This document shows positions 1-64,000 of a DNA stretch of 64,000 bases, piece after piece. Source of the stretch: Bacteroidia bacterium (lineage in GTDB: Bacteria > Bacteroidota > Bacteroidia > 2-12-FULL-35-15); assembly GCA_036399275.1 (NCBI GenBank), contig DASWNK010000104.1, positions 565 through 64,564 of the forward strand, written 5' to 3'. Positions within the stretch are counted from its first letter, which is position 1; every line of letters starts with the position of its first letter. The position numbers and the translations under genes are program-made. The notes beneath the pieces were generated by a model. That model saw nothing but the letters and a program-made list of their open reading frames with translations. It had not been told where the DNA came from and did no database searches.

Positions 1-690
1 GGAAGTAAGTGGGATAATGGGAAAGACTTTGATGCGCAGAAATATGCGAAGCACCATTCTGCGCACCTGCAAAATCTAAGAATGCAGGGCGTTATTCAGT
101 TTGGCGCCAGGTACTCCGATAAAGGAATTGTTTTTATTGAATCGGAAAGCCTGGAAAAAGCCAGGCAAATGGTGGATTCAGATAGTGCAATCATCAATAA
201 GATGTTTGCTGCAACGGTTAATGAGTTGAATGTCTTCTACGAATATAAAACTGAAAAAAGTACAGCGAAAATTCCTTCCGGAAAGGTGACAGGCATTGGC
301 GGAGTATTCTTTAAGAGCAAAAATGCTAAAACGTTAAACACCTGGTATTATGATAATCTTGGACTTGTTCCCAATGATTACGGTTCCATGTTTGAGTGGC
401 GAAATAGTGACGATAAAAGTATAGCATACACACAATGGAGTCCATTCTCAGCTAAGACAAAATATTTTGCACCATCTAAAAAAGATTATATGATCAATTA
501 TCGCGTAGATGATATGCAGGTGTTGTTGAAAAAATTAAAAGCAAATAATGTGGTAATTCTCGATACCATAGAAGCATACGACTACGGAAAGTTTTTGCAT
601 ATACTTGACTGCGATAGCAATAAGATTGAGCTGTGGGAGCCTGTAGACGGTTCCTTTACCAGATTGTATGAAGGTAAAACAACTAAATAA
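1..690 (+). CDS. VOC (glyoxalase/bleomycin-resistance fold) family protein with YciI-like N-terminal segment; 5' end truncated by window edge
   Basis: Frame 1 is open from base 1 with no upstream stop. The C-terminal part (GIGGVFFKSKNAKTLNTWYYDNLGL ... KFLHILDCDSNKIELWEP) looks like a VOC domain. The N-terminal part (IVFIESESLEKARQMVDSDSAI) resembles YciI-like proteins. Confidence 0.5.
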   Translation, partial: GSKWDNGKDFDAQKYAKHHSAHLQNLRMQGVIQFGARYSDKGIVFIESESLEKARQMVDSDSAIINKMFAATVNELNVFYEYKTEKSTAKIPSGKVTGIGGVFFKSKNAKTLNTWYYDNLGLVPNDYGSMFEWRNSDDKSIAYTQWSPFSAKTKYFAPSKKDYMINYRVDDMQVLLKKLKANNVVILDTIEAYDYGKFLHILDCDSNKIELWEPVDGSFTRLYEGKTTK

Positions 691-729
691 AAAAGCCGCA
701 TCGATTCAATCGGTGCGGCTTTTTAAAAA
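691..729. terminator. Bidirectional Rho-independent terminator between convergent genes
   Basis: 12-bp stem AGCCGCATCGAT/ATCGGTGCGGCT (694-705 pairs with 709-720, one G-U pair). It is flanked by an A-run upstream and a T-run downstream. Confidence 0.6.
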
Positions 730-738
730 TGAAAAATC

Positions 739-2946
739 TTAATTTCCGAACTCGCTCATAAAACGGATACGCATCAAACGAATCTCTTCCTCACTGTATT
801 CATCTTCCCCTAATTCTTTTAAAGCTTCCCCAATTGAATCGGAATTGGATTCTTTGAAATATTCCATCGCTTCTTCCTGTTTGTCTTCATCCAGGATATC
901 ATTGATGTAATAATTGATATTTACTTTGGTGCCGGAATGTACGATGCTTTCGATTTCCATGATCAATTCTGACAAGCTTAACCCTTTTGCTTTGGCAACA
1001 TCTTCCAAAGGCAGTTTCCGGTCGATGTTCTGAATGATGTATACTTTTAGTCCAGATTTATTCACAATGGATTTTACCACCATATCCAACGGACGTTCAA
1101 TCTCATTCTCTTCTACATACTTGGAGATAAGATCCAGGAATGGTTTTCCAAATTTCTGTGCTTTCCCTTGTCCAACGCCGGTAATGTTCACCAGCTCTTC
1201 CATCTTGATCGGATATTGGATGGCCATTTCTTCCAAAGAAACTTCCTGAAAAATAACGTACGGAGGCAATTTTAATTTGTGGGCTGTTTGTTTCAGCAAG
1301 TCTTTCAGTGCAGAAAATAAAATTTCATCCGCACCTGATCCACCTTTTCCACCGCCACCGCCAGCTGATTCATCATCGTCTCCCTCGGACCCTTCATAAT
1401 CATGATCTTTGGTAACCATCATACTGAATGGCTTATCCAGAAATTTTTCACCTTCTTTGGTCACTTTCAGCAAACCGTAATTCTCCACATCTTTTGAAAG
1501 TAGTCCGGAAACCAATGCCTGACGGAAAATAGCATTCCAGTATTTCTCATTCTTATTGTCTTCAAGGCCTTTGCCAAAACACTCTAATTCGTTATGCTTG
1601 TATGATTTTACTGTAGACGTAACGGTTCCTAAAAGGACGTTGATCACATCTTTCGTTTTAAATTTTTCTTTTACATCAGTCACCGCTTCAATCGCAAGAG
1701 CGATATCGTCCATGCCGTCAAATTTCTGTTTCGGGTTACGGCAATTGTCACACATCCCTCCGCATCCCGCTTCATCAAACTCTTCTCCGAAATAATGTAA
1801 TAAAAATTTTCTGCGGCAACTGGATGTTTCCGCATAAGAAACTGTTTCCGTAAGCAATTGTTTTCCGATCTCTTGTTCTGCAACCGGTTTGCCTTTCATG
1901 AATTTTTCCAGCTTCACAATATCATCGTGGCTGTAGAAAGTAATACAATTTCCTTCTCCGCCATCACGTCCACCGCGGCCTGTTTCCTGATAATATCCTT
2001 CCAGAGATTTTGGAATATCATGGTGAATCACAAAACGAACATCTGGTTTGTCGATGCCCATTCCAAAAGCAATGGTTGCAACAATTACATCAATGTCTTC
2101 CATAAGGAAAGCATCCTGTGTTTTTGCGCGTTCTTTTGCTTCAAGGCCTGCATGGTAAGGCAATGCTTTAATTCCGTTTACCTGTAATGTTTCCGCAAGC
2201 TCTTCCACCTTTTTACGGCTCAGGCAATAAATGATGCCTGATTTTCCCTGCTGGCTTTTTACATATTTGATAACCTCTTTGATCACATTTTGTTTCGGTC
2301 GAACTTCATAATATAAGTTGGAACGATTAAATGATGATTTGAACAAGCTTGCGCTGCTCATACCGAGGTTCTTTTGGATATCCTGTTGTACTTTAGGAGT
2401 TGCCGTTGCTGTTAATGCAATGATTGGTACTTTTCCGATCTGTTCGATGATGGGACGCAGCCTGCGGTATTCAGGACGAAAATCATGTCCCCATTCCGAA
2501 ATACAATGCGCTTCATCGATAGCAAAAAAGGAAATTTTTATTTCATTGAAAAATGCGATGTTGTCTTCCTTTGTTAAGCTTTCCGGAGCAACATATAAAA
2601 GTTTGGTTTTTCCGTCGGTGATGTCTTTTTTTACTTTCGTAATCTCAGCTTTGCTAAGAGAAGAATTCAGAAAATGAGCGATCCCCTCTTCGTTACCGAA
2701 ATTACGCAATGCATCCACCTGATTTTTCATTAATGCAATAAGCGGGGAAATAATAATTGCAGTGCCCTCACTCACTAAAGCCGGTAATTGGTAGCATAAT
2801 GATTTTCCGCCGCCGGTTGGCATTATTACAAACGTGTCCTTCCCCTCCAGAAGACTTCCTATAATCGCTTCCTGCTGTCCTTTGAATTTTTTGAATCCAA
2901 AATATTTTTGTAAGCAATCCAGAAGGGATGTTTCTACATCGAGCAT
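739..2946 (-). CDS. recQ: ATP-dependent DNA helicase RecQ
   Basis: 735 aa. Walker [20 protein letters not shown] box [20 protein letters not shown], Zn-binding Cys cluster (CRRKFLL...CGGMCDNC), and a C-terminal HRDC-like region ([16 protein letters not shown]). Confidence 0.95.
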
Positions 2947-3103
2947 TGTTAATCCTGTTTTTTAATTAATGTTTGTGGTGTTTCTTCGAAATCAACTATT
3001 TTTATACCTTTATATAAGGTTGGAGACAGTTGATTTTCTTATCCAATGTAAATATATAATAATAAATTGTTACACAGACAAACATTTCTCTACTTTATTT
3101 TAA

Positions 3104-4084
3104 ATGCACTACGAAGTGAATAAATCCATCGATAAAATAATTGACTTAGCTAAAACTACCTTAAATATTGAGGCAGACTCGGTTCGGAATTTGCAGAATT
3201 ATATTAATGAAGACTTTGTAGCATGTATAAAAACCATCTATGAATCAAAAGGAAGGGTTGTAATTACCGGCATCGGAAAAAGCGCAATTATCGCTCAGAA
3301 AATAGTGGCTACGATGAATTCAACCGGCACGCCAGCCATATTTATGCACGCAGCCGACGCAATTCACGGGGATTTAGGAACGATTCAAAAAGAGGACGTT
3401 GTTATTTGCATCTCGAAAAGCGGAAATACCCCGGAAATAAAGGTGTTGGCGCCCTTGCTCAAAAGAGGTGGGAATAAACTGATCGCTTTGGTTGGTAATA
3501 TAGATTCTTATCTGGCACAGGAAGCCGATCATATACTGAATTCAACTGTTGAAAAAGAAGCTTGTCCTCATAATTTGGCGCCAACCTCCAGCACCACAGC
3601 ACAGCTGGCTTTAGGGGATGCGTTGGCTGTGTGTTTATTGGATTGCCGCGATTTTTCCAGTGATGATTTTGCGAAATACCATCCTGGAGGAGCTTTGGGA
3701 AAGAAGTTGTATCTGAAAGTGGGTTCGATTTCCAGTCAAAATCAAAAACCGCAGGTAAAACCGGATGATGACATTAAAACTGTTATTATAGAGATTTCTT
3801 CCAAACGGTTAGGTGCCACGGCGGTGGTTGATAATGGCAATTTAGTAGGAGTGATCACCGATGGAGACATCAGACGAATGCTTGAAAAGGCAGATTCCAT
3901 TAATACCTTGAAAGCATCTGATATAATGAACAAAACGCCAAAACAGGTGGATGCCGATGAACTGGCCGTTGCAGCTATGCAATTGCTTGAGAAATATAAT
4001 ATCACACAACTTATTGTCACCGATAAAGGTAAATACCACGGGTTTGTGCATTTGCACGATCTGTTGAAAGAGGGGATTATTTAA
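3104..4084 (+). CDS. kdsD: KpsF/GutQ-family arabinose-5-phosphate isomerase (SIS domain plus tandem CBS)
   Basis: 326 aa. SIS motif VVITGIGKSAIIAQKI, ISKSGNTPE, and a C-terminal CBS pair (LGATAVVDNGNLVGVITDGDIRR ... ITQLIVTDKGKYHGFVHLHDLL). Confidence 0.85.
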   Translation: MHYEVNKSIDKIIDLAKTTLNIEADSVRNLQNYINEDFVACIKTIYESKGRVVITGIGKSAIIAQKIVATMNSTGTPAIFMHAADAIHGDLGTIQKEDVVICISKSGNTPEIKVLAPLLKRGGNKLIALVGNIDSYLAQEADHILNSTVEKEACPHNLAPTSSTTAQLALGDALAVCLLDCRDFSSDDFAKYHPGGALGKKLYLKVGSISSQNQKPQVKPDDDIKTVIIEISSKRLGATAVVDNGNLVGVITDGDIRRMLEKADSINTLKASDIMNKTPKQVDADELAVAAMQLLEKYNITQLIVTDKGKYHGFVHLHDLLKEGII

Positions 4085-4114
4085 ATTGATAATGCAGAGA
4101 GATTTGAAAATTAA

Positions 4115-4831
4115 ATGATTAGAATCGCCGCAATAGTTCCCGCTTATAATGAAGAGAAGGCAATTGCTGCTGTTGTGAATGACATCAATCAGCTGGCACT
4201 GTTACAAAATTTCTTTATTACTGTTGTTGTTGTGAACGATTGCTCCAAAGACGCCACTTCCGAAATTATCTCCAGGCTTGATTGTATTGCATTGAACCTC
4301 CCCGTGAACCTGGGTATTGGTGGCGCTGTTCAGACTGGTTTTAAATATGCTTACGAGAACGACTTTGATTATGCCTTGCAGATCGACGGTGACGGACAAC
4401 ATCCTGCTTTAGAAATTACAAAATTAATAAATGCTGTTTTATCAGATAGGTTGGATGTAGTGATTGGCTCGCGGTTTATTTCGAAGGAAGGTTTTCAATC
4501 TTCCGCTTTCCGTAGATTTGGAATTAATTATTTTAAATGGCTCAACCGTGTTTTGGTAGGCGTAAGGATCAGCGATAGCACTTCTGGTTTTCGCCTCATC
4601 AACAGAAAAGCGCTGGAAATTGTAAGTGAATATTATCCCGATGAATATCCGGAGCCGGAAGCAATCATTTTGTACTCCTTAAATAAACTGAAGATCGGTG
4701 AAGTTGCGGTAAACATGAAAGAGCGACAAGGTGGGGTTTCTTCCATTGGTACGTTCTCTTCGATTTATTACATGCTTAAAGTTTCGCTCGCCATTATTTA
4801 TACTTTTATAAGAATCAAATTCAAAAAATAA
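4115..4831 (+). CDS. Glycosyltransferase family 2 (DPM1/GtrB-type, probable polyprenyl-phosphate glycosyltransferase)
   Basis: 238 aa. IVPAYNEEKAI near the N-terminus, VVVVNDCSKD, DxD-type motif QIDGDGQHP, and SDSTSGFRLINRKAL. Confidence 0.8.
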   Translation: MIRIAAIVPAYNEEKAIAAVVNDINQLALLQNFFITVVVVNDCSKDATSEIISRLDCIALNLPVNLGIGGAVQTGFKYAYENDFDYALQIDGDGQHPALEITKLINAVLSDRLDVVIGSRFISKEGFQSSAFRRFGINYFKWLNRVLVGVRISDSTSGFRLINRKALEIVSEYYPDEYPEPEAIILYSLNKLKIGEVAVNMKERQGGVSSIGTFSSIYYMLKVSLAIIYTFIRIKFKK

Positions 4832-4835
4832 AATC

Positions 4836-5180
4836 ATGGAAAAAATTCAGATCATTGCCATCACTGTCAGCCTGATATTCCTGCTTTACATTGTTCGTCT
4901 GATCATTAAAGGGAAGTTACGCGAAGAATATTCTATCGTTTGGATCGTCTGTACGGTTGTATTGGTATTGTTTTCTTTCTGGAGAGGTGGGCTTGATATT
5001 GTGTCGGGAATTGTAGGGGTGTATTCACCGCCCAACCTGATTTTTACGGCTGCTATTTTCGCAATATTTATCTATTTATTGCACTTGAGTGTTGTTGTTT
5101 CCAAATTGCAGTCGCAGAATAAACAGCTGGCGCAGGATATTGCTTTGTTGAAAGAGAAGATGGAAAAGATTAAAAATTGA
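4836..5180 (+). CDS. Small membrane protein, DUF2304-like (typical partner of GT2 genes)
   Basis: 114 aa with 3-4 predicted TM helices, a KLREEYSIVWI motif and a C-terminal coiled-coil-like tail. It starts 4 nt after the GT2 stop. Confidence 0.5.
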   Translation: MEKIQIIAITVSLIFLLYIVRLIIKGKLREEYSIVWIVCTVVLVLFSFWRGGLDIVSGIVGVYSPPNLIFTAAIFAIFIYLLHLSVVVSKLQSQNKQLAQDIALLKEKMEKIKN

Positions 5181-5199
5181 ATTTGCAATCTGCAATTCC

Positions 5200-5883
5200 C
5201 TAAACTAAGCCTCCGTTTAAATCTAGACAAGCGCCATTCAGATAAGGTGTTTGCCGGATGTATTGAACAGTACTGAAAATATTTTCTGGATCACCGAATT
5301 CATTGGAGGCAATTTTTGATTTTATTTTTTCCTGCATTTCTTTTGGAACCGTGTTGATCATTCCTACTTTGAAATAGCCGAGATTAATATTATTGATGGT
5401 GATTCCTTTCTGAGCATTTTCCAAAGCAATACTTTTGATCATTCCATTGATCCCCGCTTTTGAAGCAGCGTAAGCGCTGGTTCCCATTACGCCTGTTTCC
5501 GCAACAATAGATGATAGATTGATGATGCGCCCGAAACCCTGCTCACGCATTAAAGGCAATGCAGCTCTTACCAGGTTGAAAGTGCCGTTCAAATTTACAT
5601 TAATTACTTTCGTCCAGCCTTCCACACTCGATTTATGTGCAAAAGAGTTTGCGCTCACACCGGCACAATTGATCAGGCAAAGCTCTTTTGATCGGGAAGC
5701 AATGGAGCCGATGAGTTGTTCCACTTGTGAATAATCAGTAATGTCGAGCGCAACAGTATCTTTATAAATTTCGCCTTCCGGTTTATTCAAATGATAAGTG
5801 CCGATAACGTCCTCTCCCGAATTCGAAAATTTATGAAATAAAAAATTGCCTATTCCTCCTGTGATTCCTGTTATGATTATCAT
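5200..5883 (-). CDS. SDR-family oxidoreductase (FabG-like short-chain dehydrogenase)
   Basis: 227 aa. Cofactor motif ITGITGGIG, NCAG, and catalytic YAASKAG (YxxxK). Confidence 0.8.
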   Translation of the reverse strand: MIIITGITGGIGNFLFHKFSNSGEDVIGTYHLNKPEGEIYKDTVALDITDYSQVEQLIGSIASRSKELCLINCAGVSANSFAHKSSVEGWTKVINVNLNGTFNLVRAALPLMREQGFGRIINLSSIVAETGVMGTSAYAASKAGINGMIKSIALENAQKGITINNINLGYFKVGMINTVPKEMQEKIKSKIASNEFGDPENIFSTVQYIRQTPYLNGACLDLNGGLV

Positions 5884-5964
5884 CTAATAATGGATTATTG
5901 TGCTAATTTTTGCGTAATTTGTCGCTAATTTACGTCAAAAAACCTAAAGTTTACTGGATCCAAG

Positions 5965-6807
5965 ATGGCCCTTGCTGCTAATAATATTTTTTTGTTCAGT
6001 GTCGACCTGGAAGATGTTCGTTTACGCATGAAAGACGGCTTAAAATACAAGCCGAGGGTGGAAGTGCTGGTTGATAAATACCTGCAGTTTTTACAAGCGC
6101 ATAAATCAAAAGCCACTTTTTTTACGGTAGGCGATATCCCGGCACATTACCCAGATCTAATCAAAACAATTGTAAGTGAAGGACATGAAATTGCGTGTCA
6201 TTCGAATCTGCATATTCCCGTAACTAATCAAACAAAGGAGGAATTCAAAACTGATCTGTTAAAGAACCTGGAGTGTTTGGCAAAGGCCGGTGCTTCATCC
6301 GTTATCGGTTACCGCGCTCCCATTTATTCCATTACGAAAAAAACGCCTTGGGCATTTGAAGTGTTATCGGAATTGGGATTCAAGTATTCCAGTTCGGTAT
6401 TGCCGGCAAAAAATCCCTTGTATGGATGGGACGGCTTTGGCGAAGCTCCAAAGAAAATGAATGCTGCACTTTGGGAAATTCCTGTCAGTGTGAGAGGAAC
6501 AGGCTTTTTAAATGTCCCGTTTTCCGGAGGCGTTTACTTTAGGGTATTGCCTATGATGCTGATCAAAAAAAGCTTCAAAGAGCATTATTCAAAAGGCTTG
6601 TCGGTTACCAGTTATTTTCATCCTTACGACATTGATACGGAACAGGAATCATTTATGCATCCTGGCATAAACAACAGCGGCTTCTACAATAAGCTAATGT
6701 ATTATAACCGAAAGAATGTGTTTTCCCGGTTGGATGATATTATGAAAACATTCGAGTGTAAAATAATTACTTATAAAGAATACGCAGAAAGTTTAGATGG
6801 AAAATAA
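5965..6807 (+). CDS. Polysaccharide deacetylase (NodB homology, DUF3473-type)
   Basis: 280 aa. FSVDLEDV near the N-terminus, FFTVGDIPAHYPDLIKTIVSEGHEIACHSNLH, and YRAP. Confidence 0.75.
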   Translation: MALAANNIFLFSVDLEDVRLRMKDGLKYKPRVEVLVDKYLQFLQAHKSKATFFTVGDIPAHYPDLIKTIVSEGHEIACHSNLHIPVTNQTKEEFKTDLLKNLECLAKAGASSVIGYRAPIYSITKKTPWAFEVLSELGFKYSSSVLPAKNPLYGWDGFGEAPKKMNAALWEIPVSVRGTGFLNVPFSGGVYFRVLPMMLIKKSFKEHYSKGLSVTSYFHPYDIDTEQESFMHPGINNSGFYNKLMYYNRKNVFSRLDDIMKTFECKIITYKEYAESLDGK

Positions 6808-7207
6808 GCGCAATTATATTCTTGAGGCGGAGCGGATAGCAATTTATTTGCTCCCTGTTTCCGTTCAGGAAGCGGAGAAGAATAAGTATGCAGATGCTAT
6901 GCAAAAATTGAATATCTGTTTTTCGGATTATGAAACCGCTTTATGGAAGAACATGATGAAGAGCCGCTGGCGAATGGCTTGTATTGATGCTGGATTAGCA
7001 TTGAGAGAGCCGGGAAACAATGTCAGAAGAAAGCTCTTCACCATGCTAGCCATTTTAGAAGCTTCTCCCAATTATACTAAGTATTTTCTTTCGCGGAATT
7101 TTTCTTCTTTGTATATTTTTAAGTTGGCAGCGATCGGAATTCGGGCGGTTTGCAGAGCGGCAATTGGAGCGATAATGATAAATAATATCAAGCGCAGATG
7201 CAGTTGA
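6797..7207 (+). CDS. Hypothetical protein (no recognisable family)
   Basis: 136-aa ORF that overlaps both neighbours in an operon-like chain (11 nt upstream, 10 nt downstream). It has a hydrophobic C-terminal segment. Confidence 0.35.
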   Translation: MENKRNYILEAERIAIYLLPVSVQEAEKNKYADAMQKLNICFSDYETALWKNMMKSRWRMACIDAGLALREPGNNVRRKLFTMLAILEASPNYTKYFLSRNFSSLYIFKLAAIGIRAVCRAAIGAIMINNIKRRCS

Positions 7208-8814
7208 ACTACGATTACATAGTAGTTGGTTCCGGTGCGACCGGCGCAATCGCAGCCCATGCGCTTGCTGAAGAGGCGGTGACTATTGCTGTGTTGGATG
7301 TAGGAGTGGAAGATGAACAGTACAAGCAGATCATCCCGGCAAAAGATTTTATTTCCATTCGGGAAGAAGAGCAGGAGCAATCAGATTTCTTTCTAGGGAA
7401 AAATTATGAAGGCATTCCCTGGGAAACAACAAAAGTTGGGTCTCAATTAACGCCACCGCGCAATTTTCTAACTCAATTGGCCGAGAAGTTTGTTCCTTTC
7501 GAATCAGATTCTTTCAAGCCAATAGAAAGTATGGCGAAAGGCGGATTAGGCGGCGGCTGGGGGTTGGGTTGTTATGTGTTTTCAAAACCGGAATTGGATG
7601 CAATTGGTTTGAAAGAGCAGGAGATGTTAAATGCGTATGAACGTGTTGCTGCTCACATCGGAATTTCTGCGGAAAAAGATGATGCAGCTCCTTATTGCTT
7701 AGGTGATTTAAAAAACATACAGCCTGTTTCAAAGCTGGAACAGAATCTAAGTGGTATTTATCAGTCTTACCAACAACAAAAAAATAATCTTAACAAAAAA
7801 AACATTGTTGTTGGTCGCTCGGCCCTGGCGTTGCTCACCGAAGATAAGGAAGATCGTTCAGCGATGCAATACAAGGACATGGATTTCTGGAGTGACCAAG
7901 ATCAGTCGGCTTACCGTTCCTGGATGACGATTGATCAGTTGAAACGTAAGTCGAATTTTTCCTATCATAAAAATTGCCTGGTACTCAGATTTAAAGAAGA
8001 GGAAACTGGCGTGAGTGTTTTCGTGAAACGGACCGACACAAATGAAGAACACATATTCCGCTGTAAAAAATTGATATTATCACCCGGAGTCTTAGGGACT
8101 GCCCGCATCGTGATTCGTTCTTCCGACTACAGAAAGGAACAGCTGCCTGTCATTTGTAATCCATATTGTTATATTCCCTGCATACAATGGCGAATGCTGG
8201 GCAAAGAGATTGAAAAACATAAAACAAGCTTAGGACAACTGGTTCTGTATCTTGATGAAAACAAAAACAATTTTGATGTAGGAATGGCTGCTTTGTTCAG
8301 CTATCGATCCTTGTTGCTTTTTAAATTAATAAAAGAAACGCCGCTTAATTTTGCTGATGCGCGGATTATTATGCAATATTTACAGTCCTCTTTTACCATT
8401 GCTGGCATCCATCATCCCGAAAAGCCATCACCTTCAAAGTTTATTCGAATGCAGAAACAGGCAAATACGTATACGGGGGATTTGTTGACAGGGCAATACA
8501 TTCTGTCGGACCGGGAAACGGCGATCAATGCTGCCAGGGAGCAAAGAATTAAATGGGCTTTGAGGAAATTGGGTTGCCAGCCGTTAAAAACGGTTCATAC
8601 GCCACATGGCGGAAGTATTCATTATGCAGGAACCCTCCCTTTTAATGAGCAGGGCGAAGAATTCACCTTACATTCGAATGGAAAGCTGGCAGGAACAAAA
8701 AATGTTTTTATTGCCGATGGTTCCGGTTTTAATTATTTGCCTGCAAAAGGTTTGACTTTTACGTTAATGGCAAACGCATACAATGTCGCAAAAAATAGTT
8801 TGAGAAATGACTAA
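7198..8814 (+). CDS. GMC-family FAD-dependent oxidoreductase
   Basis: 538 aa. N-terminal Rossmann motif DYIVVGSGATGAIAAHALAEE, and a C-terminal GMC-like region (GGSIHYAGTLPF ... VFIADGSGFNYLPAKGLTFTLMANA). Confidence 0.7.
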   Translation: MQLNYDYIVVGSGATGAIAAHALAEEAVTIAVLDVGVEDEQYKQIIPAKDFISIREEEQEQSDFFLGKNYEGIPWETTKVGSQLTPPRNFLTQLAEKFVPFESDSFKPIESMAKGGLGGGWGLGCYVFSKPELDAIGLKEQEMLNAYERVAAHIGISAEKDDAAPYCLGDLKNIQPVSKLEQNLSGIYQSYQQQKNNLNKKNIVVGRSALALLTEDKEDRSAMQYKDMDFWSDQDQSAYRSWMTIDQLKRKSNFSYHKNCLVLRFKEEETGVSVFVKRTDTNEEHIFRCKKLILSPGVLGTARIVIRSSDYRKEQLPVICNPYCYIPCIQWRMLGKEIEKHKTSLGQLVLYLDENKNNFDVGMAALFSYRSLLLFKLIKETPLNFADARIIMQYLQSSFTIAGIHHPEKPSPSKFIRMQKQANTYTGDLLTGQYILSDRETAINAAREQRIKWALRKLGCQPLKTVHTPHGGSIHYAGTLPFNEQGEEFTLHSNGKLAGTKNVFIADGSGFNYLPAKGLTFTLMANAYNVAKNSLRND

Positions 8815-9667
8815 GACAATTATCATCACGGGCGCAAATGGCTTTATCGGGGAATCTTTGGTGAGCTATTTTCATGTGCTAGGTTGGAAGGTGAGAGCTT
8901 TGGTTCATAATTCTCCGAAGAATAAATTGCCCGACGTAGATTATTTTCCTTACGATATGGAAGATTGTCCTTTGGAATCAGTTTTTGAAGGTGCGGATTT
9001 TCTGGTGCATTGCGCTTACCTGCGGCACGATAGAAATAGAAATTCAAATACAATTAATATAAACGGAACCAGGGATCTGATTGCACTTTGCAGGAAGCAA
9101 AATATAAAGCCTGTCTTTCTTTCTTCTTTTTCAGCACATCCGGCTGCAGCGTCTCATTACGGAAAAACAAAATTTGAATCTGAAAAATTGTTTGACTTAT
9201 CACGCGATTTGGTGTTAAAGTCGGGTTTTGTAATCGGGAAAAAAGGAATGGGCGCAGAAATTGTCAATAAGATAAAAAGTTCAAAATGGTTTCCTCTCGT
9301 AGGCGGCGGCTTGCAACCAATTCAAACTATTGCCATAGATGATCTTTGTTTGATTATCAACGGCGTTCTTGACAAAGACGCTAGTGGCTTGTTTCATATT
9401 GCGGAGGCGGAAGCGATTACAATGAAAAGTTTTTATGAAGAGATCGCTCTGCAACTGAATAGAAAAATAGTCTTTATTCCCATGCCAACAAGTTTCATGT
9501 ATGCTATTTGCCGCTTTGCAGAGACTGTCGGTTTAAAGTTGCCGGTGTCTTCCGAAAGTGTATTGGGCTTAAAACATTTGATTAAATTTGATACCAGAAA
9601 AGATTTGGCAAAACTTCAAGTCTCTTTAAAAACGTACCGCGAAAGCATTCAATCTGCATTAAAGTAA
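8807..9667 (+). CDS. NAD-dependent epimerase/dehydratase family protein
   Basis: 286 aa. IIITGANGFIGESLVSYF (GxxGxxG) and YGKTK (YxxxK). Confidence 0.75.
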   Translation: MTKTIIITGANGFIGESLVSYFHVLGWKVRALVHNSPKNKLPDVDYFPYDMEDCPLESVFEGADFLVHCAYLRHDRNRNSNTININGTRDLIALCRKQNIKPVFLSSFSAHPAAASHYGKTKFESEKLFDLSRDLVLKSGFVIGKKGMGAEIVNKIKSSKWFPLVGGGLQPIQTIAIDDLCLIINGVLDKDASGLFHIAEAEAITMKSFYEEIALQLNRKIVFIPMPTSFMYAICRFAETVGLKLPVSSESVLGLKHLIKFDTRKDLAKLQVSLKTYRESIQSALK

Positions 9668-10509
9668 TGAGTTACGAATTTGTTCCGATCAGTACTGATG
9701 GTAATTCCATCAGAGAGATAGCGGCTTTATTAAAGCTTGTATTTCCTCAGGCAGACAAATACTCATTTGATTTTCTTGATTGGCAGTATCGCCAGAATCC
9801 TAATGGCAAAATAAGAGGTTTCAATGCTCTTTATAATGGCAAGCTGGCGGCTCATTATGCTATCATGCCAATTGTGGCCGATATTTTCGGGCAACCGGAG
9901 CGAGGGTTATTGTCGCTCAATACAGCTACTCATCCTGATCATCAGGGAAAAAGACTGTTCACTACTTTGGCAAACATGAGCTATAAAGCTGCCGGAAAGG
10001 AAGGATATGGTTTTGTGGTTGGTGTCGCCAATGCAAACAGCACTCCCGGCTTTGTGAATCACTTGGGTTTTCAATTGGTGGGCCCTTTGGAGGCAAAACT
10101 GGGGATAGGGGAAATTGTTCGAAAAGAATTGAAGGTTAGTCCGGACTTTATTAAGCGATGGAGCGAGCCTTCTATACAATGGCGAGTAGCGAATCCAAAA
10201 ATGCAGTACCAGATAAAAGGAAATAATGTTTTTTCGAAAACTGACAAACCCTTAATTAAAGCGATGTTAGTTGATAGCTCAATGGCTTTACCTCTTCAGG
10301 ATAACGTTGTCAACATAGGGTTCCGCCCGGTACAATTATGGATTGGCATTGATCAGTCGATTAACTGGAAGCGCTCTTTTTATTTCAATGTTCCGCAGAG
10401 TATGCGTCCTTCACCTTTGAATTTTATTTTTAAGGATCTTACTTCAGCAAGTAGAAAACTGAACATAAAAAATGTGCGCTTCAGTGCGTTTGATTTCGAT
10501 GCATATTAG
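9667..10509 (+). CDS. GNAT-family acyl/acetyltransferase
   Basis: 280 aa. GNAT-like core LSLNTATHPDHQGKRLFTTLANMSY ... GFVNHLGFQLVG. The start overlaps the upstream stop by 1 nt. Confidence 0.6.
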   Translation: MSYEFVPISTDGNSIREIAALLKLVFPQADKYSFDFLDWQYRQNPNGKIRGFNALYNGKLAAHYAIMPIVADIFGQPERGLLSLNTATHPDHQGKRLFTTLANMSYKAAGKEGYGFVVGVANANSTPGFVNHLGFQLVGPLEAKLGIGEIVRKELKVSPDFIKRWSEPSIQWRVANPKMQYQIKGNNVFSKTDKPLIKAMLVDSSMALPLQDNVVNIGFRPVQLWIGIDQSINWKRSFYFNVPQSMRPSPLNFIFKDLTSASRKLNIKNVRFSAFDFDAY

Positions 10510-10529
10510 GTTTTACATAAAGAAACAAA

Positions 10530-11342
10530 ATGAATCTTTTTAAAAAAATACGTTCTTATTTGCAGGAGCCTCGCTTGATCGGTGTTGATCCAGATAGCGA
10601 AGAAATGCTGCAGATTCATAGTAAGGTGCTTTACGAAAAGCCTATGATGCGCGGAGTCTTTGCTGAATTTTATGATACCTGTATTGCTCTGGATAAAAAA
10701 TATTTTGGCAAGAGCAATGCAAGCAGAATCGAAATTGGTGCTGGTGTAAGTTTCTTCAAAAAACAGTATCCCGAAATTATTTCTACTGATATTAAAAAAG
10801 CGGATAATCTCGACATGGTAGTCGATGCGCAAAACATGCCTTTTGAAAACAACAGTATAAGAGCAATTTATGGAATCAATTGTTTTCATCATTTCCCTAA
10901 TCCCGATCTTTTTTTTAACGAATTGGTTCGGGTATTGGAAAAAGGCGGTGGTTGCGTTTTGATCGATCCTTATTACGGAAGTGTTGCGAAGCGTTTTTAC
11001 AAAAATATTTTCGATACAGAAACATTCGACATGACGCAAAAGGAATGGAACAATTTGTCCCTGGGCTTTATGAACGGAGCCAATCAGGCTTTGTCTTACA
11101 TTGTTTTTAGACGCGATAAGAAAAAGTTTGAAGCGAAGTACCCTGATCTGGAGATTGTTGTTCAGAAGCCGTTGAATAATTACATGCGCTACATTCTTTG
11201 TGGAGGCTTGAATTTTCGGCAGATCCTTCCTTCCTTTTTTTCGCCAGTCATTAAATTTTTTGAATTTCTTTTCATTCCCTTCAATACTTTGTTTGCTTTG
11301 CATCACATTATTGTGATCAGGAAAAAGTCAACTTCTAAATGA
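10530..11342 (+). CDS. Class I SAM-dependent methyltransferase
   Basis: 270 aa. Motif I IEIGAGVSFF, DAQNMPFENNSIRAIYGINCFHHFPNP, and VLEKGGGCVLIDP. Confidence 0.75.
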   Translation: MNLFKKIRSYLQEPRLIGVDPDSEEMLQIHSKVLYEKPMMRGVFAEFYDTCIALDKKYFGKSNASRIEIGAGVSFFKKQYPEIISTDIKKADNLDMVVDAQNMPFENNSIRAIYGINCFHHFPNPDLFFNELVRVLEKGGGCVLIDPYYGSVAKRFYKNIFDTETFDMTQKEWNNLSLGFMNGANQALSYIVFRRDKKKFEAKYPDLEIVVQKPLNNYMRYILCGGLNFRQILPSFFSPVIKFFEFLFIPFNTLFALHHIIVIRKKSTSK

Positions 11343-11887
11343 AACAGCTTATTGATAAAATTATCAGGCCGCAAAGAAATCAACTAATTGTTTTTGCAGT
11401 TTTGGTTTCGCCTGCTGTTTTGTTAGTTGTGTACAACAGTGCTATGATGTTCATGATAGGCGATTCTTTTTTACAGGCTTTTGGAATGCTGCTCGCGTTT
11501 GTTTTTGTTGTTGCTTTTCTTTTTGATTGGAATTATAAGACAAAATTGAAATCATATGTGATGGTTACGGCCTTTTTGTTGGTAGCGTTTGTAATACTAT
11601 CAAAATATGCAGAAAGTTTCCTGAAGAGAAAAGCGGAAGAACAAGGTGCCATACTTGGGGAGTTGATTGAGGATTATAAGATTCGTTTTGGTAAATATCC
11701 GGAGAGTTTGGAGGCGGAATTTTTTATTGATTCGCCCAAGCGATCGTTTGTTGGAACAGAATTTTATACGGAAATATCATTTGAGACGCATAACAAAGAC
11801 ACCGTTTGCTATGTCAAGTTTAAATTCTTTGATGGTTATACTGCTTCCTATAATTCAAAGGAAAAGAAGTGGCATTATTACGATTAA
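11339..11887 (+). CDS. Hypothetical membrane protein
   Basis: 182 aa with three N-terminal hydrophobic helices followed by a soluble domain. ATGA overlap with the upstream methyltransferase gene. Confidence 0.45.
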   Translation: MKQLIDKIIRPQRNQLIVFAVLVSPAVLLVVYNSAMMFMIGDSFLQAFGMLLAFVFVVAFLFDWNYKTKLKSYVMVTAFLLVAFVILSKYAESFLKRKAEEQGAILGELIEDYKIRFGKYPESLEAEFFIDSPKRSFVGTEFYTEISFETHNKDTVCYVKFKFFDGYTASYNSKEKKWHYYD

Positions 11888-11899
11888 CGACGAAATGAA

Positions 11900-14152
11900 T
11901 TACTTCCCCGCTTTTCCTTTTCTTGAAACTTCCAGATTGTTTTTCAGCAGCTGATTAGCCGGGTTGATCAATAGTCCTTTTTCTCCCGCTTCAATAGCCT
12001 TGTCCCAAAGCTTCAGCATATTGTACGCCGAACAAATATTGTTATAAGCAGCATCTGAATTCGGATTGGCTTTTAAGGCAAGAACAGCCGCATCAGCACA
12101 TTTTTGAAAGCTTCCTAAATTATAATACAGCAAGCTCAGGTTGATGCAATTGGCTTCCGAAGGATCTTTTTTAATCAGTGTAAGCGCCTCTTCCACTTTT
12201 GCTTTTCTGGATAAGCCATCAGCCACATTATTTTTTGCAAGCTGATAATTGGAGTCGATTTTTAATGCTTCTTGTCCGGCCTTGCTCGCTTCATCATAAT
12301 TGCCAATCATATTATAGGCAGAGCAGATATTGTTATACGCTTCAATACAATCAGGCTTTAATTTGAGTGCTTCTTTTGCGGCTTCAATACATTTTTCATA
12401 GTGTTGTTTTTGATAGTGGGCCAGACTGAGTGAAATAAAATTATCTACACTGGGTTTTTCTTTTGCATTTAATTCCGCTAGTTGCAATTGATCGTTCACG
12501 CTTGCCGCCATTGCCTGCAACTCCTCGTAAATCGTTTTGTTGCCAATATGTCCCGGGCTTACTTTCAATCCGGCCCCTGATTGTTCCAAGGCATCTTTGA
12601 ACCTTCCTTGTGATTTCAACCAGGCGGAATAATAATAATAGCATTCTGGATTTCCTGGATCCAGATAAAGAGCTTGTTTGTAATTCAGCTCCGCCTGCTC
12701 CTGATCCCCCATCACACTTTTCAGTATTCCCATATTAATATGCAAATAAGCATAGTTCGGCAGAATTTTTAATGCACGCTCAAAACAATCCAGTGCAGCC
12801 GTATATTCCTGCTTGCGCATCTTTGCCAATCCATAATTCATTAGTCCCCGGCCATTGTTTGGGCTCTTGATAGTGACATCATACCATAAGCTTTCTCCCG
12901 AGCTCCATACTTTATTTCTTTGTCGTGTGCCGTAAGCATGTGCGAAGAGTAACAAAAGGGGGAGCATTATAAAAGCCAGCTTATAATTCAGTTTGTGTTC
13001 AACCAGTTCTCCGAATTTTATGACTATCAATCCAAAGGCCCACGCAGCTGCCATGGCCAATCCGATGTACGGAAAAAAGGTACGGTGGTCGTTCAGCACT
13101 TCCGCTAAAGGCATCACGGAAGTTGGCAAAAGGGCAAATAGGAACCAGGAAATGCCAAATGCAATAGGATATAATATTCTTTTGGTCGAGCAGTATACTG
13201 CTGTTGCGATCATTGCCAGAATAAAAAATGAGCCGATCAGCACGCGATCGTCAAATACGTTGTTAACTGGCGCCCAATCGGTATCGGCTGATAAATTCAA
13301 AGGCAAAATAAAATTGTTGAAGTAATGCACGATCACAAAAGGCTGCGTGATCATATAATTCCAGCGCGGGGTCAGGCCCGGAACGAACGTATCAGAAGCC
13401 ATTCTGCCTGACAGAATGAATAGCATCAAAACAAGAATGAATAATGGAAGTAATGTATATATCGCAGTAAAGCCTTCTTTCAAGCCTTTCCAGCTGAGCC
13501 ATTGTAAGATCGAAAGCTCTTTGGTAAATAACAGGATATAAATGAACAATAGAGGAGCTACCATAATGGTTGGTTCTTTTACAAAAAATCCGATTGTTAC
13601 CGGAATGAGGTATATGCATAGCTTTCTCCAATTTGGTTTGTAGAGGTAGATCACCAGGGAAAGAGCGATCATCAAGGTGGAAAAGGAATCGGAGCGGGCG
13701 ATCACATAATTTACGGTTTCGGCATTGGCGGCATGAAGGCTGTAAAATGCCGCACCAAACAAAGCGAAATAATTATTCCATTTATGCTCAAAGCTCTCAT
13801 TAAATAGCTTGAAGAATAAAAAGTAGAGTAAAATGCCAAGCAGCACATAACTGATAAAAATAGAAATGTGAAAATAGAAGGGTTGGGGCTCTGGCTTTCC
13901 GCCAATCCAATAATCAATAGCGTTTAAGGTCGTTAAGCCCGGTCGGTAAATCTGATTAGCTGGCAAAGAGCTGGTTGTACGGGCATCCATAAAAAAAGAC
14001 GGAATGTTCTTTAAACTTCGGATGGCGCTATTGTTCTCAATGGTATGCGAATCATCAAACTGGAAAGGGTTGTCAAAATGATTCCAATAAGCCCCTGTTA
14101 GCAGGAGCAGTGTAAAAAGGACGCAGGCATAAAATATAGGTTGTTTTTTCAT
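11900..14152 (-). CDS. Polytopic GT-C-type (TMTC/PMT_2-like) putative glycosyltransferase fused to C-terminal TPR repeats
   Basis: 750 aa. The N-terminal ~420 aa holds many TM helices and a first-loop acidic motif, NPFQFDDSHTIENN. The C-terminal ~330 aa consists of repeated TPR units (e.g. ALKILPNYAYLHINMG, YKQALYLDPGNPECYYYYS, ALKLKPDCIEAYNNICSAY). Confidence 0.7.
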   Translation of the reverse strand: MKKQPIFYACVLFTLLLLTGAYWNHFDNPFQFDDSHTIENNSAIRSLKNIPSFFMDARTTSSLPANQIYRPGLTTLNAIDYWIGGKPEPQPFYFHISIFISYVLLGILLYFLFFKLFNESFEHKWNNYFALFGAAFYSLHAANAETVNYVIARSDSFSTLMIALSLVIYLYKPNWRKLCIYLIPVTIGFFVKEPTIMVAPLLFIYILLFTKELSILQWLSWKGLKEGFTAIYTLLPLFILVLMLFILSGRMASDTFVPGLTPRWNYMITQPFVIVHYFNNFILPLNLSADTDWAPVNNVFDDRVLIGSFFILAMIATAVYCSTKRILYPIAFGISWFLFALLPTSVMPLAEVLNDHRTFFPYIGLAMAAAWAFGLIVIKFGELVEHKLNYKLAFIMLPLLLLFAHAYGTRQRNKVWSSGESLWYDVTIKSPNNGRGLMNYGLAKMRKQEYTAALDCFERALKILPNYAYLHINMGILKSVMGDQEQAELNYKQALYLDPGNPECYYYYSAWLKSQGRFKDALEQSGAGLKVSPGHIGNKTIYEELQAMAASVNDQLQLAELNAKEKPSVDNFISLSLAHYQKQHYEKCIEAAKEALKLKPDCIEAYNNICSAYNMIGNYDEASKAGQEALKIDSNYQLAKNNVADGLSRKAKVEEALTLIKKDPSEANCINLSLLYYNLGSFQKCADAAVLALKANPNSDAAYNNICSAYNMLKLWDKAIEAGEKGLLINPANQLLKNNLEVSRKGKAGK

Positions 14153-14268
14153 TATACGAATAACCTTTCACAGGCTTTTCCTGATCTTTTGAGTTTCAAA
14201 AATACATATTTTTCTTTCGATTTTGGCGAATCATACAAGCTAAATAATACTAACTTTACGCTCGGTAA

Positions 14269-15111
14269 ATGGCACTATTCGGACTTCTTAATAAATCGGG
14301 CACTACAAACGGCGAAATGTCCTTTTGGGGACATATTGACGCTCTGCGAGGACATCTGTTCCGCTCTGCAATTGTGGTGGTGCTGCTTTCGGGAGTGCTT
14401 TTCTGTTACCCCGAGTTTCTCTTTGATACCGTTATTTTCGGTCCGCTGAAAGACGATTTCCTCACTTATAAGGCATTCTGCAGATTAAGCCATATGCTCA
14501 ACCTGGGGGATGATCTGTGTTTCGGGCATTATACCTTCAAGCTCCAGAGTTTGGGCCTTGCTGATCAGTTCACCTCACAAATGTGGATTGCGTTCATTGG
14601 TGGTTTGATCCTTGGTTCACCTTATGTGCTGTGGGAAGTGTGGAAGTTTATTAAGCCTGCTCTGAAAGAAAGAGAGAAAAAGGCATCTACTGTATTTATT
14701 GTTTCCGCTACTTTGTTATTTGTGATTGGTGTTTGCTTCAGTTATTATGTGATCGCGCCACTGATGATCAATTTTCTTGGTAACTACAAAGTAAGCAACA
14801 TGGTGGAAAATAATTTCACGATGGACTCTTATATCTCTACCGTAACAACGCTTACGCTTTCTGCCGGGCTGATATTCGAATTGCCGGTCCTGGTCTATTT
14901 CCTAACACGGTTTGGTTTGCTTACGCCTCAATTTATGCGCAAGTACCGCAAACATGCTGTAGTGATTATCTTAATTGTTGCGGGAGTTATAACGCCTTCG
15001 CCCGATATTACTTCCCAGATACTGGTTGCATTACCCTTGTATTTCTTGTATGAAGCGAGTATCTTTGTTTCTTACTTTGTAGTTAAGAAAAAGGCGAGGG
15101 AAGTGGCTTAG
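14269..15111 (+). CDS. tatC: Twin-arginine translocase subunit TatC
   Basis: 280 aa. MSFWGHIDALRGHLFRSAIVV near the N-terminus and six TM segments, as expected for TatC. Confidence 0.9.
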   Translation: MALFGLLNKSGTTNGEMSFWGHIDALRGHLFRSAIVVVLLSGVLFCYPEFLFDTVIFGPLKDDFLTYKAFCRLSHMLNLGDDLCFGHYTFKLQSLGLADQFTSQMWIAFIGGLILGSPYVLWEVWKFIKPALKEREKKASTVFIVSATLLFVIGVCFSYYVIAPLMINFLGNYKVSNMVENNFTMDSYISTVTTLTLSAGLIFELPVLVYFLTRFGLLTPQFMRKYRKHAVVIILIVAGVITPSPDITSQILVALPLYFLYEASIFVSYFVVKKKAREVA

Positions 15112-15169
15112 GCTGATTTGTTGAAAGCTCCGCCGGTCAATTTTTTCCGTTAACAAAATCAATCAAACG

Positions 15170-15514
15170 ATGAGCAATCAAGTAAAAGAATTCAACGACT
15201 ATCGCGCTAAAATGAATGAGAAGATCATGTCGGCCGACAATATTGTATTAAAACGATTGTTCAACCTGGATACCAATACTTATGCAGAAGGCGCATTGCC
15301 GGTTAAAACGAAAGAACTATTAGGATTGGTAGCATCAATGGTGCTCCGTTGCGATGATTGTATAAAATACCATCTCGAAAAGTGTAAAGAAAACAATGTG
15401 AGTACGGAAGAAGTGTTCGAAGTGTTTGCCGTTGCAAATATTGTGGGGGGGACTATCGTTATTCCTCATACCCGAAGAGCTGTGGAGTTTTGGGAGGAAT
15501 TAAACAAAGCTTAA
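15170..15514 (+). CDS. Carboxymuconolactone decarboxylase (AhpD-like) family protein
   Basis: 114 aa. KTKELLGLVASMVLRCDDCIKYH (CxxC motif). Confidence 0.75.
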   Translation: MSNQVKEFNDYRAKMNEKIMSADNIVLKRLFNLDTNTYAEGALPVKTKELLGLVASMVLRCDDCIKYHLEKCKENNVSTEEVFEVFAVANIVGGTIVIPHTRRAVEFWEELNKA

Positions 15515-15517
15515 TTT

Positions 15518-18016
15518 TTGAAAAAAATAGTCATATACGCCCGCTGTAAAACAACTTTGCTCATAGCAATGCTGATTTTTGTTTTTTCTGCTGCTGCTGT
15601 TGCTCAAACAACAAAAGTAAGTGGAAAGATTGTGGATGCGATTACGCGTGAGCCATTACCCTTCGTAAATATTATTTTTAAGGGAACTGCTATTGGAGGA
15701 ACTACAGACATAGAGGGGAATTATTCGATATTCACAACGCTTCCCGTTGATTCGGTTTCTATTTCTTATGTGGGTTACAATAAGCTTACAAGGGCGATCA
15801 GGAGAGGTGCTGTTCAGGAACTTAATCTTGGGCTCAGTCAAGGAGTAGATCTGGTGACGGTTGAGATTCGCCCGGGAGAGAATCCTGCTCACCGTATTCT
15901 TAGGAAAATTATTGCGAATAAAGAGAACAACGATCGCGAAGAGTTGGATGCTTACGAGTATGAAGTGTATAATAAAGTAGAATTCGATCTTAATAACCTG
16001 AGTGAAGATTTTAAAAACAATAAACTTCTTCAGCCTTTTTCTTTCATCTTCGATAATATCGATAGCACCAACGCTAAAGAGAAACCCTACCTGCCTGTTT
16101 TCATGACCGAAGCCTTAGCGGATTATTATTATCGCAAGAATCCAAAAGCTCGCAATGAAGTTATCAAGGCCAGTAAAGTGGCCGGCGTAGAGAATTCCAG
16201 TGTTTCCCAATTCATGGGCGACATGTATCAGAATGTAAATATTTACGACAATAATATTCTGGTTTTTGGGAAAAATTTTATCAGCCCTATTTCTGATAAT
16301 GCTTTGCTCTTTTATAAGTTTTACCTGATTGATAGTATGGTGATCGATGGTCATAAATGTTATCAGCTTCAGTTTAAACCGAAAAGAAAACAGGAATTGG
16401 CTTTTGTTGGGAATCTCTGGGCGGCCGATACTTCCTTTGCGATTAAACAAATTGAAATGAGCATTGCCGACGATGCGAATATTAATTTTATCAATACCAC
16501 ATCTGTTGTGCAAACGTATACGCAGGTTGATAGCGCATGGATGATGCAAAAAGAGCGATTGGTGATCGACTTTAATCCATTCCCTATTGAGCAAAAGAAA
16601 AAATCATTAATGGGCATTTACGGTCGAAAAACCGCTGATTATAGCAATTTTAAGATCAATCAGCCAAGAGCGGACGAGTTTTATTCCATTACCAATAATT
16701 TAAAAGTAAATGCAGATGCATTTCAGAAAGACGAAGCATTCTGGGTCGAGCATCGTCATGATACTTTGTCGAAAAACGAGCAGCAGATCTATAAAATGGT
16801 AGATACGCTTCAATCGTTGCCTGTTTATAAAACCTGGATAGATGTGATTCAGATCTTTGTAACAGGATATAAAATTAAAGGCAATTTCGAATATGGCCCG
16901 TACTATAATTTATTCAGTACGAATGAAATTGAAGGAAACCGTTTTCGCTTTGGCGGAAGAACAAGTAATCAGTTCAGTAAGTGGTACGAGCTGAGCGGAT
17001 ATGTGGCGTATGGTACACGCGATGAAAAGTTCAAATATAGTTTGGGCATACGGGCGTTCATTACCAAGAAGCCAAGAGTGATGGTGGGCATGTATTATAA
17101 AAACGATAATGAAATTCTGGGGCAGAGCCAGAATGGATTTACTACCGATAATATTCTTGCTTCTGTTTTCAGAATCACGCCTTTAAGAAATTTAACAAAT
17201 GTAAAGCAGGTTAATACTTACATTGAAAGAGAATGGTTTACCGGTTTCAATACCAAGCTGAGCTTTGTAAACAGAACGATGATGCCACTTGGCGCCTTCC
17301 ATTATGAGTATCAGAAAGCTCCGGGCAAAACTGCCTTCAAAGAAAATATTACTACCTCCGAAATTCGTTTCCTTGCACGGTTGGCTTACAATGAAAAATA
17401 CATAGAAGGACAATTTACGCGTGTAAGTCTTGGGACGCATTATCCGATTGTTCAGGCGCAATACACATTAGGCGTTAAAAATCTTTTTGCAAGCGATTAC
17501 AATTATCATAAATTAACGGTGAATGTGGATGACCGCATCCGTGTCAATCCCATCGGCTATTTTGATTACATCCTGGAATATGGAAAAACCTGGAATCCGC
17601 TGCCTTATCCATTGTTGACGCTTCATGGGGGAAATGAAACCTATATCTTTGATTTGTATGCATACAATGGAATGAATTATTATGAATTCGTGAGTGATGA
17701 ATATGCTTCTGCAACCATTTCTCATCATTTTGATGGCTTTTTCCTGAACCGTATTCCCCTGATGCGCAAATTAAAATGGCGGGAAGTAGTGGGCGCGAAA
17801 GCACTTGTGGGTAGAGTGAACGATGCGAATAAGAGTATGTTGATATTTCCTGAGCATTTGACTGCCCTGAATCGTGGTCCGTATTTTGAAGCAACCACAG
17901 GCATAGAAAATATATTTAAAGTATTTAGAGTGGATGCAGTCTGGCGCTTATCCTACCTGGATAATCCAAAAGCAATTCCATTCAGTATAAAAGCATCATT
18001 GCAGTTTACCTTTTAA
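15518..18016 (+). CDS. Carboxypeptidase-regulatory-like domain / DUF5686-type outer-membrane protein
   Basis: 832 aa with a TTG start and a signal peptide. The N-terminal motif [39 protein letters not shown] is CarboxypepD_reg-like. The long C-terminal region is rich in beta-strand patterns and ends in F. Confidence 0.6.
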
Positions 18017-18027
18017 ATTCTAAGGAC

Positions 18028-18789
18028 ATGATCTTACGTACAGAAAATCTGATAAAGAAATACAAAAGTCGCACGGTGGCGAAAAATGTAACAGTAGAGG
18101 TGAAGCAGGGAGAAATTGTTGGACTGCTAGGACCGAACGGTGCAGGAAAAACAACTTCTTTTTACATGATAGTGGGAATGATCAAGCCGAATGACGGGAA
18201 GATCTATCTGGATGATAAAGACATTACCAACGAACCTATGTACAAGCGCGCTCAGCTGGGAATAGGATACCTTGCTCAGGAAGCTTCCGTTTTTAGAAAG
18301 TTGAGCGTGGAAGATAACATTCGCGCGATTCTTGAAATGACGAAGCTCAGTAAAGAAGAGCAACATGCGAAGCTGGAAGAGTTGCTGGATGAATTTCATT
18401 TGCAACACATTCGTAAAAATCTGGGTGATCGTTTATCGGGAGGAGAAAGAAGAAGAACGGAGATTGCCCGCTGTCTTGCAGCTGATCCGAAGTTCATTTT
18501 GCTTGATGAGCCTTTTGCTGGTGTTGACCCTATTGCGGTTGAAGATATCCAGGGCATTGTAGCAAAGCTCAAAAAAAAGAACATCGGAATCCTTATTACC
18601 GATCATAACGTTCAGGAAACACTGCAGATCACGGATCGTGCTTACTTGCTGTTTGAAGGGAGTATTTTGAAAGCAGGGACAGCGGAAGAGCTGGCCGGTG
18701 ATGAACAGGTGCGTCGGGTTTATCTTGGCAAAAATTTCGAGTTGCGCGGGAATAAGAAAACAGGCGACGTATATCCTTTTGCAAAATAA
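18028..18789 (+). CDS. lptB: LPS export ABC transporter ATP-binding protein LptB
   Basis: 253 aa. Walker [10 protein letters not shown], signature LSGGERRR, Walker [12 protein letters not shown], and an LptB-type C-terminal tail. Confidence 0.9.
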
Positions 18790-19683
18790 TTACGGTCTGT
18801 AGCTGAAGGTAAGCAAGGTTGGCTTCCCTTTTTGTGCTTCATTGCTGATTAGCATGGTGCCGTCTGGAAAAAATGCCAAACCCTCGGCTTTATTGAATAA
18901 AGCCGGATCCAGCGTAATAAGGTTTTTAATGGCTCCTTTATTATCAAGTATCAATAATAATTTATCGTTGGCCGACAGAATGTAAATGTTTCTGTTAACA
19001 GGATGAACTGCAATTTCTGATGGCCTGAAATTAAATTCATCGCTTCTGTTGCCGGTTTTTTTATTCGTTTTATAGGGTATTGCGATGTTCAGCTTTCGTG
19101 CTGTTGCTTCAATATCCTCCACGTTTAATTTGAAAATCGGAACATTGTTCGGTACCTTTGTTTTTAGATCAAAGCTGTATATATGGCGAATGCCTTTGTT
19201 CTCTTTTTCCTTGCCTGGTTTGATCTTCGCCGCGATTAACAGGCGGTAATTTTTCATGTCGTAACACAGGCCTTCATTATTTTCGGAAGGCAGATTCAAA
19301 AAATACTCCTTGATTTTCATGTTAGGAGATCTGAAATCCGGATACTCTACCAGAACACCATCGCTTCGCAAAAGAAAAAGACTGTTTCCGACCAGTGTAA
19401 TGCCTTCAAAGTCTCCGGTTATTGCCGTTTTGTATTCTTTGGTGATGCTCGCTGTGCGGAGATCGTAAACATATACAGCTCCCAGTTCATCCTGAACACA
19501 GGCAATCTCATTTTCATTTAGGATGGTGATACCGGAAATTTCATTCAACGCTGCAGGCAGTGTATAGCTTTTTTCGGGATTTGCCAGATTATATTCTTCG
19601 TAAGGAGATAAACAAGAGGAGCAAACAAAAGCAAGGGTAGCAAGAGTAGCTGTTATAAAAATATATTTAATTTTCTTAAGCAT
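18790..19683 (-). CDS. SdiA-regulated/YjiK-like beta-propeller domain protein (secreted or lipoprotein)
   Basis: 297 aa with a signal peptide containing Cys residues (AFVCSSC). Motifs: LNEISGITILNENEIACVQDELGAVYVYD and NKAEGLAFFPDGTMLISNE. Confidence 0.5.
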   Translation of the reverse strand: MLKKIKYIFITATLATLAFVCSSCLSPYEEYNLANPEKSYTLPAALNEISGITILNENEIACVQDELGAVYVYDLRTASITKEYKTAITGDFEGITLVGNSLFLLRSDGVLVEYPDFRSPNMKIKEYFLNLPSENNEGLCYDMKNYRLLIAAKIKPGKEKENKGIRHIYSFDLKTKVPNNVPIFKLNVEDIEATARKLNIAIPYKTNKKTGNRSDEFNFRPSEIAVHPVNRNIYILSANDKLLLILDNKGAIKNLITLDPALFNKAEGLAFFPDGTMLISNEAQKGKPTLLTFSYRP

Positions 19684-19781
19684 GAGATAAAGATAAGAGT
19701 ATTTAACAGCTCAACTCAAAAATTAAGCCCTGACCGTTATATTCGGACAGGGCTCATAAATATTCTCAATAATCGTTCTGT

Positions 19782-20033
19782 TTAATTCTCAAATAACTCA
19801 AATTCATAAAATTCCATGATCTGGTTGGCAAGAAGTTTTTTGCAGGCTTCATCTACCTTAGTAGATGCAGCATCTTTGGAATCCGCTTCAATCTCCAGGG
19901 TTATGTGTTTGCCTATGCGTACATTTTCAATCTCAGGCAAGCCGAGGTTTTTCATGCTTCCTGTCACTGCTTTTCCTTGTGGGTCCAATAATGCTTTCAA
20001 CGGCATTACATCAATTTCTGCTCTGAATTTCAT
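19782..20033 (-). CDS. purS: Phosphoribosylformylglycinamidine synthase subunit PurS
   Basis: 83 aa. VMPLKALLDPQGKAVTGSMKNLGL, typical of PurS. Confidence 0.8.
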   Translation of the reverse strand: MKFRAEIDVMPLKALLDPQGKAVTGSMKNLGLPEIENVRIGKHITLEIEADSKDAASTKVDEACKKLLANQIMEFYEFELFEN

Positions 20034-20045
20034 TTATAGTATGTT

Positions 20046-20819
20046 TTAGTGTTCGCTTAGCTTAGTTTTATTCGTCATATTGTTAATGACCGATAAAACG
20101 ATGTACAAAAATATAATAAAAGGGATTGCAATGAACTGAAATAGTATTAACAAAATCACTGAAATTATTAAAAAAGAGTACCGGATCTTATTGTCAGGCC
20201 AGCCGAAGTTTTTGAATTTCAGAGCAAACAAGGGTAATTCCGCTATTAAGAGGTAGGACATAACTATTGTTAATCCGATCAATAAATAGGGATTCAATAG
20301 GAGGGTGTGGTATTTTCCGTAGCCATCTCTATGAAATTCAATGATCAATGGCAGAGAACAAATCAAAATAGTGTTTGCTGGTGTTGGTACTCCGATAAAA
20401 GAATCTGTTTGGCGGGTATCAATGTTGAATTTTGCCAGCCGGATACAGGAAAAGATGGTAATTAAGAATGCGGTGTAAGGCAGAAAAGGAGCAATCGTGC
20501 CAAAAAAAGTTGTATCCACAACGCCTTGAGAGAAGTAATTTTTATAATCGATACCTTGTTTAATTAAGTGGTACATCACCACTCCGGGAACAACACCAAA
20601 GGTTACCATATCCGCCAGAGAATCCAGTTGTTTTCCCATTTCGCCACCTACTTTTAACAAACGGGCAACAAATCCATCAAAGAAATCCAATACGGCCGCT
20701 AGACCTACCAGATAAGCACTCCAGGTGAGGTTCCCGTTAAATGCACAGACAATAGCCAGACAGCCGCAAAGCAAATTACTGCAGGTGATTGCATTGGGAA
20801 TGTGTTTTTTGATGCTCAT
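20046..20819 (-). CDS. pssA: CDP-diacylglycerol--serine O-phosphatidyltransferase
   Basis: 257 aa. CDP-alcohol phosphatidyltransferase motif DFFDGFVARLLKVGGEMGKQLDSLADMVTFG, and multiple TM helices. Confidence 0.85.
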   Translation of the reverse strand: MSIKKHIPNAITCSNLLCGCLAIVCAFNGNLTWSAYLVGLAAVLDFFDGFVARLLKVGGEMGKQLDSLADMVTFGVVPGVVMYHLIKQGIDYKNYFSQGVVDTTFFGTIAPFLPYTAFLITIFSCIRLAKFNIDTRQTDSFIGVPTPANTILICSLPLIIEFHRDGYGKYHTLLLNPYLLIGLTIVMSYLLIAELPLFALKFKNFGWPDNKIRYSFLIISVILLILFQFIAIPFIIFLYIVLSVINNMTNKTKLSEH

Positions 20820-20904
20820 ATTGTGGCGAAATTACTAAAAATTAATGAGAGATATGATCCTCGATTTGCCTGGTTTCAGTTTCTCCGCTATATCTTAACA
20901 GGCA

Positions 20905-22404
20905 GTGGATACATTGTTCCGCGGAAAAAACTTTTATTACCTTTATCCGATGCAATTGTTTTTGCCCATAGTATACCTGCTTGCCTTTCTATTCCTGATT
21001 TGGAAGTGGAAGTTTTTTGCATTTCAGGGTTTGTCAAAAAAGCAGCTTGTGCTACTCTTTTTAGTGAAAACAATAGCGGGTATGGCTGTTTTGCTCGTCT
21101 ACACCTATTATTATCCCAGTTCCGATTTCCATCTTTATTTTCGTGATAGTAAAACAATTGTTGATCATTTCTTTTCCGGAAGTTCGCATTTTGTTTTGCA
21201 GGGTTGGAATTCCAGTTTTGATGAGGCTTTTTTTAACAACTCAAGAGTGATCATTAGCATCAATGTACTGCTTCAGCTTTTTTCCTTCAATAATATCTTT
21301 GTCCATATATTATTCTTCTGTTTCTTCTCCTTCATCGGATTGACCGCTTTATATAAGGCCTTCCTGAAATACTTTCCTCAGAAAAATTTTCTTCTTGTAA
21401 TTGGAATTTATTTAGTCCCTTCGGTGCTTTTCTGGACAGCCGGGATCTATAAAGAAACCGTCAGCATTGCTTGTGTAGGACTCCTGATTTATACCTGCGA
21501 TTTTGGGCTGCAAAAGGCGTATTCAAGAGGGCAACTGCTTTTTACCGTTTTTTTAATCGTTGCCTTGTTTTTTGTAAAGATCCATGTAGCGGCTGCCATC
21601 ATTCCTTTATTAGCGGTAAATTATTTTTTTAGCCGTAGTGGTAATAAAAAGCTGGGATTAAAGTACTTGCTTGTTTTTCTTTCATTGCTGCTAATGGTTC
21701 ATCTATTATCAATAATAAGCGAAAAGAGCAATGTGTATAAAATGATTGCTGATAAACAGGCAAAAGCCATTAGTGAGGCCGAAGGGGGGATGTTTCTTCT
21801 GAACGACCGGAATTTTATCCGGGTAGATCATGGACATCCGGAAATATTGGAAATGCAATCCGACTCCAGTTTCAGGATAAAGAAGGGGAGTAGTTATTTA
21901 TCCTGGAAGCTGGATAATATGAGAGATACCAGCTTTATCAGTAATTCAACAGATTCTTCCGTTTTTCAGATGCACTATGCCATTATACCGGTTAAAACAG
22001 TGGTGAATGTTGATCGTTTGGAACCCTCTTTTTGGATAATTATGAAGAACCTTCCTTTTGCAATTGCCTGCGTTATTATCCAGCCTTCCATATTCAATAT
22101 TGCTAACGGCTTGCAACTGCTCGCTGCGGTAGAAAATATGTGGCTGATGCTTCTGATAATTTTAGCTCTTGTTTTCTTTGATAAAAAAATATTGAAGCAT
22201 AAGGAAATTGTATTTTTTAGCGTTTTTTTTGCTCTCATACAATTTGCGGAAATCGGATTAATGACTCCTGCAGTGGGCGCCATGGTAAGATACAAGGTTA
22301 CTGCTTTGCCTTTCCTTGTAACGGCATGTTTGCTATGCATCGACTTTCCTGCAATTGGAAGATTATTGATGAAACCTAAAAGTCCGGATTCTTATAAAGA
22401 ATAA
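20905..22404 (+). CDS. Polytopic membrane protein of unknown function (possibly GT-C-like or polymerase-like)
   Basis: 499 aa, roughly 10 or more hydrophobic helices plus a central soluble loop. The true start may be Met16 (20950). The 3' end overlaps the convergent GT-C gene by 29 nt. Confidence 0.5.
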   Translation: MDTLFRGKNFYYLYPMQLFLPIVYLLAFLFLIWKWKFFAFQGLSKKQLVLLFLVKTIAGMAVLLVYTYYYPSSDFHLYFRDSKTIVDHFFSGSSHFVLQGWNSSFDEAFFNNSRVIISINVLLQLFSFNNIFVHILFFCFFSFIGLTALYKAFLKYFPQKNFLLVIGIYLVPSVLFWTAGIYKETVSIACVGLLIYTCDFGLQKAYSRGQLLFTVFLIVALFFVKIHVAAAIIPLLAVNYFFSRSGNKKLGLKYLLVFLSLLLMVHLLSIISEKSNVYKMIADKQAKAISEAEGGMFLLNDRNFIRVDHGHPEILEMQSDSSFRIKKGSSYLSWKLDNMRDTSFISNSTDSSVFQMHYAIIPVKTVVNVDRLEPSFWIIMKNLPFAIACVIIQPSIFNIANGLQLLAAVENMWLMLLIILALVFFDKKILKHKEIVFFSVFFALIQFAEIGLMTPAVGAMVRYKVTALPFLVTACLLCIDFPAIGRLLMKPKSPDSYKE

Positions 22405-23761
22405 GAGTAACTTGTCCTTTACTGATTTTCTTTTCTTCTTTCCAGTTTCTTTTAATTTCTTCTATTGCCACCATCCTGCCCGAATTAATTACATTGCTGT
22501 ATAAAAAATAACGGAATTGATTTATAGAATGATTTTCAATATCGCTGTAAGCATAAGCTTTGTCTGATAATTTGGTATATCGTTCATCTTGCGTTAGCGG
22601 GAACTGACTGCCAATTTCTTTAGGAGCAATGTTACTGCTCTTTACATAGTCGTTCATTTCTTCCTCGGCACTGAAATATGGTAAAATTTTTAATGAGGCG
22701 TCCCAGGCATTTCCAAAACGTTGCGGATAAACAATGAAATTCCCGGCAATTAAACTCACCAAAATAAAGGCGACTACTACCCGTTTTGATTGCTTGTTTT
22801 TTATTTGCTCTATCAGGTAACAAACACCAAGGTTTAGCAATAAGAATACAACCAGGAAATATTTATGTCCGATCGGATTCCTGATCAGAAGCATGAATGC
22901 TGTTAATACGAATAGTGGAACCAAGATCGTTCGAAGTAATTTTTTCAATGAACCAGAATTTTCTTTTCTCAGTAGATAAATACTACCAGCAAGTAATACT
23001 GCCCAGAGTGTAAGGTGGCCTAAATCCAGGCTTTTCCAAATGATGTAAATAAACTGCCGGAACATCATGGCAGGGCCGGTAAACTCTTCCGCATTGTATT
23101 CTCTTTCCGGAGAAAAAAAATACCAGCCGGTTTGCTGTTCATGATAAAAAATCCAAAATCCTAAAATAATAGCCGCTGGAAAATAATTCAGAAGCATCCG
23201 AAACGAAAATCTTGAATTTATAGCAAGATCCAGGATGAACAAAGCAGCAGCCAGCATAATGCCGCGAATGCTGATCATGCATAAGGCTATCAATCCAATA
23301 GCGTATAGCAAGCGTTTGTTAGCGTATAGCGCGTAAAGGCAAAACAAAAAAAAGCAGGCAATGACGCAGTCGTATCCCATTAAAATGGATTGGGTAAGAA
23401 GTACCGGCTCAACGACTAATAGAAGCATTGCAAGAATGAGCGTACGCGGTTTTAAAAATTGTTTGGCAAGCTGAAAATAGCACCAGGCGATTCCGGCTAA
23501 GAAGGGAAGCATAGCCAGGTGAGCAACAGGCAAGTTTTTACCAAAGCATTTAAAAACTAATGTCAGATATGCCGAATATAAAGGAAATCCGCCTGTGTCG
23601 TAGTTCGGTTCAGCAATAAATCCATTGAATCCGTTTTCATAAAAATGAACTGATAATGCAGAAAAGAAAGTGCTGTCCCAAAAAAAGGGAATGCGCAAAC
23701 TGTATAAAGTGAGGAGAATAAAAAAGCCAAATACGGCCAAAAGAATTTTTTTATTCATCAT
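22376..23761 (-). CDS. GT-C fold membrane glycosyltransferase (ArnT/PMT_2, GT39/83-like)
   Basis: 461 aa. Roughly 10 or more TM helices precede a soluble C-terminal domain. N-terminal sequence: LRIPFFWDSTFFSALSVHFYENG ... GGFPLYSAYL. The start overlaps the upstream GT2 gene by 11 nt. Confidence 0.6.
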   Translation of the reverse strand: MMNKKILLAVFGFFILLTLYSLRIPFFWDSTFFSALSVHFYENGFNGFIAEPNYDTGGFPLYSAYLTLVFKCFGKNLPVAHLAMLPFLAGIAWCYFQLAKQFLKPRTLILAMLLLVVEPVLLTQSILMGYDCVIACFFLFCLYALYANKRLLYAIGLIALCMISIRGIMLAAALFILDLAINSRFSFRMLLNYFPAAIILGFWIFYHEQQTGWYFFSPEREYNAEEFTGPAMMFRQFIYIIWKSLDLGHLTLWAVLLAGSIYLLRKENSGSLKKLLRTILVPLFVLTAFMLLIRNPIGHKYFLVVFLLLNLGVCYLIEQIKNKQSKRVVVAFILVSLIAGNFIVYPQRFGNAWDASLKILPYFSAEEEMNDYVKSSNIAPKEIGSQFPLTQDERYTKLSDKAYAYSDIENHSINQFRYFLYSNVINSGRMVAIEEIKRNWKEEKKISKGQVTLILYKNPDF

Positions 23762-24689
23762 TACGGCTTCTAATAATTTCAGAAATGCTGTATTGAGGTT
23801 TGTTGTTAAGAGTAAGATACATTCTTCCGATGTATTCCCCGATGATCCCCAAGGTAATGAGAATTAAGCCCCCGAAAAAAATAATCAGAATCACCACTGT
23901 TGTCCAGCCTTCGATAAAATTTTCCGCGATAAAATAATCATAGCAATACTTTAACGCAAGACCAATTCCAACCAATGTTGCGATAATTCCCGCTATGGTA
24001 GCCAGACGTAAAGGCAATACAGAAAATCCCGTGAACAATTTCATGAATACGGATGCGGATTTCGATATGGTATAATTGCTTTTTCCGCTTAGGCGTGCCT
24101 GATGGTCAACATCAACCTGGCTTAGGTTCTGAGTGATGGTAAGCAGGATTCCATCTATATAGGGATATGGGCCTGCGAATTTTGCGATCTCGCTTACGGT
24201 TTGTTTGTTAATGATCTTGAATGGAGAAAGGTAAATGCCTTTTGGTTTTGAAACCAATAGTTCGGCAAACTTCCCATTGGCATTGCTTCCTGCATTCTTG
24301 ATCATGTTCTGCTTTTTGCTTCTGAAATTGGCAAAACAAACATCAAAACCTTTTTTACATTCTTCATATAGTTTTAAAATTGCATTCGGATCATGCTGCA
24401 GGTCATCATCCATAATTACGCAATAATTCCCCTTGCTAATGCGTAAGCCTGCAAGTAGCGCGTTGTCCTGCCCCGAATTCTTACGCAGGTTGATTCCTGT
24501 AATGGAAGGGTGATGATGTGCCAGTGAAATGATTTTTTTCCAGCTTTCATCCAAACTTCCATCGTTCACAAGAATTAGTTCATAGGATACGGAGAGATCA
24601 AGGGCCTCTGAAATGCGTTTACGCAGCTCATCCAGGATAGCTGCGCTGTTGTAAACCGGTATGACTATGCTTATTTCGATCTCTTTCAT
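23751..24689 (-). CDS. GT2 polyprenyl-phosphate glycosyltransferase (GtrB/ArnC-like)
   Basis: 312 aa. SIVIPVYNSAAILDEL, LVNDGSLDES, DxD motif IMDDDLQHDP, and two C-terminal TM helices (LPLRLATIAGIIATLVGIGLAL; VVILIIFFGGLILITLGIIGEYIGRMY). Confidence 0.8.
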   Translation of the reverse strand: MKEIEISIVIPVYNSAAILDELRKRISEALDLSVSYELILVNDGSLDESWKKIISLAHHHPSITGINLRKNSGQDNALLAGLRISKGNYCVIMDDDLQHDPNAILKLYEECKKGFDVCFANFRSKKQNMIKNAGSNANGKFAELLVSKPKGIYLSPFKIINKQTVSEIAKFAGPYPYIDGILLTITQNLSQVDVDHQARLSGKSNYTISKSASVFMKLFTGFSVLPLRLATIAGIIATLVGIGLALKYCYDYFIAENFIEGWTTVVILIIFFGGLILITLGIIGEYIGRMYLTLNNKPQYSISEIIRSRNDE

Positions 24690-25282
24690 TTGGTAATAAC
24701 AATGATCAGGTCTTTGTTCAATTGTTCGGCTATTCTGTAACTGAACTCCAGTTTTTTGCTTAAGGTGTTCAGCGTTTCAGTCAGCGTTTGTAAGTTAAAC
24801 CTGAAATGCTGCTCGTTCCCATTTATAGTGGCAGAAGCTTTTGCCAATTTACCAATAATTCCCTTACGTTCCGAAAGATTGATTACCGGCTCCGAAATGA
24901 TAATGGTTGGCGCGCAAAGCAGCATTTTTCTGAAAATATCAGGAAGATCATCCTTAAAATGATAAAGTGAACCTGCAATGATGCATGTATCCGCCTTTGG
25001 AAATTCAATTAGGTCTATAATATTTAATTTTTCTGCTTGAAAGCCTTTTTTTAGCGCATTTTCGACAAAATTGGCATGAATATCTATCCCTTTCCAGCTG
25101 ATTTGATTCTTTTTGCAATATTCTGCAAGAATGATGTCTCCAAAGCACAATTCCGTAACACTTTTGCCGGAAATATACTTGCTGATGACCTTGTATCGCC
25201 TGTAATAATTGCCTTTGTATAGCAAGGACATTACAAAGCGGTAATAATGGATATTTGTATATATGAAACTGCTTTTGCTCAA
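24686..25282 (-). CDS. Putative class I SAM-dependent methyltransferase
   Basis: 198 aa from a TTG start (alternative ATG start at 25231). Motif I-like VTELCFGDI, GIDI, and motif II-like ADTCIIAGSLYHF. ATGA overlap with the downstream GT2 gene. Confidence 0.45.
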   Translation of the reverse strand: MSKSSFIYTNIHYYRFVMSLLYKGNYYRRYKVISKYISGKSVTELCFGDIILAEYCKKNQISWKGIDIHANFVENALKKGFQAEKLNIIDLIEFPKADTCIIAGSLYHFKDDLPDIFRKMLLCAPTIIISEPVINLSERKGIIGKLAKASATINGNEQHFRFNLQTLTETLNTLSKKLEFSYRIAEQLNKDLIIVITK

Positions 25283-25329
25283 ACTAAATAGTTATAAATG
25301 CTTGCTGATTTGCCTTGGCGTTGATCTTG

Positions 25330-25337
25330 CAAATATA
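25330..25337 (-). promoter_or_regulatory. Candidate Bacteroidota -7 promoter box (TATATTTG) for the methyltransferase/GT2/GT-C operon
   Basis: The minus strand reads TATATTTG, an exact match to TAnnTTTG, 47 nt upstream of the TTG start. I found no clear -33 TTTG. Confidence 0.3.
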
Positions 25338-25396
25338 CTGAAGTAAAAGACTTGTTTTTTAAGCAATAAAGCAAGCTTGAAATCGTTTGCCAAAGG

Positions 25397-25428
25397 TTTG
25401 GATATCATTGCAAATTAGTCTAATTTTA
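25397..25428 (+). promoter_or_regulatory. Candidate Bacteroidota promoter for the PorV2/PorU2 operon (TTTG-N20-TAATTTTA)
   Basis: TTTG at 25397-25400, then a 20-nt spacer, then TAATTTTA at 25421-25428 (7 of 8 matches to TAnnTTTG). It ends 9 nt before the ATG at 25438. Confidence 0.35.
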
Positions 25429-25437
25429 TAACCTACT

Positions 25438-26517
25438 ATGAACAAGAGATTTACTGCCACTTCAGTCGTTTTTTTAAGTCTGCTTTCCCATATTTATGCA
25501 CAGGCTCCTAAATACAGCAATGAGTTTTTGAGCATTGGAGTAGGAGCAAGGGCGCTAGGGATGTCCAATTCCTATGTTACCTCCGTAAATGATGTTACAG
25601 CCGGTTACTGGAACCCTGCCGGGTTATTGGGAATCAAAAATCAACACCAGGTGGCATTGATGCACAGCGAGTATTTTGCCGGCATTGCCAAATATGATTA
25701 CGGCGCTTTTGCCACGCGGTTGGATTCTTCCAGTGTGTTGGGCATTAGTTTGGTTCGTTTTGGAGTAGATGATATTCCGAATACCACCGAATTAATCGAT
25801 GCCAATGGAAATGTCGATTACGACAGGATTACCACCTTTTCGGCCGTAGATTATGCCTTCATGGTTTCTTATGCCAAGCAATTAAAAATTCCCGGTCTTA
25901 GGTTGGGAGGAAGCGCAAAAGTGATCCGCAGAAAAGTGGGCGACTTTGCCGGAGCATGGGGCTTTGGCCTGGATGCAGGCGCTCAGTATGATTATAAAAA
26001 GTGGAAATTTGCTGCAATGGCACGCGATGTAACCTCTACCTTCAATGCCTGGAGTTTTAACCTGAGCGAAGAAACCAAACAAGTATTTCTTGCCACAGGA
26101 AATGAGATCCCTGAAAATTCAGTAGAAATTACTTTACCCAAATTGCTTCTTGGCGCTGCCCGCAAGTTTGATTTTACTGAGAAGATTTCTCTGTTAGCGG
26201 AAATCGATCTTGATGCGACCTTCGATGGAAAGAGAAACGTTCTTATAAAAAGCAAGGCGGTAAGCATGGATCCTCATATGGGATTAGAAGCTTCTTACAT
26301 GAATATGATCTTTCTGAGAGGCGGAATAGGAAATTTTCAGACGTATACAGATGCGCTGGGGAAAAATATTAAAACCTTTCAGCCGAACATTGGCGTAGGG
26401 GTGAAAATTAAATCTGTTTACATTGATTATGCCTTAACGGATATTGGTGATCAGTCAGTTGCTCTGTACTCAAATGTATTTTCCATAAAAGTGGATATCA
26501 ATAAAAAGGTCAAATGA
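25438..26517 (+). CDS. PorV/PorQ-family outer-membrane beta-barrel protein, paralog of PorV (PorV2-like)
   Basis: 359 aa with a signal peptide (…SHIYAQA). Its N-terminal motif aligns with the canonical PorV in this window: FLSIGVGARALGMSNSYVTSVNDVTAGYWNPAGL versus FLLITPDSRSGGMGDAGVASLNDMNAVHWNASKL. The rest shows alternating beta-strand patterns to the C-terminus. The stop overlaps the next gene's start (ATGA). Confidence 0.7.
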   Translation: MNKRFTATSVVFLSLLSHIYAQAPKYSNEFLSIGVGARALGMSNSYVTSVNDVTAGYWNPAGLLGIKNQHQVALMHSEYFAGIAKYDYGAFATRLDSSSVLGISLVRFGVDDIPNTTELIDANGNVDYDRITTFSAVDYAFMVSYAKQLKIPGLRLGGSAKVIRRKVGDFAGAWGFGLDAGAQYDYKKWKFAAMARDVTSTFNAWSFNLSEETKQVFLATGNEIPENSVEITLPKLLLGAARKFDFTEKISLLAEIDLDATFDGKRNVLIKSKAVSMDPHMGLEASYMNMIFLRGGIGNFQTYTDALGKNIKTFQPNIGVGVKIKSVYIDYALTDIGDQSVALYSNVFSIKVDINKKVK

Positions 26518-29500
26518 TCAAACGCTTACTTGTTGTATGTATCCTTCTTCTAAGCACTCTCCTGGAAGTGAAGTCGCAGACATATGGCAATGAGTGGATT
26601 AATTACTCTCAAAATTATTATAAAATAAAAATTGCTAAAAACGGTGTTTATCGCATCGACTCTTTAACTATGGCAAGCGCAGGGATTCCAGTCGGCCCCG
26701 GCGGGATAGATCCGAATAACTTTCAACTCTTCAACAAAGGCGCACAGCAAAAAATATATATTGAGGGTGAAAGCGACGGTGTTTTCAATTCTTCCGACTT
26801 CATTGAGTTTTATGCTGAAAAAAATGACGGCACGCTGGATTCATTGCTGTATATAAATTATAGCTTCCTCCCGAATCCATACTATAGTCTCATTAATGAT
26901 ACTGCAGTTTATTACCTCACCTGGAATTCCTCTGTGACGAATAGCCGCATGAGTGTTGAGCCGGTCAGCTCCTTCGCCGGATTTTCTCCCGATAATTATT
27001 TCTTTAAAGATGAAGTTTTGGAATTGCATTCTGGATATTATGAAGGACAAACGGATTACGTGGGAAGTACCGATTCCCGCTACACAAAGTCCGAAGGATG
27101 GTTCGATGGAAATGTGATCGATCTTGGTAATTCGGCTGTTTATGGGCTGAATACTCCCAACGCATTTCTTTCTGGTCCGAATGCTACAATAAAATCAGTC
27201 GTGCTTGGTGCTTCCAAAGATCCTAACATTCTTGGAAATGACCATGAGCTCAAGATTGAATTAAATACTGGTTTATTAGTCGACACTACTTTCCTGGGGT
27301 ATGAAGCCAATCGCTTTATTTACAATGTTCCTGTTTCGATGCTTTCGTCTTCCAATACCTTTAAATTTACAAGTGTGAATTCCGGATTTACTTCCAACCG
27401 CACTGTGGTTTCTTATATCAACGTGAAATATCCCCACACGTTTGACCTGGAAGGGAAAAATGAATTTCTGTTATACGTTCCGGAGAATTCCATCCAACCA
27501 AAATCTTTCTTGACTATCAGTAATTTCAATGCGACAGGAAATACTCATTTATATGACCTCACGAATGGAAAACGAATTGACGTAGTTCAAAATGGAACGC
27601 TAGACAGTGTGTTGGTAGCGAACAGTCTTGGAGAAAAAAAATGTTATATCACTTCCGATGGTTTTATAAATGCGATTGCTTCTTTGCAGCCGGTAACGCC
27701 TTCCGCCAAATTTACCGACTTCTCAACGTTTGCTGTTGATTCTGCTTATGTTATTGTGACCCATAAATCCTTGATGACTGAAGCCTTGGATTATAAGATC
27801 TACCGTAATGCAAATATGTATGGAGGAAATCACAACGTAATAATTGCAGACATCGACGAGCTGTATGATCAGTTTGCTTACGGAATTGCAAAAAGTCCAT
27901 TGTCTGTCAGAGGCTTCTCTAACTATTTATTGAACACTTATCCGTCAGCGCCTCAAAATTTATTTCTGATTGGAAAAGGGTACCATATGCAATTGTCAAG
28001 AAATAATGCAACCTTTTATGCGGCTGATCTTGTGCCTTCTTTTGGAAATCCTTCCAGTGATAATTTACTGACTGCGGGGCTAACTGGTGGCGTTGTTGAA
28101 CCAAGCATTCCTACCGGAAGGCTGGCAGCTTCAATGCCGGCAGAAGTGAGTATTTATTTAGATAAGATCAAGCAATACGAAGATCGCTCTACCAACCCGC
28201 CGGCGGAATGGATGAAGCATATTCTGCATTTCGGCGGAGGAACCACTTCTTTGGAACAAACCAACTTCAAAACGTATCTCAATGGTTATAAAGCTACCCT
28301 GGAAGATACTTTGTTCGGAGGATATGTAAGCGACTTTTTCAAAACAAGCTCAGCTCCAATACAGATCAACACTTCGGATACCTTGCGGACATTTATGAAT
28401 GAGGGCGTTTCAATCATGACATTTTTCGGACATGCGTCTGCAAGCGGTTTTGATCAGAGTATTGACGATATCAATTCCTATAATCCGACACCCGGACATT
28501 ATCCTTTTATGCTTACCAACGGCTGCTATTCCGGAGATATACATTCCTATGAACGCTCTACATCCGAGAATTATGTGATCAATCAAAATCGAGGAATGAT
28601 CGGCTACCTGGCATCTGTTGGTTTGGGGGTTCCTCATGCGCTTAATGCTTTTTCCTCCCAATTCTATAAACAAACATCTCTTACCAATTATGGGAAGAGT
28701 GTAGGAAGCAATATTAAACGGACTGTTGGATTTATCGAATTATCATCCCTCGCCGATCCGGTAATGATGTCGGTATGCAATGAAATGACTTTGCATGGCG
28801 ATCCGGCTCTCATCATTAATGCCCATGAAAATCCCGATTATCGGATCACGAATAATGATGTGTATTTTGACTTGACATCAGAAGTAGATACTTTTACTAT
28901 CTATGCGGTTCGTACCAATCTCGGTAGAGCCTCAGGAGATACCATTTTTACTGAAGCGTTAAGAACTTTCCCTGATGGAAACACACAGAGTTATAAAATA
29001 TTTACACCGGCTCCCAGGTTCAAAGATACAGTCGCTATTAGAATACCGTTTGATTTTTCGAGGGACATAGGGCTCAATAAAGTCAGAATCACGTTGGATT
29101 TTTTTAACCGTGTAGATGAACTGGATGAAACAAACAATTCCACTTCTCCTGATATTAATTTTATTATTATTGGTGGAGATGTGGTTCCTGTTTATCCTTA
29201 TCAATTTGCCATCATTCCAAAAGATACGGTTACATTAAAAGCATCAACAACTGATCTGTTTGCGCCTTCCCGTACTTATGTATTCCAGATCGATACTACC
29301 GATTCGTTTTTAAATCCGCTGGATACAGGTATGGTGACAGCAATTGGCGGCGTCATTAGCTGGAAACCTTCCTTTAATTTCAGTGACACAGTCGTTTATT
29401 ATTTGCGAGTAAGTCCTGATTCCATTTCCCCAACCAGCGGCTACAAATGGCGCGAAAGCTCTTTTCAATATATTGCCGGGAAACGCGGTTGGGAGCAAGC

Positions 29501-31559
29501 CCACTTTTTTCAATTTAAAGATAATGACTATGAATATGTAAAATACAATCGTCCTTTGCGGCAATTTGAATTCGCGGATGATTTTAAAAATCTGCAATGT
29601 AAAGATGGATTGTCTCCATACATCAGTTGGATCGACGTAGCGTATAAAATCAATGGAAGCCTCGAATATGTTTCCAGTTGGGCAATTCCCGGCTTCACCA
29701 TCGCCGTCTTTAATCCAGTGAGTAATATTTCTGTTAAATCAATTGCACAGGGTCCTGCAATCGGACTGTCACAATTTGGAAGCGTTACTTATGCGGCTGC
29801 AGGGACGGAAGAAAATGCCTGTGATTTTTTTGATAGAGATTTTTCTTCTCCGTCTTCTCCCTATCTTGATTCTGTTGCACGAGCAAAAATCACAAACTTT
29901 ATTCAAAATGACATTCCCCTGGGATACAATGTTTTGGCCTATACACAGGAAAATCATTCCATTCCATCCTACGAAGAAGATTTATATCAGGCTTTTGAGA
30001 TGTTGGGAAGCACTAAAATCAGAACAGTGCCTGCTCAAAGGTCCTATATTCTATTTGGTAAAAAAACAACAGGTGGCATCATCCCTGCAAAGGAAATAAT
30101 TGCTGATTCGATTAATTCGATCATTCAATTGGATACGGCTTTGATTAGCAATTGGGATGAAGGTTCTATTTCTTCTCCGGTGATCGGCCCTGCATTGAGC
30201 TGGGATTCTTTATCATGGAAACAACACACGCTCGATGGAACAACAACCGATGATAGCATTGTCGTAAGGCTGATCGGAATAAAAACAAATGGAACAGAAG
30301 ATGTGCTTAAAAATTTCACAACTACTGAGTTAAACGTTGGAAACTTAGGCATCTATGCGCCAGCCAGCACTTATCCAAGAGTAAGGATGGTTGCCTATAT
30401 GAAAGACAATACCTTGAATACGCCTCCCCAGCTGGATCGCTGGCAGATCATTTATACGCCGGTTCCAGAAGGGGCAATTAATCCTCCACTGGGTTATTCT
30501 GCCATTGATACTGTTCAGGAAGGCGACAATGTTGTAATTCAACTGCCTTTTCAGAACATCAGCGAATATTCCTTTAACGACAGTTTGCTGGTTACCTATT
30601 GGATAGAAGATGCCAACCGTGTTAATCATCCCTTGTCCTCCAAATTAAAGAAGAACCTGCTTGCACCAAACGAAGTGATCATCGATACTGTTAATGTTAA
30701 TACTGCTTCTTATCCCGGAAGTAATGTTTTGTGGGTGGAGGTAAATCCCTTAGATCCTATGGATACACTTGATCAGCCGAAAACACAGCTGGAACAATAT
30801 CACTTTAATAATATTGCCCGTATTCCTTTTCAGGTAACCACAGATAAAATTAATCCCCTGCTGGATGTAACCTTCGATGGTGTACATATTCTGAACAGCG
30901 ATATCATTTCCTCCAAACCGAATATACTTGTTCAGTTGAAAGATGAAAATCAATTTTTGGCCCTCAACGATACTGGTGATTTCAAATTGTTTTTGCAGTC
31001 GCCCTCTTCCGGGATTGCACAGCGGATTTATTTCGGTACGATGATGTCCTTCATTCCCGCAGTATTACCAAGCAATAGCTGTAAAATAAATTTCACTCCT
31101 ACACTTTACGAGGATGGCAAATATCAGTTAATTGTTCAGGCAAAAGATAAATCCGATAACCAGTCCGGTGCAATCGATTACAAGATCAGTTTTGAAGTGA
31201 TCAACAAAGCTACCATTACTGAAGTGATGAATTATCCAAATCCCTTCTCTACCGCAACCCATTTTGTTTTTACACTTACCGGTTCAGAAGTGCCGACGTA
31301 TTTTAAAATTCAAATACTAACCGTTACCGGAAAGGTAGTAAAGGAAATTACCAATGATGAGCTCGGCTTGATCCACATTGGACGAAATGTGACGGATTAT
31401 GCCTGGAACGGCAGGGATGAATTCGGCGATCAGCTCGCAAACGGAGTTTATCTTTACAGGGTGGTAACAACCTTAAATGGTGATAACATAGAAAAACGCG
31501 GAACTGCAGCCGACCAGTATTTCAAAAAAGGATTTGGAAAAATGTACTTGATGCGCTAG
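26514..31559 (+). CDS. PorU-like C25 (gingipain-family) cysteine peptidase with T9SS type-A-like C-terminal domain (PorU2-like putative sortase)
   Basis: 1681 aa with a signal peptide. It aligns with the canonical PorU in this window at three places. His: IMTFFGHASASG versus IMNYTGHGGEVG. Cys: FMLTNGCYSGD versus FFTATCEFSRFD. C-terminal domain: NYPNPFSTATHFVF...WNGRDEFGDQLANGVYLYRV versus NYPNPFTTKTQFYF...WDGRDDFGDKIGKGVYIYRI. Confidence 0.75.
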   Translation: MIKRLLVVCILLLSTLLEVKSQTYGNEWINYSQNYYKIKIAKNGVYRIDSLTMASAGIPVGPGGIDPNNFQLFNKGAQQKIYIEGESDGVFNSSDFIEFYAEKNDGTLDSLLYINYSFLPNPYYSLINDTAVYYLTWNSSVTNSRMSVEPVSSFAGFSPDNYFFKDEVLELHSGYYEGQTDYVGSTDSRYTKSEGWFDGNVIDLGNSAVYGLNTPNAFLSGPNATIKSVVLGASKDPNILGNDHELKIELNTGLLVDTTFLGYEANRFIYNVPVSMLSSSNTFKFTSVNSGFTSNRTVVSYINVKYPHTFDLEGKNEFLLYVPENSIQPKSFLTISNFNATGNTHLYDLTNGKRIDVVQNGTLDSVLVANSLGEKKCYITSDGFINAIASLQPVTPSAKFTDFSTFAVDSAYVIVTHKSLMTEALDYKIYRNANMYGGNHNVIIADIDELYDQFAYGIAKSPLSVRGFSNYLLNTYPSAPQNLFLIGKGYHMQLSRNNATFYAADLVPSFGNPSSDNLLTAGLTGGVVEPSIPTGRLAASMPAEVSIYLDKIKQYEDRSTNPPAEWMKHILHFGGGTTSLEQTNFKTYLNGYKATLEDTLFGGYVSDFFKTSSAPIQINTSDTLRTFMNEGVSIMTFFGHASASGFDQSIDDINSYNPTPGHYPFMLTNGCYSGDIHSYERSTSENYVINQNRGMIGYLASVGLGVPHALNAFSSQFYKQTSLTNYGKSVGSNIKRTVGFIELSSLADPVMMSVCNEMTLHGDPALIINAHENPDYRITNNDVYFDLTSEVDTFTIYAVRTNLGRASGDTIFTEALRTFPDGNTQSYKIFTPAPRFKDTVAIRIPFDFSRDIGLNKVRITLDFFNRVDELDETNNSTSPDINFIIIGGDVVPVYPYQFAIIPKDTVTLKASTTDLFAPSRTYVFQIDTTDSFLNPLDTGMVTAIGGVISWKPSFNFSDTVVYYLRVSPDSISPTSGYKWRESSFQYIAGKRGWEQAHFFQFKDNDYEYVKYNRPLRQFEFADDFKNLQCKDGLSPYISWIDVAYKINGSLEYVSSWAIPGFTIAVFNPVSNISVKSIAQGPAIGLSQFGSVTYAAAGTEENACDFFDRDFSSPSSPYLDSVARAKITNFIQNDIPLGYNVLAYTQENHSIPSYEEDLYQAFEMLGSTKIRTVPAQRSYILFGKKTTGGIIPAKEIIADSINSIIQLDTALISNWDEGSISSPVIGPALSWDSLSWKQHTLDGTTTDDSIVVRLIGIKTNGTEDVLKNFTTTELNVGNLGIYAPASTYPRVRMVAYMKDNTLNTPPQLDRWQIIYTPVPEGAINPPLGYSAIDTVQEGDNVVIQLPFQNISEYSFNDSLLVTYWIEDANRVNHPLSSKLKKNLLAPNEVIIDTVNVNTASYPGSNVLWVEVNPLDPMDTLDQPKTQLEQYHFNNIARIPFQVTTDKINPLLDVTFDGVHILNSDIISSKPNILVQLKDENQFLALNDTGDFKLFLQSPSSGIAQRIYFGTMMSFIPAVLPSNSCKINFTPTLYEDGKYQLIVQAKDKSDNQSGAIDYKISFEVINKATITEVMNYPNPFSTATHFVFTLTGSEVPTYFKIQILTVTGKVVKEITNDELGLIHIGRNVTDYAWNGRDEFGDQLANGVYLYRVVTTLNGDNIEKRGTAADQYFKKGFGKMYLMR

Positions 31560-31619
31560 TTTTCAGAAAATCAATTGCATAAAGGAAAAAGTGCTCGTCG
31601 TAAGCTGCAAATACTATAA

Positions 31620-32246
31620 ATGTTCAAAATGAAATTTCCGGTACCTCTTCTCATAGCCGTTTTATGCTGTTCCGGAAAAATGTCTGCGCAATCGAACGCA
31701 TTTAGACAGTTTAAAAGTCTCTCCTGCCCGGAAAAAAGCTGGGTTATTTTCCATCCTTTCAAGGCAAAAAAGGCGCAGCGGATCACTAAAGAAGTACAAT
31801 TATTTGTTGATTCCGTTAAACAAATAGGAATAATTGGTGTTGATAATAACGGAGGGAAATTGGATGCATTCAAGCATGCCTTTTGGATGGCACGATTAAC
31901 AAAAGCCATCGGCGCACGAAGGACGAGGAAATTAGGGAGAGCTCATGAAAAGGGAAATTACATTCAATTTAAAAAACATGAATTAGAAGATAGTGCATTG
32001 CCTGATTCAATTAGTTCTGAAATGGATCTGAGGAACAATGAGATCGGTATTTCGAGAGCGAAACAAATCGCCGTTGGATCCCTAAGCGCTTCTTTACTTA
32101 AATTGGCGGAAGAGGGTTGTTTGTTTACCATCAAAAAAGATGAAAATGGAAACTTTCTGAATTGCGACGGATCCATTCTTTCGATAAAGGACTGGTATGG
32201 CAAATGGAATATTCCTAAATGTTTAGTTTCACCTTCCTGCCATTGA
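31620..32246 (+). CDS. Hypothetical secreted protein with conserved-looking His/Glu motifs (possibly DUF6973-like)
   Basis: 208 aa with a signal peptide (…CCSGKMSAQS). Motifs: CPEKSWVIFHPFKA, GGKLDAFKHAFWMARL, RAHEKG, EMDLRNNEIG. The family assignment is from memory only. Confidence 0.45.
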   Translation: MFKMKFPVPLLIAVLCCSGKMSAQSNAFRQFKSLSCPEKSWVIFHPFKAKKAQRITKEVQLFVDSVKQIGIIGVDNNGGKLDAFKHAFWMARLTKAIGARRTRKLGRAHEKGNYIQFKKHELEDSALPDSISSEMDLRNNEIGISRAKQIAVGSLSASLLKLAEEGCLFTIKKDENGNFLNCDGSILSIKDWYGKWNIPKCLVSPSCH

Positions 32247-32252
32247 TTTTGC

Positions 32253-32260
32253 TATATTTG
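32253..32260 (+). promoter_or_regulatory. Candidate -7 promoter box (TATATTTG) upstream of lnt
   Basis: Exact TAnnTTTG match 15 nt upstream of the GTG start at 32276. No convincing -33 element. Confidence 0.3.
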
Positions 32261-32275
32261 TGACAAATTTTTTTA

Positions 32276-33871
32276 GTGAAAAAATACCATCTATATTTAT
32301 TGTCTCTGCTCAGTGGTGTATTATTGAGTTTTTCCTGGTTTCCTAACGGATTGCTTCCTCTGTTATTCATTGCATTCATTCCCTTGCTGATGGTGGAGAA
32401 TGTTATTTCTCAGCATCCTCAGCAGTATAAAGTTTCACTTTTCCTTTGCAGCTATCTTACCTTTTTTACCTGGAATATCCTCACAACCTGGTGGCTGAAG
32501 AATGCTTCAATTGGTGGGGCAGTGATGGCGATCTTCCTTAATGCGTTGATCATGGCTTTTTTCTTTTCTCTCTTTCACAGGGTAAAAAAACGCATCGGCA
32601 AATGGAGCGGAGTTTTATTTATCTGCTTTTGGGTTGGCTTCGAATACATACACATTAACTGGGATCTTAGCTGGTCATGGCTCACAATTGGAAATGCTTT
32701 TGCGAATGTCCCGGATATAGTTCAATGGTATGAATACACGGGCGTGCTCGGAGGAAGTACATGGGTGCTGCTCATTAATGTATTGATATTTACTCTGATT
32801 TTAAATTTTAAACGCTACAGTTCAAAAATAAAAATGCGTTTTGCAGCGCTTCTTTTATGCCTCCTCATCATTCCACTGATCATTTCCTTTTTTGTTGGTA
32901 GATCTGCAACCCGCTTTGATGAAGGCTCTGTAAAAACGGTTATCATTCAACCCAATATCGATCCGTACAACGAGAAATTCTTTGATTCTTTTGAAGAGCA
33001 ATTAGTAAAAATGCTCTCGCTCGCTGCACCTGAAGTGGACTCAACTACTGAATACCTGATTTTTCCTGAGACAGCATTAACGGAAAGTATCTGGGAGGAA
33101 TCTCTCGGAGAAAGCCGGAGCTTGCAAATACTGAGTGATTTTCTAAAAAAATATCCCCGTCTCAAAATTGTCGCGGGCGCTACAACACTAAAGAGTTTTT
33201 CTTCCTCGGAAGAGCTTTCGGAAACAGCACGTAAATCGGGAGACGGCTATTACGACATCTTTAATACTGCCATACAGTTGGATAGTAGTAAGACTATTCA
33301 GATCTATCACAAATCAAAACTCGTTCCTGGCGTGGAAACCATGCCTCTGCAATTTATTTTCAAGCATTTTGAAAGCCTGGCAATTGATCTGGGTGGAACA
33401 GTTGGCAGCCAGGGCATACAGAAAGAACGTGCTGTTTTAGCTTCTAGTGATGAGCGAATGAAGGCGGCTCCCGTGATCTGCTATGAAAGCATCTTCGGAG
33501 AATATGTAACCGAATATGTAAAGAACGGCGCAAATTTTATTGCCATTATTACTAATGACGGCTGGTGGGGAGATACACCGGGTTACAAGCAGCATTTGCA
33601 ATACGGGCGACTCCGTGCTATTGAGAACCGCAGGTGGATAGCGCGTTCTGCTAATACAGGGGTTTCCTGTTTCATTACGCCTTCTGGTAAAATCCTGCAG
33701 GCAACCGACTATTGGGTACCTGCAGTAATTGTTGGAAACATAGGCCTTAATAACGAATTAACCTTTTATAGCAAGTTTGGGGATTACCTGGGGCGCATTG
33801 CCATGTATACAGCTTTTCTGCTCCTCATTTATTCGTTGCTGATTCGCTTCAACATTATTAAAAAAGTGTAA
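32276..33871 (+). CDS. lnt: Apolipoprotein N-acyltransferase
   Basis: 531 aa with a GTG start. The N-terminal region is polytopic. The C-terminal CN-hydrolase domain carries the E/K/C triad contexts YLIFPETAL, YHKSKLVPGVE and PVICYESIF. Confidence 0.85.
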   Translation: MKKYHLYLLSLLSGVLLSFSWFPNGLLPLLFIAFIPLLMVENVISQHPQQYKVSLFLCSYLTFFTWNILTTWWLKNASIGGAVMAIFLNALIMAFFFSLFHRVKKRIGKWSGVLFICFWVGFEYIHINWDLSWSWLTIGNAFANVPDIVQWYEYTGVLGGSTWVLLINVLIFTLILNFKRYSSKIKMRFAALLLCLLIIPLIISFFVGRSATRFDEGSVKTVIIQPNIDPYNEKFFDSFEEQLVKMLSLAAPEVDSTTEYLIFPETALTESIWEESLGESRSLQILSDFLKKYPRLKIVAGATTLKSFSSSEELSETARKSGDGYYDIFNTAIQLDSSKTIQIYHKSKLVPGVETMPLQFIFKHFESLAIDLGGTVGSQGIQKERAVLASSDERMKAAPVICYESIFGEYVTEYVKNGANFIAIITNDGWWGDTPGYKQHLQYGRLRAIENRRWIARSANTGVSCFITPSGKILQATDYWVPAVIVGNIGLNNELTFYSKFGDYLGRIAMYTAFLLLIYSLLIRFNIIKKV

Positions 33872-33922
33872 TTTTAGCGACTGAACACATTTGTTTTGAA
33901 TAGTATATAATTGATAAAAGAT

Positions 33923-35326
33923 ATGGAAAAATTTGATGTTACCATTATAGGCTCTGGTCCGGGAGGATATGTTGCTGCGATTCGTTGTGCTCAGTTAGGT
34001 ATGAAAACAGCAATTATCGAACGCTATTCTACGCTTGGTGGAACCTGCTTAAATGTGGGATGTATTCCTTCCAAAGCATTGCTCGATTCTTCTGAACACT
34101 TTCACAATGCAACCCATACTTTTACCGAACATGGTATCGATGTTAAGGAAGTAAAAGTGAATCTTGCGCAGATGATCAAACGCAAGGGCGATGTAGTAAA
34201 ACAAACCTGCGACGGAATCAATTTCCTCATGAAAAAAAACAAGATCACTGTGTTTACCGGACATGGGTCTTTTGTAAATAAAAACACCATTGAGATTCTT
34301 GGCGCCGACGGAAAGAAAACGCAGATCGAATCAGCAAAAACAATTATTGCCACCGGCTCAAAACCTACTTCATTGAAAGGAATTGAAGTGGATAAAAAAC
34401 GCGTAATCACTTCCACGGAAGCGTTAGAATTGAAAGAAATTCCAAAGCACATGGTAATCATTGGCGGAGGTGTTATTGGCCTGGAATTAGGTTCTGTATA
34501 TGCACGCTTGGGTGCGAAAGTGTCGGTTGTTGAATTTACCGGTGGAATCATCAGCACAATGGATGGCGCGCTTGGCAAAGAATTGCAGAAAAGTCTGAAG
34601 AAGTTGGGGTTCGAATTTTATTTTAACCATAAAGTTACCGGTGTTGTTAGCAAAGGAAAAGAGATTATTGTTTCTGCCGATAATGCGAAAGGCGAAAAAC
34701 TGGAGCTTACGGGCGACTACTGCCTGGTTTCTGTCGGTCGCAGGCCATATACTGATAATCTTGGTTTGGACAAAGCCGGAGTAAAAATGGATGATCGTGG
34801 AAGAATCGAAACAGATGCACATTTGCAAACAAATGTGGCGGGGATCTATGCGATCGGTGATGTGGTGAAAGGTGCAATGCTTGCACACAAAGCGGAAGAA
34901 GAAGGAGTGTTTGTTGCTGAAAGTATGGCCGGGCAGAAGCCGCACATTAACTACAATTTAATTCCCGGTGTGGTTTATACTTGGCCGGAAGTAGCTGCTG
35001 TTGGTTATACCGAAGAGCAATTAAAGGAGCAGGGCAAAAAATACAGAGTAGGGAATTTTCCGTTTAAAGCCAGCGGTCGTGCTCGTGCATCCATGGATAC
35101 GGATGGTTTTGTAAAAGTACTTGCCGATGAAGCAACGGATGAAATTCTGGGTGTTCACATGATCGGGCCACGTGCTGCGGATATGATCGCTGAGGCTGTT
35201 GTTGCAATGGAATACCGTGCAAGTGCCGAAGATGTTTCACGCATGAGCCATGCACATCCTACTTTCACGGAAGCAATGAAAGAGGCTTGTCTTGATGCAA
35301 CCGGTAAGCGCGCTTTGCACATTTAA
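33923..35326 (+). CDS. lpdA: Dihydrolipoyl dehydrogenase (E3 component)
   Basis: FAD motif IIGSGPGGYVAA, redox disulfide GGTCLNVGCIPSK, NAD motif IIGGGVIGLELG, and C-terminal HAHPTFTEA. I chose the ATG at 33923 over the TTG at 33911. Confidence 0.95.
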   Translation: MEKFDVTIIGSGPGGYVAAIRCAQLGMKTAIIERYSTLGGTCLNVGCIPSKALLDSSEHFHNATHTFTEHGIDVKEVKVNLAQMIKRKGDVVKQTCDGINFLMKKNKITVFTGHGSFVNKNTIEILGADGKKTQIESAKTIIATGSKPTSLKGIEVDKKRVITSTEALELKEIPKHMVIIGGGVIGLELGSVYARLGAKVSVVEFTGGIISTMDGALGKELQKSLKKLGFEFYFNHKVTGVVSKGKEIIVSADNAKGEKLELTGDYCLVSVGRRPYTDNLGLDKAGVKMDDRGRIETDAHLQTNVAGIYAIGDVVKGAMLAHKAEEEGVFVAESMAGQKPHINYNLIPGVVYTWPEVAAVGYTEEQLKEQGKKYRVGNFPFKASGRARASMDTDGFVKVLADEATDEILGVHMIGPRAADMIAEAVVAMEYRASAEDVSRMSHAHPTFTEAMKEACLDATGKRALHI

Positions 35327-35333
35327 TAAAAAT

Positions 35334-36353
35334 ATGAAAACAGGCGTACTTCTTATCAATCTTGGAACACCCGATAGTCCGAAAACTTCGGATGTTCGCA
35401 CATACCTTACTCAATTTCTGAACGATCCTCGCGTGATTGATATTAATCCCGTTGGAAGATTTCTACTGGTGAATGGAATCATTGTTCCTTTTCGCTCGCC
35501 TAAGTCAGCAAAATTGTATCAGCAAATCTGGACAAAAGAAGGTTCGCCTTTGTTGACTAACAGTATTAAAATGAAGATGCTTTTGCAGGAGCAGCTCGGT
35601 AATAATTATGTTGTGGAGCTAGGAATGCGCTATCAGAATCCCAGCCTGGAGTCAGCATTAAATAAGTTGAAAGCCGCGCAAGTAGATAAGATTATTATGA
35701 TTCCTTTGTATCCGCAATACGCATCTTCCAGCACAGGATCATCAGTGGAGGAAGCCATCCGGCTGATTCAGAAATGGGAAGTGACTCCTTCGCTGGAAAT
35801 TATTTCAAAGTTTTATGATAATCCTGATTTTATCGATGCTTGTGTGGAGCGGGCAGAAAAACATGATCTGAATAATTTTGATTATGTTATTTTTAGCTAC
35901 CATGGTTTGCCCGAAAGGCATATCATGAAAGGCTCGGCACATTATGGAGGAAATACCTGCCAGCTTGGAAGCTGCTGCGATAAGATTACAAAAAATAATC
36001 AATATTGCTATCGTGCAAATTGCTTTGAAACAACCCGTCAATTGGTAAAGCGCTTGAATATCCCTGAAGGAAAATATGAAACCACTTTTCAATCCAGATT
36101 AAATGATAAATGGATCAAGCCATACAGCGATAAAGTAGTGAAAGATAAAGCAATGGAAGGGAAAAAGAACATCTTGGTTTTCTCACCTGCCTTTGTTGCC
36201 GATTGCCTGGAAACCATTTATGAGATCGGAACCGAATACGATGAGATTTTTAAGGAACATGGCGGCAAGAAAATCACGCTTGTTGAAAGTTTGAATGATT
36301 CCCCGAAATGGATTGAGGCTTTAAAGAAGATGGTTCTGAAAGCAAATGCATAG
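35334..36353 (+). CDS. hemH: Ferrochelatase
   Basis: MKTGVLLINLGTPDSP...VRTYLTQFLNDPRVI, LYPQYASSSTGS, FSYHGLPERH. I chose the ATG at 35334; the longer ORF from 35292 would overlap lpdA. Confidence 0.9.
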   Translation: MKTGVLLINLGTPDSPKTSDVRTYLTQFLNDPRVIDINPVGRFLLVNGIIVPFRSPKSAKLYQQIWTKEGSPLLTNSIKMKMLLQEQLGNNYVVELGMRYQNPSLESALNKLKAAQVDKIIMIPLYPQYASSSTGSSVEEAIRLIQKWEVTPSLEIISKFYDNPDFIDACVERAEKHDLNNFDYVIFSYHGLPERHIMKGSAHYGGNTCQLGSCCDKITKNNQYCYRANCFETTRQLVKRLNIPEGKYETTFQSRLNDKWIKPYSDKVVKDKAMEGKKNILVFSPAFVADCLETIYEIGTEYDEIFKEHGGKKITLVESLNDSPKWIEALKKMVLKANA

Positions 36354-37014
36354 TGTCTCCAGAATAATCCTGCTAATGCTTCTCTTATTAGTATGGAGTT
36401 TTACGCCTCTTAAAATAAACGCTCCGCAGGACTGGCAACTCAAAAAATTTGAAAATGGTATTTCTGTCTATACTCGATCTTTAGAAGCTTCGAAATTCAA
36501 GGAATTAAGGGCCGTCTTTGAGATTAAAACGTCGTTGTCGAGCATTATCGCATTATTAAATGATGTAGAAACATACCCACAATGGGTTTATCGTTGTCAG
36601 GCATCAAAGATCCTTAAAAAGAAATCCGATCAGAATCTTATCCGCTATCAGTCAATATTGGCTCCCTGGCCTGTTGATAATCGCGACATGGTGGTAGAGG
36701 TGCATACTTATCAGGAGGATAAAACAGGCATTGTATATCAGAAAGTTACTTGTCTGCCTGATTATAGTCCTGTTATACCCGGGCATGTGAGAATCCGCGA
36801 ATTTCGCGCTGTTTGGAAACTCAGTCCTTTAAAGAATGGAATGGTAAAAGTGGAATACGAGCTACTGGTCAATCCTGGTGGAAATATTCCTGCCTGGATC
36901 ATCAATATGGCGGTTGTTGACGGGCCATACGATACTTCTCTTAAAATGAAGGACTGGATCATGAAAGAGAAATATCAGAAGGCTTCTTATCCTTTTATCA
37001 AAGAACCCTCATAG
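36346..37014 (+). CDS. START/SRPBCC lipid-binding domain protein with signal/anchor sequence
   Basis: 222 aa. The hydrophobic N-terminus is followed by START-like features: W..K....GISVYTR, FKELRAVFEIKTSLSSIIALLNDVETYPQWVY, PWPVDNRDMVV. It overlaps the hemH stop by 8 nt. Confidence 0.6.
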   Translation: MHSVSRIILLMLLLLVWSFTPLKINAPQDWQLKKFENGISVYTRSLEASKFKELRAVFEIKTSLSSIIALLNDVETYPQWVYRCQASKILKKKSDQNLIRYQSILAPWPVDNRDMVVEVHTYQEDKTGIVYQKVTCLPDYSPVIPGHVRIREFRAVWKLSPLKNGMVKVEYELLVNPGGNIPAWIINMAVVDGPYDTSLKMKDWIMKEKYQKASYPFIKEPS

Positions 37015-37065
37015 TATTTCAGATTTGCTTAATAATCCCTATTTTTACTGCAATATGATCCTATT

Positions 37066-37941
37066 ATGACTGAGCCTTCTTTAAATACTCCATCAGAAAA
37101 ATTTATTGATGTAAGGAAGGCCATTGCATCAAAAAATCCCCGGCTGCTAAAGTTGTTGCCCGGATTTATACTTCGCTACATTACCCGCACGATACATGAG
37201 GATGATTTTAATAATGCCGCATTCCGAAACAAACACCTTTTCTCCCATGATTTTGTGGATGGGGCCATGGAGGAGTTCGGTATGGATACAAATGTAATTG
37301 GTGCAGAGCATATTCCTCCGAGCGGGGGAGTGATTATGACAGCCAATCATCCTCTGGGCGGCCTGGATGGAATCGCATTCATGGATGTAGTGGGAAATTA
37401 CCGTAAGGACATCAAATTCTTTGTCAATGACTTGCTGATGGCACTCAAGAATTTTGCTCCGATCTTTGTTCCGGTTAACAAGCACGGAAAAAATTCCGGC
37501 GATTACACCAAGAAATTTGAGGAAGTATATGCTTCCAGCGATTGCTTGTTGCTATTCCCTGCAGGATTGGTTTCCAGACGGCAAAAAGGCGGCGTGATCG
37601 AAGACCTCGAATGGAAAAAAAGCTTCATCGTTAAGGCTATTCAATATCAGAAAAACGTGATCCCGGTGTTCATAGACGGAAAAAATTCCGGTTTTTTCTA
37701 TAACCTGGCCTACTGGCGAAAAAAACTGGGTATTAAAGCGAACATTGAAATGTTCTTTTTGCCCGGCGAAATGTACAAACAGAAAGGCAAAACGCTTACC
37801 TTTACATTCGGGGAAGCTATTTCGTGGGAAACTTTTACAAAAGACAAACCGGCCGAATATTGGTCGGAAAAAGTAAAACGGCATGTGTATGCTTTAAGAA
37901 CAGGCGATAAATCACAGATGTTGCCGACTATAAAAAACTAG
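37066..37941 (+). CDS. Lysophospholipid/1-acyl-sn-glycerol-3-phosphate acyltransferase-family O-acyltransferase (GlsA/OlsA-like)
   Basis: 291 aa. HxxxxD acyltransferase motif ANHPLGGLDG, and LLFPAGLVSRR. Confidence 0.7.
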   Translation: MTEPSLNTPSEKFIDVRKAIASKNPRLLKLLPGFILRYITRTIHEDDFNNAAFRNKHLFSHDFVDGAMEEFGMDTNVIGAEHIPPSGGVIMTANHPLGGLDGIAFMDVVGNYRKDIKFFVNDLLMALKNFAPIFVPVNKHGKNSGDYTKKFEEVYASSDCLLLFPAGLVSRRQKGGVIEDLEWKKSFIVKAIQYQKNVIPVFIDGKNSGFFYNLAYWRKKLGIKANIEMFFLPGEMYKQKGKTLTFTFGEAISWETFTKDKPAEYWSEKVKRHVYALRTGDKSQMLPTIKN

Positions 37942-37967
37942 AATCGTTTCAAAACGAACAATGATAT

Positions 37968-38891
37968 ATGAAAGCAATTATAGATCCGGTTGCAAAAAAT
38001 ATTTTAGAAAAAGAGCTTTCTACAGAAAGGTTTGTAAGGGATACAAATAATGGTGATAATCAAATTTACATTATCACTCATCACGATTCTCCGCAGGTAA
38101 TGCGCGAGATCGCCCGTTTACGCGAGCTCACTTTCCGTTCTGCGGGTGGCGGAACCGGCGAAGAAATCGATATTGACGAATTTGATACTGCAGATGCTCC
38201 ATACAAACAATTGATCGTTTGGAACGCACATGAAAAAGAAATTGTTGGCGGCTACCGTTATATTAAGCTCAAAGATGCTCCTGTTGTAAATGGTGTGGTA
38301 CATGTTGCTACCACCGAGCTGTTTAATTTTTCTCCGCTTTTTGTCCAAAAATATGTTCCTGAAACAATTGAATTGGGAAGGTCTTTCGTTCAGCCAAAAT
38401 ATCAACCCTCGGTCGATAACCGAAAAGGCTTGTTTTCATTGGATAATCTGTGGGACGGCCTCGGTGCAATTGTGGTAGATAACCCTGATGTAAAACATTT
38501 TTATGGTAAAGTAACCATGTATACCGATTTCAATGTGCATGCAAGGGATCTGATTCTGGCTTTTATGCAATATTTTTTCCCCGACCAGGAAAAGCTTGTC
38601 ACTCCCATTGAGCCATTGATGTTAAAAACGAACGTTACTGATTTTTTGAAATCCATTGATGGTTTGTCTTATAAAGATGCCCATCGGATTCTTGGACAAA
38701 ATGTACGTGAGCTCGGCGAACACATTCCTCCTCTGGTAAATGCATACATGAATCTCTCCGCTACAATGAAAATGTTCGGAACCTCACTCAACTCTCATTT
38801 CGGCGAGGTGGAAGAAACAGGGATCCTTGTAACAATAGCAGATATCTACGACACTAAAAAAGAGCGGCACATCAACACTTATAAGAAATAA
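37968..38891 (+). CDS. GNAT-family (hemolysin-like) N-acyltransferase (GlsB/OlsB-like, N-acyl amino acid synthase)
   Basis: 307 aa. REIARLRELTFRSAGGGTGEEIDIDEFD and VGGYRY...ELGRSFVQPKYQ are typical of OlsB/GlsB-type lipid N-acyltransferases. The gene sits directly downstream of the O-acyltransferase. Confidence 0.7.
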   Translation: MKAIIDPVAKNILEKELSTERFVRDTNNGDNQIYIITHHDSPQVMREIARLRELTFRSAGGGTGEEIDIDEFDTADAPYKQLIVWNAHEKEIVGGYRYIKLKDAPVVNGVVHVATTELFNFSPLFVQKYVPETIELGRSFVQPKYQPSVDNRKGLFSLDNLWDGLGAIVVDNPDVKHFYGKVTMYTDFNVHARDLILAFMQYFFPDQEKLVTPIEPLMLKTNVTDFLKSIDGLSYKDAHRILGQNVRELGEHIPPLVNAYMNLSATMKMFGTSLNSHFGEVEETGILVTIADIYDTKKERHINTYKK

Positions 38892-38970
38892 TTCTCATAG
38901 ATTGAATAATAGAAATGATCTGGCGATGTGCGACAGATTCGTAAATTAGTTTAGATTCGTAAATCAGTAA

Positions 38971-39570
38971 ATGGATATTAAGTCAGCAAAATTTATTATT
39001 AGTAATACCGAAGTTGCCAAATGCCCGGCTCCTGTAAAACCAGAATACGCGTTCATTGGTCGGTCAAATGTCGGGAAATCATCATTGATCAACATGTTGG
39101 TTGATCGCAAGGACATGGCAAAAACCTCCGGTAAACCGGGTAAAACACAGTTGATCAACCATTTTTTGATCAATGACACCTGGTACCTGGTGGATCTTCC
39201 AGGTTATGGATTTGCAAAAGTGTCTAAGGATAAGCGTGAAATTTTTCAGAAATTTATAGCCGATTATATTCTTGAGCGCAAAAACCTGATGTGCCTCTTT
39301 GTACTGCTTGATTCCCGTTTAGAACCTCAAAAAATTGATCTTGAATTCATGGATTGGTGCGGACAGAATGATGTTCCTTTTATAATGGTCTTCACTAAGA
39401 TCGACAAATTGTCGAAAAAGAAATTCAACGATAATATGAATCATTATCGCGAAGAGATGGGCAAGCAATGGGATGAACTGCCGCCATTCTTTTATACTTC
39501 AGCTGAGAAGAAAGAAGGAAGAAAAGAGCTGCTCACTTTAATTGCTGATACAAACAAACTGTTTAAATGA
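38971..39570 (+). CDS. engB: Ribosome biogenesis GTP-binding protein YihA/YsxC (EngB)
   Basis: 199 aa. G1 [13 protein letters not shown]3 DLPGYG, G4 TKIDK. Confidence 0.9.
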
Positions 39571-39574
39571 AAAT

Positions 39575-39604
39575 AAAAAAGCTCACAATTTGTGAGCTTT
39601 TTTA
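39575..39604. terminator. Bidirectional Rho-independent terminator
   Basis: AAAAAAGCTCACAATTTGTGAGCTTTTTT: a 7-8 bp stem (39580-39587 pairs with 39591-39598) flanked by A6 and T6 runs, between convergent genes. Confidence 0.6.
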
Positions 39605-39623
39605 TTTTCATTTGTAGTGCATG

Positions 39624-41453
39624 CTACTTATTTCGTAGAAGGTTGATAAAGCCTTTTGTACTGTGATCTTTGTTGGTTACAGAAATACCTTTCAGTATGT
39701 AGTAGTAAGTTCCATCCGTTAGCTCAACACCTGCAGTAGAACGACCATCCCATTTAATGGTTGAAGCTTGGGCTTCAAATACCTTTAGTCCCCAACGATT
39801 AAAAATTTCAATACTGAATTCTTTGAATCCTGAGCTATTGATGAAGAAATCATCATTAACGCCATCCCCGTCAGGAGTAAATACGTTTGGTATAATGATG
39901 AATTCAAACACGTTCACATCAACTGTATAACAAATTGAATCCACGCAGCCATTACCGTTCCCTGCAGTCATACAAACGGTTTGAATTCCATTAGCGGTAA
40001 ATACATGCGATGGGTTTTGTGAGCTGGAAGTTGTTCCGTCACCGAAATCCCAGAACCAGGTAGTTGCTCCGCCTGTGCTTTGGTCGGTGAAATTATAAGT
40101 AAAGCCAGCAGATGTTGTGTCAAACAAGGCTGTTGGAGGCGTAGAAACGTTCACAATGCATGAGTAAGGATCGGAATAACATCCAACAGAGTTGGTGTCG
40201 ATAACCACCACTGCGCCACCGATTGCGCCCCAGTCTACAGTAATTGAATTGGTTCCGCTGCCGGAAGTGATAGTTGTTCCTGCCGGAGTGGTCCACACAT
40301 AAGTGCTACCTGCAGGTGCGCCAGAAGCTGTAAAGACATTTCCTGTAGAGTTAACACATACATCAGCACAGGCAAATACCGGGTCTGCCAGTTTTTCCCG
40401 GGCTAAAATATAAGGGGAGTTGGAAAAATCGCTCCAGGATATTTTTTTATTGTCATTATAAGTTGCAGCTGTTGTAGTTGTAACAGTACCCATGTTATTC
40501 CAAAGGGCTGCAGTAGGGGTATTCCATTGCGCTAAGCCATCCCATGGTCCATCAGTGGCAAGATTATAGAAAACAGCAATGTCAGCATTGTCTGCACCTG
40601 CTGTTCTGTTGATTTGATGGTAAAATAACGCTGTTACTTTACACATCGTGGTGTCAATCTGAGTAACGTTAAATCCATCTACAGTAGCAGTGTTATTTCC
40701 CAGTCGTGCCGTAAAGACGTTGGCTGCTGCAGAAGCAGGGGTCAGCTTAATTTCACGATAGCGCAATGTGCCAGTGCTCGAACCGGTAGGGAAAGAGTAC
40801 ACTGAACTGGAATTGGTTGCTCTGGAGAATGTGCCTCCAAATGCGCTGCTTACAAAGCCTTCTGCACCAAAAGTGCTGGTGTTTGTAACCGCAGTAACCG
40901 CAGGATTCAGAACAAACATGGTATTTGTTTGTGTTTCCAGCTCACGGTCGTTGATTGTTAAAATACCACTGGTTCCTACGTTTGCATTTACCAGCTGCAA
41001 TGTTTTTTTTCTGTTGGCCGTACCTGCACCCGTACCACTCAATATAAGATTATTGAAGGTTGTAACAACACCTGTTGTGCTGGTAATGAATTGCTGCAAA
41101 TCGCCATTCAGGTTTACTGTGCTGCTGTTTGCTGTGAATGTGGCATCATTTACCCAGTCCTGTTCAACAAGGTAAGTTCCGTTGCCTTGCAAGGTCGATC
41201 CGTTGGTCAGAAAAACACTTCCTGGCGTCCCGCTATTGGCAATAGTCATTGTTCCATTGTTCTCAAAAATAGGAGTGGTGCCTGCTGCACCATCATTCTG
41301 AAATCCGCCGTTTACCTGAACAATAGAAGTCGCGCCGGTAAATACCATCGCGCCATTATTGAATAAAATTGTCTGAGAAAATCCGCTTGTTGCCAAAGCG
41401 CCTGTTACGCTTACAATGGCTAAAAACTTTTTTGAAAGAATAGATGTTTTCAT
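39624..41453 (-). CDS. T9SS cargo: PKD-domain surface protein with type B (gliding-motility-associated) C-terminal sorting domain
   Basis: 609 aa with a signal peptide. It has Thr/Gly/Asn-rich beta-helix-like repeats and a PKD motif (WFWDFGDGTTSSSQNPSHVF). The C-terminus (IPNVFTPDGDGVNDDFFINS...IFNRWGLKVFE...WDGR...GTYYYIL) matches the type B CTD pattern. Confidence 0.8.
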   Translation of the reverse strand: MKTSILSKKFLAIVSVTGALATSGFSQTILFNNGAMVFTGATSIVQVNGGFQNDGAAGTTPIFENNGTMTIANSGTPGSVFLTNGSTLQGNGTYLVEQDWVNDATFTANSSTVNLNGDLQQFITSTTGVVTTFNNLILSGTGAGTANRKKTLQLVNANVGTSGILTINDRELETQTNTMFVLNPAVTAVTNTSTFGAEGFVSSAFGGTFSRATNSSSVYSFPTGSSTGTLRYREIKLTPASAAANVFTARLGNNTATVDGFNVTQIDTTMCKVTALFYHQINRTAGADNADIAVFYNLATDGPWDGLAQWNTPTAALWNNMGTVTTTTAATYNDNKKISWSDFSNSPYILAREKLADPVFACADVCVNSTGNVFTASGAPAGSTYVWTTPAGTTITSGSGTNSITVDWGAIGGAVVVIDTNSVGCYSDPYSCIVNVSTPPTALFDTTSAGFTYNFTDQSTGGATTWFWDFGDGTTSSSQNPSHVFTANGIQTVCMTAGNGNGCVDSICYTVDVNVFEFIIIPNVFTPDGDGVNDDFFINSSGFKEFSIEIFNRWGLKVFEAQASTIKWDGRSTAGVELTDGTYYYILKGISVTNKDHSTKGFINLLRNK

Positions 41454-41486
41454 ATTCTGTTATATTTAATGAAGGAGCAGATAAAA

Positions 41487-41517
41487 CAAATTTAACCTTT
41501 TTTTAGAAAATGTCAAA
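41487..41517 (-). promoter_or_regulatory. Candidate Bacteroidota promoter (TTTG-N19-TAAATTTG) for the type B CTD cargo gene
   Basis: The minus strand reads TTTGacattttctaaaaaaaggtTAAATTTG. Both elements match the consensus with a 19-nt spacer. The -7 box ends 33 nt upstream of the ATG at 41453. Confidence 0.45.
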
Positions 41518-41549
41518 TTCATTCTACTATAAAGATGCAATTAAAAAGC

Positions 41550-41885
41550 CTAAGGTTGCTTACGGGCGATTAATTCCATTTTTTCTCCGAAATGCTGAGC
41601 AAATCCTCTCATTTCCTTGGCCGTTTCTGTTTCTCCGGTTGCTCTGTCGAACGTATCTGCCATGGATAACAGGCATTGGTGGTAAAATTGCTTCATTTCA
41701 TCCACCATCATGTCTTTGGTCCAAAGGTCTATTCTAAGCGTATTGTTCTCCTTTGCGTCCCAAAGGGCTATCATTACTGCTTTGCTGCTGCTTTGTTCTT
41801 TTCCTTCGGTTGCGCTCCAATCTATTTTCTCCGGTAAATTGTTGTCATCAAGGGTTATTTTAAATAAAATCTCTGATTGTTTCAT
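41550..41885 (-). CDS. gldC: Gliding motility protein GldC
   Basis: 111 aa. FKITLDDNNLPEKIDWSATEG...MIALWDAKENNTLRIDLWTKDMMVDEMKQF matches my recollection of GldC. It lies immediately downstream of gldB, the classical arrangement. Confidence 0.8.
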   Translation of the reverse strand: MKQSEILFKITLDDNNLPEKIDWSATEGKEQSSSKAVMIALWDAKENNTLRIDLWTKDMMVDEMKQFYHQCLLSMADTFDRATGETETAKEMRGFAQHFGEKMELIARKQP

Positions 41886-41894
41886 TTGATTATT

Positions 41895-42911
41895 TTATTT
41901 TCCTGGTTTATATTTTGATTTTGTTAGTATTTTCTGTGCATCTACCTCATTCATAAGGTCTTTCATTGTTACATCGGGATTGTTTTTCATGTATTGCCTT
42001 ACTATTTGCCAGCCCATCCAATGTCCGATCCTTGAAGGCGCTTCCTTACTTAAAGCACTTGTAAACGGGCCGTCACTCGTATATTTCATTATTTCGGCCT
42101 GGTCAGTTGTGTATAAAAGCTTTTGTGCTGCAAAATAGCTCCATACATTGAATTCATTTTGTTGGCAATAGTCCATCTGAAGAGCAGAATATTGAATCTT
42201 CAAACTATCCGGAGTTCCGGGAAGCAATGCATCGGCAAGATACATGATCCTGCCCATGTAGATGATTTCACTCAAAAAATCGTGCTTTTGCATCGTGTTT
42301 GGAAATTCTGTCAGCATCCACTGACGGATAGCATCCGGAACCATATTCTCTCTGTTCATAAACATGGATTTATAGCGGGGGACTGCCAGCGCTGTGTAAA
42401 ATTCACTATTGCTTCCCAGGTAGGTCTCCATCCCGATTGCGATAGTGCTATCCACCACTACCACCGAATAATTGAACCCCGAGATCATCGTAACAGGTTT
42501 TGGTAAAGCTTTGTCTGGAAAATGATAATTAAAACGTTCATAAGCCTTTGTCAACCCTTTTTTTAGCTCCTCCGTATCGGGGTATGTTTTTTGGACGTCC
42601 AGAAAAGCTTTTTTCATGTAAAAATCGCTGATAAAACTTTTTATCCGGAAGGCATATGAGGAATCACGCAGCCCCCCATTGTTCAATATGACGCTAACAA
42701 AGGTGGAATAGAACTTTCCATATTTTGCTACCAGCTTTTCGGTGGCGGGCTTTATATTTGTAGTGTCCATTCCAAAAAGATCCTGCTCCAGCCGGTCGAT
42801 GGTAATTTCCTTTATTGAAACATCAGAAACATCTACATCCAGCGGGTCGTTTCCGCAGGATGTCAGAAATAAAAAGAAAACGAAATATATGTATGACTTG
42901 CTATTCTTCAT
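41895..42911 (-). CDS. gldB: Gliding motility lipoprotein GldB
   Basis: 338 aa with a lipoprotein signal FLFLTSCG. The size and the gldB-gldC gene pair fit the pattern known from Flavobacterium johnsoniae. Confidence 0.7.
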   Translation of the reverse strand: MKNSKSYIYFVFFLFLTSCGNDPLDVDVSDVSIKEITIDRLEQDLFGMDTTNIKPATEKLVAKYGKFYSTFVSVILNNGGLRDSSYAFRIKSFISDFYMKKAFLDVQKTYPDTEELKKGLTKAYERFNYHFPDKALPKPVTMISGFNYSVVVVDSTIAIGMETYLGSNSEFYTALAVPRYKSMFMNRENMVPDAIRQWMLTEFPNTMQKHDFLSEIIYMGRIMYLADALLPGTPDSLKIQYSALQMDYCQQNEFNVWSYFAAQKLLYTTDQAEIMKYTSDGPFTSALSKEAPSRIGHWMGWQIVRQYMKNNPDVTMKDLMNEVDAQKILTKSKYKPGK

Positions 42912-42974
42912 ATAAAAAAATATACTTAATATTGTAGGAGATAAAGCTTACACAATCAATTAAAACTCAAATTT

Positions 42975-43877
42975 ATGAAAAATATGAAGAAGATCCTTAC
43001 AATAACTGCATTAGCTTTGATTGGAAATATGGCTTTGGCTCAGGATGGTGGAGGTGAAGACAAAAATTTCCGTTTCGGATTGGCCATTGATCCATCCGTT
43101 AACTGGATGAAACCCGATGGGAAGATTATCTCTGCGAATGGTGCAAACGTTAAATTTGGTGGCGGTGTTATCCTGGAATTCCGTTTGGCGAAAGTTGCTT
43201 CTTTTCAAACCGGCTTGAGAATTGCTACCGATGGAGGCAAAGTGAAATACAATAATGGTGATATTCAAAAACCAAGTTCCAACGTGGTAAACTATTTTTA
43301 CATCAACGCGGATGATGAGATAGCCGAATATATGGCTCCGGATAGTATAGGGGCTTTTTATAAGGAAGAATCAATAAAAGGAAAAACGCACTACCAGTTA
43401 AATGAGCGTCAATACAAAGCGACTTATATTACTATTCCTTTGGTTTTAAAATTGAAAACCAAAGAAATTGGAACAATGACTTATTTTGGTCAATTTGGAG
43501 TAAATGCTTCCTTTCGTTGGAAAGCTGTCGCAAATGATAAAGTAACAGAAATTAAACAAACATCTACAGGTTTTGCCTTGGGTGCTGCAGATACAAAATC
43601 GAAAGTTGACGTAACAAAAGATGTTAGTTTTTTCAAAGCTGCATTAACGTTTGGTTTAGGTGCAGAAATGAATCTTTCCGGTAGTACTTCTCTGACATTT
43701 GGATTGAACTATAACTTGGGTTTCACAAATTCTGTAAAAGCCAATTCTAATTATTTGGCAAAAAGAACAAATGATGCCGACTATAGTTCAGCGGGCCAAA
43801 CAAAAGTGGTAACTTCTGAAATGCCACAAGTATTAAAATCCAGCGCTGTAGTTTTAACAGTAGGAGTTTTATTCTAA
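42975..43877 (+). CDS. Outer-membrane beta-barrel (porin-family) protein
   Basis: 300 aa with signal peptide ...GNMALAQ, alternating beta-strand patterns, and a C-terminal ...LTVGVLF. Confidence 0.6.
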   Translation: MKNMKKILTITALALIGNMALAQDGGGEDKNFRFGLAIDPSVNWMKPDGKIISANGANVKFGGGVILEFRLAKVASFQTGLRIATDGGKVKYNNGDIQKPSSNVVNYFYINADDEIAEYMAPDSIGAFYKEESIKGKTHYQLNERQYKATYITIPLVLKLKTKEIGTMTYFGQFGVNASFRWKAVANDKVTEIKQTSTGFALGAADTKSKVDVTKDVSFFKAALTFGLGAEMNLSGSTSLTFGLNYNLGFTNSVKANSNYLAKRTNDADYSSAGQTKVVTSEMPQVLKSSAVVLTVGVLF

Positions 43878-43896
43878 GAAATAATAGCATACATTT

Positions 43897-43933
43897 AATC
43901 CCGGTTTCATGCACTTGAAACCGGGATTTTTTT
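43897..43933 (+). terminator. Rho-independent terminator after the OMP gene
   Basis: Perfect 13-bp stem AATCCCGGTTTCA/TGAAACCGGGATT (43897-43909 pairs with 43916-43928), a 6-nt loop, then a T-run. Confidence 0.7.
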
Positions 43934-43936
43934 AAT

Positions 43937-44719
43937 ATGAAAAAAAAAGAAGTAATTGATCACATTGTTCACTGGCTGAAATCATACAGCGATCAAAGCC
44001 GGACTTCCGGATTTGTCATTGGGATTTCGGGTGGAATAGACTCCGCCCTGACTTCTACGCTTTGTGCAAAAACGGGGATGCCGCTGATTTGTATCAGTAT
44101 GCCCATTCATCAGCATAAGGCTGAATATGACCGTGGACATGAGCATATCGGCTGGCTAAAAAAACAATTTCCAAATGTGAGTTCCCAGGAAGTGGAACTC
44201 ACAGAGACTTTTCAAAGCATTAGCGCAGCATTGCCCCTGGATATTCAGGATTGGCTTAGCATGGCTAACACTCGTTCACGCTTGCGTATGACCACTTTGT
44301 ACGCTTTTGCATGCCATCATAAAATGCTGGTAGCCGGAACAGGAAATAAAGTAGAGGATTTCGGAATCGGCTTTTTTACAAAATATGGTGATGGTGGTGT
44401 TGACCTTAGTCCGATTGCTGATCTTATGAAATCAGAGGTGTATGCATTGGCGAAGGAACTAGGAGTTGTAAATTCAATACTTGTTGCAGCTCCTACGGAT
44501 GGCTTATTTGCTGATAGCCGAAGTGATGAACAACAGATCGGTGCCAGTTATGATGAACTGGAGTGGGCGATGGGTTTTATTGCAAACCCACATGATTTTT
44601 CAACGCTCAATGAGAGGCAAAAACTGGTATTGGATATATATACGCGAATGAATAAGGCGAATCAGCATAAAATGGTTCCTATTCCTGTTTGTATCATTCC
44701 ATCAGAACTTAAAAAATAA
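43937..44719 (+). CDS. nadE: Ammonia-dependent NAD+ synthetase
   Basis: 260 aa. PP-loop GISGGIDSALT, and GTGNKVEDFGIGFFTKYGDGG. Confidence 0.9.
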   Translation: MKKKEVIDHIVHWLKSYSDQSRTSGFVIGISGGIDSALTSTLCAKTGMPLICISMPIHQHKAEYDRGHEHIGWLKKQFPNVSSQEVELTETFQSISAALPLDIQDWLSMANTRSRLRMTTLYAFACHHKMLVAGTGNKVEDFGIGFFTKYGDGGVDLSPIADLMKSEVYALAKELGVVNSILVAAPTDGLFADSRSDEQQIGASYDELEWAMGFIANPHDFSTLNERQKLVLDIYTRMNKANQHKMVPIPVCIIPSELKK

Positions 44720-44734
44720 TTTACTCCCATTTTT

Positions 44735-46066
44735 ATGATAGATCAATTGTATTCCACTTTTTTGAAAAATCCGCTCGTGTGCACCGACACCAGAGATATA
44801 AAGCCGCGGGCGATTTTCTTTGCATTGAAGGGCGGGAATTTTAATGGTAATAAGTTTGCCGAACAAGCGTTGAACGCAGGTTGTTCATTTGCTGTTATCG
44901 ATGAGGAAGAATATAAAAAAGATGAGCGCTGTATTTTAGTGAAGGATGTGCTTACTGCTTTACAGGAGCTTGCTCATCATCACAGGAATCAATTGACTAT
45001 TCCTGTGATCGGTATTACCGGTTCAAACGGAAAAACAACTTCTAAAGAGCTCATTAATGCTGCGCTGAGTCAAAAATTCAACGTGCTTGCCACTAAGGGG
45101 AATTTGAATAACCATATTGGCGTTCCCCTGACATTACTAAGTATCACGAAAGAACATGAAATAGCGATCATCGAAATGGGAGCTAACCACCAGGGAGAGA
45201 TCGCTTTGCTTTGCAGGATCGCGGAACCTGATTTTGGCATCATTACCAACATCGGAAAGGCTCATCTGGAAGGCTTCGGTGGATTAGAAGGTGTTAAGAA
45301 AGGGAAGAGTGAATTATTTGATTTTATTCGTGAAAAGCAATTTAGCCAGCCTGATGGAAAAGGAAAGCTCTTTGTGCACGGTGATGATGAGGTGTTAATT
45401 GAACTTGCCGGAAATGCCGAAAAGATCACTTATGGTACAAAAAAATTATATGATATTGTTGGCAGCATTCACGGAAACAAACAGGATGAATTTATTTCCT
45501 TCCAATGGGCTACCCGATACAATGCTGTAAATATTAAAAAATCAGAACTGGTCAACACTCAATTGGTAGGCATTTATAACTACTATAATTTATTATGTGC
45601 TGCATGTGTTGGCAATTATTTTAAAGTGGAAGATGGGCTTATCAATAAAGCTTTGCGTGAATATACGCCTTCCAACAACCGCTCTCAACTGCATAAAACA
45701 AAGAGCAATACGTTGATCCTGGATTATTACAATGCCAACCCTTCCAGTATGAGCCTGGCAATCGAAAATTTTGCAGATCTCAATCAGCCGAATAAAATGG
45801 TGATACTCGGTGACATGTTGGAGCTGGGGGCCGAAAGTGCTGCTGAACACGATGCTATTTTAAATCTGTTAAAACAAAAAAATATTTCCGACGCTATTCT
45901 GGTGGGACCATTATTCATGGAAGCAGGAAAAAAATCGGATATGAGAACTTTTGCAGACAGTGAACAAGTGATGAAATACTTGAAAGAGAAGCCTGTGAAA
46001 GACACCACTATTCTCATAAAAGGCTCACGCGGCATTCAATTGGAAAAGGTTGTTGCAGTTTTATAA
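44735..46066 (+). CDS. murF: UDP-N-acetylmuramoyl-tripeptide--D-alanyl-D-alanine ligase
   Basis: 443 aa. FFALKGGNFNGNKF, GITGSNGKTTSKE, DYYNANPSSM, IKGSRGIQLE. Confidence 0.9.
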   Translation: MIDQLYSTFLKNPLVCTDTRDIKPRAIFFALKGGNFNGNKFAEQALNAGCSFAVIDEEEYKKDERCILVKDVLTALQELAHHHRNQLTIPVIGITGSNGKTTSKELINAALSQKFNVLATKGNLNNHIGVPLTLLSITKEHEIAIIEMGANHQGEIALLCRIAEPDFGIITNIGKAHLEGFGGLEGVKKGKSELFDFIREKQFSQPDGKGKLFVHGDDEVLIELAGNAEKITYGTKKLYDIVGSIHGNKQDEFISFQWATRYNAVNIKKSELVNTQLVGIYNYYNLLCAACVGNYFKVEDGLINKALREYTPSNNRSQLHKTKSNTLILDYYNANPSSMSLAIENFADLNQPNKMVILGDMLELGAESAAEHDAILNLLKQKNISDAILVGPLFMEAGKKSDMRTFADSEQVMKYLKEKPVKDTTILIKGSRGIQLEKVVAVL

Positions 46067-46083
46067 ATCTTAAATCAATTACA

Positions 46084-46521
46084 TTGTTAAAATTATCCAG
46101 AACAAAATGTTTGCTCCTTGGACTTGGTGTAATATTTCTTGTTTATTCCATTGACCGCTTTCGGCATATTTTCGGTTCGGAAAAAGTAAAAGGGGAGTTT
46201 GTTTTTTACGTTGACGAGATGGTGAACGGGGAGAAGCTGTCTTTTCCCATCATTCAATATGTTGTGAGAGACAGCGCGTATCAGTTCAAAGCCAAAGAAA
46301 ATACATTTTACGAACCCGGGCAGGAAGTGCCCGTGTTGCTTGCAAAAGGGGATCCTGATCAGCCGCTGTTATACACTCCCGGATCTTTCTGGTTTTTCCC
46401 ATTGTTGTATTTTATCCTGCCTGTGCTTCTCTGGTCATCTTTTTCACTCAGCTATATCGGCAGCAATGAAGTGGTGATCATTAGCTTTTCTTTTCCTTTC
46501 TTTAAAAAGGATAAAAATTAA
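46084..46521 (+). CDS. Hypothetical membrane protein
   Basis: 145 aa with a TTG start. An N-terminal TM helix, a soluble segment and C-terminal TM helices. No family recognised with confidence. Confidence 0.4.
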   Translation: MLKLSRTKCLLLGLGVIFLVYSIDRFRHIFGSEKVKGEFVFYVDEMVNGEKLSFPIIQYVVRDSAYQFKAKENTFYEPGQEVPVLLAKGDPDQPLLYTPGSFWFFPLLYFILPVLLWSSFSLSYIGSNEVVIISFSFPFFKKDKN

Positions 46522-46555
46522 AAAGCCGCAGCGGTTAATTGCAGCGGCTTTTTTA
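46522..46555. terminator. Probable bidirectional Rho-independent terminator
   Basis: AAAAAGCCGCAGC-GGTTAATT-GCAGCGGCTTTTTT: a 9-bp stem with one mismatch (46524-46532 pairs with 46541-46549), flanked by A and T runs, between convergent genes. Confidence 0.5.
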
Positions 46556-46571
46556 TGAGTTGAGTATTGGT

Positions 46572-47711
46572 TTATGCAAGCAATGCTCTTGAGATAACAA
46601 TTTTTTGAACCTCTGTAGTTCCTTCATAGATCTGAGTAATTTTTGCATCACGCATTAAACGCTCTACATGATATTCTTTTACAAATCCGTATCCTCCGTG
46701 TATCTGAACAGCTTCCACGGTAGTGCTCATCGCCACTTTGGATGCAAATACTTTTGCCATCGCGCTTGCTTTTCCATAATCTGCGTGTTGGTCTTTCAAC
46801 CAGGCCGCTTTGATACAAAGTAAACGTGCTGCTTCAATTTCCGTAGCCATATCCGCTAATTTGAATTGAATGATCTGATGCTGATTGATCGTTTTGCCAA
46901 ATGCCTTACGCTCCTTTGAATAAGCCAATGCCAATTCATAAGCGCCGGAAGCAATTCCCAATGCCTGAGATGCAATACCGATTCTTCCGCCGGTTAATGT
47001 TTGCATCGCGAATTTAAATCCGAATCCATCCTCACCTATCCTGTTTTCTTTCGGCACTTTTACATCTGTAAACATTAATGAATGGGTATCCGAACCGCGG
47101 ATTCCCAACTTATTTTCTTTTGGTCCCACCACAAATCCAGGCATTCCTTTTTCAATTATCAACGCATTGATTCCTTTATGGCCTTTTTCTGCATTGGTTT
47201 GCGCAATCACTAAATATACCGAAGCAGTGTTTCCGTTAGTGATCCAGTTTTTCGTTCCGTTCAATAAATAGTGATCTCCTTTATCTATTGCCGTTGTTTT
47301 TTGTGAGGTTGCATCAGAACCTGCTTCCGGTTCTGATAAACAAAATGCCCCTATTATTTCACCGGTCGCCAAACGCGAAAGGTACTTTTGTTTTTGTTCT
47401 TCTGTTCCGAAGGTTTCCAGGCCCCAGCATACCAGTGAATTGTTTACCGACATAACTACGGAACAAGACGCATCCACCTTAGAGATTTCCTCCATAGCCA
47501 ATACGTAGGAAACACAATCCATTCCGCCACCGCCGTATTTTGGGTCGACCATCATTCCTAAAAAGCCCAGTTCTCCCATTTGTTTTATTTCTTCAGTAGG
47601 GAATTTCTGGTGCTCATCACGTTCAATTACTCCAGGCTTTAGCACATCGTTTGCAAAATCGCGTGCAGCCTTTTGAATCATCAGGTGTTCTTCGGTAAGG
47701 TTAAATAACAT
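46572..47711 (-). CDS. Acyl-CoA dehydrogenase (short/butyryl-CoA type)
   Basis: 379 aa. CLSEPEAGSD, GGRIGIASQALG, YEGTTEVQKIVISRALL. Confidence 0.9.
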   Translation of the reverse strand: MLFNLTEEHLMIQKAARDFANDVLKPGVIERDEHQKFPTEEIKQMGELGFLGMMVDPKYGGGGMDCVSYVLAMEEISKVDASCSVVMSVNNSLVCWGLETFGTEEQKQKYLSRLATGEIIGAFCLSEPEAGSDATSQKTTAIDKGDHYLLNGTKNWITNGNTASVYLVIAQTNAEKGHKGINALIIEKGMPGFVVGPKENKLGIRGSDTHSLMFTDVKVPKENRIGEDGFGFKFAMQTLTGGRIGIASQALGIASGAYELALAYSKERKAFGKTINQHQIIQFKLADMATEIEAARLLCIKAAWLKDQHADYGKASAMAKVFASKVAMSTTVEAVQIHGGYGFVKEYHVERLMRDAKITQIYEGTTEVQKIVISRALLA

Positions 47712-47825
47712 TCGGATAAATTTTATATTAAAAATTGCTTTATTTTTGAGACCAGCCGGGATAAATCATCCAATTCAGGCGGGAAAGCAAATGTAAATTT
47801 AAAATTCAAATTTTACTAATTGTTT

Positions 47826-48905
47826 ATGATAAATGTAGGAAAGGTTGAGTATAAGGTCCTTGGGTTGATGTCCGGGACTTCCCTGGATGGATTGGACATC
47901 GCTTTTTGCCGTTTTACCGTTGATAATTGTGTTTGGAGCTATGAGATCATTTCTTCCCAGACTGTCGCCTATTCTGAACACTGGAAAAAGCTGCTGTTGA
48001 GCCTTGAAAAAAGTGACGCAATTGCTTTCCAGCAAGCTCATATTGATTACGGTTATTACCTGGGTGCGCAGGTTGCTGATTTCATCATTAAATACGATGC
48101 CCGCCCCGATTTTATATCTTCTCATGGTCATACGATCTTTCATCAGCCGGAAAAGAAACTGAGCATTCAGGTGGGATCAGGGAACGCCATTGCGGCAAGG
48201 TGTAAATTGCCGGTTGTGTTTGATTTCAGGTCTTTGGATGTGGCGCTCGGCGGACAAGGTGCTCCCCTGGTTCCGATCGGAGATCAATTGCTGTTCGGCT
48301 CCTACGATTTTTGCCTGAATCTGGGTGGCTTTGCCAATGTTTCCTATCAACACAACAATAAAAGAATAGCTTACGATATTTGTCCTGTGAACATTGTTAT
48401 GAACGCCATTGCCGAAAAATTGGGGAACCCTTATGATGATGGCGGCGAAATGGCAAAAGAAGGCATGCTGAGCGGTTACCTTTTAAATGAGCTGAATCAG
48501 TTAGGTTTTTATAAAATGCTTTTTGATAGTCCAAAATCATTGGGGAAAGAATGGGTATTAAAAAATATTAATCCCATCCTGGAGCAATACGAGCTTTCGG
48601 ATAATGATATTCTTCGCACTTTTTGTGAGCACGTTGCCTTCCAAATCGGGAAAGCATTAAAGAATAAACCTCGGGGAAAACTATTGATTACCGGCGGAGG
48701 CGTATATAACACCTTTCTGATGGAATGTATAAGGAAGCATACAGACCATGAAATTATAGTTCCGGACAAAAATACGATAGAATATAAAGAAGCGCTGATC
48801 TTTGCTCTTTTGGGAGTGTTGAGGTTGAGAAATGAAATCAATTGCCTTAAAAGCGTTACCGGAGCAGACCAGGATTGCTGTAGCGGAACGGTGGTTCATA
48901 TATAA
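47826..48905 (+). CDS. anmK: Anhydro-N-acetylmuramic acid kinase
   Basis: GLMSGTSLDGLDIA near the N-terminus, FDFRSLDVALGGQGAPLVP, and LITGGGVYNTFLM. I chose the ATG at 47826 over the TTG at 47820. Confidence 0.85.
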   Translation: MINVGKVEYKVLGLMSGTSLDGLDIAFCRFTVDNCVWSYEIISSQTVAYSEHWKKLLLSLEKSDAIAFQQAHIDYGYYLGAQVADFIIKYDARPDFISSHGHTIFHQPEKKLSIQVGSGNAIAARCKLPVVFDFRSLDVALGGQGAPLVPIGDQLLFGSYDFCLNLGGFANVSYQHNNKRIAYDICPVNIVMNAIAEKLGNPYDDGGEMAKEGMLSGYLLNELNQLGFYKMLFDSPKSLGKEWVLKNINPILEQYELSDNDILRTFCEHVAFQIGKALKNKPRGKLLITGGGVYNTFLMECIRKHTDHEIIVPDKNTIEYKEALIFALLGVLRLRNEINCLKSVTGADQDCCSGTVVHI

Positions 48906-48909
48906 AAAA

Positions 48910-48941
48910 GCCCCGTACAATTGATGCACAGGGCTTTTTTT
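48910..48941. terminator. Probable bidirectional terminator
   Basis: AAAAAAGCCCCGTAC...GCACAGGGCTTTTTTT: an imperfect GC-rich stem (48910-48918 pairs with 48926-48934) flanked by A and T runs, between convergent genes. Confidence 0.45.
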
Positions 48942-48955
48942 AATAGTTGTAGTTC

Positions 48956-49198
48956 TTAGAAGTTGTCATCATAAAACGCATCATCCTCCTCTTCATCATC
49001 GAAATTGCCGTCCAATTTCACATCATCGTCTTCCACAGTGAAATCTTCTTCCTCTTCATCTAAGTTGCTTTTCCAGTTCTTTTTGTTCTTCTCCTTTAGG
49101 GGAGTCAACTTTGTCGGCTTTCTTAATTCCCCGGAATCCTTAGCTTTGTCTGTGCTCTTTTTTAAAGGATTATTTTTTGGACTACTTGGCTTTTTCAT
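48956..49198 (-). CDS. Hypothetical small charge-bipolar, probably disordered protein
   Basis: 80 aa. The N-terminal half is Lys/Pro-rich (KKPSSPKNNPLKKSTDKAK...) and the C-terminal half is Asp/Glu-rich (DEEEEDFTVEDDDVKLDGNFDDEEEDDAFYDDNF). A terminator lies downstream and an AT-rich region upstream. Confidence 0.4.
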   Translation of the reverse strand: MKKPSSPKNNPLKKSTDKAKDSGELRKPTKLTPLKEKNKKNWKSNLDEEEEDFTVEDDDVKLDGNFDDEEEDDAFYDDNF

Positions 49199-49377
49199 TT
49201 CGAATGAAATTTGTTTTGCAAATTGAATGGTTTGTTTTTTTACTAATAAAGTATGTATTACAAATCTCTGAAAATTTTTTTTTAAACAAAAAAAAATCCC
49301 TTAAAATTTTACATAATTTTTATTTATTAAATTTATGATTAAAAACTGAGATTTTACATATAAAATACCAAATAACA

Positions 49378-50478
49378 ATGTCGGTACATGATTTTTTAAA
49401 TCGGATATTTCTTGGAAACACGGTAGAGTCATATTGCTGGTTCGTCGGAATTATTCTCATAGGCCTTGTATTTAAACGTGTTTTATCTAAACTGCTGACA
49501 TTATTCGTCTTCCGCTTTTTTAAAAAGTATGCGACGGGAGTGAGTTACGACAAGCTTTTGGTTCTGTTGAAAAAACCTTTAGGTATATTTATTATGCTCA
49601 TTTCGGTTTACTTGGCATTCGATCGTTTATCCTTTCCATCAGAATGGGATTTTGTGGCTATCCAGCATTTTGGCGTTCGAATGATCTTGTATCGTTCCTT
49701 TCAAATAGCCATTATTATCACAATTACCTGGGTGTGCCTCCGCGTAATTGATTTTTTTGGACTCATTCTGATGTATCGCGCTTCCTTAACAGAATCAAAG
49801 ACCGATGATCAGCTGGTTCCATTTATTAAGGAATCCATTAAAGTGATCTTTACAATTCTGGCGGTCTTTTTTATTATGAGTGCGGTTTTCAAATTGAACA
49901 TCGCGTCCCTGATAGCAGGTTTGGGTATTGGAGGTTTAGCGATAGCGCTAGCAGCAAAAGAATCGTTGGAAAATTTATTGGGCTCCTTTACGATCTTTTT
50001 AGATAAGCCATTTATTATAGGAGATACTATTAAAGTTGGAGCGATTGAAGGAACAGTGGAAAAGATAGGTTTCAGAAGTACCCGCATTCGCACAGCGGAG
50101 AAGAGCTATCTCACAGTACCTAATAAAAAGCTGGTAGATACCGAATTGGATAATCTTTCTTTGCGGATTCAAAGAAGAGCCAGATTTGATATTGGTTTAA
50201 CTTATGAAACAAAGCCTGAACAGTTAAAAAAGATCATTGCAGAAATGCAGGACCATATTCAAAAGCACCCACATGTTCTTGCAAATGAAACGAGGATCCG
50301 CCTTTTTGAATTTGATAAGAGTGCATTGAATGTTATGGTGCTTTACTTTGTAGATACATTGGAATACGATGTTTATCTGGATGTTCGCCAGGAAATAAAT
50401 TATGCTATCCTGCATATCGTTCAGGAGAATGGGGCTGAGTTCGCTTATCCGACTACCAGCATCCATATGAAAAAATAA
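49378..50478 (+). CDS. Mechanosensitive ion channel (MscS family)
   Basis: 366 aa with N-terminal TM helices and the MscS core LIAGLGIGGLAIALAAKESLENLLGS...PFIIGDTIKVGAIEGTVEKIGFRSTRIRT. Confidence 0.8.
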   Translation: MSVHDFLNRIFLGNTVESYCWFVGIILIGLVFKRVLSKLLTLFVFRFFKKYATGVSYDKLLVLLKKPLGIFIMLISVYLAFDRLSFPSEWDFVAIQHFGVRMILYRSFQIAIIITITWVCLRVIDFFGLILMYRASLTESKTDDQLVPFIKESIKVIFTILAVFFIMSAVFKLNIASLIAGLGIGGLAIALAAKESLENLLGSFTIFLDKPFIIGDTIKVGAIEGTVEKIGFRSTRIRTAEKSYLTVPNKKLVDTELDNLSLRIQRRARFDIGLTYETKPEQLKKIIAEMQDHIQKHPHVLANETRIRLFEFDKSALNVMVLYFVDTLEYDVYLDVRQEINYAILHIVQENGAEFAYPTTSIHMKK

Positions 50479-50697
50479 GTTCAGACTATCATGCAATAAA
50501 GCAAATACCTGTTCGTTATTCTCCCAAACGCACACGAATCACATCCCCTTTTTACTATAAAGGCTTTTAAGTACATCCTGTAAAGGATTGATCCCCTGCT
50601 TAAATGGTTAATGATCCTAATCAAGTCGATTATGGAATTTTAAACACCATAGCATCTTACGATCAATCAATATAGTTTAACTTAAAACTTAAAGGCC

Positions 50698-51465
50698 ATG
50701 AACACAAACCGTAACTCCAACGAAAACTTCAATGAGATCGTTTTCGAAAATAAAAACAAAGCTTACGGCGCATATGCGATCCGTAAATCATACAGTGATA
50801 ATGTGACCATTTCACTCATGCTTTCTTCAGCGTTCTTTGGGATTCTTGCGTTATTGGCTGTTGTCTTAACCAAGAAGGATATTGAAATTCCTATCATGAG
50901 CTGTGGGAACTCCTTGGATTTTAAAATAACCGAGATGTTTACCCCGCCCGTTGACAAACCAATTGTGGAGCCGCTAAAGAAAGACCCGTCTACTCCAGCA
51001 ACAACTTCAGGACATTTGGCGGCTTCTGATAATCCGGAAGATAAACTGGATAAAACAAATACGGAACAGATCATTAGCAAAAATCCTAATCCTTTTGCAG
51101 ATAGCGGCAGTGTTGCAGATCCTGATATCATTGTCGTTAGAAAGATCGCTCCTGCTCCTGCGGTAATTGTAACCATTGCCGATAAAATGCCGAAGCTGGA
51201 TAATATGGCTCAGTTTATTGCAGATAACCTGAAATATCCAAGGGTGGCCATAGAAAACGGCACAACAGGAGTTGTTTATGTAACGTTTGTGGTGGAAAAA
51301 GATGGGAGTGTTACCGATGTGAAATTATTAAAAGGAATTGGAGATGGTTGTGAGCAGGAAGCAATGCGCGTTGTACGCAATTTTCCAAAATGGGAACCGG
51401 GAGTTACAAAAGGTGAAAACCAGCGTGTTCAATGCAATTTACCTGTGCACTTCCGCATTAAATAA
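50698..51465 (+). CDS. tonB: Energy transducer TonB
   Basis: 255 aa. Bacteroidota-type N-terminus FENKNKAYGAYAIRKSY, a TM helix, a Pro-containing spacer, and a C-terminal TonB domain (YPRVAIENGTTGVVYVTFVVEKDGSVTDVKLLKGIG...). Confidence 0.8.
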   Translation: MNTNRNSNENFNEIVFENKNKAYGAYAIRKSYSDNVTISLMLSSAFFGILALLAVVLTKKDIEIPIMSCGNSLDFKITEMFTPPVDKPIVEPLKKDPSTPATTSGHLAASDNPEDKLDKTNTEQIISKNPNPFADSGSVADPDIIVVRKIAPAPAVIVTIADKMPKLDNMAQFIADNLKYPRVAIENGTTGVVYVTFVVEKDGSVTDVKLLKGIGDGCEQEAMRVVRNFPKWEPGVTKGENQRVQCNLPVHFRIK

Positions 51466-51527
51466 ACAATCCTGTGTTTATAAGTTAGGTCCAGGCTAAA
51501 AAAAGCCTTGTACATATAAAGTAATTT

Positions 51528-51563
51528 AGCAATCGTGAGCGAACAGCTCATGATTGCTTTTTT
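51528..51563 (+). terminator. Rho-independent terminator after tonB
   Basis: 13-bp stem AGCAATCGTGAGC/GCTCATGATTGCT (51528-51540 pairs with 51546-51558, one G-U pair), a 5-nt loop, and a T-run at 51559-51563. Confidence 0.7.
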
Positions 51564-51588
51564 ATAAAATAAATCTAAATCAATACCT

Positions 51589-52341
51589 ATGTTAAATTCA
51601 GTTTTATTGCAAATTGTTAGTGGTGCAGCCGGTGTGGCTAATCAAGTGCTTGACACAGCAGCAAATGTAGCTGCACAAGCAACGCAATCTCCTCTACCAA
51701 CAACAGTGGTTCCAAAACAGGATGCGCTTTCAGTTCTCGACCTGATTGTGAAAGGTGGCTATATCATGATACCAATGGGGATCCTTTCCCTGCTTACGAT
51801 CTATTTCTTTTTTGAACGATTCATGACGATCAGCAAAGCTTCCAGGCTGGATAAGAATTTCATGAACAGTATTAAGGACTTTATCCATAACGGCAATTTA
51901 GATGCTGCAAAATCCTTATGCCGTAATACGGTTAGTCCGGCTGCACGCATGATAGAAAAAGGAGTGGGTCGTATCGGCAAACCAATCAAAGAAATCGAAG
52001 AAGCGATGGAAAGCGTTGGGAAATTAGAACTCAACAGATTGGAAAAAAACCTAAGCATCCTAAGTCTGATAGGTCGTATTGCGCCTATCTTAGGATTTGT
52101 TGGGACAATCGCGGGAGTTATTAAAATCTTCTATGACATTTCTTTGACAGACAATATTAGTATCGGAATTATTTCCGGAGGCTTGTATCAGAAAATGATC
52201 ACGAGTGCTTCGGGTCTGGTTATAGGGTTGCTGGCTTTCATCGGGTATTATGTTTTAAATACGATGCTCGATAAAACAGTTAATAAAATGGAAACTGCAT
52301 CTGTAGAATTCATAGACTTATTACAGGAGCCAACCAAATAA
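51589..52341 (+). CDS. exbB: MotA/TolQ/ExbB proton-channel protein
   Basis: 250 aa with three TM helices. LSILSLIGRIAPILGFVGTIAGVI and GLYQKMITSASGLVIG are typical of ExbB. Confidence 0.85.
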   Translation: MLNSVLLQIVSGAAGVANQVLDTAANVAAQATQSPLPTTVVPKQDALSVLDLIVKGGYIMIPMGILSLLTIYFFFERFMTISKASRLDKNFMNSIKDFIHNGNLDAAKSLCRNTVSPAARMIEKGVGRIGKPIKEIEEAMESVGKLELNRLEKNLSILSLIGRIAPILGFVGTIAGVIKIFYDISLTDNISIGIISGGLYQKMITSASGLVIGLLAFIGYYVLNTMLDKTVNKMETASVEFIDLLQEPTK

Positions 52342-52369
52342 AGAGGCATCCGCTTTAAAAAATTAGAAA

Positions 52370-52783
52370 ATGAAAATAAAACGCAGGCATAAAGAGGCAG
52401 CCGAAGTAAGCACAGAATCACTCAATGATATCATGTTCTTTCTTTTGCTTTTCTTTTTAATTATTTCCACGCTGGCTAATCCAAGTGTATTGAAACTTAC
52501 CTTGCCGAGCTCAAAGCCGGCAGAGCAAGTACAGCGTCAGCAAATAACGATTGAAGTGGATGGCAATCATCAATATATAATCAATAAGACTCCTATTTCC
52601 TTTGGCGAGCTGGAAGATGCGCTAAAATTCCAAATGTCCAAGATTCCTGCAACGGAATTAAAGCCTACGGTAGTCTTGAAGCTGGACAATACCTTATCTA
52701 TTCAGGATTTGGCGGATGTTATGCAGATCGGTTATTCATTAGGAGTAAAAATGGTATTGGCAACCAAGCCTACAAATAAATAA
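52370..52783 (+). CDS. exbD: Biopolymer transporter ExbD (copy 1)
   Basis: 137 aa. SLNDIMFFLLLFFLIISTL TM anchor, followed by an ExbD/TolR periplasmic domain. Confidence 0.85.
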   Translation: MKIKRRHKEAAEVSTESLNDIMFFLLLFFLIISTLANPSVLKLTLPSSKPAEQVQRQQITIEVDGNHQYIINKTPISFGELEDALKFQMSKIPATELKPTVVLKLDNTLSIQDLADVMQIGYSLGVKMVLATKPTNK

Positions 52784-52784
52784 G

Positions 52785-53594
52785 ATGGATTCAGCTTCAG
52801 AAAATAAGAATAAATATTTCGCATTAGCTTTTACACTGGGCTTTCATGCTGTTTTATTTTTGCTGTTTATTTTTATTGTTTTTATTACGCCCATTCCTCC
52901 CTTTGAAATAAAACCTATTCCTGAAATTGAAATTGGCTTAGGCATGGAAGGGCTTGGTAATACGGCCAGCGGTGGCTCAGGACAAAATGATCCTGAACTG
53001 GAAACCAGCCGTGATGACATTGCGGCTACCAATGCAACCCCTGAATCGAATAATGTTGTAACGGATGATGCGGAGAAGGAGGTAAGTGTAAAAACAAACC
53101 CTAATGTCAAAGAGGAGAGCAAAGAAGATGTGATGACTCCAGAAGAGAAAAGAGAAAGGGCAGATCTGGAAAAAGCGTTGGCAAAGATCAAAGCGATGAA
53201 GGATAAAAAAGGAAATGGCAATGGCGGTGGAAATACAGGTGGTACCGGTAATGGAACCAATGCAGGTGTTGGCGATGGTCCGGGAACAGGTATTGGAAAT
53301 GGAACTCCGGGTGGTCCAGGCGGAACTGGCTGGGATTTGAAAGGACGAAATTTAATAAGAAGCCCGGAACGAATGACCGATGCGGAAGATGAAGGAATTG
53401 TAATCGTTGAGATTATCGTTGATGAAAAAGGGAATGTTGTTCGCGCGAAGGCGGGTTTGCCCGGAACAACTACCATGAGTTCAAAATTGCGCAGCAAAGC
53501 CACACAAGCTGCTTATCAGGCAAAATTTAGTCCCAGTCCTGAAGGCATAACAGAACAGCGTGGAACCTACAAGTTCGTATTTACTTTAGAATAA
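52785..53594 (+). CDS. TonB-family energy transducer-like protein (copy A, Gly/Asn-rich spacer)
   Basis: 269 aa. An N-terminal TM helix (FHAVLFLLFIFIVFI), a charged region, then a Gly-rich spacer (GNGNGGGNTGGTGNGTNAGVGDGPGTGIGNGTPGGPGGTG). The C-terminal domain reads EGIVIVEIIVDEKGNVVRAKAG...KFSPSPEG...GTYKFVFTLE. Confidence 0.65.
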   Translation: MDSASENKNKYFALAFTLGFHAVLFLLFIFIVFITPIPPFEIKPIPEIEIGLGMEGLGNTASGGSGQNDPELETSRDDIAATNATPESNNVVTDDAEKEVSVKTNPNVKEESKEDVMTPEEKRERADLEKALAKIKAMKDKKGNGNGGGNTGGTGNGTNAGVGDGPGTGIGNGTPGGPGGTGWDLKGRNLIRSPERMTDAEDEGIVIVEIIVDEKGNVVRAKAGLPGTTTMSSKLRSKATQAAYQAKFSPSPEGITEQRGTYKFVFTLE

Positions 53595-53617
53595 TACTTC
53601 TCATAAAATTTCCGGAA

Positions 53618-54016
53618 ATGAAATTGAAGCTCAGGCATAAGGAAGGTGCTGAAGTAAGTACTGAATCGTTGAACGATATTATGTTCTTCCTGCTGTTGTT
53701 TTTTCTGATTGTAGCCACCTTGGCTAATCCTAGCGTATTAAAGCTTTCGGTGCCCGGGGCTGGAAAAAAGGACGCAAAGCCTGTTCAGGTTATTGCAGAA
53801 GTTGATGCTGATCATCAATACAAGGTCAACAAGCTTCCGATCGCGTTCACAGATTTGGAAGATGCTTTAAAAGTTGAATTGGAAAGAACAAAAGCATCCA
53901 GTATACTTTTAGTGTTTGATAACACGTTATCCATTCAAGATTTAGCTGATGTTATGCAAATCGGGTACGGTTTGGGGACAAAAATGGTCCTCGAGACAAA
54001 AGCTTCTAAAAAATAA
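53618..54016 (+). CDS. exbD: Biopolymer transporter ExbD (copy 2)
   Basis: 132 aa. Close to copy 1 at both ends: EVSTESLNDIMFFLLLFFLI..TLANPSVLKL and DNTLSIQDLADVMQIGY.LG.KMVL.TK. Confidence 0.85.
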   Translation: MKLKLRHKEGAEVSTESLNDIMFFLLLFFLIVATLANPSVLKLSVPGAGKKDAKPVQVIAEVDADHQYKVNKLPIAFTDLEDALKVELERTKASSILLVFDNTLSIQDLADVMQIGYGLGTKMVLETKASKK

Positions 54017-54020
54017 AACC

Positions 54021-54734
54021 ATGAGCAATTTAACGGAAATGAAAAGCAAACAGACTGCTGTTGTTTTTACATTGGTAACGCATTTTGCGCTGCTTCTTGT
54101 TTTTGTTTCCATCGTTTTTGTGAAACCGGAAATGCCCGAAATGATTGTTAATAGAGTTGTAGGAGATGACTTTGCCAGTTTGAGTGTGATTGGTTTTCAA
54201 TTTGTTCCTGAAAATTCGGAAGCTCGTAGAAATGATTTGCCACTATCAAAAGCTGAGCAATTGGTTTCGGATCCTGCTGAAATAAATACAAGGCTTAGTG
54301 ATGAAGTAAGCTCAGAAAAGGTTCCTCACGATAAAAATGAAATGGAGTTTCAAAGTGCCCTAGCAAGAATACCAAAGGCTGCAAGTAATGGCAAAGAAGG
54401 CTTACAGTCTGGTGTTTCTACAAAGGATGGAATAGCCGATAATAGATCAGGATTAACTGAAATAGGAACAGTTCAACTGCAGGGGCGAATTTTAATGACG
54501 AAGGTGGAAACAATCAGGAGCTCTATGGAAGAAGGAAAGGTTATTGTGGAGATTGTTGTGGATGAAACTGGTAAGGTCGTGAGGGCAAACGCAGGAAAGC
54601 GAGGGTCAACAATATTAAACACGGATCTTTATACTCAGGCAGAGACCGCTTCTTTGCGGATGAAGTTCAATGCGAGTCCTGAAGGAACCAAAGAACAGTT
54701 GGGGACCTGCACCTTCCTTTTCACTTTAGAATAA
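54021..54734 (+). CDS. TonB-family energy transducer-like protein (copy B)
   Basis: I chose the ATG at 54021 because the longer ORF from 53949 overlaps exbD. It has a TM helix (FALLLVFVSIVFV). The C-terminal domain EGKVIVEIVVDETGKVVRANAG...KFNASPEG...GTCTFLFTLE is paralogous to copy A. Confidence 0.6.
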   Translation: MSNLTEMKSKQTAVVFTLVTHFALLLVFVSIVFVKPEMPEMIVNRVVGDDFASLSVIGFQFVPENSEARRNDLPLSKAEQLVSDPAEINTRLSDEVSSEKVPHDKNEMEFQSALARIPKAASNGKEGLQSGVSTKDGIADNRSGLTEIGTVQLQGRILMTKVETIRSSMEEGKVIVEIVVDETGKVVRANAGKRGSTILNTDLYTQAETASLRMKFNASPEGTKEQLGTCTFLFTLE

Positions 54735-54779
54735 AATTCTTTTACATTTGTATTCCATTCAATCAGGGATGCAAGGCTT

Positions 54780-56075
54780 ATGAATTATCAGCAAACACTC
54801 GAATATCTTTACAGCCAATTGCCAATGTTTCAGCGCATCGGTAGTGCGGCTTATAAAGCGGATCTGAATAATACGCTTGATATTTGCCGCCTGCTGAATA
54901 ATCCCGAAAAAGAATTCCGTTCCATACATGTTGCAGGTACCAATGGAAAAGGTTCCACTTCTCACATGCTTGCATCGGTGTTGCAAAGTGCCGGTTTAAA
55001 AGTCGGTTTGTATACATCCCCTCATCTTAAAGATTTTCGTGAGCGAATTAAAATCAATGGCGAATTTATACCACAGGAATACGTTATCGATTTTGTGGAA
55101 AAGTATAGAAAGGACTTTGAAAAAATTCAACCTTCTTTTTTTGAAATGACAGTCGGGCTGGCCTTCGATTATTTTGCAAATGAACAGGTAGATATTGCTG
55201 TAATAGAGGTAGGGTTGGGCGGCAGACTTGATTCAACTAATGTGATATTGCCGGAAATATCAGTGATCACCAACATTAGTTTCGACCATACAGCCCTTTT
55301 GGGGAATACAATTGAACAGATCGCTTTCGAAAAGGCGGGCATAGTAAAATCAGGAGTTCCTCTAATAATAGGTGAATCTCAGGAAATAGCTCAGGATGTG
55401 TTCATCCAAAAAGCCCGCGAAAAAAGCACTTCCATTGTTTTTGCCGATAAGCGGTGTAAAGTAAAAAATGTGCGAATAACAAATGACACTAAGCCATTGC
55501 TTATTGCAGATGTTGAAAAGGACGGAGTACTGACGTATGAGAATCTGGAAAGTGAACTGTTAGGATTATATCAGCAAAAGAATATTGCGACTGTACTTTG
55601 TGCAATAGAAATATTAAAAGAGAAGGGTTTTCATTTGCCGGAAGGGGTCATCCGGAACGGAATAAAAAATGTAGTTTCGCAAACTTCTTTGTTCGGCCGA
55701 TGGCAGATTCTCTCCACGAAACCTTTGGTGATTGCCGATACCGGACACAATGAAGCCGGAATAAAAGAAGTGCTGCAACAGATCGGACAGACCAATCATG
55801 AGCATTTACATTTTGTGCTGGGAATGGTCAATGATAAAGATATAGCTGGCGTATTAAAGCTGCTTCCCAAGGATGCGAGCTATTATTTTTGCAAAGCCAA
55901 TATTCCGCGAGCGTTGGAAACTGAAGAATTATGCAGGCAAGCAACGGCAATTGGATTACAAGGGAAGGTATATTCTTCCGTTGTAAACGCACTTGAGGCT
56001 GCTAAGGCAAATGCATCATCGAACGATTTGGTATTTGTTGGAGGCAGCACGTTTACGGTCGCAGAGGTAGTCTAA
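54780..56075 (+). CDS. folC: Bifunctional folylpolyglutamate synthase/dihydrofolate synthase
   Basis: 431 aa. HVAGTNGKGST, EVGLGGRLDSTN, ISFDHTALLG. Confidence 0.9.
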   Translation: MNYQQTLEYLYSQLPMFQRIGSAAYKADLNNTLDICRLLNNPEKEFRSIHVAGTNGKGSTSHMLASVLQSAGLKVGLYTSPHLKDFRERIKINGEFIPQEYVIDFVEKYRKDFEKIQPSFFEMTVGLAFDYFANEQVDIAVIEVGLGGRLDSTNVILPEISVITNISFDHTALLGNTIEQIAFEKAGIVKSGVPLIIGESQEIAQDVFIQKAREKSTSIVFADKRCKVKNVRITNDTKPLLIADVEKDGVLTYENLESELLGLYQQKNIATVLCAIEILKEKGFHLPEGVIRNGIKNVVSQTSLFGRWQILSTKPLVIADTGHNEAGIKEVLQQIGQTNHEHLHFVLGMVNDKDIAGVLKLLPKDASYYFCKANIPRALETEELCRQATAIGLQGKVYSSVVNALEAAKANASSNDLVFVGGSTFTVAEVV

Positions 56076-56103
56076 GCATCGCCATTCATTCGTATCTATA
56101 AGC

Positions 56104-56140
56104 AAAAATCCCTCCTGTTGTTTCACAGAAGGGATTTTTT
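56104..56140. terminator. Probable bidirectional terminator between folC and gldJ
   Basis: AAATCCCTCCTG-ttgtttca-CAGAAGGGATTT: a 12-bp stem with one mismatch (56106-56117 pairs with 56126-56137), flanked by A and T runs. Confidence 0.55.
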
Positions 56141-56161
56141 AATATGATATGTTATTGTTAA

Positions 56162-57691
56162 TTATCTTCCTAATCCTACAGGGCTACCAACACGTGTCAT
56201 AGCGCAACGGAAACCGATCCATGCAGTTGACTGACGTTGATCCAGGTAGCGTCTTGTTCCAGGAACCATCCAATAAGCACGGTCTTTCCATGAACCACCT
56301 TTATAAACACGAGCTTTATCGTTGATCATAGAAGTGTTACCATATTCGTACATTCCGCTAGATTCAGGCTTTCCTGTTGTAGCATCAAATTCAGTCCAGG
56401 TTCCGCCGTTTAATCCTACAGCTTGCGATTGAACATCACCATCCAGGTAATTGATGTTATCAGCATATTTGTAATTTCTTCTTTCGTCCAGGTTATCATC
56501 AGGAATTGCAGGGCTTACATCTCTCCAGCGAACCATACCTGGTATTGAAATGATATTACTGTCAGCATCATACTTAATTGTATCACTGATTACAATACCG
56601 TCTTCATTGCGTTCTTGTGTTTTGAATACGTTACCACGGAATGGGCGGAAATCCGCTTTATCTTCCGGAGAAAGTGGACGATAAACATCCATTACCCATT
56701 CGGAAACGTTACCTGCCATGTTGTACAAGCCATAGTCATTCGGCCAATAAGAGAACACAGGAGTTGTAATATCCCCGGCATCGTTCAAACGACCAGCATT
56801 ACCCATCATATCACCATTACTACGCTGGTAGTTAGCTAACATTTGTCCTAAGTATTTTGAATCAGGGTTACGGGTACCGTGTCCGTTCCAAGGATATAAT
56901 CTTCTGTCGGTAATACGCTCACCAATAGTGTTACCAATTAAGCCATAAGCAGCATATTCCCACTCAGCTTCTGTCGGTAGGCGGTAGCGAGGTAAAAAGA
57001 TACCGTCTTCCATTCTTACCAAACGATCACCGCCGTTAGGGTCCATGTTAGGGATAGGGTTTTTAACAGCTCCTGTCCATTTTCCGGCAAGGTACTGATC
57101 TGTATTGAAATAATCGTTTTCAGTAGGAGTAGGTGCATAATCAAGGATACCCTCACGAACAAGGATAAATTCGTTAACGCGGTCAGTACGCCAAGCACAG
57201 AAATCGGATGCCTGTAACCAATTCACACCAACCACAGGGTAATCTCTGTAAGACGGGTGACGTAAATAATATTCTACGTACGGTTCGTTATATGCTAAAC
57301 GATCACGCCATACTAAACTGTCAGGAGTTGCTTTTTTAACTACATCAGGAAAATTGGCAGAAAACACCCTTGATGTCCAATGCAAATATTCAAGGTAATC
57401 AAGGTTACGCACCTCTGTCTGATCCATATAAAAAGAAGAAACTGTTACTCTTCTAGGAATAGCATTCCATTCATATGTTACATCTTGCTCCGCTCTTCCC
57501 ATTGTAAAAGTACCACCTTCTACCAAGATCAATCCCGGTCCGGTTTCTTGCTCTTCGTAGGGTCCAACTTCAAATCCTCCGTTTCTAGGTTCGTTATACT
57601 CCCATGCTGTAACTGGAGATCTCTCTTTGGTACAAGATGCAAGGGCAATAATACCTGCTAGTGCGATAAATTTGCTTGATGCTTTTTTCAT
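56162..57691 (-). CDS. gldJ: Gliding motility lipoprotein GldJ (FGE/SUMF1-like fold)
   Basis: 509 aa with lipoprotein signal IALASC. SUMF1-like motifs: GGTFTMG...VTVSSFYMDQTEV, NVSEWVMD, RVYKGGSWKD. I prefer GldJ over GldK because no gldLMN genes follow it and it neighbours porU/porV. Confidence 0.75.
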   Translation of the reverse strand: MKKASSKFIALAGIIALASCTKERSPVTAWEYNEPRNGGFEVGPYEEQETGPGLILVEGGTFTMGRAEQDVTYEWNAIPRRVTVSSFYMDQTEVRNLDYLEYLHWTSRVFSANFPDVVKKATPDSLVWRDRLAYNEPYVEYYLRHPSYRDYPVVGVNWLQASDFCAWRTDRVNEFILVREGILDYAPTPTENDYFNTDQYLAGKWTGAVKNPIPNMDPNGGDRLVRMEDGIFLPRYRLPTEAEWEYAAYGLIGNTIGERITDRRLYPWNGHGTRNPDSKYLGQMLANYQRSNGDMMGNAGRLNDAGDITTPVFSYWPNDYGLYNMAGNVSEWVMDVYRPLSPEDKADFRPFRGNVFKTQERNEDGIVISDTIKYDADSNIISIPGMVRWRDVSPAIPDDNLDERRNYKYADNINYLDGDVQSQAVGLNGGTWTEFDATTGKPESSGMYEYGNTSMINDKARVYKGGSWKDRAYWMVPGTRRYLDQRQSTAWIGFRCAMTRVGSPVGLGR

Positions 57692-57769
57692 TTTGTTAGT
57701 TTTTGTTTTGTAAAAAAATGTATTCCTAATAACTAATTAATAGGCTTTAATATTGTATCAATAAAAATT

Positions 57770-58726
57770 TTAGAATGAAGGACAGCTTACAGTTCTGAAT
57801 TTTTTCTTTTTTGGTTTACATTCAAACTGCAATGAAAATGAGATCTCGTGGGATCCTGCTGTCGCATTGGTTAGTTTAGATACGGTTACATCATAGCTGT
57901 ATCCAACTTTGAAAAAGTGCTGTTGAAAACCGATAAGTGCTATGAATGAATCCTGATTACGATACCAAAGACCACCTACTATTGATCCTCTGACAACATA
58001 AACTCCCAGGTTAAGCTGTTGGAAATCCTGTTGTTTTTGATATAAAACGTTTGGAGAAATATAGGTTTCACTTCCTTTATCACCAACAGGTAATACTGCT
58101 CCTGCGTGACCTGTAAACTTCATTGGCAATTTGCTGGGCCCTATCAGACCTTCATCCGGCTGGGTAAGGTGATGTGCTGCAAAACCAAAGAAATAACGCT
58201 TGCTATAACCTAGTAAGCCTGCAGATAAATCCACATTTGATTTTTTTGATTGTCCGGGTACTTCATTGGTATTGTAAACGAAACCTCGGCGCTCATCAAT
58301 CATATCACCAAATGTAAGTTTGGTCCAGTCGATGCTTTTTTGAAAGTAAGTAGCCTGAAATCCGAATTTCATAGAGAATTCACGGTTAATATTCAGCTGA
58401 TAAGAATATATTCCCGAAGCATTCGTAGTAGTTAATGTTCCCTGGCCAGCTTTATCGTTGGTTACTAAAAGACCAATTCCTCCGCCAATTTTATCAACGT
58501 GCTGATCATAAGATGCTGAATAAGTAATATAGGTCCCGGAGATATTAGGCCATTGATTACGATAATTTAAATTGATTCTCGGGCATCTTGCTGTTCCTGC
58601 AAAAGCCGGATTCAAATACAATGGGTTCGCGTAGAATTGAGTAAATTCAGGGTCTTGAGCGAATACTTTTTCGCTGAATCCAAAAGAAAATACTACTAAT
58701 AAAATTAAAACGATACGTTTTAACAT
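57770..58726 (-). CDS. PorP/SprF-family T9SS outer-membrane protein
   Basis: Signal peptide, then QDPEFTQFYANPLYLNPAFAG, typical of PorP/SprF. C-terminal beta-barrel patterns. I chose the start at Met10 (58726) of the longer ORF. Confidence 0.85.
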   Translation of the reverse strand: MLKRIVLILLVVFSFGFSEKVFAQDPEFTQFYANPLYLNPAFAGTARCPRINLNYRNQWPNISGTYITYSASYDQHVDKIGGGIGLLVTNDKAGQGTLTTTNASGIYSYQLNINREFSMKFGFQATYFQKSIDWTKLTFGDMIDERRGFVYNTNEVPGQSKKSNVDLSAGLLGYSKRYFFGFAAHHLTQPDEGLIGPSKLPMKFTGHAGAVLPVGDKGSETYISPNVLYQKQQDFQQLNLGVYVVRGSIVGGLWYRNQDSFIALIGFQQHFFKVGYSYDVTVSKLTNATAGSHEISFSLQFECKPKKKKFRTVSCPSF

Positions 58727-58916
58727 AATAATTCTGTTTTTAATGGGACACAATTATACATATATATTCCTAAAATGTTTCATTTGTAAGGCATTATTTT
58801 TATTTTGAAGCAATAAGCAACTTAATAATGCGTTTGAAAAACGTAACTTTTGGGAACATTTAGACAAATTTATATAAATTTTTCATTATCGCCAATTTTA
58901 AATGCTCATTTTTACC

Positions 58917-58924
58917 TAAATTTG
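58917..58924 (+). promoter_or_regulatory. Candidate -7 promoter box (TAAATTTG) upstream of porU
   Basis: Exact TAnnTTTG match ending 7 nt before the ATG at 58932. The -33 position holds only a near match (TTTTA). Confidence 0.35.
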
Positions 58925-58931
58925 AAATCTA

Positions 58932-61900
58932 ATGATGAATTCGATGCGTACTATACTTGCCTTTTGTCTTGTTTTACTCCTGAATACCATTGTCACTGGG
59001 CAAACACAAGGCCTTTTAAGGCAAAATCCCGCAAAATACAGCATTTCATGGCTAAGCCCAGGTTCGGTAAAGCCCTCAGAAAATGAAACTCAACGGTTTT
59101 TGAATTTTTCGGGAGCGGGTTTTGTACCTGAAGATGCATTTTTGCCTCGTTATTTCCAGAAAGTCCCCTTAAACTCTACTGTGGAGAGTTTTACAACCCT
59201 TCTTGTTAATGCAGTTTATGAGCCTTTAACCAGCGCTGAAGTTGCAATAATTAAAAAGCCTTCGCTTATTACTAATGAAATAAAGGTTAGTTCTACGGTT
59301 TCCATTGCAAAAAAGAAGAAACACGGTGTTGTTTCATTTATTCCAATTCGTAAAAACCCAGTCACTCAACAATTCGAGAAGCTTGTTTCCTTTGATATTT
59401 CTATTAATTCAGGTCCTTCCGAGAGGGGACTTAGCCGCACTGTTCATACTTATGCGGCCAATTCTGTTCTTCAAAGTGGAAATTGGTATAAAATAGGGCT
59501 TACAGCCGATGGAATTTATAAGCTTCCTGCTTCTTTTTTTCAAAGCCTGGGCATGGATATCACTACTTTAAATCCTCAAAACATACGCATTTATGGAAAT
59601 GGAGGAGGAATGCTGCCTGAATTGAATTCGGTTGCCCGTTTAGATGACTTAGTGGAGAATGCCATTTTTGTGCAAGGAGAAGGTGACGGAACTTTTGATG
59701 CGGCTGACTATGTTCTTTTTTATGGGAAAGGCCCACATACATGGAATTATGATTCTGCAGCCTGTCCGGAGTTTAAGCATACGTTGAACCTGTATTCAGA
59801 TTCTGCCTACTACTTTATCACAACAGACCTTGGTGCAGGAAAACGAATCGCAAACCAGGCATCTTCTTCTTTGCCTTTTACAAATTCGGTTAGCACTTTT
59901 GATGATTATGGCTTCCATGAAAGTGACAATGTCAATTTCATTAAGTCGGGGAGACAATGGTTCGGTGAGCATTTCGATAACATTGCGACTTATAGTTTTC
60001 CTTTTAGCTTTCCTAATATCGACGGAAGTGCAGCGGCTAGAGTCGGCGTTAGTGTTGCATCCCGCAATCTTACAAGCTCTTCGGGTTATTCGGTAATAAG
60101 CCAGACCGGTAGCATGACGATGACCATTTCTTCCACACCCGGAGACTCTTACAGCGATTACGCAATTATTGGAACATCCTGTTATTCTTTTAATCCGACT
60201 AATTCAAACGTATTGGTATCTGTAACAAAGCAAACGGCTGATGCGGTTGGCTGGTTGGATTATATTGATATTAATGTCAGGCGACTGCTCACTATGTCAG
60301 GCGATCAAATGTCATTTAGAGATGTGCAATCTGTTGGAACTGGAAATATTGCACAATACACTCTTTCCAGTAGTGTGCCTGTTCAGGTCTGGGATATAAC
60401 GGATCCTTCAAATATTGCGCTTCAATCCCTTACAATTGCGGGAAGCAATTATCAGTTTACATTGCCTGCAGATCAACTAAAACAATTTATTGCATTTAGC
60501 GGAACGACTTATTATACACCTTCAATCTCAGGAACCGTTGCCAATCAAAATCTGCATGCCTTGTCGGATAAAGATTTTATCATTGTAGCTCATCCTGATT
60601 TTTATAATAAAGCAATGGAGCTAGCGGCTTTTCATGAAACGCAGGATACTTTATCTACTTATGTGGTAACACCTCAGCAGATATACAATGAGTTTTCTTC
60701 AGGTGCGCAGGATATTTCTGCTATTCGCGATTTTGTGAAGATGTTTTATGATAAAGCGGTCATCGCTTCGGAATTACCTCAGTACCTGCTAATGTTTGGC
60801 GATGGCTCTTACGATAATAAGAAGCGCTTCTCCTCTAATACGAATTTTATTCCTACCTATCAATCCATTAACTCCACTGTCTTAACCAACTCCTATGTTT
60901 CCGATGATTTTTATGGATTGCTGGATGATGCAGAAGGGTTGTGGGTGGCCGGAGATGCTATTGATATCGGCATAGGTCGGTTCCCTGTAAAGTCGAATGC
61001 AGAAGCAGAGACCATGCTGAATAAAATATTCAGCTATACTAAAACAGGCTTTTCAGCGACTACCACTAACAATGGTTGCTCCAATCTGGCTTCGAACTCC
61101 CCTTTTGGAGATTGGAGAAATATAGTTTGCTTTATCGGTGATGATGAAGACGGAGGTTTACACCAAAGTGATGCGAACAAATTAGCCACGATGGTTGACA
61201 CGGCTCATAATGACTATAACGTGGATAAAATATTTATGGATGCTTATCCGCAGGAAGCAACACCTGGTGGAAAGCGTTATCCCGCCGTTACTGCCGCCAT
61301 TGATAAAAGAGTTGAGAAAGGTTGTTTGATTATGAATTATACGGGGCATGGAGGAGAAGTGGGTTTGGCCCATGAGCGCATTATTGAAGTATCTACCATC
61401 AATAATTGGAAGAATATAAATAACCTTCCTTTGTTTTTTACTGCAACGTGTGAATTCAGCAGGTTTGATGATCCCGAGCGGACTTCTGCCGGCGAGTATG
61501 TATTATTGAATTCCGAAGGTGGCGGAATTGGATTATTTACAACCGTACGGTTGGTTTTTGCCTCCGGAAATTTTGCACTTAATAAAGATTTTTACGAAGC
61601 AGCCTTTACACCGATGATAGGAGGTAAAATGCCTCGCCTTGGTGATCTTTTTGAATATATTAAGAATGAGCCTTATGGCAATTCTACCAATAGCAGAAAT
61701 TTTACATTGCTTGGTGACCCCGCTCTGACCTTAGCATATCCCGAATATGATATCTCTACCGATACGGTAAATTCTGTTCCTGTTAGCATAAGCAGCTCCG
61801 ATACTTTAAAAGCCTTGTCGCTTGTAACCATCAGTGGATTTGTAAGAAACGGCAGCGGTGGCATTTTGAATTCATATAATGGCGTAATCTATCCAACGGT

Positions 61901-62831
61901 ATATGATAAATCACAGAACGTGACAACCCTTTCAAACGATGGTGCAGCAAGCCCGTCGTATACTTTCGGTGTTCAAAAAAATATTTTATACAAAGGCAAA
62001 GCGAGTGTAACCAATGGTGCTTTTCGCTTCTCTTTTGTGGTGCCGAAGGATATTGCTTATCAATATGGCATTGGACGAATAAGTTATTATGCCGAGAACG
62101 GGACCCAGGATGCAAACGGATATTATGAAAAGGTTATCATTGGAGGATCGAACGATTCAGCGCTAGCTGATAATGCTGGTCCGAATGTAAATGTTTACAT
62201 GAATGATGCGAAATTCGTTTTTGGCGGATTAACGGATGAAAATCCCGATCTCTTTGCTATTCTTAAAGATGAGAACGGTGTAAATACAGTTGGAAACGGA
62301 ATAGGCCATGACATTACTGCTGTAGTTGATGGCAATACGGATGGTACGATTGTGTTGAATGAATATTACCAGGCGGATTTAAACAGCTATAAAAGCGGGA
62401 CTATTCGTTATCCTTTTAACGAATTGAGCGAAGGAAAGCATACGTTGAATTTGAAAGTATGGGACGTATATAATAATTCCAGCCAGTCGTACACTGAATT
62501 CATTGTTGCACATTCAGCTGAATTGGCATTGAAGCATGTGTTGAATTATCCAAACCCGTTTACGACAAAAACGCAGTTCTATTTTGAACAAAATCAATGC
62601 TGCCAGGTGCTAGACGTTCAGGTACAAATTTTTACTGTTTCAGGTAAGCTGGTGAAGAATATCGATCAGTTTGTTCAAACCGAAGGTTTCCGTTCTGCTC
62701 CAATCGAATGGGACGGAAGAGATGATTTCGGTGACAAGATCGGTAAAGGAGTATACATTTATCGTATAAAGGTGAAAACAAGCGAAGGCGCTACCGCCGA
62801 AAAGTATGAAAAGCTTGTCATTTTAAATTAA
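58932..62831 (+). CDS. porU: Type IX secretion system sortase / C-terminal signal peptidase PorU
   Basis: 1299 aa with a signal peptide. C25 core with His in NYTGHGGEVG (codon 61347-61349) and Cys in FFTATCEFSRFD (codon 61449-61451). A retained CTD-like C-terminus (NYPNPFTTKTQFYF...GVYIYRIKV). It is followed directly by porV and sits next to gldJ. Confidence 0.85.
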   Translation: MMNSMRTILAFCLVLLLNTIVTGQTQGLLRQNPAKYSISWLSPGSVKPSENETQRFLNFSGAGFVPEDAFLPRYFQKVPLNSTVESFTTLLVNAVYEPLTSAEVAIIKKPSLITNEIKVSSTVSIAKKKKHGVVSFIPIRKNPVTQQFEKLVSFDISINSGPSERGLSRTVHTYAANSVLQSGNWYKIGLTADGIYKLPASFFQSLGMDITTLNPQNIRIYGNGGGMLPELNSVARLDDLVENAIFVQGEGDGTFDAADYVLFYGKGPHTWNYDSAACPEFKHTLNLYSDSAYYFITTDLGAGKRIANQASSSLPFTNSVSTFDDYGFHESDNVNFIKSGRQWFGEHFDNIATYSFPFSFPNIDGSAAARVGVSVASRNLTSSSGYSVISQTGSMTMTISSTPGDSYSDYAIIGTSCYSFNPTNSNVLVSVTKQTADAVGWLDYIDINVRRLLTMSGDQMSFRDVQSVGTGNIAQYTLSSSVPVQVWDITDPSNIALQSLTIAGSNYQFTLPADQLKQFIAFSGTTYYTPSISGTVANQNLHALSDKDFIIVAHPDFYNKAMELAAFHETQDTLSTYVVTPQQIYNEFSSGAQDISAIRDFVKMFYDKAVIASELPQYLLMFGDGSYDNKKRFSSNTNFIPTYQSINSTVLTNSYVSDDFYGLLDDAEGLWVAGDAIDIGIGRFPVKSNAEAETMLNKIFSYTKTGFSATTTNNGCSNLASNSPFGDWRNIVCFIGDDEDGGLHQSDANKLATMVDTAHNDYNVDKIFMDAYPQEATPGGKRYPAVTAAIDKRVEKGCLIMNYTGHGGEVGLAHERIIEVSTINNWKNINNLPLFFTATCEFSRFDDPERTSAGEYVLLNSEGGGIGLFTTVRLVFASGNFALNKDFYEAAFTPMIGGKMPRLGDLFEYIKNEPYGNSTNSRNFTLLGDPALTLAYPEYDISTDTVNSVPVSISSSDTLKALSLVTISGFVRNGSGGILNSYNGVIYPTVYDKSQNVTTLSNDGAASPSYTFGVQKNILYKGKASVTNGAFRFSFVVPKDIAYQYGIGRISYYAENGTQDANGYYEKVIIGGSNDSALADNAGPNVNVYMNDAKFVFGGLTDENPDLFAILKDENGVNTVGNGIGHDITAVVDGNTDGTIVLNEYYQADLNSYKSGTIRYPFNELSEGKHTLNLKVWDVYNNSSQSYTEFIVAHSAELALKHVLNYPNPFTTKTQFYFEQNQCCQVLDVQVQIFTVSGKLVKNIDQFVQTEGFRSAPIEWDGRDDFGDKIGKGVYIYRIKVKTSEGATAEKYEKLVILN

Positions 62832-62866
62832 TTAGTACATTAGCAATCCGAAAATAATTAGAAAGA

Positions 62867-64000
62867 ATGATGGATATTAAGGTATACAGCAAAAGCATTA
62901 CGTTATTTGCTATTGCTTTTATTGCAGGAACAAGCGTTAAAGGGCAATCTACATCTTCACAAAGAGCGGAGCAACTTCAGCTGAATACAATCACCACTGC
63001 TGTACCATTCTTATTAATTACTCCTGATTCAAGATCTGGTGGTATGGGTGATGCCGGCGTTGCATCACTGAATGATATGAATGCCGTTCATTGGAATGCT
63101 TCCAAACTTGGCTTTACTGAAAAGAAAATGGGAATTGCCATTTCATATACTCCCTGGTTGAGAGCATTGGTGCCGGATATTAATCTGGCTTACGTTACAG
63201 GTTTTTATAAAACAAAAAAGAGCGGTACTATTGCAGCTTCTCTTCGTTATTTTTCTTTGGGGGATATTACTTTTACTGATCAAAATGGGCAAACAACAGG
63301 CCAGTTCAGACCAAATGAATTTGCAATTGACATTGCTTACGGTAAAAAATTAGCTGATAACTTTGCTGTTGGTGGCGCTGTTCGTTACATCAATTCCAAT
63401 TTAACCGGGAATGCATTGGTAGAGAGCTCGCAAACACATGCCGGACGCTCTGTAGCTGTTGATCTTTCCGCATTATATAAAAAGGAGAAAATTAAACTGG
63501 GGGACAAAAAAGCTATTGCTGCGCTGGGAATAAATATTTCCAACATTGGTGCAAAGATGTCCTATTCCGATCGTGGAGAAAGAAACAGCTCTGATTTTAT
63601 TCCTATTAATTTACGTTTAGGGGGATCATTGAATGTGAATCTGGATGATTATAATTCCATTTCTATTTTAGCTGATATCAATAAATTGTTGGTGCCGACC
63701 CCTCCTCAATATAAATACAAGACGGATACCAATGGTGTTACTACCGGAGAAATTGATACGGATGCTGACGGAAACCCGATTATTGCAGCAGGAAAAGATC
63801 CTAACAGAGGTGTTGCCGAAGGAATGTTTGGTTCTTTCAGTGATGCACCGGGCGGAGGAAAAGAAGAGCTGCGTGAAATTAATTATTCTATCGGATTGGA
63901 ATATTGGTACAACCATTTATTTGCGATTCGTGCGGGGTATTTTTATGAGCATCCCACAAAAGGAAACCGCCAGTTTTTTACAATCGGCGCCGGCGTGAAG
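62867..64000 (+). CDS. porV: Type IX secretion system outer-membrane shuttle protein PorV (LptO); 3' end truncated by window edge
   Basis: This ORF is not in the supplied track because it has no stop inside the window. My own translation in frame 2 from the ATG at 62867 gives 378 codons with no stop. It reads MMDIKVYSKSITLFAIAFIAGTSVKGQ...VPFLLITPDSRSGGMGDAGVASLNDMNAVHWNASKLGF...SIGLEYWYNHLFAIRAGYFYE. Confidence 0.85.
   Translation, partial: MMDIKVYSKSITLFAIAFIAGTSVKGQSTSSQRAEQLQLNTITTAVPFLLITPDSRSGGMGDAGVASLNDMNAVHWNASKLGFTEKKMGIAISYTPWLRALVPDINLAYVTGFYKTKKSGTIAASLRYFSLGDITFTDQNGQTTGQFRPNEFAIDIAYGKKLADNFAVGGAVRYINSNLTGNALVESSQTHAGRSVAVDLSALYKKEKIKLGDKKAIAALGINISNIGAKMSYSDRGERNSSDFIPINLRLGGSLNVNLDDYNSISILADINKLLVPTPPQYKYKTDTNGVTTGEIDTDADGNPIIAAGKDPNRGVAEGMFGSFSDAPGGGKEELREINYSIGLEYWYNHLFAIRAGYFYEHPTKGNRQFFTIGAGVK

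Follow-up and report, generated by a model that had tools for sequence, protein, structure and literature searches.

A PorV2–PorU2 gene pair, paralogous to the PorV–PorU half of the attachment complex, in a Bacteroidia genome

Two adjacent genes, porV2 and porU2, were identified in a 64,000-nucleotide stretch of DNA from a Bacteroidia bacterium (the window) as a pair paralogous to the PorV–PorU half of the attachment complex. They encode an outer-membrane barrel and a PorU-like C25 peptidase, and they are conserved neighbours across hundreds of genomes. In our judgement the following explanation has an even chance of being correct: PorV2 anchors T9SS-exported PorU2 at the cell surface by a C-terminal domain that is not cleaved off, and PorU2 is active as a C25 peptidase and may be a sortase. 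The features on which the analysis is based are collated in Table 1; the open reading frames, the junction between them, the start of the N-terminal barrel motif and the codons of the two catalytic residues were read from the sequence and agreed with a preliminary description of this DNA.

Table 1. Features of the porV2–porU2 locus and of the comparison genes (positions in the window).
Feature	Position	Strand	Description and basis
porV2	25438..26517	+	359-aa outer-membrane β-barrel, PorV/PorQ family; ORF call and NCBIfam NF052325 'putative PorV2'
PorV2 Sec signal peptide	25438..25500	+	residues 1–21, MNKRFTATSVVFLSLLSHIYA|QAPKY; read from sequence
N-terminal PorV/PorQ-family motif	25525..25626	+	PorV2 residues 30–63, FLSIGVGARALGMSNSYVTSVNDVTAGYWNPAGL
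ATGA overlap	26514..26517	+	porV2 stop/porU2 start; read from sequence
porU2	26514..31559	+	1681-aa PorU-like C25 cysteine peptidase; ORF call and NF052324 'putative T9SS sortase PorU2'
PorU2 Sec signal peptide	26514..26576	+	residues 1–21, then Gln22, MIKRLLVVCILLLSTLLEVKS|QTYGNEW; read from sequence
PorU-like N-terminal region	26577..27746	+	PorU2 residues 22–411; BLASTP (22–102 vs PorU 172–266)
Peptidase_C25 catalytic domain	27747..28811	+	PorU2 residues 412–766; Pfam PF01364, E = 4.1e-51
Catalytic His640	28431..28433	+	codon CAT, within IMTFFGHASASG of PorU2
Catalytic Cys671	28524..28526	+	codon TGC, within FMLTNGCYSGD of PorU2
PorU2-specific extension	29139..30842	+	residues 876–1443; β-sandwich chain and one α/β domain; AF2
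Weak ILEI/PANDER-like domain	29880..30065	+	residues 1123–1184, inside the extension; Pfam PF15711
Penultimate β-sandwich domain, common to PorU	30843..31208	+	PorU2 residues 1444–1565; BLASTP
T9SS C-terminal-domain-like module	31209..31556	+	PorU2 residues 1566–1681, ~116 aa
Type B C-terminal-domain protein	39624-41453		
PorP/SprF gene	57770-58753		TIGR03519 match
Canonical long-form PorU	58932..62831	+	NF033707, 1373.6 bits (cut-off 420); NF052318 over N-terminal domain
Canonical PorV, past window end	62867..64000	+	NF033710, 432.5 bits (cut-off 250)

Family assignment

Both proteins were matched over their full length by the NCBIfam models of their family: PorV2 by NF052325 (PorVQ2; 530.6 bits, cut-off 325, E = 1.6e-159) and PorU2 by NF052324 (PorU_rel_Nterm; 757.4 bits, cut-off 450, E = 2.1e-227). 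Judged by these scores, the similarity is far above chance. The equivalog cut-offs of the canonical families were failed, PorU2 reaching 193 bits on the PorU model (cut-off 420), and PorV2 68.5 bits on the PorQ model (cut-off 220) and 38.7 bits on the PorV model (cut-off 250). In the reverse direction, canonical PorU from the window scored 178 bits on the PorU2 model, below its cut-off of 450, and canonical PorV 22.8 bits on the PorV2 model. The same pattern of passes and failures was obtained with 48 of 48 PorU2 and 81 of 81 PorV2 orthologues tested; PorV2 members as low as 32% identity still gave 240–375 bits on the PorV2 model versus ≤60 on the PorQ and PorV models. By these reciprocal curated-HMM cut-offs the PorV2/PorU2 family is separate from PorU and from gingipain-type cargo, and the earlier proposal of a second, separately located barrel and C25 peptidase pair besides canonical porU–porV was borne out.

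The names brought up provisionally in the preliminary description do exist, as the titles of NF052325 ('putative type IX sorting system protein PorV2') and NF052324 ('putative type IX secretion system sortase PorU2'). Since the family has been curated in NCBIfam and its names also stand in NCBI and UniRef records, the novelty had been put too high. A literature search for a functional study or paper on PorU2/PorV2 returned false positives only, and 'putative' is therefore apt.

Catalytic centre and architecture of PorU2

In profile alignments His640 corresponded to RgpB His211 (position derived by chain numbering), and Cys671 to RgpB Cys244 and to the active-site Cys of Porphyromonas gingivalis PorU; the equivalents in the window's PorU are His806 and Cys840. 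Both residues were invariant in 49 PorU2 orthologues, in line with their earlier designation as the catalytic dyad. Searched against the PDB, the PorU2 family profile matched P. gingivalis PorU (6ZA2, E = 1.9e-16), RgpB (1CVR) and Kgp (4RBM), with PorU as the best sequence match at 63 bits and the gingipains at ≤38 bits. The gingipains share the catalytic fold and dyad with PorU2, but they are without PorU-type flanking domains and a partner barrel gene, and their C-terminal domains are short and cleaved (PMC11285876).

By BLASTP, PorU2 was aligned with the window's PorU in three collinear blocks (PorU2/PorU residues 22–102/172–266, 409–783/546–946 and 1444–1661/1080–1291, the last with 29% identity). 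Judged from these alignments, homology to PorU reaches beyond the C25 core to an N-terminal block and to the penultimate and C-terminal domains, the last of which had already been recognised as PorU-like. The putative signal peptide would be cleaved before Gln22, which is nearly invariant among orthologues. PorU2 is without the 'long-form' N-terminal domain (~150 aa) that the window's PorU has; NF052318 was matched by the canonical PorU only (residues 5–157). The N-terminal shortening noted earlier was confirmed, but the accompanying figure of ~380 additional residues downstream of the core was not: the two proteins differ by 382 aa over their whole length, and the actual excess after the protease core is ~530–545 aa.

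The stretch that separates the core from the last two domains consists of ~650 aa of β-sandwich domains in PorU2 and measures ~135 aa in PorU. The PorU2-specific extension within this span had no counterpart in PorU by BLASTP and was kept in all full-length orthologues, the lengths of which are conserved (1592–1737 aa). The AF2 model of residues 876–1681 had a mean pLDDT of 80.4, and for the extension Foldseek returned only generic multi-Ig matches (TM <0.2). The PF15711 match (E = 0.00097, 20 bits, under the gathering score of 27) coincided with an α/β segment in the model and is also precomputed for many orthologues; there was a weak CARDB match as well.

The C-terminal module scored 18.4 bits on TIGR04183, below the cut-off of 23, and gave a weak Pfam FlgD_ig match; for the type B model TIGR04131 no match was listed at E ≤ 0.01. 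It was alignable by BLASTP to the corresponding domain of the window's PorU and weakly to residues 1042–1138 of P. gingivalis PorU 6ZA2, which largely overlap the non-cleaved C-terminal domain of that protein. Among PorU2 orthologues the mean pairwise identity was 0.64 in the C-terminal domain, the highest of any part, 0.52 in the penultimate domain and 0.41 in the C25 core. Sequence conservation of cargo C-terminal domains is normally low.

This architecture bears on a tentative alternative, in which PorU2 is itself cargo: a T9SS surface protease or adhesin on a β-sandwich stalk that targets environmental or host proteins and not cargo C-terminal domains, with PorV2 as a mere dedicated anchor, like SprF for SprB or PorQ for PorZ. 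Surface proteins typically combine a long Ig-like β-sandwich region with a signal peptide and a C-terminal domain, as PorU2 does; the weak CARDB and PANDER-like matches fit such a role, the model of the static anchor PorQ gives the barrel a higher score than the PorV model, and a barrel gene adjacent to that of its client is a known T9SS theme (PMC9143113). Against it, the homology to PorU extends past the C25 domain and exceeds that to gingipains, conservation peaks in the C-terminal domain, which it does not in ordinary cargo, and in hundreds of genomes the gene is of conserved length and lies among housekeeping genes, not in accessory or PUL-like surroundings.

The PorV2 barrel and its neighbourhood

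Of the PorV/PorQ models, only the superfamily model NF033709 was passed by PorV2 (109 bits, cut-off 90), and the PorQ score exceeded the PorV score; of the earlier 'PorV-type' assignment, the N-terminal motif held and the specific likeness to PorV did not. Identity to the window's PorV was 26% and limited to 139 N-terminal residues. The mature protein would begin at Gln22, which was invariant in the orthologue alignment. The YWNP of the motif showed no variation among 81 orthologues, and the segment was alignable to Flavobacterium johnsoniae PorV (6H3I_F) and to the window's PorV. PorV was the sole PDB sequence match. Foldseek searches of the PDB gave F. johnsoniae PorV (8GL6_F) as the best match, followed by FadL and BamG; this fold match is merely indicative because the AF2 model (~14–16 strands) is of low confidence (pLDDT 54.5). 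Mean pairwise identity among PorV2 orthologues was 0.56, and 56–91% identity was found across families, a level that is unusually high for an outer-membrane barrel.

PorU2 lay directly 3' of PorV2 at 66 of 79 genome loci, and PorV2 directly 5' of PorU2 at 71 of 73 metagenome loci (97%), which substantiates the adjacency that had been predicted; the same 4-nt overlap was present in 28 of 65 measured adjacent pairs from other genomes. The pair is located among housekeeping envelope genes (PorV2 neighbours are tatC, lptB, pssA and lnt) in DNA of uniform G+C content; besides canonical porU–porV and the PorP/SprF gene, this genome also has gldJ. In Cytophagales this envelope-gene synteny is lost and porV2–porU2 stay together, two loci (L065 and L076) having only the pair in common. 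In the remaining 13 of 79 genomes, PorV2 had no adjoining PorU2 and still passed the PorV2 cut-off. Since PorV2 sometimes occurs without PorU2 beside it and is far more conserved, it may have a role of its own.

It is unlikely that this role is the principal one, with PorV2 chiefly an envelope-biogenesis or lipid-transport barrel (BamG/FadL-like) and PorU2 a facultative passenger. Its high identity across families, its occurrence without PorU2, its envelope-gene neighbours and the presence of FadL and Bacteroides thetaiotaomicron BamG (9HIV_F) among the top Foldseek matches would agree with this, BamG being a FadL-like barrel that is essential and belongs to the BAM complex of Bacteroidota (PMC12578637). 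However, a Pfam search gave no Toluene_X/FadL match in PorV2, PorV is its only sequence match and best structural match in the PDB, membership in the PorV/PorQ family is above cut-off, nearly every PorU2 gene has PorV2 immediately 5', and Cytophagales keep the pair without the envelope genes.

Comparison with known systems and proposed role

PorV2–PorU2 resembles PorU–PorV of P. gingivalis and F. johnsoniae (6ZA2, 6H3I, 8GL6) in the C25 core with the same dyad, the collinear flanking domains including a long C-terminal domain, the PorV/PorQ-family barrel and the adjacency of the two genes. It differs in its failure at the PorU and PorV cut-offs, its identity of only 20–29% to the canonical proteins, the gene order (barrel first with a 4-nt overlap; porU then porV in the canonical pair here), the absence of the long-form domain, the ~530 extra residues after the core, and a barrel that is closer to the static anchor PorQ than to the shuttle PorV. 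The PorQ-leaning score recalls PorZ–PorQ, which forms the second half of the attachment complex; there the barrel grips its client by an uncleaved C-terminal domain, the static-anchor logic also proposed for PorV2 (PMC10202324, PMC11285876). PorV2 misses the PorQ cut-off, however, and pairs with a C25 peptidase in place of an A-LPS-presenting protein of the PorZ type. SprB–SprF and PG1035–PorP likewise have a barrel gene beside a dedicated T9SS client (PMC9143113), of type B; PorV2, however, is outside the PorP/SprF family, and a separate gene in the window matches TIGR03519 instead.

The preliminary description had suggested a second sortase/shuttle module that could serve type B cargo; in specific terms, PorV2 would be a second cargo shuttle docking on the SprA/Sov translocon and PorU2 the C-terminal-domain peptidase or sortase dedicated to that cargo. 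The type B protein in the window and the paralogy to PorV–PorU speak for this version, which nevertheless appears very improbable: it is disfavoured because PorP/SprF-like barrels anchor type B proteins without PorU/PorV (PMC9143113), such a gene being present here, and because the C-terminal domain of PorU2 resembles the type-A-like one of PorU. No positional link of the pair to any type B gene was found in 160 loci examined.

For the explanation given at the outset, in which PorV2 retains PorU2 at the surface, the following course is proposed. Judging from their signal peptides, both proteins would cross the inner membrane by Sec, and PorV2 would form a FadL-fold barrel of the PorV/PorQ family in the outer membrane. 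The C-terminal domain of PorU2 would target it for T9SS export, would stay on and could serve as the handle for PorV2; by analogy, PorU and PorZ keep long, uncleaved C-terminal domains (96–108 aa), which are the handles for PorV and PorQ (PMC11285876, PMC10202324). PorV2 and the PorU2 C-terminal domain, the most conserved parts of the pair, are the likely interface, and the sub-threshold TIGR04183 score was counted against this course. The gingipain-type centre would be displayed at the surface ~650 aa of β-sandwich away from the handle. Its substrates would most likely be a subset of T9SS cargo, the C-terminal domains of which might be cleaved, and possibly transpeptidated, by PorU2; this last step is held with the least confidence.

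Family assignment of PorV2 and PorU2

The DNA encodes a distinct, widespread and translationally coupled pair, a barrel of the PorV/PorQ family (PorV2) and a paralogue of PorU whose active site is intact (PorU2); the pair co-exists with the canonical PorU and PorV (see the table below). Both open reading frames of the preliminary description were confirmed, as were the ATGA junction at 26514-26517, in which the porV2 stop overlaps the porU2 start, the proposed catalytic codons (28431-28433, CAT, His640; 28524-28526, TGC, Cys671) and every motif quoted there. The presence of the canonical porU (long form) and porV at the window end was borne out by NCBIfam. PorV2 and PorU2 each have a typical Sec signal peptide at the N-terminus, with Gln22 after a putative cleavage site that was read from the sequence. 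The G+C content of porV2-porU2 is the same as that of the remainder of the window. A scan for sigma-70 promoters and terminators was uninformative, with a signal at or below shuffle expectation; the promoters used by Bacteroidota differ from that type.

Positions of the features in the window (genome loci: best 80 of at least 600 matches of the PorV2 scan; metagenome loci: PorU2 scan)
Feature	Position	Strand	Remark
832-aa CarboxypepD_reg-like + DUF5686 protein	15518-18016	+	between tatC and lptB; arrangement kept in 30/80 loci
pssA-like CDP-diacylglycerol-serine O-phosphatidyltransferase	20046-20819	-	53/80 genome loci, 29/80 metagenome loci (4-kb flanks)
lineage-specific insertion	20905-25282		between pssA and porV2
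porV2	25438-26517	+	359 aa
porU2	26514-31559	+	1681 aa
small secreted DUF6973 protein	31620-32246	+	between porU2 and lnt; closest relatives only, among the matches listed
lnt, apolipoprotein N-acyltransferase	32276-33871	+	just 3' of porU2; 19/80 genome loci
609-aa PKD-domain protein with type B T9SS C-terminal domain	39624-41453	-	TIGR04131 44.9 bits; CHU_C 82 bits
GldJ	56162-57691	-	canonical T9SS/gliding block (56162-64000)
PorP/SprF	57770-58753	-	canonical T9SS/gliding block
PorU, long form with extra N-terminal domain NF052318	58932-62831		canonical T9SS/gliding block
PorV	62867 onward		canonical T9SS/gliding block; cut by window end

The profile-HMM searches suggested in the preliminary description were performed with curated models, and the PorU2, PorV2, Peptidase_C25 and PorV/PorQ superfamily cut-offs were all passed; the provisional names PorU2 and PorV2 given there proved to be real and applicable (NF052324 and NF052325). 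The family was set apart from PorU and from C25 cargo of the gingipain type by reciprocal application of the cut-offs. PorU2 scored 757.4 bits (residues 5-875; cut-off 450) with NF052324, "putative type IX secretion system sortase PorU2" (equivalog_domain), an N-terminal HMM of 879 positions, and only 193.2 bits with the canonical PorU model NF033707 (T9SS_sortase; cut-off 420). Reciprocally, the canonical PorU of the window reached 1373.6 bits with NF033707 and 178 bits with NF052324. All 48 PorU2 orthologues matched NF052324 at E ≤ 1e-5, the bit score being available for the window protein alone (760, 880-aa fragment). The Pfam family Peptidase_C25 (PF01364) covers residues 412-766 with 174.8 bits (gathering score 23).

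Alignment of the catalytic residues had been named as a test that could refute the proposal. The window PorU2 was aligned by MAFFT with 48 full-length orthologues, and neither His640 nor Cys671 varies among the 49 sequences. When a profile of the C25 region was compared with the PDB, it matched P. gingivalis PorU (6ZA2, E = 1.9e-16), RgpB (1CVR, E = 8.8e-9) and Kgp (4RBM, 4TKX). The profile His falls on RgpB His211 and the profile Cys on RgpB Cys244 (counted along the printed RgpB chain), the catalytic pair of the gingipains; the active-site residues of PorU occupy the same columns. These matches required the family profile, since phmmer with full-length PorU2 as the query found nothing in the PDB.

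The barrel had been described as PorV-like. This holds at the level of the PorV/PorQ superfamily (NF033709, subfamily; 109.4 bits, residues 29-353, cut-off 90) but not for PorV itself (NF033710; 38.7 bits, cut-off 250), and the PorQ model scored higher (NF033711; 68.5 bits, likewise below its cut-off of 220). The canonical PorV of the window reached 432.5 bits with NF033710; its 26% identity to PorV2 is confined to the N-terminal 139 residues. The specific model NF052325, "putative type IX sorting system protein PorV2" (equivalog), gave 530.6 bits (residues 16-355; cut-off 325), and 81/81 PorV2 orthologues matched it at E ≤ 1e-97, which corresponds to about 325 bits when scaled from the score of the window PorV2. 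Pfam PF19572 was borderline (26.1 bits, gathering score 27). In a library of 1.84 billion proteins, 254 clusters at 50% identity (E ≤ 1e-30) belong to the family. Judged by model scores, it is a discrete clade that is nearer to PorQ than to PorV throughout, because even divergent members (down to 32% identity) keep 240-375 bits on the PorV2 model versus no more than 60 bits on those of PorQ and PorV (41-60 bits on NF033711).

Structural comparison of PorV2 was less informative. The family profile found a single, weak match in the PDB, F. johnsoniae PorV (E = 0.018). The AF2 model, obtained from a shallow alignment of sequences with at least 78% identity, has about 14-16 strands and is of low confidence (pLDDT 54.5, pTM 0.56); in Foldseek this model returned PorV (8GL6_F, E = 1e-8, TM 0.5) first, with FadL and BamG ranking below it. 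In Bacteroidota the BAM complex contains BamG as an essential barrel of the FadL-like type (PMC12578637). An identity of PorV2 with this lower-ranked structural match was rejected at the sequence level, because PorV2 has no Pfam match to the FadL/Toluene_X family at E ≤ 0.01.

Conservation and surroundings of the gene pair

Conservation of the adjacency, also suggested as a check, was examined from both genes. The scan with PorV2 (one genome per species) gave at least 600 matches, of which the best 80 loci were inspected and 79 were testable. The barrel-first arrangement, with porU2 directly downstream on the same strand, was kept in 66/79 loci (65 counted automatically and one, L016, added by inspection). 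The intergenic gap ranges from -8 to 124 nt, with a 4-nt overlap in 28 of the 65 automatically counted pairs. In an independent metagenome scan starting from PorU2, porV2 lies directly upstream in 71/73 testable loci. Comparison of these two fractions shows the dependence to be asymmetric, in that PorU2 is hardly ever found where PorV2 is absent.

A PorV2 that has no PorU2 beside it is found at 13 genome loci (L003, L005, L015, L044, L045, L048, L057, L060, L062, L073, L074, L079 and L080), and the PorV2 proteins of all of them attain the E-value that corresponds to the NF052325 cut-off. At L003, porU2 is missing between porV2 and lnt in an arrangement of pssA, porV2 and lnt. Conversely, full-length PorU2 is not preceded by PorV2 at just two of the testable metagenome loci (L150:1142-6109 and L156:3941-8869); a tblastn search for a PorV2 remnant at both found none.

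At least several hundred species-level genomes carry the pair. Among the matches listed, the carriers include metagenome-assembled genomes of Vicingaceae, Cryomorphaceae, Crocinitomicaceae and Parvicellaceae as well as cultured Fulvivirga spp. and Rhodocytophaga aerolata.

The gene order tatC, DUF5686, lptB, pssA, porV2, porU2, lnt, lpd, hemH is common to the nearer relatives only, and in Cytophagales a PspC-domain gene and a histidine kinase replace the tatC-hemH neighbourhood; the conserved unit is the porV2-porU2 pair itself. The 832-aa DUF5686 protein is probably an outer-membrane protein. The pssA-like gene is typically the divergent upstream neighbour of porV2 and is not found in Cytophagales loci. 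A functional link of the pair with pssA or lnt was considered and downgraded to inherited synteny, which is the probable basis of the pssA-porV2 linkage, because the synteny fades as phylogenetic distance grows and Cytophagales lack it.

The insertion between pssA and porV2 looks like a cassette for glycan or lipid modification with polyprenyl-phosphate sugars. Its first gene (+) codes for a 499-aa protein that spans the membrane about 12 times. The genes that follow lie on the opposite strand and code, in order, for a 461-aa protein (about 7 transmembrane segments), an ArnC/PgfS-like GT2 whose C-terminal part has two transmembrane segments, and a soluble protein of 198 aa. Among the relatives listed, the full block is confined to the nearest, L001 and L002, and its single genes match 2-5/80 genome loci.

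Architecture of PorU2

BLASTP of PorU2 against the PorU of the window gave three collinear blocks (22-102/172-266, 409-783/546-946 and 1444-1661/1080-1291). PorU2 indeed lacks the long-form N-terminal domain of PorU (NF052318), as had been noticed. The accompanying statement that it is about 380 aa longer downstream of the core had to be corrected: this figure is the difference in total length, and the stretch that separates the core from the last two domains comprises about 650 aa in PorU2 versus about 135 aa in PorU. The total length of the orthologues is kept at 1592-1737 aa. Residues 876-1681 were modelled with AF2 (pLDDT 80.4) as a chain of beta-sandwich domains with one alpha/beta domain, which falls on a weak ILEI/PANDER Pfam match. 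Foldseek with this 806-aa model gave generic multi-Ig matches alone (TM < 0.2) and no functional clue for the extension. The extension also contains a strongly conserved patch (29394-29513, residues ~961-1000; ...YYLRVSPDS...GYKWRESSFQYIAGKRGWEQAHFFQF) in which conservation is at least 98% at V961, R965, S983, F984, G992, W993, Q995 and Q1000, and which is accounted for by no family or structural match.

The C-terminal module of about 116 aa aligns with the C-terminal domains of the window PorU and of P. gingivalis PorU; with the family profile, the core of P. gingivalis PorU aligns and its C-terminal domain does so weakly. The type A model (TIGR04183/PF18962) matched residues 1574-1653 below its cut-off (18.4 bits, E = 0.0015; cut-off 23). 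Across 49 species, mean pairwise identity is highest in this C-terminal domain (0.64), followed by PorV2 (0.56), the penultimate domain (0.52), the C25 core (0.41) and the remainder of PorU2 (0.33-0.36). The C-terminal domains of ordinary T9SS cargo are little conserved. Those of PorU and PorZ are long and non-cleaved, and PorV and PorQ use them as handles (PMC11285876, PMC10202324). Gene coupling, together with the high conservation of PorV2 and of the C-terminal domain, lends indirect support to a putative physical PorV2-PorU2 complex, which the retained domain would hold together.

Proposed function and significance of the pair

PorU2 would be exported by the T9SS, its C-terminal domain would be retained and keep it attached to PorV2, and it would act as an active surface peptidase; more speculatively, it might cleave or transpeptidate a subset of T9SS cargo. 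The main rival explanation is that PorU2 is simply a surface protease with a private anchor. A role as part of the machinery is favoured over it only modestly, on account of PorU-specific homology, the housekeeping context and the conservation both of orthologue length and of the C-terminal domain.

The nature of such cargo had been sought among type B proteins, exemplified by the PKD-domain protein of the window, whose assignment to type B was confirmed by TIGR04131 and CHU_C. This suggestion appears unlikely. The barrels that serve type B proteins are PorP/SprF-like and work independently of PorU and PorV (PMC9143113); a PorP/SprF gene is present in the canonical block, and no match of PorU2 to the type B model TIGR04131 was listed at E ≤ 0.01. 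A positional link of genes of this kind to porV2-porU2 was not seen in the 160 loci from other genomes and metagenomes.

It appears quite improbable that the pair forms a self-contained second attachment machine, which would ligate dedicated T9SS cargo to a non-PorU acceptor (a pssA-derived aminophospholipid or a glycan), with the extension presenting the acceptor in cis and replacing PorZ. The extension assigned this presenting role is large and contains the PANDER-like domain. The pssA-like gene, the candidate source of an aminophospholipid acceptor, is the divergent neighbour in most non-Cytophagales loci and recalls sortase systems with anchoring of proteins to ethanolamine lipids; archaeosortase and rhombosortase, which anchor proteins in this way, provide the analogy.

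The family has already been curated and named by NCBI as "putative", and the window contributes one more member. PorU2 and PorV2 names are present on some NCBI and UniRef records, and the window proteins (Bacteroidia MAG) are entered at NCBI as "C25 family cysteine peptidase" and "PorV/PorQ family protein". Searches of the accessible literature found no experimental or comparative paper on the pair, so that it is known so far as an annotation. This experimental neglect may stem from a possible absence of the pair in the usual model organisms. PorU2/PorV2 is thus a reasonable experimental target, not a discovery, and a direct test is feasible because some carriers are culturable (Fulvivirga spp., Rhodocytophaga aerolata). 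To our knowledge, the attachment step of the T9SS is understood almost solely from P. gingivalis. The relevance of the pair lies in a second PorU-like enzyme whose active site is intact and whose dedicated barrel is extremely conserved; this enzyme could partly explain the retention or release of cargo in many environmental Bacteroidota without anchoring of the A-LPS type.
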